DNA from: Podospora anserina | Taxonomy: Eukaryota | Direction of reading: 5' to 3' | Assembly: GCA_017654855.1 (NCBI GenBank) | Contig: CM030336.1 | Span: 992,001-1,056,000 of the forward strand | Length of the DNA stretch: 64,000 nucleotides | In this document: positions 1 through 64,000 of the stretch, in pieces | How positions within the stretch are numbered: the first letter of the stretch is position 1 | Layout: every line of letters starts with the position of its first letter | Program-made: the position numbers and the translations under genes | The notes under the pieces: generated by a model | The model's database searches: none | Told to the model about the DNA's origin: nothing | Seen by the model: the letters and a program-made list of their open reading frames with translations, nothing else

Positions 1-208
1 GGGTGGTGTTCGAGGATTGTAGAGTTGTGGCCCAGGATCTTGAGAGCGATGCCTGTCGCCAGGCCGCCTAGAGATCCGCCAACCTGTTGCTGCGTTAGCA
101 ATGTGCCTCTGGTCAGGTGCTGAATGATGGGGCTTGAAGCCTTACGATGACGAAATGCAACCTGTCGGGTTTCTGTGCTCCTGTTATCGTGTCGGTTATC
201 GTGGCCAT
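1..208 (-). CDS. FAD-dependent monooxygenase (salicylate/2,6-dihydroxypyridine hydroxylase-like), 5' part only; runs off the window
   Basis: ATG at 208; exon 1 reads MATITDTITGAQKPDRLHFVI; GT-AG intron 145-84; exon 2 reads VGGSLGGLATGIALKILGHNSTILE, a Rossmann FAD-binding GGSxxG...hhE motif. Confidence 0.8.
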
Positions 209-1086
209 TGCTTACTCTCCAAAACTGCACAAGTTATGCTTTCCTTTGTGAATGGTCAAATACAGGGAGCGTATGGAATGCCTATCCATGACAGCATCCA
301 CTGAGAGCCCCCCACTTATTCATCCTGCCCCAGACTTGTGCTACCTTACCTACCCTAATCTCAACTGCCGGCTTACGACCTTTGTACCGTGTTCGGATAA
401 AAAGTGTTGCTCCGGCTTACTCAAACCATGATCATTGTTCTCTTCTCTGTATGACTTCAAGTCTTGACCTCCCTCGTCCCACAGTTTAACGTGGTGCCCC
501 CTCAGCAGGCTGAGCATTGATGTTTTCGCCAAGTACCCTTGCCGTGATGGCATCGCCTGATCTCTACAGAGTGGCTGAATGCTAGACTGTCACGAATCAA
601 TAAAGGCTCTCGTTCCGCGGACAAAATGCCTTGGCCCTTCGTGTCGTTTGGGAAGCATCGAACCAGGCGGTGGTTGCAATGGCTTCAAAAACATCGTATT
701 GCCTTGTCAAAGAAAGTGTGACGTTGGTTGGTCGGCGAATCTTTCGGCGGGATGCGTGTGACAGGCACCGAAGGCAGGTAGGGCTGAGGTTCAGCTCAGC
801 TCACTCTTGGTGTCGACAGCTTATTTGGGCAAGCAGTGCTCACGGTTTGGCAATGCCACGCTGGTGTCTGCCGCGAATATTGCAGCGAACATGCAGTCGA
901 CAATTATGTGAATGCAAGCCCTCGCTTGTCAAGCAAGCCATTGACAGAGGTGTTCTGGTGGTAGAGCCTTGAAGAATTGAGATATAAGTAATGTAGAGAT
1001 CCTCGCCATGAGTCTGAAACAGCTACCAATATTCTAACATCTCACAAGATTGCCAGTGCATGAGAATACTTTCAGTGGTGACCAGC

Positions 1087-2523
1087 ATGGCAAACTTAAA
1101 GACAATTGTGGCTCTTGCCGTCGTGTCACTTGCTGGCATCAGCGCAGCTGCCGGATGTGCTGCTGACAAGTAAGTTCAAAGCATGACCCGCTTGGTAGCT
1201 ACCCAGGCTGACACTGAAAACAGTTGCTACCGGGCTCTCTTTCCTTGCCCGTCTCCCTCGGCCTTGTCTGTCGCTTCCGCCTTCTGCGCAACCATCACAG
1301 CCTCGGGCACGACTGCCACCAACTATCCTACTCGGGCCACCAACGCCTGCGGGACGACGGCTGATCGGTACATCTCGGCCTGTCAGTGTGGCCCGACATG
1401 CTCCTACTCAACCCTTGCCACGGCGACTTCCTTATCGTCCACCACAAATGCCCCGGCCTGTGAGCCGCCTTCCACATCGACCACTTTCACGTCAACCACC
1501 TCCACAGCGCCACCTGCCTGCGAGTCAACCCCCGTCAACGGCAACCTCCTATACGGAGACTTTGAGTGCGATTTCACCCCCTGGAACCCCCTTGTATTCG
1601 CCCCCTTTGCCAGCGTCTATGGGTACTCAGTCACCACACCTGGCTTCACCAAAGTCAATTCATTCCAGACCGAATTCCTCGGCACTCCCAACTGTCCCAC
1701 AACTTGTACATATTTGCGTCTCACATCCCCGGTCTTCCCAGTCACTCCGGGTGTCAAATACAAGTACACCTTTGCCACATGGTTCGATGGGATATCCAGA
1801 GGGTTTGTGGGCACAAAGATCAATGACCGCGCCGGTAGGACTGTCAGCGCTCTTGATTACCCAGTCACAAATTGGCGATTCCATCAGGTTCCTTTCCAAG
1901 CCAACGCAACAGAGAATGAAGCTTCTGTTTTCTTTGAGTGGCTCAATGTCGAGTCTAGACTTGACAGCGTCACCTTTGCCCCCCTGAGCGCTTACTGTGG
2001 GAACACATCCCCTGTCGGCTTGCTTCGGGATGGAGAGTTTGAGTGCGGGTTGGGCGCCTGGACGCAGCAGAAGCCTGACCCTCAAGCCACTGCTGGTGTG
2101 GTCAACTTGGGTTCTGACAGCTTATACACCAACAGCTTTCCCATGGGTGACTACGCTTGGAGAGTGGTGTCACCTGGTGTTCCCAATCCTGCCAACCAGG
2201 AGTTGCATGTCAGTGCGAGGATCATCAGCGGGAGCATGGCAGTGACACCGGGGAAGAAATACTTGGTTTATTTTACGTCTTTTTTCAGCAACCGGACTGT
2301 TGGGTCTGTTGGGGTTATGATCAACAACTCGCCGATTTATACGAGAAACCCCAATGATGCTGCGCAGGGAACTCCGGCGGTGTTTTCTCCGAATCATATC
2401 ATTTGGACTAACATGGCTGGGCTGACAAGTGCGAATGTCAAGATTGAGGCGTTGGTGTTTGGGGCTGGGACGATTGCGATTGATAGTGTTATGTTTGTTG
2501 AGTTGAATGATGGTGTTGTGTAA
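1087..2523 (+). CDS. Secreted protein: Cys-rich N-terminal module, Ser/Thr linker and two tandem galactose-binding/CBM4_9-like beta-sandwich repeats
   Basis: ATG 1087; signal peptide MANLKTIVALAVVSLAGISAAA; intron 1170-1223 (GTAAGT..CAG) joins into ORF 1183..2523 giving GCAADNCYRALF; duplicated motifs GDFEC..W/GEFEC..W, VTPGVKY/VTPGKKY, LDSVTF/IDSVMF. Confidence 0.75.
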
Positions 2524-3098
2524 TTGGTACCTAGGGGCAAATTCAGGATACTAGAGGGATGGGACATTGGGTAGGGCTACTTGTGATTGCATCAGCTCTT
2601 TCAGTAGTTTATGCTTGGGTATCTAGTCTATATCAATTACTCGTTCTACCATGAAGCGACTTATTGTCCCGCGGTTATCGATCCTACCCTGTGGCACCAG
2701 CTTCCTGACACAGAGGAGCACAACAGAGGCAGGTGCTAAGACCTCCCAATTCCAACGCTGTGGAGTCGACGTTGCCACCACAGGCAGCGGGCAACACAGT
2801 CTTCGAGCGGGTGGATCATGGACAGTCAACCGGTAAGTCTTGCTGGCACTTGCCATACGTCAAGCACGAAACAGATGTCTGTTTCGACAACACAGGAGCT
2901 TCCCGTCGCTCTGAGGAGTTTTAAGGACTCAACTTCGTCAACCCAAACTCTCCCCCAAACCTCAACTTTCGTCTCACCACCACGCCACTCATATCTCTAC
3001 TCTTTCGCACCGTCGTCTATCAATTTCATAGCACTGTTACTGGCTCTCATTCTTTATTACTTTCGGTACCCCCGACGATACACTTATCCAATCCCACG

Positions 3099-4049
3099 AT
3101 GCCTTCACAGACACTCGCTTTGCTGGCTGGTGCCATGACGCTGGCCACCGTCGGTGCTCAGCTTCCAACATCGCCCATCTTGCCCATTCCATTTCCCCAA
3201 CCACCATATCACGACTACAGTCCCGCCACTGTTCCAACCGAATATGTCTGTGGAAACCAATTCATGACGAATATCGCAACCCCAACTCCACCGCCAAACC
3301 GACCGGAAGGGGAGCCAAAGAAGTCCAAGAAGCCCGAGACAGAGGAGGATGACAACTACGAACTCAAAGCTGTCAACACACACCGAACACGCCCCTTCGC
3401 CGCTCCCACGGGAAGGTTCAAGTCCCTACAGTACCCCTACACTTCAGTAGGGCGTCACATGCATGTTCTCGAACGAACGCACGCCGACTGCACATCCCAG
3501 ACCTCTGAACTCACTGTTTTGGCTGCCCAACAGCCCATCTTCCCACCCGAGCTGCAAGATCTCGCCAAGAAGCACAAGGTTTGGTTCAGTGCCTGCGGTC
3601 CGACTTTTGAGAACGCTGTTGATTCATCGTTTGATCCCCAAGCTTTTACCCCTGCTTTCGAGGCCTGGTCGGATGCCCTCGCCACCAATCTGAGGAGATT
3701 GATGAACGCCTGCCACAGCTCACAAGAGACGGTTGACATCATCAATCGGGACCGGTGCCTTCGCGACCTGCTTGCTCAGCAGGCGCCCGTCATTCCCCTT
3801 GGCCCCATTGCGGAAGATCAGGCTACATTCACGACCATGTTCACCCTTGACATTCCTGTCCCAAGTTCTTGCCCGGATCCCGTCACGATCACCAAGATGT
3901 CGACGATGTCGGTCACGGCTACTGTCACTGTGGAGGAGAACAAGACCGTGGTGATAGATAAGACGGGCGAAGGTGTTCAGGGGGTTGCCGTGTCGCTGGG
4001 TGCATTGCTCACTGGCGTGTTGGCTGGGGCATTCATCTTTGCTCTCTGA
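3099..4049 (+). CDS. Putative secreted/GPI-anchored cell-surface protein
   Basis: Single-exon 316-aa ORF with an N-terminal signal peptide, a Thr-rich region and a C-terminal hydrophobic tail (VAVSLGALLTGVLAGAFIFAL). Confidence 0.7.
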   Translation: MPSQTLALLAGAMTLATVGAQLPTSPILPIPFPQPPYHDYSPATVPTEYVCGNQFMTNIATPTPPPNRPEGEPKKSKKPETEEDDNYELKAVNTHRTRPFAAPTGRFKSLQYPYTSVGRHMHVLERTHADCTSQTSELTVLAAQQPIFPPELQDLAKKHKVWFSACGPTFENAVDSSFDPQAFTPAFEAWSDALATNLRRLMNACHSSQETVDIINRDRCLRDLLAQQAPVIPLGPIAEDQATFTTMFTLDIPVPSSCPDPVTITKMSTMSVTATVTVEENKTVVIDKTGEGVQGVAVSLGALLTGVLAGAFIFAL

Positions 4050-4888
4050 GGTGGTGCTGGGGTGGTAGAGTCCGGCATCAACATTGCGCAAAATCACGAG
4101 ATGAGGCAGGGAAATGGGAGAACATGAGGTGTGGTGGCTTTGTAATACCTGTATTGTGGCATTCCTAATGAACAGTAATTCGTTTCTCTCGCGATACGGT
4201 GTCATCCTCGTGGTCATGATCGAGGTGGGTGATATCTATTGTGCTTCCATGTCGATCCTGGTAGCCAATACCATGAGATGTTCGTTTTGTTCAGTTTGGT
4301 TTGTTGATCTCGACTTGGTGGAACCGGGGTGAGGTTTGACTTTGACTTTTGCAGGGAACGTGGTGAGGCATGGTGCGGGGCGGGGGGTTGCTGGAGGGAC
4401 GCGATGGTGAAGAGGAGTTACGTGACTGGAAGTGGAATACTGGTGTGTTTAGCTGGGCGTGTTTTGAAGGGGAGGGGTGACGTCCGTGGGCGGGATGACG
4501 CTGGTTAATGGTCTTGAGCTGGTGCATGACAAACATGTGTGACGACGTACAACACGATGTTGGGGATAATTCCTTGTATTATGAATTCCCTGGTTGCTGT
4601 GTCTGTATGATGGATGTTGACATATCTGCTGACATACTGATGTTGTAACCGAAAGTTCACGGGCTCAGGGGGACCGGTCAACAGTGTCGTCGTGCCAAGT
4701 CCGCAATTGTGTCTTGGCCGCGGCCACCCCAGCGCTGAACTCAGCAATCGCCACAAACAAAGAAAGCAAGTCGGTGGTGTTCCGAGGTGGTACCTGTTGT
4801 AGATAAAGACCATCGTCGATCGAGACAGATGATAAGTGCTATCTTCGAAAGTGCAGCCATCCAAAAAATAGGATGCCAACCCCTCCAA

Positions 4889-4960
4889 GGTTGTATAGTG
4901 TAGCGGTTATCACTCCGGATTCTGATTCCGGCAACCCCGGTTCGAGTCCGGGTACGACCT
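4889..4960 (+). tRNA. tRNA-Gln (anticodon CTG), intronless
   Basis: Acceptor stem GGTTGTA/TACGACC, anticodon arm CCGGA-TTCTGAT-TCCGG, T arm CCCGG-TTCGAGT-CCGGG; T-runs downstream fit a Pol III terminator. Confidence 0.95.
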
Positions 4961-5206
4961 CATTCTTTGAAGTCTTTTCACTCTTTTTTTTTCTTTTTTC
5001 CTGCACTGTCCCAAACTACTTTGGCGCCTGTTCTCAACCCATAACGTTGTTCTCCGATCCAATTAAACTCCTTGTTTCTGATCTATTTTGGGCCTGCTAG
5101 CTGCCAGCTGCCAGTTCCACATCCAGAAAAGTTGCACAAACGGGTATGATTCATTATGATTCATTATTTGAAAGGATAGTGGACCTTTGCTAGCAGCTAC
5201 ACAGCC

Positions 5207-8200
5207 TCATGCTCTTTCAGCCAGCAATCTCTCCACGACACTCATCCCCAGACTCTCAATCGACGGCGCCCCCATAATCTCCAGAACCGTCACCTCAGTT
5301 CCCAGCCGCTGCCGACACCAGTTGCGCAACTCGATAGCCATCAGAGAATCGATGCCCAACGATACCGGGCTTGCCGTGACATCCAGGCTCTCGACCGGCT
5401 TCATCATGAAGGTCAGAAGCGTTGTGCCAATGTGCCGCGAAATGATGGCGCTGGCAGACGGCTCAGCAAATATCTGAGCATTGTCGCTCGCAGCAGCAAA
5501 TAATTCGTCGAGATCAGTGCAGCCATCCTGCTTCTCCAGCATTGCGCTTGGCATACTGCCCGCTGTGCCGGCCTTTTGCTTCTCATGGCTTCGCAACACA
5601 CCGAATCTAGGGTCTCGACCCCACAGCGAGACGGCACGATTCTGGGCCGAAGCTCGCGACTCATCGACCCTCAGCCCAATAGCCAGCTGACTCTTGTTGA
5701 CAAAGGATTCAGCGGTTGCGGACCTCTTCGGAGCAGGGGGGCCTGATGTCTTGATTGCAAGCTCTAGAGCATCAAGAACCTTTTGCTCGCCCAGGATATG
5801 CGCACCCTTGGACTGGAACAGCTCTTTGATGGCCTTGTTCTGGCTCACGTAGCCGACATCGCCCACAATGCCAACATCCATGACCGACGCGCAGAGACCG
5901 AGATGATGGCGATACTGAACAAACGAATCTAGGAACGTGTTGGCAGCAGCGTAGTTGGCCTGCCCCCGGTTGCCCCAGACACCAGAGGAAGACCCAAAGA
6001 GAACGAAAAAATCGAGGCTTTCGTCCGAAAAGGCCTTGTGCAGGTTCCATGTCCCTTCAACCTTGGGGCCCATGACTGCCTCCCAGTCGTTGTGTGTCAT
6101 TTGGGGGAATGCGGCATCCCTCAGAACCATGGCCAGCTGAACCACACCAGCAACAGGGGGCCGTGCCTCGGATGCGACCCGGCGGACATCTTGCAAGCTT
6201 GTTACACTACCCTTGATGACCTTGACGGCGCAGCCCATGGCGGCAAGCTCCTTGGTAAGTTGGGAAGCTTCTGGAGCATCTTGGCCGCTTCGAGACAAGA
6301 AAACCAGATGCCTTGCGCCGCTCTCTGCCATCCAGATGGCTACCTGTCGACCCAGGCCACCCAGCCCACCGACAAGAAGATACGATGCATCTGCACGAAG
6401 GGAAAACCCGCTCCGGACAGTGGCTGTAGCCGGGAGAAGTAAAGGGTCCCCAGGCATACGCACCACCAGCTTGCCGGTATGCTGTCCTGTCTGCATGAAC
6501 CGCAACCCGTCTTCCAGCTGGGACCAATCGTAGCAAGTCATCGGGAGGATAGGATGAATCTTTCCTGCTTTGTAAAACGCCATGGCCCGTTCCAGCAAAC
6601 TGTGATGAATGTCAGCGGGCTTGCAATACGAGCTTCAAACCGGGAACGAGATGTATTGTACCTTTTGGCCATTTCTGGTCTCTTGACGTACATGGGCGCA
6701 AGGTCCACGCCGAAGAAGGAGCGGTTCTCCTGAAACATGTCCATGGCCAACTTACCGTGGCCGATGAAATCTCTCTTGCCAATCTCGACCATGCTGCCAA
6801 ACTCGGCAACGCATTTCCACTGGTGCTTTGTTAGCCTTGGAGCCGGGTGTATGTGCACGGGTACTGACCGAAGCATGGAGGAGATCCCCCGACAGAGAGT
6901 TGAGAACAACATCAACGCCCTGCCCCTTTGTTTCACGATAGACGCCGGCCACAAAGCTAGAGTCTCGAGAGTGGAAAATGCGCTGTCTCGGGATGTCAAA
7001 GGTATCAACAAGGTACTGGACCTTTTCTTCGCTACCGACTGTTGCATAAATCTCCGCTCCTACCATGCGAGCAACATGGATCGCTGCGATACCAATCCCG
7101 CCACAGGCGGAGTGGATGAGAACGGACTGTTGAAGGACTTAGCACCTTTGAGCGATCAAACAGAGCTTGGACCGACTTACCTGACCGGCTTTCAGCCTTG
7201 CCAGATCCAACAAACCATGGATAACCGTGCAGTACACGCTCGGAATTGTCGCTGCTTCTTCGAATGACATCTCGTCTGGTATCTTGGCCACAATTCTTGC
7301 CTTTACCCTGGTGGCATAGCTGTTGAACGCGCCCACAGCCACTCTGTCTCCCACTTTGGGGCCATTGGAAGCAGCACCGGGTCCGACAGCGCTGACGACA
7401 CCGGCGCACTCCAACCCCAGCCCTGTCCCCTCGACCTTTTGTCCGTCAATCACCCCCATAGCGGTAAGGATGTCCTTGAAGTTCATCCCTGCCGCTCTTG
7501 TGTCGACAATAACCTCATCACCAACCAGCGTGGATGCGCCGAACTCTGAGTTGGGGACATTTACCCATTCGAGGCCTTTCAGCGAGCCCCGTTTCGTTAC
7601 TTTGAGCTTCTTAGCCACTCCGGCGGATGCCGAGTCAGCTTCGAGAGCCAAGCTGTCCTCCACAGAAAAGCGATGGAAACGAGGGACATAAACGGTGTTT
7701 CTGACCAGGGCATACTCGTAGTCGGGCCCGGAATCGTCGTCGCCTTGGTCTCCACCGGAGGCGATTTGCTGTTGAAACTGGCAGAGAACTTTGCAGATTG
7801 TATTCATCTGTTCGTCAGAAGCCAAAAAGTCCAGGTTTTCGAGCTCAAGGGTGGCAAAGTCGACGAGAAGCTCATTGCGAATAGTGCGAGCGAGACCAAG
7901 AATACGTGAGTACTGGGGCTCTGTGCAGTTGACTTGGGACGATTTAGTCAACCAGAGCATTCCAAAGCCGCTTGAGCTGCCGAGGTTCGTGGTAAATGCC
8001 TGGAGCTGGGAGAAGGCGGTTGGAGATAAACCATCGAGGAAGGGCTTGTTTGTTTCGAGATCGAGAATGGAGATTATGTCGCTCTTTGGAGTGTCATGGA
8101 GCCCAATGATTTCCACTTCAAAATTGCGGTTCTGGAGGGCCTTGACCACGGCGTTGGCAACGGGGCTTTCTGGCTGCGCTGACAGGACGGAGATGCCTCG

Positions 8201-11200
8201 GCGGTCCACGGGAGGAGGAGGAGCACCCGATGCGACCCAGGTAATGTTGAGCTCGTAGAACGCGTCCTCTTCATTGAGCATAACCGGGTGAGCATGCTCA
8301 AACCCAGCTTTGGACATTTCATCAATCCATCTTTGATAGCCAACGTATGGTTCGTCGGGACGACCATCTGCCTCTCCCAGCCACCAACCCGAAAGCGGGC
8401 CCATGGTGTAGTTGAACCACTTTGTCGTTGGGGAAAGCTCTTGCAAAAGCATCTGCCCATCAGGCTTCAGTAGCTTCCTCACGTTGACAAGCGTCTCGTG
8501 CAGGCTGGGCGTGGCGTGCAAGACGTTGGTGGCAATGACGAGATCATATGAGCCAAGTTTAAATCCCTGACTTGCTGGGTCAATACTGATATCAAGAGGC
8601 ATAAACTCCATGGCTTTGACTTTGTCGAATCTTTCCTTGGCCGCAGGGAAAAAGCCAGCAGAGATGTCGGTGAAGGTGTAGGACGAGAAGGAATCCAGCG
8701 AACCCAAGACTACCTCGGTCGTTGCTCCAGTGCCGGCCCCGACTTCGAGAATCTTTAGGTTCGGCTTGCTGTGGCTCAGCAGTCTTAAGAATTGGCTGTA
8801 ATTCTTGTTGTCAATGAAGTTGTACAAGTCGGTCAACACATCTCCCTCTCGAAGAACCTCGAGCGCTTCAATGTCGCCGCGGAAAATCTCCTCGATTGCA
8901 TCAAAGATCCTGTGAACAGCCGTGCCAATGATGGATGCCTCTGTGTTCTGAATCTCCCTGGCTGTTTGGGAAATAAGAGTCACTCGCTCCGTCGAGGATA
9001 GCTGGAGGAGTTCGTCAACATTATCGACGAGGGCATATCCCCGAGTCTTGGCCTGTTCCACTTGGGCGTGCAACCAAGCATGAAATTTCCTGAGGTGCTC
9101 ATGGGTGACTGTATGGATGACGCCCTCCAGGCGCTTACAAGCCTCGATGGAGCAGCATAGCGTCAACTTTTGCAACAAGGGAAATGTTTCTCGCTCCACC
9201 AGGGTCCGGACGTCGACCAAGTCTCTCAGGTCTTGAAAGGCCACATGGGGCTTCCATACGAGGTGCGCGCCAGCATGAGGATCAACTTCAGAAGCAGGCT
9301 CTTCTTCCCCCACAGGGGACAGTTTGATGTCTCTGATGACCAGCACAATATCCTCATTGTTTCGACCAACGCCCATGCATGTGCCATCGACGCCTCCTCT
9401 GACTGTGTAGTCAGCCCCAGCCTCCACAGTCATCTCATTATTGGCACCCAAAGTCCCGATGTAGACATCACCAAGGAACGTGGGGACGATCGACCGCTTG
9501 TGCATGGCTCGTGTCTGTCCACGGCAAGCCGCTGCCATGAACAACTGGAGACAGCAGTCAATGGTCGTCGGGTGAAGCTGATAGACAGAGTCGTTCTCAT
9601 CGATTCGGTTGACGATGTGAGCCACAGCCTTGTTCTTGGCAGGATGAGCAGAAAGCCTCTCGATGCCCTGAAACCGAGGACCGTAGTTGAGCCCGACATT
9701 GCGCCACGTCTGGTACCACGGTCCTGCCGCAATCTTTCTCGGCAGGTCGCTGATTGCGGGCACCTCGACGCCGTCAAGGTGTCGTCCACCTCTGACCTGA
9801 CCAGAGCAGTGCTTGGTCCACGCCCCTCCGTTGCACGACGAGATTGTAAACTCGTACCACGCCGAGTTCAGGCTCGTTGTCAGACGGTGGGGACGCAGCG
9901 TTAAAACGGTCTCGTTGTGCCCCGAGTCTCGGCATATCATGGCGTGGCCGATGGATAACTCTCGGAGAGTGTAATCAGTGCAGCCCGTGACCTGTCGAAC
10001 GGCTTCACCTGCCATGGCAATGTAGCCTGCCGCAGGAAAAACGATATCGGGCCCGACCATGTGATCTCTGATCCAGGGGACATCGGCGAGGCGCAAAATG
10101 TTTCGCCATGCAGGCTCAGCATCACCACACTCGGCAATATGAGACCCCAAGAGGTCGTGACGGGGAAACTTGGGAAATCTCCTCATGTGGGACAGGCGGC
10201 TTTCGTACCAGTAGTGACCCTCATAATGCCAGGGATGGTTGGGGAGGTTGGTCAAGACTTTGCCACGGGGGTTGATGTCTTGAAATGCAAGCTTGAAGCC
10301 TCTTGTGAATAGCTCGCCGGCAAACGTGAGCATGTTGATAGTCCCATCTTGGCCTCTGACCAAAGTAGGGAGGTATTCGACCTTGTTTGGCTGAAAGGTC
10401 TGCATGATCTGTCTGAGAGGACCAGCAAGCGCCGAATGAGGTCCAATTTCGGCAATAATGCTCTCGGGAAAACGAGCAAGGACAGTTTGAACAGCCGTGT
10501 TGAAGAGCACTGGTGATTCCAGATTGCTTCTCCAGTACGAAGCATCCAGAGATCCTCCCTGGTCAAGGATTTTGTTGGTGACGGTTGAGAAGAACGGCAC
10601 CGAGGGCGACTTGCTTGAAACAAAAGGACGAAGCATTGTTTCGTATATCTCGCCAACGCTCTTCATGTGATCTAGAGTTCTGTCAGCTTATTTTCTTTGA
10701 TGGAATCACATGGACAAGCTTACGGGAGTGGTACGCCATCTCCACCACCAGCTTTCTTACAAACACATCAGGGGCTTCCTCTTTGATCTCGGCAATGACT
10801 TGGTCGATCTTGTCCGCGTCGCCGGACAATGTCACGCTGGTTGGACTATTTTCGCAGGCAACCACCACGCCAGGGACGAGAAACAGGTCCACCCCGTCTT
10901 TGCCCAATCCAACAGCGGCCATGGCTCCTTTCTGGCCGGTCTGCTGTCCCATGACAAAACCTCGCAGATACGCAGCAACGATGGCCTCTTGCATGTCTAA
11001 GGCGGAGGCAGCATATGCCGCAGCAATCTCTCCGCTCGAATGACCGACGACACCTGCCGGGACGACTCCAAACTTTCTCAGCAGGTTGACAATGATGATC
11101 TGAACGGCTGTGCAGAGAGGCTGCGAGAACTCTGCCTTGTTGACATTGCTTGTCTCTTTGGGGCGTAAAAGTTCGTCTCTCAGAGTCCATGCCGGCGGAC

Positions 11201-13218
11201 ATGGCAAGCCTGACAACACCTTGTCCATGATATCGAGGTCGTCCGAGGCAGAGGGAAAACTGGAAATCAATGTTGATCCCATACTGGCCCACTGGCTGCC
11301 TTGGCCATTGAATGCGAAAACGACACCCGAAGGGGTACTGGCCGCCTTTTGGGGCGCGGCAAACACAGTGGGTGCGCTTTCAACTGCCACCGCGTATGAA
11401 CGGAAATCGAGATGTTCCCGCCGCTCTCCAAGGGTATAAGCCAAGTCTCCCACAGAGTCAGCATGTTTGTCAATATAGTCGACAATGTCTCGGGCTCCCT
11501 TGAGGACGGAGTCAGGAAGGCTACCCGTGACAACCAGGAGTCTGGGCGCCGACTTGGGACTGGTCAAAACCATGGGAACCGAAAAGGAGTCTGCCGAGTC
11601 CAGGATGACATCTTGCGGATAAAGTTAGCTGTCTGTCGCGGCCACCAAATGAGCACACACTTACGGGCATTAGCGCCGCCTATTCCAAAGCTGCTGACGC
11701 TGATACGCTCGTGGCGGTCTCGGGGCCAAGGGGTCGGTTCCACCGGCACTCGGAGGCCCTTTTGGAACGGAACTGCAACAATTCCGGTTAGATAAATGTC
11801 GGAAAACTGCATGGCATAGATCTTACTCTTTGGGTTCGGCTTGTCAAACTTGATATTGGGAGGAATGACTTTGTGCTCAAGCGCCAGAACACTCTTGATG
11901 ACGCCAGTTAGGCCAGAAGCACCCTCGGCGTGGCCCAGGTTCGGCTTGACAGAGCCGATGTATACACCCTTTTCGTAAAAGACGTTGGCAATGGCGGTTG
12001 TCTCGATGGGGTCTCCAGTCTTTGTGCCTGTGCCATGTGCCTCAACCATGGCCGTCCGGGTGAAGTCGCTGATACCCGCTTTGTTGTAACAGTCTCGTAT
12101 CAATGCCTCGTGGCTTTTGGAACTGGGCTGCGCAATGCCTTGCGTCTTGCCGTCGAAGTTGGTTGCTGTTCCCTTGATGATGGCACGGATGGGGTTGCCA
12201 TCCCTGATGGCCTCGTCGAGGCGCTTGAGGTAGATCATGTTGACAGCCTCGCCTCGGGCATAGCCGTCAGCGTCAGCGTCAAAGGTCCGACATGAGCCAT
12301 TTGGGCTGAGAACTCCCTGTTCAGCAAGAGCCTGAGTCACTATGAACTGTTAGCTTCTGTTCTTCTTGGGTAGGTGTTGAGGAACTTACTGTTCATGTTC
12401 ATGATCAAGTTGGAACCTCCGACAATGGCACTGGAGATGTCCTCGTTCTGTATTGCCTTGGTGGCCAGATCAAGGCAAATCAGCGAGCTTGAGCAAGCAG
12501 TCTTGACGATGAAGCTTGGCCCCTTGAAGTCGTACTCATACGAGATTCTGTTGGCCAACAAGAAGTCTTCTGTTCCAGTGATCCGGTAGGGTCCGGCCTC
12601 CTGGGTATCTCTGGATTGCATCTCAAACCAATCTTGTCCAAAGGTTCCCACATAGCAACCAATCCGTTTGCCTCTCCAGTCCGCTTCGCCTGCATTCTCA
12701 AGGCATTCCCTGGTGATTTCCAGGAGCAACAGCTGTTGAGGATCCAGCTTTTCGACTTCGTTCCTCGTCATGGACAACAACGAAGCGTCAAACTGGGTAA
12801 GGTCGCGGTCCAGAAAGTAACCATGAGTTGTGTTGACCGTTCCACTCTTGCCGGTGGAAGAGAGGAAACTATCCACATCGTAGCGTGAGGTTGGAATGCG
12901 ACTACGAGCGTCACGCTTGTTAACCAGCAGATCCCAGAACTGCTCGGAGGATGTGATACCTCCAGGCAGGCGCATAGCCATGCCGCAGATTGCCACTGGA
13001 ACTGAGGGATTGTTGCTTGCACGCTTGGAGTCTGATATGGCAGCAGCAAGAGCATCCGCCGTCATGATTGAAGTAGGGATATCATCATAGGCTGTTGTGA
13101 CCGAGCCTGCATCCGAGCCGGAGCCGGGTGTCTTGCTGATGATCTCCTTGACGCCAATCTCAGCGGAGAGAAGATACTTGGGGCCGGTCAGAGCCGGAGG
13201 TGCTTGGTTGAGATGCAT
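5207..13218 (-). CDS. Highly reducing iterative type I polyketide synthase KS-AT-DH-cMT-ER-KR-ACP (multi-exon)
   Basis: [32 protein letters not shown] and [61 protein letters not shown] and YAAAN; ACP GIDSL. The ORF breaks I checked coincide with spliceable introns. There is no C-terminal TE/R domain. Confidence 0.95.
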
Positions 13219-14163
13219 GATGGCGTTGAGATAGGAGAGAGGCACGATGACTACCTAGGCAGACCTAGGGCTTTGAGTCTACGACGAAGCTAGAGCGGTC
13301 TCTATATAGTGGTGCGAAGACATTTCCTCACATCCTGTGCCTGAAAATGAGATACTTCGACCCTACAAGCCTCTTTGAAGCCGGTGTGTAAGGTACCTAG
13401 TTCGGGCACCTGCCCTGGAGAACGAGCAACAATCTGTGAGCCTGTAGGAACCGGACTTGCAGCCCAAAACAGGCAGCTCCTCCGCATACCGAGCTGTCTC
13501 GACTGCCGGAAGGTGAGGAGGAGCCGTGATCCACCGCCAGGTTCCTATTCCCACTCGCACTCGGGAAGGAACAGGCGCAGCAAAGCGAGCCATTCCGGAA
13601 ATGTGTCAACCTTGCCGTAGGATAACGGCGGGTATACTTCCTAGATACTACCCGAACTGCCAGTCCACGAACAGTGATTCCATGATACTATCAACTTGAA
13701 TGGACACTAGGAAAGTCTTGGTAGGGCTCAGCAATCGTCGGGTAGAGAAGGCTGATATCTACGCCTCTCTTCACACGACTGATGCATCCGGTGGTGCGTG
13801 AAGGGCGGGTCGTTGGCCTCTCGATATTGATTTTGCCACGGTTCTGCTTCTACCGGAATTAATAACCCATTGCTTTGGTAATCGGGGCGCGTAGGGCTGG
13901 TAACCAATCATGATAGTCATCACCAAATGAAGGGACCTCGATATCAGGTTTACTTGGCGGACCGAGTCACCGAAACTATTTGACAGTCGGATGAAGAATC
14001 CTCCCGCCCTGTGGCACAGCAGGGATACTCGCGAAATGTGCCACCATGCACTCCCGGCCGGTATGCTGGCCAGTGGCCTAGTCAGTCAAGATGGCTACGC
14101 TTGATTGGCAAACGGAGTTCGAATGGTTGGCAAATTTGATGTTCTATTCGACATGCTGACAGC

Positions 14164-16045
14164 CTAGGCGCTCACATCCCCCTTTGGGGAATGCCTGCCC
14201 TGCAGTTTATGTTCGGAATCCAACTTCCTATCTAGGGTGTGGTGTTTCATGAAGAAGCTTGCCAATAAGCACGACGCTGAGAGACCCACCAACAGGCTGA
14301 ATACTCCATGAAACCCTTTCACATAAGACTCTAGTATCGCATCCTTTGTGGGGCCGCTTTGCATGGCGTGGAGTCTCGCCACAAATGACTCTGCATCAAC
14401 TGCAATGACGAGAGCATCAGCGACTTTCCTTTCTTCAAGTGCTCTCAGCAGCACATTTTGGAATGTTGTGCCGCCCAAGGCAACTCCCAAACACATGCCG
14501 AGTGTCCGCATAAACATGAACATGGTGACTGCATACGCGACATCAACTGTCTTGGCCATGGTCTGCGTAGCCACGTTGAGCGCGCTGAGCAAAAGTCCCT
14601 GGCCGATGCTGGAAACAAGCAAGATGAAGACAGTTGCTGCCACTGAACGGTCTCGGTCCAAGAGGAATAACAGACCATTCCCCAATGTTGTCACTGCCAG
14701 CCCACCCCAAACAGCCCATAAAAATGACCCGAACCGTGTAATCATCAGGCCTGTGACGATGCTGGCGGGGAAAAGAACCAGGTTTACCGCCACCATGATG
14801 ACAGCCACTATTGTCGGGTTTATGGCCTTGATGGACTGGTAATAGAACATGATGTAAAACAGGTGCGAGAAGAGCTTTGACGTTATTAGTGTGGGGCCCT
14901 CAAATAGGGGTTCAGGGGTGGGTGACGCACCAGAAATCCATGAACTGTGGTGCAGATGTAAACAAGCACCGCAGACAGGCTGTTAAAGACTGAGACCCTC
15001 AAAAATGGGAAAGCAGGGACGCGTTTCTCATAAACCACCGTTAGCAACAGGCCAACCGCACCCACGATGATTGGCACAAGTGTTTGATAAGAGTTCCACG
15101 GAAATTGGATTCCTGCCCAAGTGAGCCCGACCAAGAAGCTTGAGATGCTGGCGATGAATAAAACACCACCAGCCCAGTCAACAGCGGCAAGGTTCTCCGC
15201 AAAAGTTCTCTTCTTCTCTGGCCTGAGATTGACTGTGAGAGGAACAATCAAGAGCCCAAGACAGCAGATGGGAAAGTTGATGTAAAAGAGCCACTGGTTT
15301 TGTTGTCAGCATTGCTGCCTCGTGAAAATGATCGATTAAAACATACCCTCCATGTTGTGTGCTCAGTAATCACACCGCCAAGGACGGGACCACAGATGGC
15401 GCCTAAGCCCCAGGCCAACAAGGTGAAGTTGCCGTATTTTGGTCTCTGCCTGAGAGGCACAATATCCGACACGATGATGTAGGACATTGTCTGGATGCCC
15501 CCGGCCCCAACACCTTGCAAGGTTCGGCCGGCCAGCAGCTGGGTCATGGTGTGGGATGTGCAACATACTACTGTCCCCACGGTAAAGAAAAGAAGCGACA
15601 CCATGAGCAGCTCACGGCGACCAAAGATGTCAGACACGGCGCCAATGCAGGGAACAAGTGCTGCGTTGGCCAGCAGAAAAGATGTGCCTGTCCAAAAGGT
15701 TGCTGCAGACGTTCCGCCGAGTTCATGGGCGAGTGTCTGGCCTGCCGTGTCAGTGCCACTGCCATTTTTGGTCAGGAGAGAGGACAAACAGGCAGTGCTG
15801 GAATCAGAATCATCACATCAACCTGACGGACAGTCAGCAAATACGCAGGGAGATGGCTGCTATGTGCTCACAGCAATGATGAAAGAGATAATGGACAGTG
15901 TCAACAGAATCATCCACTCCTGTCTCCCGGCCTTCCATGCGTTTAACTCTCCCCCCGCCTGTTCGCTGCGTTCGACGCTAATCTGTTGGTCCGTTACGAG
16001 ATGAGCTGGAGGTTGGCTGGCATCGTGGGGTGATTGCTGTGCCAT
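14164..16045 (-). CDS. MFS drug:H+ antiporter (DHA2, 14-TMS type) efflux pump
   Basis: Spliced ORFs with WTGTSFLLA, SDIFGRR, GRTLQGVGAGG, DIVPLRQRP, GPVLGG motifs and many hydrophobic segments. Confidence 0.9.
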
Positions 16046-16799
16046 TTTCGTTGCGATCGCTTAGAAACAAAAATCAGTATCGAATCAGACAAGAGGCAGA
16101 AGGACACCCACCATCACCAGCAAAAGGGTGGTTGTCCTTGGCCTTGAAGTTATGTAGGACTGGGGCTGCTTTCTTGCTCGAAGATGCCTCGGCTTGGGTG
16201 AAGCTGCCATGATGACCAACAGTTTACAGTTTACAGCATCTGCCAGATAAGGAAGGTTAACTCGGCAAAATAAATGAAAACACGGCGCAAGATACCTGTT
16301 GGCGAGTTTTGCCCCATCAGAGCATGCGTGGAACTCCCTACCTCCATTCGGTGTCTCTGGAACACACGCGCGTGCAATGCAACTCGTGTGTGACTGTCCC
16401 GGAGAAGGCGCAAGGCGGTGGCTAGGAACCCATTGTGTTCGTTATCGGCCTGCGAAAGAGGTGATGTGGTGTGCCTGCTCGAGTGTGGGTGGGCAAATAA
16501 TCTATTACGCCACGCTAAGCCGTGCTTGCTAATGGACCATGAGACACTGGGATGCGGCACAGAATACCTGACACAGTGCCGCATTTACTGTACTGAATGT
16601 CTCTCCCGCCGTGTCCTCGCCCGCCCGGGTTGCCAAGCAACCCCTCAGCCGACCCGACGAGAACCACGGCTGGAGTTGAAGAGATTGGAACACCGGACAT
16701 ATTAGCCCAGAGGCAAACCAGTACAGACGCTAGATCGCTCGACAAGCTGCTTTTATCTTGAGCGCTCAATAGTCAACCCTTTGGCGACGAGACATCGAC

Positions 16800-19700
16800 A
16801 TGGCCACGCACAATGTTGCTGTCGCCCTTGACAAACGGGAGTCTATCCCTGGTCCGTCACCGCTCCCACTGTTGGGGAATATTCGAGACATCGATGTCAA
16901 AAACACTGTTAGAAGTCTTAATGAGCTCGCTGACTCTTATGGTACGCCGAACTGCTTTTACAATAATGTTTCCCACTGTAGCTGAACCAAACACAGGACC
17001 AATCTACCGCTTGAAACTCGGGGTCGCCAATGTCATAATCATTTCCAGCTATGGACTGATCAATGAAGTCTTGTCCCGGAAGGAGTTCATCAAGTATCCC
17101 GTTGGGACCGTGATGCGCATGAGAGACGTTATTCATGACAGCCTCATCACTGCCTTCCACCATGAGGAAAACTGGGCGATTGCACATCGCACCTTGGTTC
17201 CTGCTTTTGGACCCTTGGCCATCAAACAAATGTTTGGCGGTAAGTTCGGCCGCTGGTTCTCCAGACTCTGCGTGCCATGACTAAAACAATTGTGACAGAG
17301 ATGCATGATATTGGCTCTCAGCTCGTGCAGAAGTGGATTCATTCGGGGCCCACCACTGCTATCGACGTCGTGGCAGATTTGCAAAGTCTTGCGTTGGACA
17401 CACTTGCGCTGTAGGTCTCTTCTCAGGTCTATTACCCAGGGCTGTTTGCGTGCTAAAAAACTGGGTCGAGATGTGCGATGGACACACGATTCAACTCTTT
17501 GTCTCGAGATGCGGATGAGCCGCACAAGCTCGTCAATGCCTTGAACGGCATATTTTCCGAAGTCACAGTGCGGGCTGCCAGACCAGCGTGGTTTACCAAG
17601 CTGCAGTGGTCTGCAAATCGCAAGTTCGACGAGAATAACGCTTTTCTCCGCAAACTCGCCCACGAGGTGATCAGTCACCGCAGAGCAAACCCATCCCAGA
17701 AGAAGGATTTGTTGAATGCCCTGGTGAACGGCAAAGACCCGGCCACAGGTAATTCCTTGACAGATGATTGCATCATAAACAACATGATGGCGTTTCTGAT
17801 TGCTGGTATGTTTTGTTCCCGTCACTTATGTGTTTTCAGCTTTTATTGATGCTGTCGTGTTGTAGGATCAGAGACAACTGGCAATTTGCTTGCGTTTCTG
17901 CTTTACTACCTCCTGGCAAACCCAAGGGCATACGCAACGCTACGAGAGGAGATCGATAGGGTGGTGGGGAGTGACCCTTTGGCCCCCGAGCATCTGAACA
18001 AGTTGCCGTACACCAAGGCTTGCCTGAGAGAAGCACTTCGGCTGCAACCTACGGTTCCCGTTCTAGCTGTCAAGCCAGTGGATGTAGATGGCCCGATCGT
18101 ACTGGGACACAAGTGGGAGCTCGACGGACCGCAGACCATTCTTATTTTGCTTCACCATCTTCATCGAGATGCTTCTGTTTGGGGTGAGAATGCCAAAGAC
18201 TTTAACCCTCAAAGAATGTTGGACAAGAACTTTGCGAAATTACCGCCCAACGCATGGAAGGTTTGTCTACCCCTGACGCTCTTGCTCTTCAGTATTATCT
18301 AACATCGCCGATTTGCTTAGCCATTCGGAAATGGGCAACGATCCTGTATTGGGAATGAATTCGCCTTCCAAGAAGCCACCATTGCCGTTGCACTTCTCTT
18401 TCAGAAATTCGACTTCTCATTCGCGGACCCGGATTACAAACTCACCATCAAACAAGCGGCAAGTATCAAGCCAGCAAACCTCTTTGTACACGCCAAACCA
18501 AGACCTGGAGTCGATGCTTTGTCGACTAACCAGGGCGTTGTGCACGAGGACACCATCGGGAAACCCGCTCCAGCCACAGAGAACGTATTTTCAGGCGTCA
18601 ATGACCTAAAACCGATTATTGTCTACTACGGCTCCAACATGGGAACATCAATGGAGCTTGCCAATAACCTGGCAAAGTCAGCTATTCAGCGAGGTTTCCA
18701 GTGCACAGCAGCGGCTCTTGATGAAGCCACCGGGAGTCTCAGGCCGGGAGTTTTGTCTGTATTCATCAGCTCGTCTTATGACGGACAGCCCACAAACAAC
18801 GGGGCCAAGTTCATTGACTGGATCTCAGCATTGAGTCCAAACTCCTTGACGGGGGTTGAATTCGTGGTTTTTGGGTGTGGCAACCGTACGTTTTTCGTTT
18901 TACTGTTTTCCATCATACGGGCTAACCTAGAGGGAACAGGGGAATGGAGGGACACCTTTCAGCGTATCCCAAATCTTATCTTTGATCTCTTGGAGAAACA
19001 CGGTGCGATATCCATCGCGGCAAAGGGAAGTGCAGATGCTGCCGAGGGCGATGTGCTCGCCCAGTTTGTGACGTGGCAGGCCAGTGACTTTTGGCCGTGT
19101 GTTGCGAACCTTCACGGCGTCGCTCCTGGAACCACAGATGAAGCATTGCGTGTTGCGGTTGTGCATCACAAACCTACTTTTCAGCCTATTCAGACGGGTG
19201 TTAGCGCCATTGTGAAGAAGGTCTATCGGCTTACTGATGATCGAGTTCGACCGAAATACCATCTTGAACTTGAGCTTCCGGAGGGGCACAACTACGAGGT
19301 CGGCGGCTATCTCGAGATACTGCCGCGCAACCCCCTGGAGCTTGTCAAACGAGCGCTCAGAGCCTTGGGGCTCAAAGAGGACGATGTACTTGAACTACAC
19401 AGCTCGGCTTCAACCCCGCTACCTACTGGTGTGCCACTCCTGGCAAAAGACCTCCTTTCTCACCATTTGGATCTGAACCAGCCAGCCACTGTCAAGGTAT
19501 GTTTTTGTTCATGACATCGGCAGCTTGTTTGCTAACGAAAATAGCAACTGGAGCTTCTCAGGGATCACTGCGAAGTGGCAGAGGACAAGCAGGCCCTGGA
19601 CTCGATCCTCGAAGAAGGCAACAGAACCACTGTCTTGACTCGTCGTCCGTCTGTCCTTCAGATTCTAGAGGCTGTCAAGATTGGCAACCTTCCCATGTCC

Positions 19701-20447
19701 GCCCTAATAGGCCTCCTCCCACCACTCAAACCCAGACCTTACTCTATTTCATCCTCGCCATTATCATCGCCGTCAAGATGTACTTTGACTTGGTCCGTCT
19801 TGCAACACCCAGGTCTATCCCATCCTCGGTTTAGCCAAATCACCACTTACGGCCTCGCTTCCAACTTCCTGTCTGCGCTCAAAGACGGGGATACGTTGTC
19901 CGTTACAGTGAAACCCAGTCATGCCGCATTTCGGCCCGTTTTTTATGGACCTGGAGCGACACCCGTGATCATGGTTTGTGCTGGTGCGGGCCTTGCTCCT
20001 TTCAGGGGATTCTTGCAACACAGATTTGAGCTGTTAAGGCAGGGTTCAGTGCTTGAGACCAAAATGCCACCTGCCATGCTCTTTGTTGGCTGTCGGTCCC
20101 CTGCTGACAAAATCTACGCGGATACCTTGAGAGAGTGGGCTTTGGCTGCGAGAGTCGACATTTTCTACGCTTTCTCCCAAAACACGGAGAATACAGAGAG
20201 TGCAGGGTGCAAGTATGCTCAGGATAGACTTTGGCTGGAGCGAGTTCGGGTGATGGACCTGTGGGAACAGGGAGCAAGAATGTATGTTTGTGGCAGCAGG
20301 CTTGTGAACGAGGGTGTGAAGGACGTACTCAAGAGGATGTATGTTGAGGGTGTGCAGAAGCAGAACGGCCAAGATCTTACGGAGGCGCAGGTTGAAGAGT
20401 GGTGGGCGAGTACAAGAAGGGACAGGTATGCGGTTGATGTATTCTAG
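16800..20447 (+). CDS. Self-sufficient cytochrome P450:NADPH-P450 reductase fusion (CYP505/P450foxy/BM3-like)
   Basis: N-terminal IPGPSPLPLLGNI; I-helix FLIAG-SETT across an intron; EALR; heme motif PFGNGQRSCIG (~18321-18353); flavodoxin YYGSNMGT and VFGCGN; FAD RPYSISSS; NADPH GAGLAPFRGF, YVCG; C-terminal RYAVDVF. Confidence 0.92.
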
Positions 20448-21653
20448 GCTGGGTGTGAACATAGAATCTTTGTGCTTATATTCACCCAAGTAAGCAGAGT
20501 AGGCACGCGTCAAGCGAGATTCGCCAGGTAGAGTTACACAATATTGCTTAATAGGTAACGTTAGGTATCATTTAGTGCTCTTTGGGGAGACTTTTGCCAT
20601 GGCTTTCAGTCACTTCCAACTGGATATCCTCCGCTGTCATACCTTGTGTACTTGCGTTGATAGCCCAAGCCTGTCCCGGACAACATCAAAGGACAATAGA
20701 AGTTTGAGCTGGGTCAAAGTCCTGGAGTCCACAAGTCAGCTGAGACTGTCATATTCTCCTTGAATCATGTTACCATGGAGTTTCATCAATCGATACCTAG
20801 GTAGTTCAGTTTTGCCCCTTTGAGCCGCTCTTAGATCACGAATCAATTCAAGGTACCTCACACAGTGCGCCTGTTCCGCTCAATTTGGTATGGGTTGTAA
20901 TGGCGTCTGATAAGTGCCTAGGTTGGGTGCCACGGAATAATCACCCACAAGCAACGCACAAGGTAGATCGTACCACGCGTTCCGCCTATAAAGATGCCAA
21001 GGGGGGCAGAGAACAGATTCCGTGGTTGTAGGCCCCAATTACCTAGCCCTGTGTGCCCTCTTGGCGCACGGATCACGTCGGTTCGCGAATCATAGACATT
21101 TGTGATATTACCTGGAACCAACGCTGTTCGCATTCAATAAATTTATGCTGTGCCACAGTGCGACCCGAGAAGGATTCTCAGAGTACGGCACCAGCAAGTC
21201 CTGCTCAGGTTGGGCCATGTTACGGGATTGGTCGGGCATGTAGTCGTCATCAGTTTTCCGAAAACATTCTTCTCGTTCATGTTGTGACAACCTCAACTGC
21301 AACGAACTTCTGTTGTTTTAACCGCCCCCTGTGCCGCAAAATGCCGCCATCAATGCAACAGTAAATGGGGCCCGTCGAAGGACCCTCCTTGTGCCGCTGG
21401 AAGCTGGATTAGAGGGACGTGGCAGTGTGTTTTTTTACGCTTCGAGAAGGCACAGCTGGATTTTCTTGTACATTTGCGGCATCGAAGAAGGAGCAAAGAC
21501 TTGGCAGGAGCAGAGTGCAGACAGACTTGAGAGTGTGTCTCTTGCCGGCTTTCTTACATATGGAAGGTAAAGAAACGGTTGATATCAGGAGTGCGTGAGG
21601 CCCAGGTTGGGATTACTCTTCTGCCCACTTTGAAGCAGTCACCAGCAATCGTG

Positions 21654-23341
21654 ATGGAATCTCCGAACGGAGAGCAATCCCCTTTGGCAGCGGCTATTGC
21701 TGCTCTGCCATCTTGTGCTGTAGGCAGAGGCCCTTCCCTTCTTCCTTTGAGCCAATCGTCAAGACACTGACTTGCAGCTAGTTGGCCTGCATCCAAGCAG
21801 CCATGGCGAACTCGACATGTTCACCGCTCGATAATGCCTGCCGGTGTACCAATGCAGCTTACAACGCTCAAGTTAGCCAATGTGTGCTTGGAAGCTGCAC
21901 AATCAGGGAAGGGCTCAGTGAGACTTTTGTGCGCACAGTTTGTCATGACATGAGATTCTGACAATAGAACAGCAACCCGAAATATTACGGCCGGTATCTG
22001 CGGCGTTGAGCCCTATGTCGACCATTCCGCCAAAGGAATCTTCATCGCCTTCACTGCCTTGACCACAATCTTTGTCGGCCTTCGGTTTCTTGCGAGACAG
22101 GCGAGAAATGTTCATGTCTGGTGGGATGACGTTATGAGCTTCGTGGGAGTCGTAAGTGTTGGGTTAATAATGTGCGGAAGTATGCGCTGACATGTAGCAA
22201 ACAGGCTTCCGTGATTGCTCTTCTCGGAATCATGATGAACTGTGAGTCTGGATTTCTCACCTCACTTCATTGTATTTTACTGACTCTTTCTCACGAAAAG
22301 TATATGAAATCGGCATGGGGTCCGATATGTGGTCCATTAAACATGAAAACATCACACGAATCTTCTTGTTGATGTGGGTGGCCATGTTTCTCTATGGTGT
22401 GGCCAGGACAGTTTCCAGAGTGTCCATTATGCTGTTTTATTTTCGCATCTTTGAGAACACCCCTGGCCGCCGTCTCAGGATTGCAGTTCTGGTTCTGGAT
22501 GTTCTCAGCTGCTCTGCTCTGATCCTGCTGGTCCTCTTTCCGTGCCGCCCCATCAGTCACTTTTGGGACCGCTGGGATGGCGAGCACGAAGGGACCTGTC
22601 TTGACTTTTACGGCGAGGCAGTTGGCATCGGTATTAAGGACATCATAGTCGATGTCATCATCATTACACTTCCTCTGCCTTGGATTTCCAAGTTGAACTT
22701 GAATCGCAAGAAGAAGATCATGAGTTGCATCTTGTTTTCTGTAGGACTTTGGTAAGCCAGCTTATGTCAAGTCTTGTACGAGTCTATGCTAATTATTCCC
22801 AGCGTTATTATTGTCAGTGCCGGCCGAATTGCTGTCGTGGACAAATTTGTTCACTCAACGAATCCCACTGGTAAGTCGCTGCATGATGACCCCTGAAATT
22901 GTTTGCAATCTAACATGTCATTCCAAAGTTGATATGATGGATCTTGCAATCCTCTCTGTCGTTGAACTCTCACTCGGTATCATCTGTGCTTGTCTCCCGA
23001 GTGTAAAACCACTGCTCAACTCTCAATACGTTCCGTTCCTAAAGTCCACCAGGGCTACCAAGGACTCCGCAACGCCAAAATACTACCCGGAGTTCAGGAG
23101 TGGAAATTCAGGGCAATCTGGTGGCACTAGCCAAAAGAAGATACGCGTCACGTACTCAACGGCTGCGACTGATAGCAACAACGCAGATAGAGACGAGAGT
23201 CCCTTGGTGATGCATCCGCATGGTCCGTATGTCCAACTTGAGAATATGGAATCCAGAGTGGGAACACCAAGGACAATGAATGATGGGAGACACCATCAAG
23301 ACCTGGGCGTGATGCCGCCGAGGGGAGCTTATATGGCGTGA
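21654..23341 (+). CDS. PTH11-like integral membrane receptor with N-terminal CFEM domain (fungal rhodopsin-like 7TM)
   Basis: Manually spliced: LPSCA|LACIQAAMANSTCSPLDNACRCTNAAYNAQVSQCVLGSC (CFEM Cys pattern), then VGLRFLAR..WWDD, RVSIMLFYFRIF, CRPISHFW, DVIIITLPLP, ELSLGIICACLP. The start codon is uncertain. Confidence 0.85.
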
Positions 23342-23670
23342 TCGGTGTGAGGGTTAAGGCTGTACTACTAGCTTCTTTTTGTATTACAGAGCTATCGTGA
23401 AATTGTGAAAATGGTCATTTTGTCTCTTGTATGTCTGACCATCACATGGACTGAGTACCTACCTTACTCTTCAGGACCGTGTTCGAATGCAAGAATGCCA
23501 CATGTCTGTTGTCAGATAAGTACGAAACCTTGGGCACTCTCACCCGGTGCCAGCTCGGTACGCAATTCAGCGCTGCGCAGCTGCTGCGCCGCTTCTGAGT
23601 GTATAAGAGAGCCCGTTCCCAGCTCCTAAATATCTGCAACCCTCAACCCCCTTGCTCCTCACTCCATATC

Positions 23671-24483
23671 ATGTTGTCGCAACCAAACCCCAAGGTGTTC
23701 AAGATCCTTTGTCTTCATGGCATTGGAACTAACTGTGAGGTATGCTTTTTATATCGTCATTGTGTTGTTGATGCCATGTCGCCCCAAGACTAACAACCTG
23801 GAATCATTCAGATATTGAAGCTCCAGACAGGTAATTGAGGCCCCATGTTTCTGCAACACCCGCGCTGACTGATTCATGGCATAGCTTCCCTCCGCCAACA
23901 TTTACCGTCAGGATGCACATATGACTGGTATCCAGGACTCCATCCTAGCCCGCCTGCGCCTGGTATCAGAGAGGCGTTCGGAACCAGTCATCAGTGTTTC
24001 TCCTACTTTGATGGCTCAGCAAAAGGGGGTATGGAGGCAGTGGATAAACTGGCTGATCATCTCCTCACCCATGGCCCCTATGATGCCATTCTTGCTTTCT
24101 CGATGGGTGGCGCGTTGGCCGCAACCCTCTTGCTCCGACCAGACCAGCAAGACCCTCAAGTCCGAGAAGCTAAGAGCAAGATTAAGAGTGTCGTTTTTCT
24201 TTCCAGTATCATGCCATCGGGCTGGGATGAATTGGAAAGCGGGAGAGTTACCTTTTTGAAGGCGAACAGGGTATCCGAGGAAAACAAGATTGCAATCCCT
24301 ACTGTCCACGCTTGGAGCAACAAGGACGTGCATTACCCTGGGATGGCGAAGCAGGTTATGAATATGTGTAAACAGGAGACCAGGGTGGAGGTGAAACATG
24401 GTGCTGGTCACGGAATTCCCAGTGTCCAGGGGGAAGCGTCCGAGCTAGCAATGGTCATAACGCACATGCTAGAGAGACTTTGA
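23671..24483 (+). CDS. FSH1/DUF341 serine hydrolase (LovG/Bref-TH-like trans-acting thioesterase)
   Basis: KILCLHGIGTN N-terminus, nucleophile elbow AFSMGG, IPTVHAW..KD, HGAGHGIP; two short 5' introns. Confidence 0.88.
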
Positions 24484-25485
24484 GAGGGTGTAGAAACAAT
24501 TACTGGGAACAGCATAGCATACCAATATGAAGCCGTGGAGCTGAGGTTGGGAGACGTTGTGGATCATCAAACATCGAGTTCACAAGTTGCCAAGAAGACT
24601 ACGCGAAACTAAGTACAGGAAAGGCGAAAGGAGAGTGCGGGTGAGCATAAGCTCCTGTATATACAATGAGCCGGAATCAAAGGTTGGCGAGCATGGGCCC
24701 AAACGCTCTGCCAACACACTTAGGTAGCTGGCATGTGACTCAGGGGTTCAGTGGCTTCGAGATGTCGCGGCGATGAGCCTTTTGTGTCTTAATTATGATG
24801 TTTAGCTACCGGCTTCCTATTATTTTTCCTGTTATATCCGTGTTATTTCATCGAACTATCTTTTTATCTTTTACCCCTCACGAGAGACCGCCTTATACGG
24901 TGCCAGTGCCACTATTGCATGCAAGCTTCAACCAATGAGCGGGCAAGCAGTCTGTGATGCCTGTGCGCTTGGTCTGTTGGGTCGCAACATGGTCGGCCTC
25001 CAGCTTTGGCTTTATACAAACATCACCTGCATTTCAAAAGGTGCGACCCAAGGTGGGCCAAAGCTCAAAAGCATTTCACGACAAACACGGCCAGAATGGG
25101 GCTCAGAAAGCTGTTTCGGTTTGGGCAAAAGAAGAGCGGCGCCTGTGATCCTTCGGGAAGTGTTGGCGAATCGTGGGATGCGACCGCTCCGTTTCTTCCT
25201 CCGATTCACGGGGGCCCCAAGGATATCATCAGGACACCATACCCCCAGGAGCCAAGCCCACCAGCAGAAACATCTGGTCAGGCACAGAGTTCGATATCCC
25301 TTCAGTTGTGGAGACAGGCCTACAAAAGCATCAGAGGGAAGAACAGGGAGCTAGTGGAGGCTTATGAAGGGGTTCTGAACGAGCAAGCACTGCTTCAAGG
25401 ACTTTCGGGAACAGCATTTGTATCTGGAGGACTTGCGGGAACGACAAATGAACAAGCTCGCTTTGGTCTGCTTCTCTCCTCCGCA

Positions 25486-25927
25486 CAGGGTGGTCAATGA
25501 GATGAGATGAGATGAGATGGCCCTCATCTCATCCCATCCCGCGGATCAGGCCTTCGGCTTATCCCACGGCCCTCAGGATTTATCTCATCTCACCGGCTCA
25601 TGAGACCTCCGGTAGTTTTTCCGGCCCGATAACCCTCACTTACAACCACCCACAACCCTCACTCACAACCACCCACTACCACCCACAACCACCCACAACC
25701 ACCCACAACTACCCACAACTACCCACAACCCTCACCCAGGCCATACCCTCACCACTTTTCTGGGGGTTAAAAGGGCCTTAAAATATATACCCTCCGTGAG
25801 ATGGGATATGAGACGAGACGGGGCTTTAATTTGACTTATCCCACGCAAAAATAAGGTCGTTTTATCTCATCCCACGGTCCTATCTCACAAGATGAGATGA
25901 GACGGTCTCATCTCATTGACCACCCTG
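25486..25927. mobile_element. Non-autonomous hAT-like MITE (442 bp)
   Basis: Perfect 22-bp TIR CAGGGTGGTCAATGAGATGAGA; 8-bp TSD CCTCCGCA (25478-25485, 25928-25935); excision restores the host reading frame; internal ACCACCCACA-type repeats. Confidence 0.92.
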
Positions 25928-26591
25928 CCTCCGCACAGAGATGCATTACGAAAGCTATGAAGCATGAGGAGGCAAAGACGGCGGTGATCGATGCTATCAC
26001 ATTCCTGAAGGCTATAAACGGAGTGGTGGGTCCGGTAGCGCATGCCTTCCCACCTGCAGCAATGGCATGGGCTGGAATCTGCGCTGTGTTCCCGGTACGT
26101 CGCCAAACATCCAATGCCAGACGGCAGTTGCTAACGCTGAGGTGCAGATTCTCGTTCAGCCAGTCATCGCGGACGCGAAGATGGTGGAGGGCTTGAACTA
26201 CATCATCTCTCGGATGGAGTGGTACATGGAACTATCCGAGGTAATCTTCGAAGACGACTGGGAGCATAACGTGGGGCTCTCTCAGCTTCAGAAAACGCTC
26301 CAAGGCTCCATCGCGGAGATTTATGCCGCCTTAATGGAATATGAGATGATGAGCGTAGCCTATTATTTCAGAGATAGTCCATTCACCCGAACCCTGACAA
26401 CATTACTTAGCTTCAATAACTGGGAGGAACGCACGGAAACCATCAAACAGCTAGAAGGCGACTTTTATCGTTCCAACTTACAATACGACAACCGAGAAAT
26501 CGTTCAACAGCTTCGTAGCCAGCGGCGCGATCAACTAGAACGCAATAAGGCAGAGCGGAGAAAAAGATAGAGCAAGATTACAGGCCGTTTT

Positions 26592-26826
26592 TGTCACGGC
26601 GGTTGCACCGTGACCGTCGTTGATCCAGTGATGGAGCTTGGCCCGTGCTCTGCACGTGCCAATGCGACTTGAATGACTTCGCATCTCGCTGCCGCGAGAC
26701 CTGTTTGTAGCTCTTTGAGCTACGTCTTGACAATAGAGCCTGCCCGTACCCGACGGAATAGAGCCCAGACTGTAGCATAGCCGAATATTACTGTCATTAT
26801 TCTGTCCACCTGTCCTGCCCGTGACA
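26592..26826. mobile_element. Solo LTR (235 bp)
   Basis: TGTCACGG...CCGTGACA termini; 5-bp TSD GTTTT (26587-26591, 26827-26831); removal restores the NACHT frame. Confidence 0.88.
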
Positions 26827-27043
26827 GTTTTAAAATAACGAGCTATAAAGAGCGGATACTGCTCAACCGAGAGCATATTCCCGGCACATACAAATGGTTT
26901 CAAAGATATAAGAAGTTTAAACAGTGGCTGAAAGAACTACGGGGGCTATTACTCATGTCGGTTAACCCGGGATATAGGAAGTCTGTTTTATCTCGGTATT
27001 ATATTAACAATATTCTCCTGGCCTAGTATCCTAAGGCGATAGT

Positions 27044-27435
27044 TGTCACGAATATAATGTAGACACCCGAAAGGAACAACCAATAGGAAAGAGGAGGCAC
27101 GGCAGCCAATCAAGAGAAAGGAGGATGGACCAGTAAGAGGTGGATCATCCGGGACATGAAGGAATCATGAGCGATTCCCAGGAATCACTCATGATCCTTA
27201 GGAGTCGGTCATGATCCGGGGAGAAACAGAATGATCTAGGCTTGGCATTAGGTCTATATATACGGAGGAACTAGATAGCTTGCAGATAGTTCCGCAGTAT
27301 GCAATTCACAATTGTATTCACGGTATCTTGTGTTGAGACATCTTGTTGTGCACTGTTTAGCTGCACCGAACCAATTGTCAGAAGTTACCTTCAACCAGTA
27401 TCCCTTTCAGAGGTTCTGTACAGGGGTTCGTCACA
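27044..27435 (+). mobile_element. LTR of the Gypsy family seen at 61132-61529, followed by a second LTR-end fragment (27436-27451)
   Basis: TGTCACG start, GGTTCGTCACA end; the 3' half from CTATATATACGGAGGAACTAG matches the LTRs at 48226 and 61132; no matching TSD. Confidence 0.85.
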
Positions 27436-27451
27436 ACAGAGGTTCGTCACA

Positions 27452-28109
27452 TATAGGTAAAATTAACGTTGTTTTAAAATAAAATCAAACTGAAAAAAAT
27501 TAGATAATCGATAGTTATAATTTAAGTAATAATTAATAAAAATAAGCTTAAATCTTTTATTATTAAATTGAAATACGAAAAGTGTCTAAGGTAATTTAAT
27601 TAGGTATAGAAAGAGGCTTTCTAGGTATAGGGTAACGGTGAAAAATAATATCGGGACGATACGAGATTAGCAGGTAAAAGTATTAACGGTCGGTTAATTA
27701 TCGAGGGTCGAATATATTTAAAAGGTTAGCGTATAGATATTTTATAACTTTAAAACCCCACCCCCTGTTATTTAAGGAAAGTGCCTTTTGCCTACGGGGA
27801 TTAAGTCTTTACAAGTAGATAATAGTAGTTATAATATAAAGTAAGCTAAATATAAGTGAAAAAGCTTAAATCCCTATTAAATTAAATTAAATTAGGCTTA
27901 AATAAGAAGTTAGACCTTTGCGTATATGAGGGACCCTCCTTTAATTGTAAGTTTACTGGTTAATTAAAACCCTGGGTTTTAAAGGCTTAGGTTAAATGGT
28001 TTAGTTAGGTTTAATGCTTTAGTTAGTGTAAATTATAGTAAAATAAAGAACGATTGGCTGCAGTTAACCGTTATTTTACAGGGGGTACCCCAGTAATGTA
28101 CTTACGGTA
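27452..28109. mobile_element. AT-rich RIP-degraded repeat remnant, possibly ending in a TA-flanked DNA-transposon terminus
   Basis: Very AT-rich, TpA-rich and CpA/TpG-poor, no ORFs; abrupt switch to coding-like sequence after ...GTACTTACGGTA. Confidence 0.5.
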
Positions 28110-28934
28110 GAGGAATGTGAGAATAATTACGAGGAGCTCTTTGCGACGCTACTCAAGAAGGGATTGCAGCAAGCATTGTTCTTCGGCGCAGCGAGAATGG
28201 ACCTGAAGGCGCTCAGCATAGTTTTATCCATAGATCCATCTGCGTTGTTATCAGCGAGAGACCGTCTTTGGAGAACTCCTTTGCATATAGTGGCTGAGAG
28301 AACAGTCGAGGCGGCATGCTTCTACAAAAAGCCAATCTTTACCAGTCATATAGAAACTGTTGCACAGATGGGCTTTGACGTTCACGCAAAGTCTGGTCTT
28401 GGCTGGACGGTTTTAGACCATTACATGCACAAACTAGGGTGGTACCTCGATCCTCACCAGCACGTCAACTATCGTCCCTCCAACCCCGCCAGCATTCTGA
28501 ATGGTATCAAATACCTTGTCGGTAGCGGTGTGGCCTGTCGAGAGTCAACAGCACACAGACTGGACCCGCTGGATGTGGCGGTACTATTCGAGCCCCACCT
28601 GCGAAGCCCTGACTTTCCAGCCCAGCCGTTTGGGCCGGACTTCAGCTTCCAAGCACTCAAGGACTCCAAAATATTGATTGATGCTTTCAAAGAAAGCTCG
28701 ATAAAATTCATGCTTGATCATGGTAGCGACCTATCGAACGGCAGAGCTCTGCGGACTGCAATGAGACACGGGAAGCTGTGGAGTCTGCTTTTTCTCCTGT
28801 TTGCCGGTGCAGACGTTAATAATAGAGCCCTTTCTCGCAGTCCGCTTGGTTACGCTATTCACAGGGGGCTTGTGGGCGATTCCGGGCCGGTAACCAGCTC
28901 AATCATCCATCAAGGTCTTTCGTTATCGGCATAA
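28110..28934 (+). pseudogene. Ankyrin-repeat protein fragment (no native start)
   Basis: RTPLHIVAE, GFDVHAKSGLGWTVLD, LLFAGADVNNR..SPLGYAI ankyrin-like motifs; the frame opens directly out of the RIPed repeat. Confidence 0.65.
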
Positions 28935-31900
28935 GATTGAAGGGCTGGAGAAAACGTTGACCAGTGGGCGAAAGGCGCTCGAAGATCACCTTCTGGCTGA
29001 GACCTGGTTTGTCATGCCAGAACATTTAGCCCAAGATGTCATTCCGCTAACACAAATACACCGCAGCACACAGGTGAAAGCTCTGGAGATACAGAACACA
29101 GAAGGCTTTTCGAACCTAGACAGCACCTTGCGTCACTTCATCACCGCCTGCTCACAGGGCCACACCCAGCTGACACAACTGCTCAACAATCAGTTCGACA
29201 ACCTTAACGCCAAGTTAATACGCGAGTCAAACCAGACACAGCAACAGGTTTCCGAACTCTCTACACGCCTGGAGCATGAATCAGCTAGTCGCGCCAAGCA
29301 TGCAGACTTTGAACGGTTTCTAGCAAGCTTGAAATACCCCAGGATGAACGAACGAAGGAACAATGTGGCCGACAGTTACACAACAACGTTTGAATGGGTG
29401 TTTAGAACCTCAGCCAGCGAAGAAACGTGCGACCAGTCTTCTATCGAAGGCTCTGTGGATGGCGATGCAGGGTCTGACACACTTAGCTACAACGAGAGCG
29501 ACATCGATAGCTTATATGATGATTCGAGTGAGGATGAAGAAGTGTCAGTTGGGCTCGTTGAATGGCTTACATCCGTCAATGACCCACTTTTCTGGATCAG
29601 CGGCAAACCAGGATCTGGAAAGAGCACATTGATGAAGTTTCTGCTTCAAAACCACCGGACGAGGAAACATTTGGAGTTGGCTTACCCTGGAGCTTTAATC
29701 GTCCTCCATTTCTTCTGGCTGGCTGGCCAGGACATGGAACGAAGTATCAAGGGCCTCCTGTGCTCCTTACTACATCAGTTGATCAGCGAACGCGAGCAAG
29801 GGTACATCGATATCGTCCAACACCTTGGCTTTGGCAAAGTGAAGTTAAAAGAGGGCTGCAGTGATTGGTCAACAAAGGAACTCCAGGAAACAGTCTTTCA
29901 TGTTCTCGCAAGCTCGTCCGCGCCGGTTCTCATATTCCTCGATGGCCTCGACGAAGTTGATCCGTCCGACGGACCGCTTACACTCCTTAAGCTTGTCAAT
30001 GATATATGCGCGCTTCCAAACATAAAGGTCTGCACCGCAAGTCGCCCGGAGCCAATATATAGTCGACAATTAAGCATGAAACCTTCGTTTCGAGTCCAGG
30101 ACCTTACAAGCCACGACATTAAGAAGTATGCAAAGGAGCACTTGCGATCTTGCACAACGGCTGAGTTCCGGCATTCGTCCTCCTTCCGTGATTTGATTGG
30201 CGAAATTGCCGAAAGGGCAGATGGCGTTTTCTGTGGGCGGCGCTGTCCGTGAAGAGTCTTCAAAGGGGTTTAGTTCATGAGGATTCATTGGATGAGCTTC
30301 AACGTCGACTGGACGCGTTACCTGACGGCCTGAACGCACTGTATCAAGATATGTGGAACCGGCACAACGAAGATAACCAGGTGTATCGCGAAGATGCCGC
30401 GAGGTATCTTAACCTCATCCTCGATAATAAGAAGTTTCACATGTTGCTCGCTTGGGCCGGGGTTCGTGCCACCGCCATTTTCTAGCCAACACTATCACGT
30501 TACGATCTGCAATGATAAACGATCAAAGCAATTTTACCGTATCGGGGGATCAGTTCATCAAGAGTCGTTCAAAGTTCGCGAGGGAAATTGTGACTCGATC
30601 TGCTGGCTTGGTCGAGATCTCCACCTCTGAGCAAGACATAAGGCCGAACATCGACTTCATGTTCATTCACCGATCGGCCAGGGACTTTCTTACAGAAACC
30701 TTAGAAGGTCAAGCAATCCTCAACCATGACAAGACTACACCGAAAGAACGTATGTTGAGTCTCATGGAAGCTTATCTTGCGATGGCCGCATTCTTCGACC
30801 CCAAAGGTTATGGATCCGAAACTCACCCCTGTGGCAATGAGAGCCTATTCTCAGTCATCAGCCAGCTAGATTGGAACATGAAGTACGAGAATAACCCTGT
30901 CGCACGGTTCCTTTCACAGCTTTTATTAAGTTACATGAATGAGACATCATCACTGACGTCCAAACTCGGGCCCAGTTCCACAGGCTTCATTCACCAACTT
31001 CGCCGTGTATGTCAAAAATCTCGGTGGGTTTTACAGGCCTTCTCTGCTTTGAAAACCGATTTCCTTGGTGTAACTGCACAGTGGGCCTTTACACCGTGGT
31101 TGATACATGAAAGCGAGCACGATGAGAACGCCTTTGGTTTATTTTCAGCCAGCTACAGGACTTACCTGATATTCTCAGCGTTGCACACACGGGCGGAGAT
31201 CCTTACCAGATGGAATTCAAGATGGCACCGCACAAATGCCTTCGATACGGTGTCTTATTTGACACGCACTGGTAGCATCATTCCCAATAGTCGCGCCCTT
31301 CGCTGGCAATTCGTTTATCTAGGGGACATACTAGCATCGGTATGCTGCACGACCACGATTCTCGCTGCCTGGCTTGAGCTTTTGTTCTCCACTGGCATAG
31401 AAGGAACTGTTGTCGACGGCCACGGTGACATGCAACATCTCATTGATATTGTTGAGCTGTGTGAACGGTTCATTGAGCTGGGAGAGGACATCAAAAACAG
31501 AGTAATCTTTGTATTTGACAGGGCCAAGGACGATAGCGACCCCATCGGGATCTGGAGTTTGGGGGATTATACAGGCTTCCGTGAAGGGCTCCCTTTCTAT
31601 CGACATCAGACTGGACTTCTTGTGGACCTCAACGTGGCCTTCCTTCTTGGGGCCTTTTGCGATTGGGCCATGATACATTGCCGCGACCCATGGTGTTGCA
31701 AAGGGTGGAAGGCTTGCGGCATATAGCATCAAATTGTAAGGAATGCCAGGCTGTGGGCATAACGAGATACACCGACGATACCAATGAGTGGATCATTCAC
31801 AAGCCAGACCGCGCTTCAAGGTACCTGGATGGAATTAAGGACATACAATACAATGGCAAAGGGAAGTGGACTATCCCTGTGGAGTTTAAATCTGTCAAGG

Positions 31901-32004
31901 AAGAGACACAAAAGACGGACAATAATTCCACACCAGGAAGTGGAGGGGTCTCTGATGAAGCGAGGGCTTCTTGTCAGATGGCAAGACGTGGAGGGGGATC
32001 CTAG
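28894..32004 (+). pseudogene. NACHT-domain (NLR-like) gene, 5'-truncated, with three -1 frameshifts
   Basis: FLASLKYPRMNERRN, TTFEWVF, Walker A WISGKPGSGKSTLMK, HFFW, Walker B IFLDGLDE, KVCTASRPE, ADGVF(LW) broken by a missing T at ~30230; continues in ORFs 30249, 30452 and 31657, each shifted by -1. Confidence 0.8.
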
Positions 32005-32154
32005 TCGGTTCAGACATGTTGAGTATGACGGCGTTCTGCCTTGAAAGGCGATAGGCATAGGTGGCTGCCGTTCATATACCTAGGTACTCTTTCTCACGAC
32101 AAGTTGTTAGTTTCTTAGGTATCAAATTTATCATATGGGTAAAGGATGTCTAGC

Positions 32155-34622
32155 TCAGCCCTCAAAGTGAAACTCCAGTCCATGTCCATACGTATCTGCG
32201 ACCAATGGCAGCCCTTCCATCTCCAAAACCTCACCCCCGCCATCACGACCATTGTCACCAAACATTCTCCAAACCTCCTCCGTCTTGACAGGACTAGTAA
32301 CCAACACCTTAACCGTCGGTCCTCCCCACTCACCTTCAACCTGTCCCTGCCTCAGCCCGACTAACACCCTCACCGCATGCAGCAACCACTCCTCAAAATA
32401 CCTATTCTCATAATGCACCACCCCATCCACCACAAAAACAACATTAACCTCCCTCGCCACCCTCTTAACCAACACCCCCAACAACCAACCCAACACCTCA
32501 ACCCCCATCTCTTGCCCCCCACCAAGAAACTGAACATCCTCCTCCGTCACCAACAACCCAGGCAACTGCCTGATCAACTGACAAATAACCCCCCCCAACA
32601 TCTTCACTGCACCAGCGTACGCATCATCTTGTTCGGTGTGTAACCCACAGAAAAAAGAAAGGGTGATATACTGTCCTTGCCGCTCACGCAGGGTGTCGAT
32701 TAGCGTCCCCGCCGCGAACGATAGTCCGGATATAAGAGGGGGATGGGCACGGTCGAAGTCGCCGTGAATGAGAAGGCGGGAGGAAATAGGGGTAGTGAGC
32801 CAGGAGCGGAACTGGTCTGTGTTGAAGGCTTGTTCTGCTCTTATGCGTTGGCGGAGGGGGATAAGGGGTTGGTGGTCGAGGATTTGGGTTAGGTCGGTTA
32901 GGTCGAAGTTGGGGTTTGGAAGGAGGAGGGTGTGGGATAGGTGGTTTAGGAGGTACAGGGCGTAGTTTAGGGGTTGTGGTTGAGGTGAGTAAATTGGCGA
33001 GGGCTGGGAAAACGGCGAAGAGAGGTGAGGTTGTTGAGGAAACCACGCTAGCTGGGGCTGTGGGGTGGATGGTCGATTGGGGTGTGATTCTATTTGTAAA
33101 GGTGTGGACCATGGCAATGGGTGGTATGTTGGGGAGTGTGTTAACTGCCTTAACATGGCATGGCCGGCACGGAGGAATTGATCTGCTCGAGATGTGTCAG
33201 TATTAGGTTTCCTCTCGAGCGATAGGATCTACCACTGACCTTGTTGACTCTTGAGCTGTTCTTGGAACCATGCAAAGTCTCGCTCACGTTCTTGTTGGCG
33301 TTTCGTTTCTACATCATCGAGCATTTGTTTGAAAGTGTTCGCCAAGCTCACGCAAGTGTCTTCAATCACTTCGACAACGACTTGGGTGTTGCTGTCCACT
33401 TTGTCTTGGATAGCCTGAACGCCTTGTTTAACGTCCTGTCTGACTTCTTCAATGCCAAGTTCAATTCGCCATGTTCCTATCAACGACCAGGGTTAGCTGC
33501 TGTGTTCACATTAGGTAGGTACGGTAGGTACCTAGTTTACGCATCATGCAAAGAGGTGAATAGGTACTCACGGGCCAGTGTTCTTTGCATATCTTCCCTC
33601 ACCCTGGAAATATGTGAGTTCTGGGCCTGGTGTATGAGCCAGTTGCTTTGCTCTTGAACTTGGTCCAGCTTCTCGAGTAATAGCCCCTGGTACTTGCTGC
33701 CCCGGAAGACAGCAGACGCGCCTCTCCTGGCTAGTGGGTTGACAGTTAATAGACAGGATGTATCGTTGAAGGACTCCTTGTTGGAGTCATTTAGAGAAAA
33801 GTATTACCCACCTTGATGGCTAAGAAAGAAGATAATTGTCTCCTCAATAGCAACAAATATCGCCACCACAAGTCCTATCGACGCTTCTCTGATCTTCTCG
33901 TCGTCTGGAAACGTGGCCAGGAATACGTCGATATCACCGAATATGCGTTCCAGTCTGTCCCCGTCAAAGCTTGTGGTAACCTTTTCCCGTACTTCTGACG
34001 CTATTTGCGCAGCCTGTTTCAGTGTGATCAGCAGGAAGGAAACAGTGAGATCGGGTTAATGGACAGTTACCTCCAAGATGACCTCCATCACTGTCAGTAC
34101 TGGTGATATATACTCGACATCAGGGACAAGCTTGACGACTCTCCTCGCCAGATCAGAGTGCTCAACCACTTGGCGCCATCCCCTCTTGCACTTTCCACGA
34201 AATCCCTCTTTTGTACCATCGTACATCTCTCGGGCCCTTTGGAGTTGAGCATAGACACCTTTCCAATCTCGCTGTGAGCAGATACTGCATCCCAAACTGG
34301 CCAACGTTGGTAGCTCCTCGACGGCCTTTTGGTGGAAGTCTTTCATAGCTTCACCAAATATGGAGCTCCAGAAATTCATTGCTTCAATCGCAGTGGGTTG
34401 AACTGTGCCTGTCCCATTTGGGCAAGTTTGTAGTGGAAGTGTACCTTGAACAGCGGTGCTGTGAGTGAAGACGGCCACATATTGCTGGGTTCTTGTATTG
34501 TATCGAGCGTCTGAGTCCTCGAACGCAGCATGGTACTGGTGAGCCCCGTTGTCGATGAAATCTACCGACAGTGGTTGTGATTGCAGTCTTGTGAACAGCC
34601 CTCGTTCACCTGTACGAGCCAT
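32155..34622 (-). CDS. NACHT-like protein with degenerate Walker A (helical N-terminus plus P-loop-like C-terminal domain); 5 exons, appears intact
   Basis: Four GT-AG introns splice ORFs 34056..34622, 33229..33483 and 32155..33156 plus two short exons in frame; C-terminal FRSWL..SRLLIHG, SFFCG, VICQL, VFVVDGV, KVLVTSP with no GK[ST]. Confidence 0.8.
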
Positions 34623-35078
34623 GATGTTGGGGAAGTTGCCAGGAGGAAAGGTCGTTGTGCTGATTTCGTGTTCTTGAATGGGAAGGTCAGGTACCTAAGG
34701 TAGATACCCTTGTGGAATAACGTCCCGTGGACCCACATGGCCATCAGTCAGACATGCGGTCGGTTGGGTAGGGAAGGAGTAAGGACTCGGTAGAGGTTGC
34801 TTCCCACCACGGCAACATTCGACCCCGAAAATGTGCACAGTGCGACTTTGCTATGCTAAGCTACACAGGCTTCCTGACAGCTGGTCTCTAGCTATTGGAA
34901 GGGAGCAGTACACCGCAGGCGAGATTGACAGTCGGTAAGACGTGAGAGCGGGGAAATGAACATTGTCATGTGAATCCTGCTCAGACACCAAGAGACAAGC
35001 TTATCATGATCGACCGGACCTGTTATATTTACTACAAGACGGGCAATCGATACCATCAGCATCTAATCCCCATCAACA

Positions 35079-38000
35079 ATGCCAACAACTACTCCTTCGG
35101 CGCCCGAGGCCCAATCCGGCCCTGCTTTGTTGGAAGCCTCGGCCTTGGGCGAACCAATACAGACCAGCACAAGTCCAAATTCGTGTCAAAGACCTTCCGA
35201 GGACATCCACGCGAATGGCACCCGTGAACTCGAACTGATGTGCGAGGACAAGAATGAGGCAAATGACTGTGGTTCTTTGCGTTGTGGCGATGTCGGCGAC
35301 TGTAATAAGGTGAATTCTCCGTCGCGCTTGGGCCAGGGTAAAAAGGATGGCGAGACTACATTCGAACGGCAAAGAGAATGGACCAGAGCACGCCACGATA
35401 TATCTACCTCTTCAGATCACGATAGCGACGATGGCATTGTTTTCAATTCCCCCCGCTTACACCCTAGCAGTGGGCAGCCCGTTGACTACAACAAAGCTGG
35501 CATGATAGCACGGCAGAAGATCAGAAAGCTGGAGTGGGAGCACTCCGCAAGCACCCGGGAGTGGCAACTAGTGGGGGAGATGGCACGTGAAATTGGCCGA
35601 TTGCGAAAGGCGGAAGAAGTTTGGAAGAAGGAACGACTCATACAGACGAGGCCTTCCGTGCCTAAAATAGTGGCTAGAAGGGCCCAGCTTGGTAAACCTG
35701 TTCAGACAGAACAATCGGCGGATCACGGATCGCACTCCGAACGGTCGGGCGTGGCACAGAGCGGGGTGCTGGTGAATCGAGTCGGGTGGGACGTCTTCAG
35801 GACTCGCACTGCAGAGCTTGAGGATATAGCCGATCTTGATCCTCATGAGTTCGCTGTCATTGAAGTTCTAACAGAGGAGCCACTGGTGACCAGCGAAGCC
35901 AAGTTGAAGAGCCCTTCACAGCTCGATAACACGGTAATGATGTGGGGAGACTTGGTTCGACAACCCTCCGAAAACCATGGGGGCGAATATGCATCGTCCC
36001 CGGGAATACGAGGAAAGAGTAGAGGGCAAGAACCCCTCCCAGAACGGATTCGGATCCGCTCTAGGTATATCATCGAGGAGCTTCGCACCATCATTGGAGG
36101 TCGCAACAGGTTTTTACCACCGGATGTCGAGCACTACGACGGTACAACCAAGTATCTAATCAAATTCAAGGACTCCGCCCTGACCATGGTTCGTCCCTTT
36201 CGAACACTGTTCCATTACAAAGATGACATTGTGGAAAGACTGGGTCAGCTACAAAACAAACTCCACTCAAACACCCAGCTGCACTCGAAGCTGAAGGACC
36301 GTACCCGTACATATACCGAGCACCTTAAATGCCTGAAGGAGCTCATCGACACACAACTACAGCCCAGGATCGATCATTTAAACAGCAACCGGTGTCAATT
36401 AGTATCGTTTGCCGATCTTTGTTATCTCTTCAAGCCAGGTGATGAGATCATCCAAAGAAACCGGCCTCAAGCCTTTCGAATCTACGCAGTATCCAGCACT
36501 GACCATGGAGCCACGCCTACGTGGCAAGAGTACAAAAAGCCGAATGTTGCATCAGACGTGAATGAGGATATTAAGCCGCAGTTGGCCATCAGTTGCAGAT
36601 ATCTCGACTTTGATGGGAAGAGAGTTGGTCCAGTGACTCGGTGCTTCAAGATATCACAGTTGAGTGGTGAAAAGCCCATCACGTCGCTTGATGTCTATCC
36701 GTTGCGATTTGCTGAGACCAGAGCAGATCGTGAGCAGGGCCACACACCATTTCGAAATCGTCTAATTGACAGGGGAAAGATGTTCCTCGACATCGCGGCG
36801 GTAAGGCATATGCACTACAGCGGCTTAACAATCGGTGACAAGGATGAGGTTGACAGCCAGGTTGTCGTTGATTTTGAGGAAGCCTTTGCACAGATAATGG
36901 TACATCGTGGAGGGTGGAATTGGAATCCATTCTCGGCATCGAATTTTGTCCAACGTCACAAACACGCTGTGTGTCAGCCTGTTGCTTGAGCAACAATATC
37001 CACAAGGATTCTCCTGTGGAGAAGATACAGCACGAGGAATACATGGCAAGTTGCATGCCTCAAGATACTACACAAGAGCCCCCGATCTCTGTGTATCCGC
37101 GATTGCTCCAAGATATACACGTCCACGTTTCTGTGACAGACAAGGACTACATCATCATGTCCATGAGAGCTTGTGGGTTTGTTTTGAGAAGCAGAAACTG
37201 GGGTGAGTATTACCCGCAGTTCTTGCAAACCTTACCTTCTGTGCTCGGGACTGGGGATCCTAACATAATATACACACCTTTCAGCGCAGCTCGACCTCAC
37301 ATACCTCGCCCCTCCGCACTTCCCCACTGCCTCCTCTCCTAGTGCCTCTGGATATAAACCACCTTCTGGACCTGCCAGCCAGATTTCACCACCACGTTTG
37401 AGCAGCTGGTACTTCCAGACGGCCATAAGGATATGGTCCTCTCACTCATAGCACAACACTATCGTGATAAGCAGATGCAAAATGATGAAAGGGACCAGGT
37501 CGACATCATCAGAGGGAAGGGTAAGTGTCGTTCTGTTACCTATCTAGGTACCCATCTTGTGGCACAGCACAAAATCGGCTAATCTGACACAAACCACTTA
37601 CTAGGGAAGGGCTTAATCTTGCTTCTCCACGGTGCCCCCGGGGTGGGCAAGATAACGACCGCAGGTTCGTATTGTCTGCTGGTGTTTGATGCTATCAAAA
37701 ACGCTCGCTAAGTTAATGAATAGAAGGAGTTGCGGAGATGTTTCAGAAGCCTTTGTTCCAGATTACCTGTGGTACGTCATCTTCGTCAACGAGAACAAAC
37801 ATACATCTGACTCCGAGGATTAGGTGACCTAGGTGTTACGGCCAGGGAAGTGGAAAAGCTTTGGAAACCCATTTTGCACTGGCCAGTAAATGGGGCTGCA
37901 TCCTTCTGCTAGACGAGGCCGATGTATTCCTCGCTGCGAGAACGCCACAAGACTTCGTAAGAAACGGCATGGTGTCAGGTTAGTAACCATCGGTCCACAT

Positions 38001-39052
38001 GCCTTGTCTTAAACGAACACGTACTAACATGAACAGTCTTTCTGCGCGTCTTGGAATACTACTCCGGCATCTTATTCTTGACCACCAACCGCATTGGTGA
38101 CTTCGACGAAGCCTTCGGATCCAGAATCCTTATAAGTCTACACTACCCGCAGCTGGACCTTCCGTCAACGCTCAAGATATTTGAGCTCAACCTGGATCTG
38201 ATCCAGGATCGGTTCAAAAGAAGAAACCGAGAACTCAGCATCGACACAAGGGCCATATTGGAGTATGCAGCTGGGTACTGGACCAACAACGAACACATGC
38301 GCTGGAATGACAGACAAATTCGAAACGCCTGCAATACCGCACTCGCGCTGGCTGAATTTTCAGCCCAAGGAGGCGATCATACAAAGGTGGTGGATGCCAA
38401 CGCCAAAATATCACTGAAACTGGAGCATTTGGAGGTTGTATCCAAGGCTTACCTCGGCTTCATCACTTACCTAGAGGACGTTTTTGACAAGGATGCCGAC
38501 AGACGGGCGAGGCAGATGATGATTCGGGCACGGGAGCACAAGAAGTCGATGGAAAAGGGAGACCGGCAGCGTCAACTATCCTTTTCAGGTGGACTGGCGC
38601 AGGTCCCAATGATGCCTACTCATACGACTGGCCTATGGCCCCCTATGGCACAACCCCCACAGAGCCCCCTTTCCACACATCCAAGCGAGTCACCAGGCTA
38701 CCCGACAACTTCAAATCAGATCACTCAGCTTCCGAGCTACCCCAGCCACCTATCTGGCCAACACACATCGCAGCCTCCGCCTGGGCAGGCATATCTACAC
38801 TACACCCTCGCGAGTGCTTACCCGCAAGGTCTTCAGCCCGGCAGCACCACCTATCAACAGCATCATCAGCCTTCTACCATGGCTGGCCCGTCCCAACCAC
38901 AAGCGCAAACCACTCTGCAGCCAGCTCCAGGTTGGCAGCAAGCAACCGCTTATCCCCATGGATCGATGCCAATCAGCCAGCCCGGCCAAGTAGTTCCTGG
39001 ACCTCAGCAGCCTGTTGTGCCAGTGGTAGAGCCACAACAATCACAGCCCTAA
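35079..39052 (+). pseudogene. Large fungal AAA+ ATPase with long N-terminal region and Q/P-rich tail; three -1 frameshifts
   Basis: PERIRIRS, LFKPG, YLDFDG, VVVDF, FEQLVLPDGHK, GKGKGLILLLHGAPGVGKITTAE, CGDLG, WGCILLLDEADVFL, FLRVLEYYSGILFLTTNRIGDFDEAF, WNDRQIRNA; frameshifts at ~36890, ~37300-37380 and ~37855. Confidence 0.85.
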
Positions 39053-39277
39053 GCATAGTTGCGGTGCTCCCTTTCGGTCAGTGAAGTCTTGCCTGTTAGG
39101 CCAAACCATTGTCCAAGACATATACAATGTCACAAAGCAGGAGGGTGGAAGACATATACAAGGTACTCCAGCACTTGAAAGCGTCAATGGAGGAGCTGTC
39201 TGTACATGCTTCTATTTTACTGGCCGCGAATCACACGACCGCACGCGAAATGGTGATGTTCTGCAAGATTTGTCAAA

Positions 39278-39774
39278 GAGCGTTAGTTTCCGGACCCTGC
39301 ACTTTTTCTCAACGCACCCTGTGGGGCCCCTAAGATGTATCACGGACTGAAACCTCGTAATTTGTATGGTATTTTTCGACTTTTGCGTCCAACTATCACC
39401 GTCGCTACAGTTCAACGGTACACCTTACTACCGTCAAACCAACTTACTGCCGTCAAGCTAACTTACGGCTATCAAACTAACTTACGGCCGTCAAACTAAC
39501 TTGAAGTAATAGTAAGTAATGCTTTTTAGGGCAGCTTAAAATAATATCGTAATAAATTTTTAATAGTTAAAGTAAGGGTAGTTAAAGTAAAAGTCGTTAA
39601 AGTGAGGGTAGTTAAAGTAAGGGTAAGTATTAGGTATAACGGCAAATAGCTATATTACAGTATAATTCAATAAAGCAATTCGATATTTTTTTAGCGGGAG
39701 TTAGGGTTATATATAGTGGATTTAGCCCTACAGGGTACGTTGAGAAAAAGTGCAGGGTCCGGAAACTAACGCTC
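39278..39774. mobile_element. Non-autonomous TIR element (Mutator-like GAG...CTC termini), 497 bp
   Basis: ~50-bp near-perfect TIR GAGCGTTAGTTTCCGGACCCTGCACTTTTTCTCAACG; 8-bp TSD TTGTCAAA (39270-39277, 39775-39782); four internal 19-bp tandem repeats (~39424-39500). Confidence 0.88.
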
Positions 39775-40531
39775 TTGTCAAATAGCTATTTACCATTAGA
39801 CGAGATTAGATCCTGCAATGAGAGTGTCATTTTGCTATGCTGGTCTAAAGACAGGTGTGTCTTACCACTTGCCGGGTTCGAAGTATTTCCAAATCTTTCT
39901 ATGACGTGGTTTCGGGACTCAGCTAACTCAAGTTCGGTAGCCCTATGAAACTATCAGCCCCCATTCCCAACTTGAGCTGTAATAGTCCACTGCATGATGT
40001 TAAACGCCAGCTTAAATGGGGCCTCGGGGCAAGGGAAAACATTTGATTATCCGCTACTCGATATCTCAATGCCGAAGCACTAAGCGTTGTTGCTGCACCT
40101 TACAAGCCCACTCTTGTAGTCGGTAAGCCCGGTAGCCGCGAATGTTTCAGCATCTCGGCGAACATCCGTCGAGAAAACACTAAAGATTGAACCGATTGGA
40201 GCGCTTCGTGAGCAATCGTTACACGCGCTTCTATGCACCCCACATTACCAACGTAACATTGGTGTTGCAACGACTACCTTGCCCTGGCCTGACGTTGGCA
40301 AGCTCCGGCTTGGCACTACCTTGACCTTGATATCTTTGCCTAATCCATCACGGCAAACGAGCCGCAATGCTCCGTTCGGAAATTCAGTTCAAGCGAAAAG
40401 GCCATGGTATGACAGAGGGAAAGGGGAGGGAAGAGATAAAAGGAGGAGACAGTCGCCCTCCGGACCATCAGCATGTCTGGTTCTGACGAGTTCTCTTCTC
40501 CGGCAAACCAACCCCGTTCGCATCAGTCAAC

Positions 40532-41620
40532 ATGATCACCATCGGCACCCTCGCTCTCGCCCTCCTCACCGCCACCCAGGCGGTCGAGGCCCAGTCCTCC
40601 GGCTGCGGCAAGGCGCCCCCGTCCTCGGGCACCAAGTCCATGACCGTCAACGGCAGGCAGAGACAGTACATCCTCCAGCTGCCCAACAACTACGACCGCA
40701 ACAAGCAGCACCGTGTCGTCATTGGATACCACTGGCGTGATGGCTCCATGAACGATGTTGCCAGCGGTGGCTTCTATGGTCTTCGTCAGTTGGCCGGTGA
40801 CAGCACCATCTTTGTTGCCCCCAACGGCTTGAACGCCGGTTGGGCCAACAACGGTGGCGAGGATATCACCTTCACCGACCAGATTGTTACTATGCTCAAG
40901 AACGACCTCTGCGTTAACGAGGGCGAGTTCTTTGCTACCGGCTGGAGTTACGGCGGTGCCATGAGTCACAGCGCTGCCTGCTCTCGTCCTGGTACGTATC
41001 CTCGCCTCCATGACGAAGCCATAACCCAAAATTCGTCTTGCTAACTTGATACCTCACCAGACGTCTTCAAGGCCGTAGCCGTCATTGCCGGCGCCCAGCT
41101 CTCGGGCTGCAGCGGCGGCAACTCCCCCGTCGCCTACCTCGGTATGCACGGCGCCGCCGACAACGTCCTCCCCATCTCCATGGGCCGTCAGCTCCGCGAC
41201 AAGTGGCTCCAGACCAACGGCTGCACCTCCAAGAACGCCCCCGAGCCCTCGTCCGGCCAGCAGAACCACATCAAGACCGAGTACTCGTGCACTCGCGCCG
41301 CCGTCACCTGGATTGCCAACGGCGGCGGCCACGTCCCTGACCCGAGCGGCAGCAACGGCGTCAAGTTCGCCCCCGGCGAGACCTGGTCCTTCTTCAACGC
41401 TGCCGTCGGTGGTGGTGGTGGCAACCCCAACCCCCAGCCCCAGCCTACTACCGCCCCTACTAATCCCCAGCCTACCCAGCCTACTAACCCTGGCAACCCT
41501 GGTGGAAACTGTGCGCCGAGATGGGCGCAGTGCGGTGGTCAGGGATGGAACGGCCCTACTTGCTGCGAGAGCGGGAGCACTTGCCGTGCTTCTAACCAGT
41601 GGTACTCTCAGTGCCTTTGA
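40532..41620 (+). CDS. Secreted carbohydrate esterase family 1 (feruloyl/acetyl xylan esterase-like) with C-terminal CBM1
   Basis: Signal peptide; [19 protein letters not shown] nucleophile motif; intron 40992-41060; P/T/N linker; CBM1 [16 protein letters not shown]...NQWYSQCL; strong codon bias. Confidence 0.92.
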
Positions 41621-42134
41621 GTTTCGGGGGTAGTGCGGTGGAGCATGTCTTGATGGGTCTAGTGATCATAGTTTCATTCAATAACAATGGAAAATACCAG
41701 ACGCCTCAAGATCAGCCATTCAACTTTGCCGGAGTGGGTAGTACTTGTTGTTTAAATATCGAAGAGAGTAAGGTAGTCCTGGGCGGATATGCAGAATTTC
41801 GGGTGGAAGTGTGGGCAAAATTATTATGTTGAGTTCTAAGAATAGGGGGTATCAATGATGAAGCGAAATTCTCGTCAGAAATAAACATTAAAAGTTGACC
41901 GTCTCAATGACTGGATCTGCCATAGCCTTGATAAGGTGCATAAGGTTTAAACAGCCCTGATACCACCATCCGCGTGACCCTGATCCGTATCCTGTCGCCG
42001 CGGAGAAGCAGGCGATTGCTGACCTGGACTCATCGTCGGCCCGATGACCACAGTCCCAGAACCTAGCACAGGTCCAAGAACTGCATTTAGGTTTCCCAAG
42101 ACCGGCCCCCGCGTGGCAGCTGTTGTCCCGCTGT

Positions 42135-43405
42135 TCATCGAATGCCCATCACTGACACTTGAGGAAGGAGGCCGGGATAAACTGGCAAAGGTGTGTCATC
42201 CTGCTCCACCTGCTCTCTCGCGCGAGTTCCCCCATTAGCGCTAGCCCTACCACCACCACTACCCCCTCCATTGCCGCCTCCATTATCTCCTCCAGCATTT
42301 CCCATCTCAATTCTTTCCTCCACACTAACCGGCTTTTTAGGCCCCAGCCAGCGCTCAGGATACTTGTGTCGAAATCCCCACAGAAGCCACAGTTTAATCT
42401 TCAACCAAAACGACATCTCCTTCCACTGCTTCCTCAGTTCCTCCTGGTCCTCGGCGTTCCTCCCGACTTCGTATTTGGTGACAAAGATCATGAGCAACGT
42501 CGCAATAAACCACCAGCATACCGTGCCGCACCGAAGAGCCCACCGGCCCAACATCAACCTCCTGAACCAGAAAATATTTTCAATAAAGCCGAGAACAAAG
42601 AGGGCTCCGACGATGGTAATCATGACGGCGGGCCCTTCTTTGATTTTGCTGCAGCGTCCGAAAGCCTGATGTGGACAATTTTTGATCCGCGGATCCTCTC
42701 GCCTGGCAGGTAACATTGTTTAAGGTAGTACTCGATGCCCCATGCATACGAATCTCTCAGTGCCTCGATGGGCGCTGGCGCAATGTCGGTTGGTTGTACG
42801 TGTAACGTCGCAGATGTGTAGTAGGAGGTTTCGGTGAGTGCCACATAGTTGTCGGCGGAGTAAGCCCAAATAGTTCTTGTAGATGTAACAATAGTAGGTT
42901 CTTCGGCGCTGGCCTTCGGGCCCAGAATAGTGGTGAGCTCTCTTGGAAGTCGTCCAAACTCCTCGAGGTTGATCGCTGTCGTGTATTCCAAGGGGGTTGG
43001 ACAGGTGGTCGGGGCGGTGTATGTCAGGTTGACAAGCCATTTTGTCGTTCCCTCCACCGTGTGGGTGTAATAGTAGTCGAAGGAGTCCGCCTCCAGCTCG
43101 GAGGGGGGGAGCGCGCCAGCAGGATAATAAACCTCGAGTACCTCCAAATCCCACCCGTTGTCAGTCTCAGTCGAGGTTGTTATCGGTGTTGCGTCGGGTG
43201 GCTGGGTTGTATGTGTGGCCAACAAAGGATATCCAAGTCGCGTTGTGGTGCATGGTTGATTCGTTGCACCAGACTCGTCGCACCCAGAAGGCGAGGCAAC
43301 TTGGTTTAGGACATATATTTGTGTGGCAGTCCAGAACCTCGCCGCTGCTATTGGGTACAGGCTGGCTGTTACCACCAACCGTGCTAAAAGGCCTATCCGT
43401 GCCAT
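42135..43405 (-). pseudogene. Secreted Thr-rich glycoprotein with C-terminal TM segments, split by a -1 frameshift
   Basis: Signal peptide in ORF 42620..43405; TAPTTCP motif; continues via CYLPGE/DPRIKNC into ORF 42135..42716 (TM helices) after a 1-nt deletion at ~42700. Confidence 0.65.
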
Positions 43406-44040
43406 GGTGAAATGTTACTGGTCGAAGCACTGACACCAAAAGTGAAGGGTCACGATCAAGGGCGGCCTTCTGGCGCATTTAAGACGAACACCTCAGGCGT
43501 CCTCAGTCAAGCAAACCCAACCAACACTGCCAGCTCAGCCCTCTTATTATTGGACCTTGGCAAGGCGAATATCAAGGGTTGGTTCTCGGCACAAAGCTTG
43601 GTGGCTTCACGGGAGAAGCGAAATGAGGGAGCCTACTTGACACTAACAGAGCGTCAGCTATTTTACATGGAGACGCGATAGTATTGACCGTAGCCAAAAC
43701 AGAAAGCATGCACTCCCAAGCTAGCCCCGCCAAAGTAGGTTAGCATGAAGGCTTTCTTTTCGCTCTCGATCCAATGAACAAACTGCATATGCCCTGCACG
43801 GTTCTTGTGTTTTCCATAGCGCGGGTACATGCTGGCATGCTGCGCCACAGATAAAGTTGACTTCAAACCTAACCCTGATTATGACAATTACCCCTGAACC
43901 CCTTAATGGAAGACGCAGGACATAGCAATGAGCTTGAACACAAACAATGGTAGTGCTCATCTACAATCTCTCACACTATGTACCATCTCACCGGATTTGC
44001 CGCTGACGAACGACACTTTCTATCCGATCAAAGGCCTACT

Positions 44041-45836
44041 CTTGTTCTCGATGAAGTCGGCACGCCATGATGTAGACAGGCTTGCTTCGGGATTCGTAAA
44101 CTTCTGGACGAGAGCCTTGATCATTTGCTTTCGTGGTGCTGGCATGACCAAGGTATCGATGGCATTAGGGTTTATATTGGGCTCAAAGCAATAAGCCACG
44201 TCAAGGGCTTCTGTTGCAATTCATTATTCGTCAGCAAGTGCTCTGGGGAGGCATTAACACCGTTGAAGACATACCCCAGGTTCTGGACTTCAGCACAATG
44301 CCGTACAAAAGCGAGTCGCACAGCAGGTATCTGTGGTTGGGATCGTGGTCTCCAGATCCCAAACTGAGATCCTGAACACGAGTGGGGTCTAGCAAATCGT
44401 ACGACGCATAAGTGAAATTTGGCGGAGGATGAGCTCGTCTTCCGTAACTGGTTAAGAGCATGTTAGACGAGAGGTTTCTCACAGGTCAGATGGGTGGGCG
44501 TAGGTAACAAGGTAGTCTTACCATTCTTCACAGCCACACATTGCCAGATTGTGTCCGATGTCGTTCGTATTGCAAATCTCGGGTGCCGCCGTAGGCTATT
44601 GAGCGTAGTAAGCTGAGGAATCTACATATACCCTGCCGTTGAGCTAGGTGATGGTGGCAGTTCTATCAGCAATGCACTGAAACAGCTGGAATAAATCCTG
44701 GTATATACTCACTGGCCCTGGGTTGGTGGCTTCGCGTAAAGGCCCACGACGCAACCCTTCGATCAAGGCGCTCTCCGATGGTTGCGGCTCGTCCCGATTC
44801 GAGTCGTTGTTTTGGTCTGGAGTCTAGCTTCCAGCGAGCGTTGGTCAAACAGCTCGCCATGGTAACGCATCTGCTTGCCAAGCAAAAGGTTGTACCACTT
44901 TCTACCGTTCTCTTCCAACTGTCTTTTGGTCTTGCCGCCATCAGTTTTGTCACGATACTCACAAGGAAACACTTTCAATGAAGTAATTGCACGTTCCCCC
45001 CCAAACGGGGGAAGAACAACCTCAGTCGAAGTTCTGCCGACGAACCGCCCGTCGTATCTCAAAGACCACAGCTTGATTTTGTAGGGTTCAAGGCGTTGCT
45101 TCACGTCGGAAAGTATGGCAGGGTCTGATACCACCGACTGTACCACATAGGCCTCAAGGTTACCTCGGAACTCGAGGTAGACAGTAGTGCCAGGCTTGAA
45201 CAAAAGCCAGAGCATCTGGAAGGTGCAGAGATCTTTGAGATGCAGGATGCGTTCAGCATCTATCTTGTCCTTGTAAACATTGGTGTGGAGATAGTCGAGG
45301 AGTAGTCCGAGATGTTCTGTGGTCTTGGGGTCCAACGCGCTATCCTGTGGACCTTGACGCAAGCTCTCAAGCTCCCTCAAATGATGCCCAATGACCGCAT
45401 ACGGCTCATCAAGCTCCAATGATTTCCCTTCTAGATCAATCTGGGGGTAGTAGCGGACAACCGTGCGAATAGCGTTGACGAGAGCTTACGATTCGATTAT
45501 GATCTTTGTCGCATGCACATTCACAGTGATGGACGCGTCACTCAGGATATGGGATAGCCTGTCGAGTCTCGATTCATCTGAGAGGTACCTGAAGGCCTCT
45601 GGTGAGTGAGAAGTCTTCAGAACGGTCACCACGCCAAATACCGAGGCTTTGAACTTCAGGACAGCGTGGCGGGCGACATCGAGGTCAAAGGTGGTGGGAT
45701 GGGGTTGTGTGCCTATATCTCCTCCTTCTCTGTCGAGGTATTGCACCGAGTATGCCACCATCGGTTGCTTGTTCCCATCCGCTTTCTCCTCTGGAGGCGG
45801 AATGTGGTCGAAACCTTTGCGTCGATAGATATCCAT
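44041..45836 (-). pseudogene. Second large fungal AAA+ ATPase (same family as 35079..39052), truncated at both ends
   Basis: IIIES..LVNAIRTVVRYYP, EPYAVIGHH, TFQMLWLLFKPG, YDGRF, NGRVYVDSSAYY (followed by a TAG stop), HRYLLC..YGIVLKSRTW, AIDTLVMP..RKQMIKALV, WRADFIENK; homology is lost just before the expected Walker A. Confidence 0.8.
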
Positions 45837-47522
45837 GCGGAAATGAGTGAGAACTTGAGATTTGTCCAGAAGAAAACACAAATGGCAAACACAAAAGAAA
45901 TGCAAAGGCTTGTTGTGGCGCTGTACGTCCAAGTGTTCAAATTCCTCTGCCACGCCATGTCCTTCTTCCATAAACGGCTCAAGAGATTTCTGGCGTCATT
46001 CAACAAAAGATTCTATGATAAGACGGTCAAGGCCATGGTCGACGGTATCCAAAAGACAATCGGCGACATCCGCAACGAGGCACAACATACGACTGAACTG
46101 CGTATCGAGCACATGCACCAAAAAATGACCGATATGGAGCCAATTTTGGTAAGGCTGCAACAACTCGGAGTCCAGACCCACGCGGACACGCAACAACAGG
46201 TCAACGTGAAACTTGTTGTGGCAGCAATTGGGTTTCAGAAACTGGGCGAGAATGCTGTACATCAGCTTGAAGGTATCGAAGACCAAGTCACGCACGGTAA
46301 GTTGGCCATTGTCTATCATCCTAAACCCACGAAAGGGCCACGGGGCCACGAATGTGCCGCGGGGCATCGAATCACCGTTGTCACACAGAATGTCAGCTCA
46401 CTTTTGAGTCGTCGCCTCCATTGCCTCTCCCGACTTCTACCCGCCTATTTAATGTTGAGTGTGGTAGCCCACAACAGCAGTTTTACTTCTGCATCTACCG
46501 ACGAGTTCCAACATTAGAGACATCACTACGCAGTCTCCACAACAATCCTCCAACATCCCGCCCGCCTTGACAGTTGACGAGTCAGCCAACAACCTAGAAA
46601 TGCCCAAATCAAACGCTATGGCGAAACTTCCCAACAAAGGGCATTCGACGAACCTGACAGAGGGCATGACAACCAGTGGTAGTATCTTCTGTTTGACCAC
46701 ATTTACACCCATAGAACTTAACTGACATTGCGATGGCCGGCAGAGACCACGATGCCCGAAGACTGGCGAATCCAACAATACACCGAAGCCCTCAAACCCT
46801 ACATCGAGAGCGCTGAAGAGTTCCATAGAGCCCAGTCCAACCCACAGACAACCATGGTTCCGCAAGACGTGTACGCCGAACTCAGCCGCAGGATATCCGG
46901 ATCTGGCTCCCGGATGATGTGGGTGGAAGGCCCGGACTCCCCTGGCAATCCTTTCCTTTCCCAGGCCGCCCTGAAAGCCGTCGATGGAGTCATGAACGCC
47001 GGAATCCCCTGCATTTCGTACTTTTGCAAGTCCCGATATAGCTTCGCCGGCAGTGGCAGAAGCGGGAGCAAGTCAGCATTATCCCATAGAGACGCGGCAG
47101 TCGTATGCCTCCTCTACTCCATCATCCGCCAACTTGCCTGGGTGCTTCCCAGAGAAGGCTTCAAAGCGGGCAAGAACCTTGACGGTGACCAATTCGCAAA
47201 GCTCAACGGGACCTTGCACAGCCTTCCCACCGCGTTGAACATCATCAAGGCACTCCTCGAATACACACCGCCTGTAATAAGTTGGGTCATTGATGGGCTG
47301 CAGTTCACAGGGGACAAGGAGAGCATGGGAAAACTTTGGAATTTGATAACTCTCCTGCGCGAGCACATGCAGGATTCGAGACGGGTGTCCAAGACTCTGT
47401 TCACAACTGATGGCCGGAATCAAGTGCTGGTGCGCGGCACAACGGCGCGGGAGAGGGTGGATGCATTGGGGCTGGTTCGTGCGAGGGGAGGAAAAGCTTT
47501 TCCGGGTGCAGTTTACATGTAA
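45837..47522 (+). pseudogene. Second NACHT-like protein with degenerate Walker A, N-terminus missing
   Basis: Helical EMQRLVVALYVQVFKFLCHAM..F segment, then MMWVEGP (no GK), SYFCK, LLYSIIRQL, SWVIDGL, KTLFTTDG; starts abruptly at the junction with the opposite-strand AAA gene. Confidence 0.75.
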
Positions 47523-49831
47523 CGTATATTAGAAGCGAGTCGTACATATAAGCGAGTCGTACATATAAGCGAGTCGTACAGTCTCCACCACGACGCGTCC
47601 TCCTTACACCTAACATCAATTTTTTCCACAACCCAACATACCTCCTACTTCAAAGGAAGCCAGGATACTCTTAGCCCTTGAGGCTCTCCAAAAGGACGAA
47701 AAATTAAGCCTCCGAGCTATAGCTAAGCTTTACAACGTACTACCTATAACTCTCTCTAACCGACGCGCTGGCCGGCCTATACAACGCGATACTACACCTA
47801 GATCGAAGAAGCTTATTTAATCCGAAGAGGAGGCTATTATTTATTATATTATTAAACTATTTACGCGAGCTTTTCTATTAAAGTTACGTAGTGTGGAAGA
47901 TATAGCTAACTAACTATTACGCGTACGCGACGCGCCCCCTATTGGTAAGCTCTAAATATATAATTTTATTAAACGTTAATTATAGTTCTATATACGTTTT
48001 ACGCGTAAATATAATTACTAGAGAATTAAATACGAGGATCCGAAAATTATTATTATATAGTTTATATTTATACGGAATATTAAAATTAAGTATAGTATTA
48101 TAAATAATAATATTTATAACTTTAACGAAATTAAGTTTATAATAAATATTATTTTCGTAAGTATAATAATTATAATTTTAAACGGCTTTAATAAAGTAAA
48201 ATTAATTTAGTTTAATAACCGTAAGTGTTATAACCCTGGTACAGGACGGTTGTGGGGCTACGGGAATAAGGGGCTAATCGGGAGAACGTATAGGGGAGCC
48301 AATTACAGTAAAGGCAGAGTGATCAGTGTAATCAAGGCATTAAGCAGACTAAGCAAAGGTAATCAGTGTAATCAGGGTACTAAGCAGACTAAGCCGAGGT
48401 AATTAGTGGCCTTGGGAGACTAATTACGGCTTAGTATAAGGACTATATATACGGAGGAACTAGCTAGTATAAATAGATAGTTCCGCAATATATAATTTAA
48501 GTTTATATTTACGGTATTTAGTGTTTACATTAAGACATCTTATCGTGCACTATTTAGCTACACCAAACTAATTATTAAAAGTTACCTTTAACCAATATCC
48601 CTTTTAAAAGTTCTATACAGGGGTTCGTTATAGTAAGTAAATAATAATAATTTAAGGAATTAATATTTTCGGCTAAACTATCCCGCTCTTTATTAATTTA
48701 ATTATATAATATTATTTTACTAATTAATATATCAAATATAATTTATTATTTATTTAATATATTATAATTATTAATAATAATTAAATTATTAATCTAATAA
48801 ATTTAAATTAAATTTAATACTTCGATTATTATATAGCGTTCCGTACGAAAAATAAATATTAATTATTAATCTTTAATAATTATAAAAATTATTATTTAAT
48901 TAAATTTAAATATTATTATTAATAAAATAATATTATTATTAATAAAATAATATTATTACGCTTTATATACTTTTATATTTTTTTTACTTTTTTTAATTAT
49001 TTAATATTAATTACTTTAAGCCGCTAAAATAAATATACAGCCGTTAAATCGAGGGTTTAATATATATATATATTAATTATATAAATAAATTTAAATTTCT
49101 TTATACCTTTCGCGAAATTTTTTTCGCTTTTATAATAAAAAAAAATATATAAAGTAACTTTATAAGTACTAACCTTATATTATATAATTTAAAAAAAATA
49201 TTTTCTAAATTAAATATAAAGCTTTATACGTTAATACTTTTATCTTTAAAGCCGGGTACGGTACTCCTTTAGGTATTTTAAATATTATAAAACCCCCGAA
49301 AAATTAATTTATATTTAATATTTATTAAAACTTATATTATTAATTATTAAAATAATTCCTTAACTTTAATATTAAATATTATAAATTAATTTATTAAAAA
49401 TAAAATAATTATAATATATTAAATAGCCCTCTTATAAATAAAGGTCTTTTCGCTCCGTAAGGCTAATAAGGTACTAAGTAAGTGCCGGAGAGCTAAAAAA
49501 TACGTATACAGCTCGGAGGATTACTTACTGTGTAAGATATATAGGATCTATTAAACTAAAAGGCCGTGGGTAGGGAAGTAGTAGAAGAAATATAGCCGGA
49601 TAGCGGTAATCTAAAGGGGGCTCGTACGACGGTTCGGTGCTGTGGTATATGCGGCAAGCCTGGCTATAACGCGCGCACTTGCTAGGAGGCTGGGGAATCA
49701 TCTGATTCAGCCGTTTCTAATGTAATTGTAGTTACTTCCTAATGTTATTGCGGTATAATTGAGGATAGTTGTTGTAGGGTGGTGGAGACTGTACGACTCG
49801 CTTATATATACGACTCGCTTATAATATACGT
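47522..49831 (+). mobile_element. Pogo/Fot1-type Tc1-mariner DNA transposon, RIP-inactivated
   Basis: TA TSD; TIRs ACGTATATTA.AAGCGAGTCGTA with internal 17-bp repeats; relic transposase from KEARILLALEAL to a C-terminal RCCGICGKPG(Y)NARTC zinc knuckle. Confidence 0.92.
48226..48632 (+). mobile_element. Solo LTR nested in the pogo element
   Basis: 5-bp TSD GTAAG (48221-48225, 48633-48637); TG start; 3' half shared with the LTRs at 27044 and 61132. Confidence 0.88.
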
Positions 49832-49860
49832 TAGTTATCTTTTGTGCTGTTTTTGGTCTC

Positions 49861-50155
49861 AGCTTTATCCCGGCGTTTTAAGCTAAGATTATGACCTTTA
49901 AAGCTAGGGTAGTGTCTATTTAAAGCTGGGATAATGTCTATCTCAAGCTGGGGTAAAGTCTATTCAAAGCTGGGATAGTGTCTATCTTAACCTGTGGTGA
50001 AATATACCTAATGCTGGGATAGTGTATGCTTGATGGTGATTATCTTAACTGTAAAGGACTTTTATCCCAGCTTTATAAACATATTATCCCAGCTTCTTAT
50101 ATCATTATCCCAGCTTGAGCGTGCGGGTACATTAATCTGCTTTAAAGGTACATGT
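49861..50155. repeat. 22-bp degenerate tandem array (AAGCTGGGATAGTGTCTAT core) with inverted copies
   Basis: Six 22-bp units at 49899-50030; reverse-complement TTATCCCAGCT copies at ~50062, 50085, 50105 and a TTATCCCGGC variant at ~49865. Confidence 0.75.
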
Positions 50156-51188
50156 CATCCGAGTTTCCAAGGACTTTAATCCCGGTCTGTGGTGTTCCCT
50201 AAGGCCCATCTTTATCAGACACAAACCTTGTGCTCTCGGGGCTTGGCTTTTGTTGGTTTTACACACTTTTCTATAGCTTTCTTTTCTTCCTGTTAGTTTT
50301 GCAATATTCATCACTTTTGCCCTGTATGTTTAGCCTCACTTTTGGTGACGACGTCACACACAACCCTTTCAGCATCACTCTTGACACAACTTTGTTACAC
50401 CACAACTTTGTGAGTACAATTGTAAGACCATATTATCCCAATCTTCGAGTGAGATTATGCCAGTTTTGAAGGGCCGTTATCCAAATTCAGCCAGTGATCG
50501 TTTACTGGTTTGCCTACTATAGATGCAGGACACGAGCCCTATTTATGACGGATAGCTAAATGTGGAAACTCGTAGCAACGCTAGGTACCTAGCTACGACC
50601 CTGCCGGTTGATAGAGTGCCGACGGTGTACATCTGCTATGTTCTAAGCTGACATCAGTCATCATACGCGCATAGCCAGTCAAACCTACCTAGATACCTAC
50701 CTAAAGCGATGATGACTAAAATAAGCAGCGGTGAACGTGCCCGTGAGTTTGAGACTCTTTTCCGGAGCAAAGATGGACCGGCCTACCTTATGCAATATGT
50801 TGACGCGGTACGACATGGTGGGATTCATATGTCTGGATCCGGAAGGTGATAAACGTCGGTTTGAGACACTTGGGGCTTCAAGACCACTTTTACGAGTTTC
50901 CGTCGTTGGTAGGTATCAACAAAGAATGCCTTCAACAGGGCAGAGTTACGAGTACAGGGTGATTAGAAGAGGTTCACAAAGTCATCACCGATGGGTCATT
51001 AACACGGACCATAAGCTCCAGAATTTCATTCCAAAGTAACTGTCATTGCCCAAAACGACTACGGGTAAATAGTGAGCATGTCAAGGTATAAAGGACGTTG
51101 CCTCACCAGCCTTTCATTCTCTCTCTTACTCGCTCTTTTCATCAACAACCCCACCAATCAACCTTCAACAAACAACTTCACTCGCCAA

Positions 51189-51590
51189 ATGGTCAGCGCC
51201 AAGTACCTCCTCCTCGCGGCTGCCAGCTGCGTTACCGTCGCCGCCCAAGGTAGCGTCTGGTGGCACACTTGCGGGTAAGTGTCTTCTCCTACCACCTATG
51301 AGCTCAAGAATGCCAGTCCTGACAGTCTTCCTAGCAATTGCAAGTGCCCCCACACTGGCTCTCACGAGGGCTTCAGCGGCGTTACCGGGTGTATCAGGCT
51401 CGGCAGCTCCATCCGCTCGGTCGGGCTGACGCGTGTCTGGACCGGCATCGGCTACAAATCAACCACTTGCAGTATTTATTCTGACGACAACTGTAGAGAC
51501 GAGAAGCAGAGTGTGGGCTCCAGTGGAACGTACTCTTGTACTGCGTTTAACCAGAACTCGGGGAGTATGAGGTGCTACTTCAATGTTTAA
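51189..51590 (+). CDS. Small secreted cysteine-rich protein (113 aa), effector-like
   Basis: TATAAA at ~51088; signal peptide MVSAKYLLLAAASCVTVAAQG; intron 51275-51334; 8 Cys in the mature peptide. Confidence 0.85.
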
Positions 51591-51789
51591 ATGGGTGGCT
51601 GGTGTTTCAACATGGGGTTGGACAGTCAAGGGGGAGGAGCTGGATTGATGAGAAGGGGGGTCATGTTTTTCACTGTTCCAGTCCTTTCGAAGAGACTTTT
51701 GGGCACCATTAGGCCTTTATGGAATAGCATCATCGTATATTGGTGCCGTTCTTGATCTTCCTCTAGTGATACCTATCGCTCCAAGACTT

Positions 51790-52643
51790 TCAAAAACTAC
51801 CCCTATCTTGCAGATTCCAAGGGTCATAGCCTACTCCTACGCCAACCCCGCTAGATACCCTTCTTGACCCATGAACAGACTGCGCCTTTGGGGCCTCTGG
51901 CAACTCCCAATGGTCATTGTTCACACTGATTTCGACTCTTTGCATCGACATCCGGGCACTGTTACTGGATATGTTGTTGGCGGAACGTGATGGCTCCCAG
52001 TAACCACAAAGCCTATCGGATTCCTGTCTGTAAATTGGCATCTCCATTATGGGAGACTCCGCGGACTGTTTCAGAGGTCGTGGCCATTGGGCCCTGTTGT
52101 CCTTTTCCTTCTTGGCTTTCTTGTGACGGTAAACCATCCAAATGACCAGAGTGACTAGAATAGCCAAGACGAGCATCCCACCAGCCCCGGCCCCTGCTAT
52201 AGCCACCACAGGGATCTGTGTTGTTGAGAGGTTTTCCTCTGAGCCCGGTTGCTTTGGTTCTCCCGTGGTCTCTGGTTGTTTGCCAGGCGGGCTCCCTGGA
52301 GGTGCAGCGCCCGTATCTGTGACGAAGAGGGCTTTCACCCGCTCTGAAGACCAGTCCATCTTGTCCATACCCCTAAATGTAAGACAATGTTAGCCTCTTC
52401 TTTTGAAACAACATTGAGAGATAATAGCGTGACACTGACCCCCTTTGGTACCAGTCCTCCAGCCTTTTAGCTCGCACATACTCTTTGGCTTTGGCATCAT
52501 AGTTGTCCTTTCAGACTTGTGCAGTCATGTCGAAGATTAGTAATCCCTGTGGTGCTGAGTCCACGGAGCGATGACTGGCTGCTATGCCGCCGATACTGAG
52601 CACCTGACTGCCCAGCGAGACACATGGACTACAATGGTACGAT
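51790..52643 (-). pseudogene. 3' fragment of a kelch-repeat single-pass membrane protein, truncated by the Copia insertion
   Basis: CVSLGSQVLSIGG..QGLLIFDMTAQV*KDNYDA..WY exon (TGA at an expected Trp), intron, then TM VAIAGAGAGGMLVLAILVTLVIWMVY followed by basic RHKK. Confidence 0.7.
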
Positions 52644-55600
52644 TATTAGGGATATTCCGTTAGAATAAAGATTATTGAAGAAGCTTACTGGTGGGCCCGT
52701 GTCCCTCCTGGAGGGGTCGGAACTCGAATCCACTCGAAGCCTGGAAGGCTGAGAATATAAGCGTCGTCGTAGTAACCACGCCCCTCGTTCCGTCCTCCAA
52801 ATATAAATCTGCAGGAAAGTCAACGACTGTGGGGCACCAAAGGGCCCAGGTTTTCCCAGACCCACACCGGTTTGCTCTTGGGGCTGGATTTTCTTACTAT
52901 TTACTTTTTAACCAACAACCAACTACTGTAATACCAATTTACTTACCATTTTTTGGCCATTTTAGCCTCATTTTCGTAGCCAGTGACTTTCCTAAGTCGC
53001 TAGCCCAACAGGTTATAAGCTCTTTTAACGCTTAAATCATTAAGTAAACTGAAGTCGACGCCCTCGTCGATAACCCGATCTCGTAAGGCCGAATACCACA
53101 CCGGACCTTACGACTTTTCGACCCTTATTAGGCTAATATTATATAATTAAACCTTTCGACGGCGATTTTGGAGGCGTTAAGAGAGTTAACTAACTTCTTA
53201 ATTAACGGAAGCCTAGTTTTAACCCTAACCCTTATTTTAATAAAGAGTTAAAGTAACCGATTACCCCTTACCGATAAAAGTATAATTTACGGTATTAACC
53301 TTCTTTTAATTAAATTTCTTTAGTTTTATTATTTTTATAACCTTTTAGTTAAGAAATTATTATTTTCCGGTAGTAATCGAGAATTTTATTCTGCCTTATT
53401 AAAAGACCGATAGTAAAGTAAGTATTTTACTCTTTATTTAAATTAATTTAATTTACTATTAACGGTTATAAAATTAAATAATATTTTTTTTTAAATTTTT
53501 TTTTTAATGTTTTTCTTATAATATTTTTTTTATAACTTTTCTTTAATTAATTTTTCTTTTAAAATAATTAATATTAACGTTACTATAACCTAGCTTTTAA
53601 AGTTTATAAAAGCTATAAAAAATATTAATACCGTCGCTACGGTTAAATAATAAACCTTTTAAATTTTATTAGTTTTAAATTTAAAAACCGATTTTTTCGG
53701 TTAAAAATTTTAATTAATTTAGTCCCTTATATACTATAGTTTAAAAAATTATATTAAAGTTAATATATAATTATTAATAAAAAAAAATATTTATTTTTAA
53801 TAAATAGTATATTAATAATTTAAATATTTAAAACTTAATAATAATTTCCGTTAAAAAGCCCGAAATTTAATAATAAATTTTTAATTTAGGTTAAAAGGCT
53901 AATAGTATTAATATTTATAGTTTATATTAAAAAATTATTTAAGCCCTATAGCGCGGTACTTTCGATATTATTAATATATTTTTAAAAAAATATTTTACTT
54001 TTAAATATATTAATTTCGCTTTATTCTAAGCTTACTTTAATCGGTTTAAGGTCCTTTATCGTCGTTTTAATATAATAGAAATTAAAATCGGTTATATAGT
54101 TTACTTTTAAATTATTTTAAACGGTATTAAAACCGCGTACCCCGATTTATATAACCGGTTAATAAAAAAAATAAAAAACGGTACTATAATTTAATTATTT
54201 TTTTATTAAAAGTATAGTATTAAAATTATTATAAAAAAAATTATACCGGTTTACTTTAAAATTATTATTAAAATTATTAAAGCTCCGGCCGCAATTATAC
54301 TTTTATTTATTATATTATTAACCTCGATAAAAAAATATAATTAATATATTAAAGGTTTAAAAAAAAATAATTAATATTATATAGGCTATAATTATTATTA
54401 TCCGAAAGGTAAGGCCTATTAATAATATAATTTTAATAAAATTTTAAAGGATTAAAAATATAGGGAAAAAATATAAATAAATAAATAAAAAAAATAATAA
54501 AATATTAATTCGTTAATAAAGATTTTTTAAAGTTATATTAGTAACGTTATTAATATTAAATTTTTAAAGGATCGATTTATTTATAATACTTTAATATTAT
54601 TTAATAATTTTATTAATATATTATTTTTTATTTATTATAATAATAATTAATTAGATTTTTGTTTCGGCCTTTATAAATAATATTTTTATTAATAAATACC
54701 TTTAAAGTCTAATAGGCTATTAAAATATTTAAAAACTATATATATTACGATTCCGGATATATAAATTTCGTATTTAATAAATTAAAGTAATTTACTAAAC
54801 TTTATTTATTATTTAAAGGAAAAAAAAAAAGTTTTTTTCGTTATTAAAAAATATTATAAAGTATAATTATTAAAGTATTATAACGTTATAATTTATCCTT
54901 TTAAATAATTAAATTATTATTTTAAAGTTTAAGGAAATAGTATATTATTTATAGGTACCCGTTAATTTAATATTAACGGGTAAATTATTCGATAAAAATA
55001 TTTTTTAAAATTAAAAAAATTATAATTTAATCTTTAAAAATATTAAATAAGTAATATATAAGTTAATTAAAAATAATAATATATATTAAATAAATATAAT
55101 ATTTAATATTAATTTTAATAAAATATCTTTAATAAAGATTTTTATTAAAACTATAATAATATTTATTAATTACCGGGTAATATATTATTATTTAACATAT
55201 ATTAATAAAAATAATATTTATAAAGTTTATACGTAAGTAAGTATTAAATTTATTAATAATAATTTTTTTTATAAGCCTTATATAATAATAAAAATAATAA
55301 ATTAATTAAATTTATCGACCCCTTTATAAATTAATAATCCGTTTAACTTTATCCGTATTAATATCGTTATTTATAAAAACCTTAAATATTTAGGTTATAA
55401 ATACTTTATTTAATATATAAATATATAAAGTAATTATAAATAAATTAATTTTATAATAATAAAAAAATAAATATTTAATAAAATTAAGGATTTCGAGACG
55501 AAAATCGCGTATTAAATTAGATATAAAATTAATATTATTAACTTTAACGGCGGTACGGAATTTATTTAAAGCTTTAAAACCTTTAACGATAGTCGTATAG

Positions 55601-56700
55601 TTATTTAGGCCGATTAGGAAGGTATTATTATCTTTAAAATTATATTTTATTTATTATAAATAAATAAAAAAGTAAAGAGGGTCGTAAGGATTATATTTAA
55701 TTATATTAAAACTATTATATTAGCCTATAAAGTATTAAAGAAATTATTTTTATTTATTATATAATTTATAATTTATATAAATAATTTATTACCCTCGAAA
55801 GTTAATAAAAAAAATATTAATATTTACGAAAAATATATTATAAAATTTAATATACCCGAGGGCGAACGGAAATTATATATTCGGTACTTATATTTATATT
55901 TTTATAACGCGTATTACTATATTAAACCGGTTTATTAAACTAATTTAAATAAATTTATTATTAGGGCGGAAAAAAAAAAGTTTATTAATTATTTAAATAT
56001 ATATAATAAAATATATTAAGTTTAAAACTTAATTATTAATAAAATTATAAAAATTAATATTATAAAGTTTAATAAAAATAATTTTTATAAACTTAACGAT
56101 AATAAATATAAAAATATTAAATATAAAATAATTTTTATTAATAATATTATAACCGAAAAAAAATATTGTTATTAATAAAATAATATTTTTTAAAAAAAAA
56201 ATTATTTTCGATAATAAATTTATTATTATATTAAAACCCGATTTATAATAAAATACTTTAATAATTAAAATAAAAAAAGTTAAAGACTTTAAATAAATTA
56301 TTTTATTTACTTTAAAAGTTATATTATTATTAATATTATTTTTATTATTTAAAGTTTTAAACGTAAAAAACTTTTTTAATCTTAAAAAAGTAAAAAATAT
56401 ATAATTCGAAATATTTATTTTATTAAATTATAATTAAGTATTTTATATTATTAACTTTCCTATTATAAAAAAGTTTATTTCTTTTATAAAGCTAATAAAG
56501 GAGGAAAAAAGTAAAACTATAGGGGGGCTTAATAATAATTAAACCGATAATAAATTATTAAATTTAAATATAAAAAGCTTAATTAAAAACTTTAATAACG
56601 ATTTCGAACTTAATATAAATTATATAGAAAAAGTAATAACTTCTCCGCCGGCTTAAAAGTAATTTCGTAAAGTAATAATAAAAAATTAAAGATTAAACTT
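52644..56700 (+). mobile_element. Ty1/Copia retrotransposon relic (5' LTR 52644-53010 plus gag-pol part), heavily RIPed, 3' part missing
   Basis: LTR ends TATTAGG (RIP of TGTTGGG)...CCCAACA; GGTTATAAGCTC after the LTR matches the fungal Copia PBS-like GGTTATGAGCCC; integrase-like (D/N)GGTEF at 55546-55563. The right boundary is approximate. Confidence 0.75.
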
Positions 56701-56799
56701 TTATAAAAAACTATAGTAAAGTAAATACCTTTATTAAATTTTTTTTATAATATATTTTAATAATTTATAATTATATAAAATAATAATCTATACTTTATT

Positions 56800-59700
56800 T
56801 ATAATTAAAATTAATTATTTTTTATAAATTATTAATAAATTTTATATATTTAAAAATTATTAATAAATAAAAAAGTTCGAAAATTATTATAAATATTAAT
56901 TATTTATTATAAAAAAGTAAAACGCTAATCTATTAAAAAAAAACGTTTATAAATTAATAAATATTATAAATATAGGACTTTCGAAAAATATAATTTTAAA
57001 GTAATTATAGTATAAAGACTATAATTTAAATATCGATTAGAGGGATAATAATTATTTACAATTAAAAGAATTTTAAAAGTATTTAATTAACGATAGGAGA
57101 TTAGGTATATATATAGAGTAAGGTGTAGGATAAATACCCTCTATAATATTATTATAAAAAGCTTAAAAAGTAATAGTATATTTTATTAATATAAATAATA
57201 AAATTAAAGAAATAAGGTTAATAACGTTAGTAAAAATATTGGAGGTTAATAAATATATTTATTATAATAATATAGAAAAAAGCGAAAAAAAAGCGTTATT
57301 AATAGAATATTAAAGATATTTAACCTTTACGGTTAAATATTTAAAGGGACTTTTAGAGTAAAAACCGTAGAATTATAAAATTAAATTAAAAAAAGGAATT
57401 AAATTACAGTTATTTAAAGTTTATTATATTAATAATAAATAAAGTAAAAAATTATAAAAGTATTTAAATAAAAATTTAAAAAAAAAATATATTAAGGAGT
57501 TTATATTATTAATAGGATACCCTATATTTTTTATACCGAAAAAGGATAATAGTTTATAATTATATATAGATTACCGTTAATTAAATATTAAAATAATAAA
57601 AAATAATTATTTATTATTATTAATATTTAAATTACGGAATTAATTAGTAAGGGCGTAATACTTTATATATTTAAATATATTTATCGGGTACGCTTATATA
57701 CAAATTAAAGAAAAAAATAAATAGAAAATAACATTTCGTATACCCTATAATTATTTCGAATATCTTATAATATTATTTAAATTAATTAATATACCCGTAA
57801 CGTTTTAATTTTTTATTAATTATATAATCCGGAAATATTTTAATAAAATAATAATATATTATTTTAATAATATTTTTATTTATTTATATATTTTAAAAAA
57901 GTATAAGCGATATATACGAAAGATATTTAATATATTATACGGAACTAAACTCTTAATTAATAAAGAAAAGAGCGAGTTTTACGTATAAAAAATAATATAT
58001 TTAGGATATTTAATATCGTTAAGTAAGGTTTATATAAAGTTTAAGAAAATTATAATAATTAAAAATTAATTTATATTATAATTATAAATATATATTAAAG
58101 AATTTTTAAGGTTTACGAATTTCTATTAAATATTTATTTATAAATACGTAAGAATCGCGCGATTATTTAATTATTTAATTAAAAAGAACGTGGAATTCCG
58201 GTAAAGGTAAGAAAAAAAGTAAGCCTTTTAGGAGTTAAAAAAGGTTATTTTAAAGGATCCGGTATTTAAATTACTAGACCCTAGTCGACCGTTCGAGGTC
58301 GAGGCTAATATATTAGATTATACAATTAGTAGGTAATTAGGATAGTAAAACGATAACGGAAAGCTATATTTAATAGCTTTTTTTTTGAAGAAATTAGAAG
58401 GAATATATTAAAATTATTTAATCTATAATAAAAAACTATTTATTATTATCGAAATATTTAAAGAATAAAGGTTATACTTTAATAATATTAATTATAAAAT
58501 ATAAGTTTATATAGATTATAAAAACTTATAATATTTTATTATTACGAAGGTCTTTAACGTACGGTAAATATAATAATTAAAGTTTTTTTTAAAATTTTAT
58601 TTTTAAATTAATTATACAAAAAGTTCGGAAAACATTAAAGTAAATGTATTTAGCCGGCGAGCCGACTATTATAAGGATATACTTAGGGAGTTACTACTAT
58701 TACTTAAGGAAATACTAAAAGGTACTTTTAAGTATTTACTTTAGCTATAAATAAAGTATTATATAGTATATTATAAGTAAGCCACTTTTAATAATAAATA
58801 TTAAAAAAAGTTAAGTAACGATATTACGGAATAATATTAGTAAGACGAATTAAAGCTATAAAGTATTTAAAAAGATAGTTAGGGAAGACTATAGTATAAA
58901 AATCGAGTATACGTAAAGCTAAATAATAGGATAATATTAGTGATAGAGATTTATAGATCGAAGTTCGGAGGATATATAAGTATTATAAAGACTATAGAAA
59001 AAATTAAATAGTATTTTAATTAATTAAGGATTAAGAACGACGTTAAGGAAGCTATTTAATTATATTATACGTATGAGAAAACGAGCGTTGTAAAGTATAA
59101 ATTATACGGATTTTTAAAATTATTATTAATAGTAAAATAATTATAAAGTTTAGTTATAATAAACTTTATTATTAAATTATTAAAGTTAAAAAATATAATA
59201 ATTAGCGTTAAATATAATAATATATTAACGGTAATTAATAAATTTATTAAATAAATATATTTTTTATTTAATAAAGAAACTTAATTAGTAAAGTAATTAA
59301 CGAATATAGTATTATAGTATATTATAGTAATATATATATAATTAAAAAAATTTATTACGGACTACGATATTAAATTTATATCGAAGTTTTAAAAAATATT
59401 AATAACGAAGCTTAAAATAATAAATAAAGCGTTTTCGGTTTATTATTTTTAAATAAACGGTTAAATAAAACGATTTAATTAAATTATAAAATAATATTTA
59501 TAAAATTATATTAATTTCGAATAAAATAATTAAATTAAATTATTATTTATAATATAGTTAATATATAATATATTATTAATTAAAATAATTAAAGCTATAC
59601 CGTTTTTCGTAAACTTTAAATATAAAATAGATTTACGGTAAGGATTAAATATAAAAGTATTTAAGGTTAGGGTTAAAGTAAATAAATTATATATATTTTA

Positions 59701-61529
59701 TAATAAATTTAAATAAAAATTAAAGTTTATAAGGGAAAAAATATAGAAATACTATAATATTAAAAAGCTCGAAAGACTTTGCTTTAAAGGGGGGGATATA
59801 ATATTCCTTTTATACGTAATTTACATACTAAAAAATTTAGTAAGAAGCTAGATTATAGGAAAGTAGGCCCGTTTAAAGTTAAAAAAAAAGATTTTAAAAA
59901 CGGTATTCGAATTAGAATTACTTAATACGATACGTTTATAATTATATATTTTTGATATTTTACTTTTAGAACCCGTATTACCAGTAAGTAAGGTTAATAT
60001 ATAGGTAATAGCGGAGGATAAAGAAAAAAAATATAATATAAAAAAAATATTAGATTTATAGTTTAATAAAAGTTAATTAAGATATTTAATTAATTAATTA
60101 AGATATTTAATTATAAATAATTTATAGGAATTAAAAATAAATTTTAATTATTTAAATAAATAAAAGGAATTCTATTAATAATATTTAAACCGATTAAAAC
60201 TTAAGTAAAAGAGATAAGTCTTTAAATTATCGCTAAATAATAATAATATAGAAAGTTAAGAACTTTAATAAGAATCGAATTTACGCTTTTAATATAGTAA
60301 TTAACGTACTATATACTATATTATAAAGTTAAAAAGTATAAAGGGGATTAAATATAAATAATATTATACGTTTTAATTACTTTAAAAAGTAAAAAGTATA
60401 CTATCGGCGGTACTTTACGGGTTTAGGAAGGAAGGACCGGCTATATTAAGATCGAAAGAAAAGTCGGAAGGCTAATTAAGGCCTAAAAAAAGATCTAGAG
60501 CGTAAGGAGATTACGGGACGGTATCCTGGGCGGCGGTCGGCCGCGTAGGAGCACTTAGTAAAGAATCGGGCGGCGCCGTAGCTATAGACTACGCTACCCG
60601 GATATCTTTCTTTTAAATACCGCCGCGAAAAGACGTTCCTTATATATATAAAGAGAGTAATATATTTATTTTATCCGGATAAATTTAATAATTAATTACG
60701 AAAGTTAATTTTTAAACTTTTATTTTTTATATTCGAGCCTATTTTATTTTTTTATCGTTCGGGTTATTATCGAGCGGTTAATAATAGAATAAGAAAAAAA
60801 GGAAAATATATTTATAAATAAAATTAATATTAGACCCGTTATATAGAATTTTACGGTATATATACTTAACGTATTATAAAAATCTAGAGGGTATAATATA
60901 AAGAATTTCGGAAGTAAAATAAGTAAAATATAGTATTATAGTAATACTATAGCGGGAGATTTATAAAGTAAGGGTAAAAAACTTTTTAGTTTTATAATAA
61001 TGTTTTTATATATGGTTAAATATAATAAAAATAAAGAAAAGTAAAGAAAAGTAAAGAGGAAAAACTTATAATATTATTAATAATAAAGGAAGATTAGACT
61101 GTAGGGATTTCGGCCTAGAGGGGGAGTATTATATTACGGTTCTAAAGGATAGTAGGGCTACGATGGATTAATTAGGATTGGACCACGTAATCGAGCGGGG
61201 CTTATAGTTTAAGTAAATAAACGGACTAATTAAATAGGAACCGGGGACCGCGGCGGAGCTTACGGTCCACGGTTTAGTATCGGCTAATTAAAAGAGGACC
61301 GAGGACCGTCTATAAGTTAACGGTCTACGGTCCTAAAGTCTATATATACGGAGGAACTAGCCGGTGTAGATAGATAGTTCCGCAGTATGCAATTTAAGCT
61401 TATATTTACGGTATTTTATATTTATATCGAAATATCTTATTATATATTATTTAGCTGCACCGAACTAATTGTTAGAAATTACCTTTAACCCGTATCCCTT
61501 TCAGAGGTTCTGTATAGAGGTTCGTTACA
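56800..61529 (+). mobile_element. Ty3/Gypsy (chromovirus-type) retrotransposon relic: pol plus 3' LTR; 5' LTR/gag missing
   Basis: RIPed GYPIFFIPKKD..DYR.LN (RT, ~57515), RPFEVEA (RNase H), KKLDYRKVGPFKV (integrase GPF); PPT AGAGGGGGAG before the LTR. The left boundary is approximate. Confidence 0.85.
61132..61529 (+). mobile_element. 3' LTR of the Gypsy element
   Basis: Follows the polypurine tract; ends GGTTCGTTACA; shares its 3' half with the LTRs at 27044 and 48226. The start is +/-5 bp. Confidence 0.8.
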
Positions 61530-61654
61530 CTACCTCCTGCTAAAAAGGATATACTATTTATTACTAATTTTATTTTAACGTCCTTATATAAATCGCCCTT
61601 TCTTATATATTACTAGCCGTACTTATACCGCATAACCTTACATAAATCGTGGTA

Positions 61655-64000
61655 ACGTGTATAATAAGTGAGTGCCGTAGATAAGCGAGCGCCGTAAATA
61701 AGCGAGCGCTATACTTTTCGACGCGACCTAACCCTTTACCTTTAATATTCTATTTTTAAACTTATTAATGTGTGGGTACTACTAAGTGCCCTACTTACTG
61801 CCCTACAGATTGATATTACAGTGGGCAGTACTGCTATAAGCAGTAATGGAACTTCCCGGCTTAGATCCCTTTAGAATATTCTTTACAAGGGACCCTTAAA
61901 AGGCTTACAGGGCTACTGTAGCCTGAGGCTTAGTCAATGGATACTAGAACCTTCCAAAGTGGCTACAGGCTTACGTAGTAAGTTGCTATAATAGTGTGAT
62001 TTACAGGGCACCTCTGCTACCGAAGGTTCTATGGATTTCCGTAAGTCCATACTAGACCCACCTAAGCCTACCAAATACCCTAAAGTGGTATAGGGGCTTC
62101 CAGGGCCTACAGGACCCACAGTAGGCCTACGAAGGCCTATATATAGACCTTTCCTTTCTTCTGTAGAATAGTTCTCTTTCTTTCCTCAAAGGCAAAAGCT
62201 TAAGGCTAAAGCCAAAGGCCAAGGCCAAGGGTAATAAAGGCAATTCTTATTCCTTATACCTCACTATATTACAGTGCTTTACCTTCCTTCGGCACTGCCG
62301 TCGTATCCTCCCGCTTCCGCTTGCGCACTGCTGTATTTTACAGCAACCCTATATAAGTTCTATATTATAGGCCTATCAGGGCTTACCAGCTAACAAAACT
62401 AAAAACTATATTTTTTACCTTTAACGAAGCTAAAGTAATTTTAGCCGCTAAAGCTATAAAAATAATAAAAACCTAAATAAATAAGCTGCAGTAAAGATCT
62501 ATTAAATTAACGATAGAACTATTTGCCGTCGACTTGCTAGTATATTTATATAACGTAATATTTTAATTAATTTACATAAATTTACGGATCTAAAAAAAAA
62601 AATTTATTTAATATATAATTAAGTTATTTATATACGTATTTTATTACTGGCTTTTATATATTAAAAATATAGTTAATCGATTATTATATAAATGCGACGC
62701 GCCTCTTATTAACGTATAATAGGCTTATAATTTCGTTAAACGTTAATTAAAACTTCGAATACGTTTTATATATAAATATAATTATTAAAGGCCTAAATAT
62801 AAAAATCTAAAGATTATTAATAAGTAATTTACTTTTATATAGAATATTAAAGTAAAGTATAATATTATAAATAATAATATTTATAACTTTAATGAAATTA
62901 AGTTTATAATAAATATTATTATTATTATTATAATTATTATAATTTTTAATAGCCGTAGTAAGGTTAAATAGGTTTAGTTTAATAACCGTAAGTAAGCTAC
63001 GGTTATTTAAAACGTAAATATTTTAAATTAAATTATTTTATTATTTATTATTTTAATTAAATAATATTATTTTATTAATTAATATTAAAAATATAGTTTT
63101 CCGGTTATTTAATATATTATAATAATTAATAATAATTAAATTATTAATAAAAGAAATATAAATTAAATTCGGTACTTCGATTTTTATATAGTATTTTGTA
63201 TAAAAAATAAATATCGATTATTAATCCTTAATAATTATAAAAATTATTATTCCGAAGAATTCGAGATTTATTATTAAAAATATAATATTATTATACTATA
63301 TATACTTTTATACTTTTCTTATATATTTTAATTATTAAATATTAATTATTTTATATTATTAAAAAGGGTATATAACTATTAAATTAAATAATTAATATAA
63401 ATAAAGATTATATATATTAATAAATTTAAGTTTTTTTATATATTTAAAGAAATATTTTTTACTTCGATTAAAAAAAAAAATATTTAAAGAGGTTTTACTA
63501 AAGCTAACTTTATACTATATAATTTAAAAAAAGTAATATTTAAGTTAAATATAGGTATGTAGATTTTAATACCCTTAGCCTTAAGCCTAATTACGGTACT
63601 ACTTTAGGTCTTTTAAACGCTATATAATCCTCGAGAAGTTATTTTATAATTAATATTTACTAAAACTCGAATTTTTAATTATTAAAATAGCTTTTTAACT
63701 TTGATATTAACCGCTATAAACTAATTTATTAAAGAAATAATAAGTATAATATATGAGGTAATTCTTTTCTGTATAAATGTCTCTTCGCTACGTAAAGCTA
63801 ATAAGGAGCTTAATAAGAGACGGAAAGCTAAAAAAATATATATGCGGCTTAGAGGGTTACTTACTATATAAGAGGTATAGGATCTACTAAATTAAAAGGC
63901 TATAGGTAAGTAAGTAGCCTAGGAAATATAATAAAGTAGTGGTAATGCAGGGGGGTTTCGTACGAAGATTCGGTGCTGTGGCGTGTGCGGTAAGCCTAGC
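61655..64000 (+). mobile_element. Second pogo/Fot1-type transposon (related subfamily), RIPed, runs off the window
   Basis: TA + ACGT terminus with ATAAGCGAGCGC repeats; colinear with 47522-49831; ends in RCCGVCGKP. Confidence 0.88.
61763..62395. mobile_element. Solo LTR (633 bp) nested just upstream of the transposase start
   Basis: 5-bp TSD AAACT (61758-61762, 62396-62400); ends TATTA (RIP of TGTT.)...TAACA; pogo colinearity resumes after it. Confidence 0.75.

Follow-up and report, generated by a model that had tools for sequence, protein, structure and literature searches.

Plant sensor/helper NLR pairs are exemplified by RGA5/RGA4 and RRS1/RPS4, and in paired plant NLRs the P-loop of one partner is, or may be, degenerate. 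Plant NLR pairs with a head-to-head layout are divergent neighbouring genes that have a short intergenic region in common (excerpts of PMC12258605). In fungal NLR/effector clusters (NWD2/HET-S and the amyloid-signalling pairs), an NLR-type gene is functionally linked to an adjacent gene in regulated cell death; a complete P-loop NLR is coupled there to a pore-forming effector via a common amyloid motif (excerpts of PMC4344463 and PMC9815663). Head-to-head NLR–NLR pairs were rare in a survey of the Sordariales (13 of 225 two-NLR clusters), and the passages of that survey used here describe no pairing with an AAA partner of the kind reported below. A pairing of a pseudo-NACHT gene with a DUF7025 ATPase gene was not found in the literature searched and is apparently undescribed.

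Such pairings were analysed in a stretch of 64,000 nucleotides from Podospora anserina (the window). An earlier note had pointed to two head-to-head juxtapositions of a large AAA+ ATPase gene and a Walker-A-less partner without obvious DNA identity; both are present at the claimed places, and they have no repeat of at least 40 nt in common. The first (A1/B1, pair 1) is a copy of a two-gene module of filamentous ascomycetes that is old and co-inherited. The module is decaying in this genome, A1 being intact and transcribed and B1 a transcribed pseudogene. The second (B2/A2, pair 2) is a rearrangement junction.

Gene A1 (minus strand, 34622 to 32155) was delimited by tblastn with the orthologue P0001 and by GT..AG introns. 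It is intact and spliced, with exons (stop codon included) at approximately 34622–34071, 34013–33812, 33730–33572, 33476–33240, and 33182–32155; P0001 matched in two frameshift-free pieces (72 and 68 % identity). The intron at 33183–33239 is spliced out in a contig of run X15 that extends to 34672, approximately 50 nt upstream of the A1 start codon; the RNA label of runs X15–X17 was tool-assigned, and processed transcripts are indicated by the spliced joints only. The product (approximately 720 aa) consists of a helical N-terminal domain, a coiled coil, a P/Q-rich linker, and a pseudo-NACHT domain. The N-terminal domain, which is DUF7708/Goodbye-like (33540..34400, minus strand, exons 1–3), was matched by the AN HMM in three exons (E=3.8e-51, 1.3e-33, and 5.6e-23), and the partners in metagenome loci have the same domain with identical intron positions. 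The homologous ORF of locus L045 gave a Pfam DUF7708 match of 40.6 bits, and an Atlas feature search placed the A1-type N-terminus with Goodbye, DUF7708, and NACHT_N clusters at 0.92–0.94. The pseudo-NACHT domain (32158..32865, minus strand) scored 28.2 bits for Pfam NPHP3_N (cutoff 24.8 bits). It has LLIHGDFDRAHPP where Walker A would be, GxxxxGK[ST] being missing, and keeps FFCG, QL, VVDG (with the Walker-B-like Asp), and KVLVTS. The start codons of A1 (34622, minus strand) and B1 (35079, plus strand) are separated by a common intergenic region of 456 bp (34623..35078), in agreement with the approximately 450 bp estimated before.

NPHP3_N scores above the cutoff were also obtained for P0001 (35.1 bits), P0003 (33.0 bits), P0004 (36.8 bits), and P0014 (28.5 bits), and DUF7708 was matched in A2 and P0014. 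The C-terminal ORF of A2 alone had no Pfam match at E≤0.1; its domain was counted as an NPHP3_N member because of its family, namely through P0014 and the HMM cross-match to A1. The C-terminal domains of A1 and A2 are homologous at profile level, the A2-family HMM giving 32 bits for the A1 domain and only 7.7 bits for the window's canonical NLR; BLASTP similarity between the two domains was not found (best E=1.6). In line with the fold expected in the earlier note, the C-terminal domain of protein A models as a P-loop NTPase alpha/beta core of the ORC/Cdc6–STAND type: the AlphaFold2 model of the A1 domain (pLDDT 90, pTM 0.89) gave VIA Z scores of 12.8 to 8.9 over 148–185 aligned residues (12.8 for Cdc6 in ORC, 11.8 for Avs3, 10.7 for NRC2, 10.0 for MalT/ZAR1, 9.9 for CED-4, with MLA13 and Apaf-1 also among the matches) and 30 Foldseek matches at E≤1e-3, with ORC, Cdc6, and MalT ranking first.

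The Walker A loop is lost throughout this NLR-derived family. The motif GxxxxGK[ST] was found in none of 117 A2-family domains, 26 A1-like ORFs (that of the window included), and 11 A3-like ORFs, with two canonical NLRs as controls, both positive. All 50 rows of alignment A7 have the Asp of the Walker B motif hhhhDG (D147 in the domain of the window), and the A3-like subfamily varies at this position (IETE, IDT, VEAG). Protein A ends approximately 20 residues past the fifth strand, helical or winged-helix domains do not follow the nucleotide-binding domain, and repeat domains were not found by Pfam search. The earlier description of the partners as free of GK[ST] at the P-loop position and of a repeat domain is thus true of both A1 and A2. 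Protein A has a NACHT-type fold and does not have the tripartite architecture of an NLR.

The fungal T-NACHT NLRs (TLP1-like, NPHP3_N) resemble protein A in their fold family, in the DUF7708/Goodbye/NACHT_N class of the N-terminus, and in genomic company, a canonical member (Ank-NACHT/NPHP3_N-DUF7791, with P-loop) lying near pair 1 at 28068–31726. They differ from it in that protein A is devoid of Walker A in all three sets searched, stops after the core fold, and is repeat-less. Surveys that, according to the excerpts used, required GxxxxGK[ST] (PMC13449251) or C-terminal repeats (PMC12258605) therefore miss protein A by design. The A2-type subfamily is large (554 representatives in the family search). 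The N-terminus of protein A is of the same kind of class (Goodbye-like, HeLo-like) as in NWD2/HET-S-type clusters (excerpts of PMC4344463 and PMC9815663). In contrast to those pairs, protein A itself bears the effector-type N-terminus and has neither NTPase motifs nor a sensor, and its neighbour is an ATPase. P/Q-rich low-complexity stretches occur in both A and B proteins.

Protein B belongs to the classical clade of AAA+ ATPases and bears DUF7025 at its N-terminus. The orthologue P0005 gave Pfam matches to DUF7025 (84.3 bits), AAA (67.7 bits), and AAA_lid_13 (47.3 bits), and protein B had no Pfam match to NACHT or NB-ARC. The ORFs of B1 match DUF7025 and the lid, and B2 matches DUF7025 only (Pfam E=2.3e-24 for DUF7025 of B1 and 1.5e-23 for B2; 28 % identity between the two regions, E=3e-12). 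The earlier assignment of both ATPases to one family therefore stands with regard to DUF7025, but B2 has no AAA domain and contains an in-frame TAA. The nearest solved AAA domains are those of Rix7, NVL, Msp1/ATAD1, Afg2, p97, and Vps4 (E=7e-9 to 3e-4). With these classical-clade enzymes (Rix7/NVL, p97 D1-type, Msp1/ATAD1, Afg2, Vps4) the relatives of B share Walker A and a DEAD-type Walker B; they differ in having a single AAA domain, the fungus-specific N-domain DUF7025, the lid AAA_lid_13, long disordered Q/P-rich ends, and a dedicated co-evolving neighbour gene. At the position of pore loop 1, the profile "GD.LGttaseVe" was aligned to "imDKWYGES" of Msp1 and "nKYVGES" of Rix7 D2, the best fit being "iGGTSGES" of Rix7 D1. 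The B-family consensus has no aromatic residue at this position, which sets it apart from threading unfoldases and extractases of the Msp1, Vps4, and p97 D2 type.

Gene B1 itself (35079..39052, plus strand) was traced by the Pfam matches to DUF7025 and AAA_lid_13, alignment to P0005, frame analysis, and RNA joints. It belongs to the DUF7025-AAA-AAA_lid_13 family, as had been claimed in substance, but is disrupted by three frameshifts. The DUF7025 domain lies at 36321..36854 (hmmsearch E=1.5e-63), and the frame opened by the start codon ends at a stop at 36989. The first frameshift (−1, 36893..36897) was located by a three-frame view and comparison with four relatives (L003, L008, L012, and L033), all of which read the homologous stretch in one uninterrupted exon frame. 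The second (−1, 37370..37385; P0005 alignment and frame analysis) lies between AQLDLTYLAP... and ...DFTTTFEQLVLPDGHKDMV. The third (−1, 37853..37860; DNA, P0005 alignment, and RNA contig) falls within GGAAAAGC, between ...DLGVTAREVEK and ALETHFALASKWGCILLLDEADVF. The Walker A motif reads GAPGVGKI (37631..37654), with an Ile codon (ATA, 37652–37654) where relatives have Thr or Ser (GAPGVGKT in P0005); among the metagenome B sequences, 71 contain the segment, and 68 of these have GK[ST]. Spliced RNA joints were found at 37519>37604, 37662>37722, 37770>37823, and 37975>38034, and since the spliced contig retains the ancestral acceptor 37823, the B1 mRNA contains the third frameshift. An independent DNA contig spans 32000–39305 with 0 gaps relative to the window and has the same disrupted sequence, which puts the number of sequenced isolates with a broken B1 at two or more. 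The B1 copy of the window is a transcribed pseudogene and cannot encode the ATPase. Spliced transcripts of A1 and B1 are both present in the same RNA-like run, in agreement with the expectation of expression for both genes.

Pair 2 consists of debris. The pseudogene remnant B2 (44026..45836, minus strand; Pfam, hmmsearch) comprises the N-terminus, DUF7025 (44838–45311), and a short pre-AAA piece (44026–44163), after which profile searches found no AAA domain; comparison with the B_pre motif of relatives revealed an in-frame TAA (45486..45488, minus strand) within the conserved motif I.I.S..L..A.R. B2 falls in a B clade that has no A-like neighbour. A2 (45843..47522, plus strand; exons at approximately 45843–46295, 46519–46656, and 46737–47522 from the P0014 alignment) is a 5′-truncated DUF7708 plus pseudo-NACHT copy, identified by Pfam, P0014 alignment, and family search. 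Its DUF7708 match covers profile positions 57–143 only, and its C-terminal domain (46761–47516, plus strand) has GPDSPGNP at the Walker A position. A breakpoint of rearrangement or duplication was placed at 45839..45840: to its right lies A2, and to its left the orthologue and the paralogue of A2 no longer match. The homology to P0014 starts at residue 48 (window position 45840), and the approximately 91 %-identical paralogue contigs (runs X16 and X10) have unrelated sequence before 45839. The juxtaposition announced at 45836/45837 is thus present, but the 5′ part of A2 is missing and its first usable ATG is at 45843. Rearrangement brought two truncated genes together in pair 2, namely dead B2 and the 5′-truncated duplicate A2, and the recurrence within the window, on which the earlier note had relied, is therefore not independent evidence for the module.

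Conservation was instead assessed in 80 metagenome loci, fetched by B alignment only as the top hits of a single B1-like query and reduced to 73 unique loci; the loci are metagenome contigs, and taxonomic breadth was therefore inferred from named homologues only. A P-loop-less A-like C-domain gene adjoins B in 34 of the 73 loci, upstream on the opposite strand (head-to-head) in 28, downstream and convergent (tail-to-tail) in five, and downstream on the same strand in one. Thirty of the 73 were too short for the neighbour to be judged. Where flanks were long on both sides, 23 of 31 loci had an A-like neighbour; it was not found in the remaining eight. A ninth locus without it, L080 (approximately 6.3 kb upstream and only 185 nt downstream), has a canonical P-loop NLR in its place. 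The linkage therefore belongs to particular B clades and not to the whole family. In the B1-like clade (FastTree, local support only), 23 rows were paired, none was unpaired, and 11 were too short; all 22 sufficiently long metagenome loci of this clade are paired, as is B1 of the window. The distances among A and among B proteins are correlated (Mantel r=0.80, a value not attained in any of 5000 permutations), and the Apiosordaria backusii orthologues KAK0716567.1 and KAK0716568.1 have consecutive accessions on one contig. The conserved two-gene module postulated earlier is borne out by these counts.

The best overall explanation, to which a probability of about 0.55 was assigned, is a conserved A–B module that is decaying here and would form a split NLR-like switch. 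The working of the pair as such a switch is the more tentative part. ATPase B would act in trans on A as a dead-NTPase scaffold and effector: A would contribute both an effector domain and a scaffold that oligomerises and would neither bind nor hydrolyse nucleotide, and B, probably docking via DUF7025, would supply the ATP-dependent step by assembling, releasing, or resetting A. The lack of an aromatic pore-loop-1 residue, together with the likeness to Rix7, NVL, and p97 D1, makes B more likely a nucleotide-gated assembly or switch partner than a threading unfoldase. The fast evolution of A, the changing flanks, and the frequent decay suggest that the biology of the module is one of conflict, that is, non-self recognition or regulated cell death; the mechanism put forward in the earlier note (a remodelling ATPase plus an adaptor or sensor) and its role in non-self recognition are likewise conjectural. 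A1 is intact and transcribed despite a broken B1 in at least two isolates, which speaks against the split switch: either A is not strictly dependent on B, or the module as a whole has only recently died in this genome.

The same observation bears on an unlikely alternative, in which A is a constitutively dangerous toxin that B continuously dismantles or holds, so that loss or inhibition of B kills the cell. The resemblance of the A N-terminus to the Goodbye/DUF7708 N-termini of fungal NLRs, the tight linkage by which A and B are co-inherited, and the presence of the extractase Msp1/ATAD1 among the nearest solved relatives of B are consistent with such a guard; however, three frameshifts in B1 beside an intact, spliced, and transcribed A1 should be lethal unless A1 is inactive, and an extractase or unfoldase would be expected to have an aromatic pore loop, which is missing from B.

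That the two genes merely respond alike, from a common bidirectional promoter or chromatin domain and in the absence of physical interaction, is likewise improbable. The head-to-head layout of 28 of the 34 neighbour cases, the short distances between start codons (456 nt in the window, and upper bounds of 271–1924 nt for 12 of 14 metagenome loci in which the gap was measured), and the joint occurrence in one RNA-like run would fit co-regulation, but the strong correlation of A and B divergence argues against it. In one B subclade (L039, L042, L061, and L074) the A-like neighbour lies tail-to-tail at 153–224 nt, and a shared promoter therefore cannot explain the linkage there.

Rather less is to be said for the view that the two genes form a selfish or mobile cassette, such as a killer element or the cargo carried by a large mobile element; linkage would then reflect joint transfer and not host function. 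The flanks are indeed not conserved, no third family being common to at least three of 23 pairs among 551 flanking ORFs; the window copy lies between the NLR gene, a MITE-like inverted repeat (39276–39776), and an AT-rich block (13–30 % GC, beginning at approximately 48 kb), and the copies in the window are decayed. Differing flanks are, however, expected anyway from distant species (A identities of 24–73 % between nearest loci), and no transposase, recombinase, or terminal repeat associated with the pair was seen in the window. The setting among NLR-like genes and transposons proposed earlier holds for the canonical NLR and for NACHT_N fragments, which are also close to the pairs, but the one flanking ORF tested (47614–47820) gave no Pfam transposase. 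Pair 2 looks exactly as if members of two expanded families had come to lie side by side by chance in an accessory region rich in NLRs, and both families have many members, but for loci of the pair 1 type such chance adjacency is refuted by strand (28 of 28 upstream matches on the opposite strand, 1.9–6.3 kb from DUF7025), by the 23 paired against 0 unpaired rows of the B1-like clade, by the Mantel permutations, and by the consecutive accessions.

Among the known systems close to it, the A–B pair has in common with the head-to-head NLR pairs of plants divergent neighbouring genes, a short shared intergenic region, and the splitting of functions over two proteins. It differs from them in that A alone is NLR-derived, is P-loop-less family-wide, and has neither a winged-helix part nor a repeat sensor, and in that B is not an NLR but a classical AAA+ ATPase with DUF7025. 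A new fungal two-component switch for immunity or cell death may be represented, in which a dead NLR scaffold with a death-type N-terminus is turned on or off by the neighbouring AAA+ ATPase and in which each of several A subfamilies (A1-like, A3-like, and perhaps the large A2 type) is paired with an ATPase clade of its own across the Pezizomycotina; this wider reading is put forward as a possibility. If true, a split NLR would be an NLR nucleotide-binding fold that has been turned into a dead scaffold, with the on/off step delegated to a co-evolving AAA+ ATPase.

Genes of type A encode a DUF7708/Goodbye-like N-terminus followed by a NACHT-like domain without a P-loop, and genes of type B encode DUF7025-AAA-AAA_lid_13 ATPases. 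Gene A1 (minus strand, ATG at 34622, stop at 32155) was delimited by end-to-end alignment with P0001 from Cercophora samala (two pieces, 72% and 68% identical; four introns, no frame breaks). Its intron at 33183–33239 is borne out by a spliced contig from sequencing run X15, the RNA nature of runs X15–X17 being a guessed label and spans lacking contigs (e.g., most of B2 and A2) being uninformative on expression. Pfam NPHP3_N, of the T-NACHT type, matches the C-terminal 236 residues of A1 with 28.2 bits (curated cutoff 24.8) and reaches 33–37 bits in three of four longer homologues; the homologue P0002 scores 33.9 bits. Folded with 50 relatives, the C-terminal domain gave a model of high confidence (pLDDT 90, pTM 0.89) with an alpha/beta core of five strands. 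Foldseek returned 30 matches at E≤1e-3, and the nearest structures were ORC/Cdc6 AAA+ modules and STAND NTPases (148–185 residues aligned; Z scores: Cdc6 12.8, Avs3 11.8, NRC2 10.7, MalT and ZAR1 10.0, CED-4 9.9, Apaf-1 8.9). The earlier note's expectation of a P-loop/NACHT fold was thus borne out. The sequence at the expected Walker A position is LLIHGDFDRAHPP; the protein has neither a winged-helix part nor repeats, and the chain stops approximately 20 residues past the last strand. The N-terminal half is predicted to be helical (pLDDT 70–87). Its exons match no Pfam family; by language-model features, the closest clusters are Goodbye, DUF7708 and NACHT_N (0.92–0.94), and a homologous single-exon ORF in metagenome locus L045 matches Pfam DUF7708 with 40.6 bits.

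A search with the C-terminal domain of A2, the second A gene of the window, returned 554 cluster representatives (E≤1e-3). Full-length A2-type members comprise about 570–750 amino acids with the domain at the extreme end. The motif GxxxxGK[ST] occurs in none of the 117 A2-type members that cover the domain, the consensus there being S..LWVEGP; together with A1, these agree with the earlier description of a partner lacking both GK[ST] and repeats. With an A2-family HMM, A1 scored 32 bits and the lichen homologue P0004 scored 40 bits, compared with 7.7 bits for the window's canonical NLR. Since BLASTP of A1 against A2 gave no match, profile methods are required to recognise their relationship.

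The scan of metagenome contigs used an alignment built solely from nine B proteins; the 80 loci recovered (933 kb) were then translated in six frames and searched for A-like domains. These loci are the metagenome contigs that matched a B1-like query best, and their gene starts are estimated. The A2-family HMM matched in 22 loci, with one weak exception always 2.5–6.4 kb upstream of DUF7025 and in the orientation opposite to B; a HMM rebuilt from these first matches added five loci of identical layout. When the upstream ORFs of the loci still without a match were clustered, a third P-loop-less subfamily, more divergent than the others, emerged (A3-like). Reduction at 95% identity left 73 unique loci, of which 22 carry an A1-like and six an A3-like gene head-to-head with B, five an A-like gene tail-to-tail (153–396 nt past the AAA domain) and one an A-like gene on the same strand 3.9 kb downstream. 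Eight have long flanks and no A-like gene, 30 are too short for judgement, and one (L080) has a canonical P-loop NACHT-ankyrin NLR (GKPGSGKS; 556–3732, minus strand) head-to-head with B (6264–7682, plus strand) instead. Where at least 4.7 kb upstream and at least 1.5 kb downstream were available, 23 of 31 loci were paired, so the preferential adjacency predicted earlier does hold in other DNA. For 12 of 14 measured loci, upper bounds for the ATG-to-ATG gap were 271–1924 nt. The 551 flanking ORFs include no family common to three or more loci; conservation does not extend beyond the pair. The tail-to-tail arrangement, with the A-like gene 153–396 nt past the AAA/lid region, belongs to one B subclade (L039, L042/L049, L061 and L074; also L026), and the A–B link therefore outlasts a change of orientation. 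The same subclade speaks against co-regulation of A and B with no contact between their products, which we regard as improbable. Two tandem B-family genes lie on a 5.6-kb contig (L018:63–5320). The Apiosordaria backusii orthologues of A1 and B1 (KAK0716567.1 and KAK0716568.1) carry consecutive accessions on one 1.17-Mb contig; consecutive GenBank accession numbers normally follow gene order.

Co-inheritance was examined with quick FastTree trees, the AAA-domain tree having 70 rows. Its B1-like half holds 23 A1-paired rows out of 23, 11 unjudgeable rows and no unpaired row. In the other half, A3-like partners are confined to a single subclade of 23 rows, and outside that subclade none of the six judgeable rows has an A-like partner. 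Over the 23 A1-type pairs, A-domain and B-domain distances correlate with r=0.80, a value reached in none of 5000 permutations; with their divergence correlated in this way, A and B have been inherited together. A evolves faster (nearest-neighbour identity 24–73% vs. 54–86% for B), and its helical N-domain and intron positions are kept in the metagenome partners. These data demonstrate that a dead NTPase scaffold with an NLR-type N-domain and an ATPase stay neighbours through deep divergence and change of orientation.

In the window itself, B1 is broken. Its ATG (35079, plus strand) lies 456 bp from that of A1 at 34622, which matches the head-to-head layout with about 450 bp between the genes noted previously, and DUF7025 (E 2.3e-24) and AAA_lid_13 are recognised by Pfam. 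Relative to P0005, its orthologue from A. backusii (1218 aa; DUF7025, AAA and AAA_lid_13), B1 contains three frame changes, each −1, at about 36893–36897, about 37370–37385 and 37853–37860, and its Walker A motif reads GAPGVGKI where P0005 has GKT; GK[ST] is present in 68 of the 71 metagenome relatives having this segment. Four metagenome loci (L003, L008, L012 and L033) maintain a single frame across the exons that bear the first two shifts. A contig from DNA sequencing run X10, from a different study, spans 32000–39305 with two substitutions and no gaps, which makes an assembly error unlikely as the source of the breaks. Ancestral B1 introns are spliced out in RNA-like contigs (37520–37603, 37663–37721, 37771–37822 and 37976–38033); the exon restarts at 37823 in these contigs, and the third shift is therefore present in the mRNA. 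The sole product permitted by the B1 ATG is a protein of about 637 aa (N-terminus and DUF7025) ending at 36989. An intact and transcribed A1 next to this dead B1 weakens a guard or antidote version of the A–B relation, which we consider unlikely.

Gene B2 runs from 45836 on the minus strand (DUF7025, E 1.5e-23). A TAA codon (45486–45488) interrupts its conserved I.I.S..L..A.R motif, and the sequence ends after a short pre-AAA piece (44163–44026); beyond this point alignment with B proteins ceases, and none of the frames up to the next gene codes for an AAA domain. The DUF7025 of B2 is closest to those of L073, L067 and L047, and B2 clusters (98% local support, FastTree) among B genes without an A-like neighbour. 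Both B genes had been taken for large AAA+ ATPases: this is true of the family, as represented by P0005, and fails for B1 (three frameshifts, GKI) and B2 (no AAA domain). P0014 from Podospora pseudocomata (DUF7708 and NPHP3_N) aligns to A2 on the plus strand only from its residue 48, corresponding to position 45840, and in an approximately 91% identical A2 paralogue seen in X10 (DNA) and X16 (RNA-like) the sequence upstream of 45839 is the missing coding sequence and not B2. Because of this alignment and the paralogue contigs, the A2/B2 junction is to be read as a duplication or rearrangement breakpoint, not a shared promoter. The recurrence of the pair claimed earlier for the window is withdrawn with it: the copies in the window are mostly dead, and the apparent recurrence is an accident of rearrangement.

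The A2 paralogue is full-length, lies elsewhere in the P. anserina genome and is represented in X16 by a spliced transcript contig (depth 32). At differences between this paralogue and A2 (window 45839–46296), A or T stands in the window at 17 sites vs. eight, a mild bias that appears RIP-like. An X10 contig connects 43494 directly to 43880, omitting 385 nt, and RNA-like contigs have loose ends at 43880–44043; the pattern suggests that 43494–44043 holds an element that is polymorphic or repeated, exactly where the AAA domain of B2 was lost. In both B1 (35079–36989) and B2 (44763–45836) the N-terminus and DUF7025 are still open and the ATPase part is gone, which may be coincidence or may mean that such products are tolerated or used.

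The DNA of the window is fungal, its introns are short and of the GT..AG type, and its closest protein matches come from Sordariales (C. samala, A. backusii and Podospora). A canonical P-loop NLR (ankyrin, NACHT/NPHP3_N and DUF7791) occupies 28068–31726. NWD-type NACHT_N fragments (E 2e-23 and 3e-4) at 24958–26570, with no NACHT domain after them, are probably an NLR relic. A secondary-metabolite cluster lies upstream (5207–24483), with a highly reducing PKS (KS-AT-DH-MT-ER-KR-ACP; 5207–13254, minus strand), an MFS transporter (14164–15817), a P450 fused to a flavodoxin/FAD/NAD reductase (16762–20447) and an FSH1-type hydrolase (23869–24483). Just past B1, a MITE-like element (39276–39776) has 52-nt inverted arms, 96% complementary and spaced by 397 nt; X10 contigs end at both of its edges, and a 15-nt insertion follows 39604. 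A secreted esterase-like gene with a C-terminal fungal cellulose-binding module (CBM1) follows at 40487–41620, its intron at 40991–41059 being supported by a spliced X16 contig. A secreted-looking ORF (42620–43414) and the ORF at 47614–47820 match no Pfam family. From about 48 kb on, GC falls to 13–30%.

By sequence, the AAA domain of B is closest to Rix7, NVL, Msp1/ATAD1, Afg2, p97 and Vps4 (E 7e-9 to 3e-4), the matched stretch of p97 being residues 241–357, a part of D1. The B family profile has no aromatic residue at the pore-loop-1 position, and Rix7 D1 (GGTSGE) fits it better than Msp1 (KWYGE) or Rix7 D2 (KYVGE) do; a simple "unfoldase" reading of B is weakened by this. Our main reading, to which we assign a probability of roughly 0.35, is that the nucleotide-dependent step lost by A would be supplied in trans by B, with DUF7025 as the docking domain and the N-terminal domain of A as the output, and that the biology would be conflict or regulated cell death. 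A complex prediction for full-length P0002 (A) with residues 335–620 of P0005 (DUF7025 region), run without alignments and without controls, gave no verdict for or against contact (score 0.00). That the pair is simply a mobile cassette is very doubtful.

No paper naming DUF7025 or DUF7708 was found in full text, and no description of a fungal NLR-like/AAA+ pair, with P-loop-less NACHT and T-NACHT included as terms and the supplementary tables of PMC12258605, PMC13449251 and PMC9815663 outside the scope. Of two recent NLR surveys of Sordariales/Podospora, one (PMC13449251) requires a P-loop in its NLR definition, and the other (PMC12258605) defines an NLR by a nucleotide-binding domain with C-terminal repeats and seeks head-to-head arrangements for NLR–NLR pairs only. 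Because a P-loop or repeats are required, at least 554 P-loop-less NACHT-like clusters and their link to an ATPase would escape such surveys. For DUF7025, DUF7708 and AAA_lid_13, all Pfam domains of unknown function, the pairs provide a first genomic context. If the pair works as proposed, an NLR-type scaffold would be drivable by an ATPase in trans, and research on fungal immunity and cell death would gain a compact, directly testable two-gene system.
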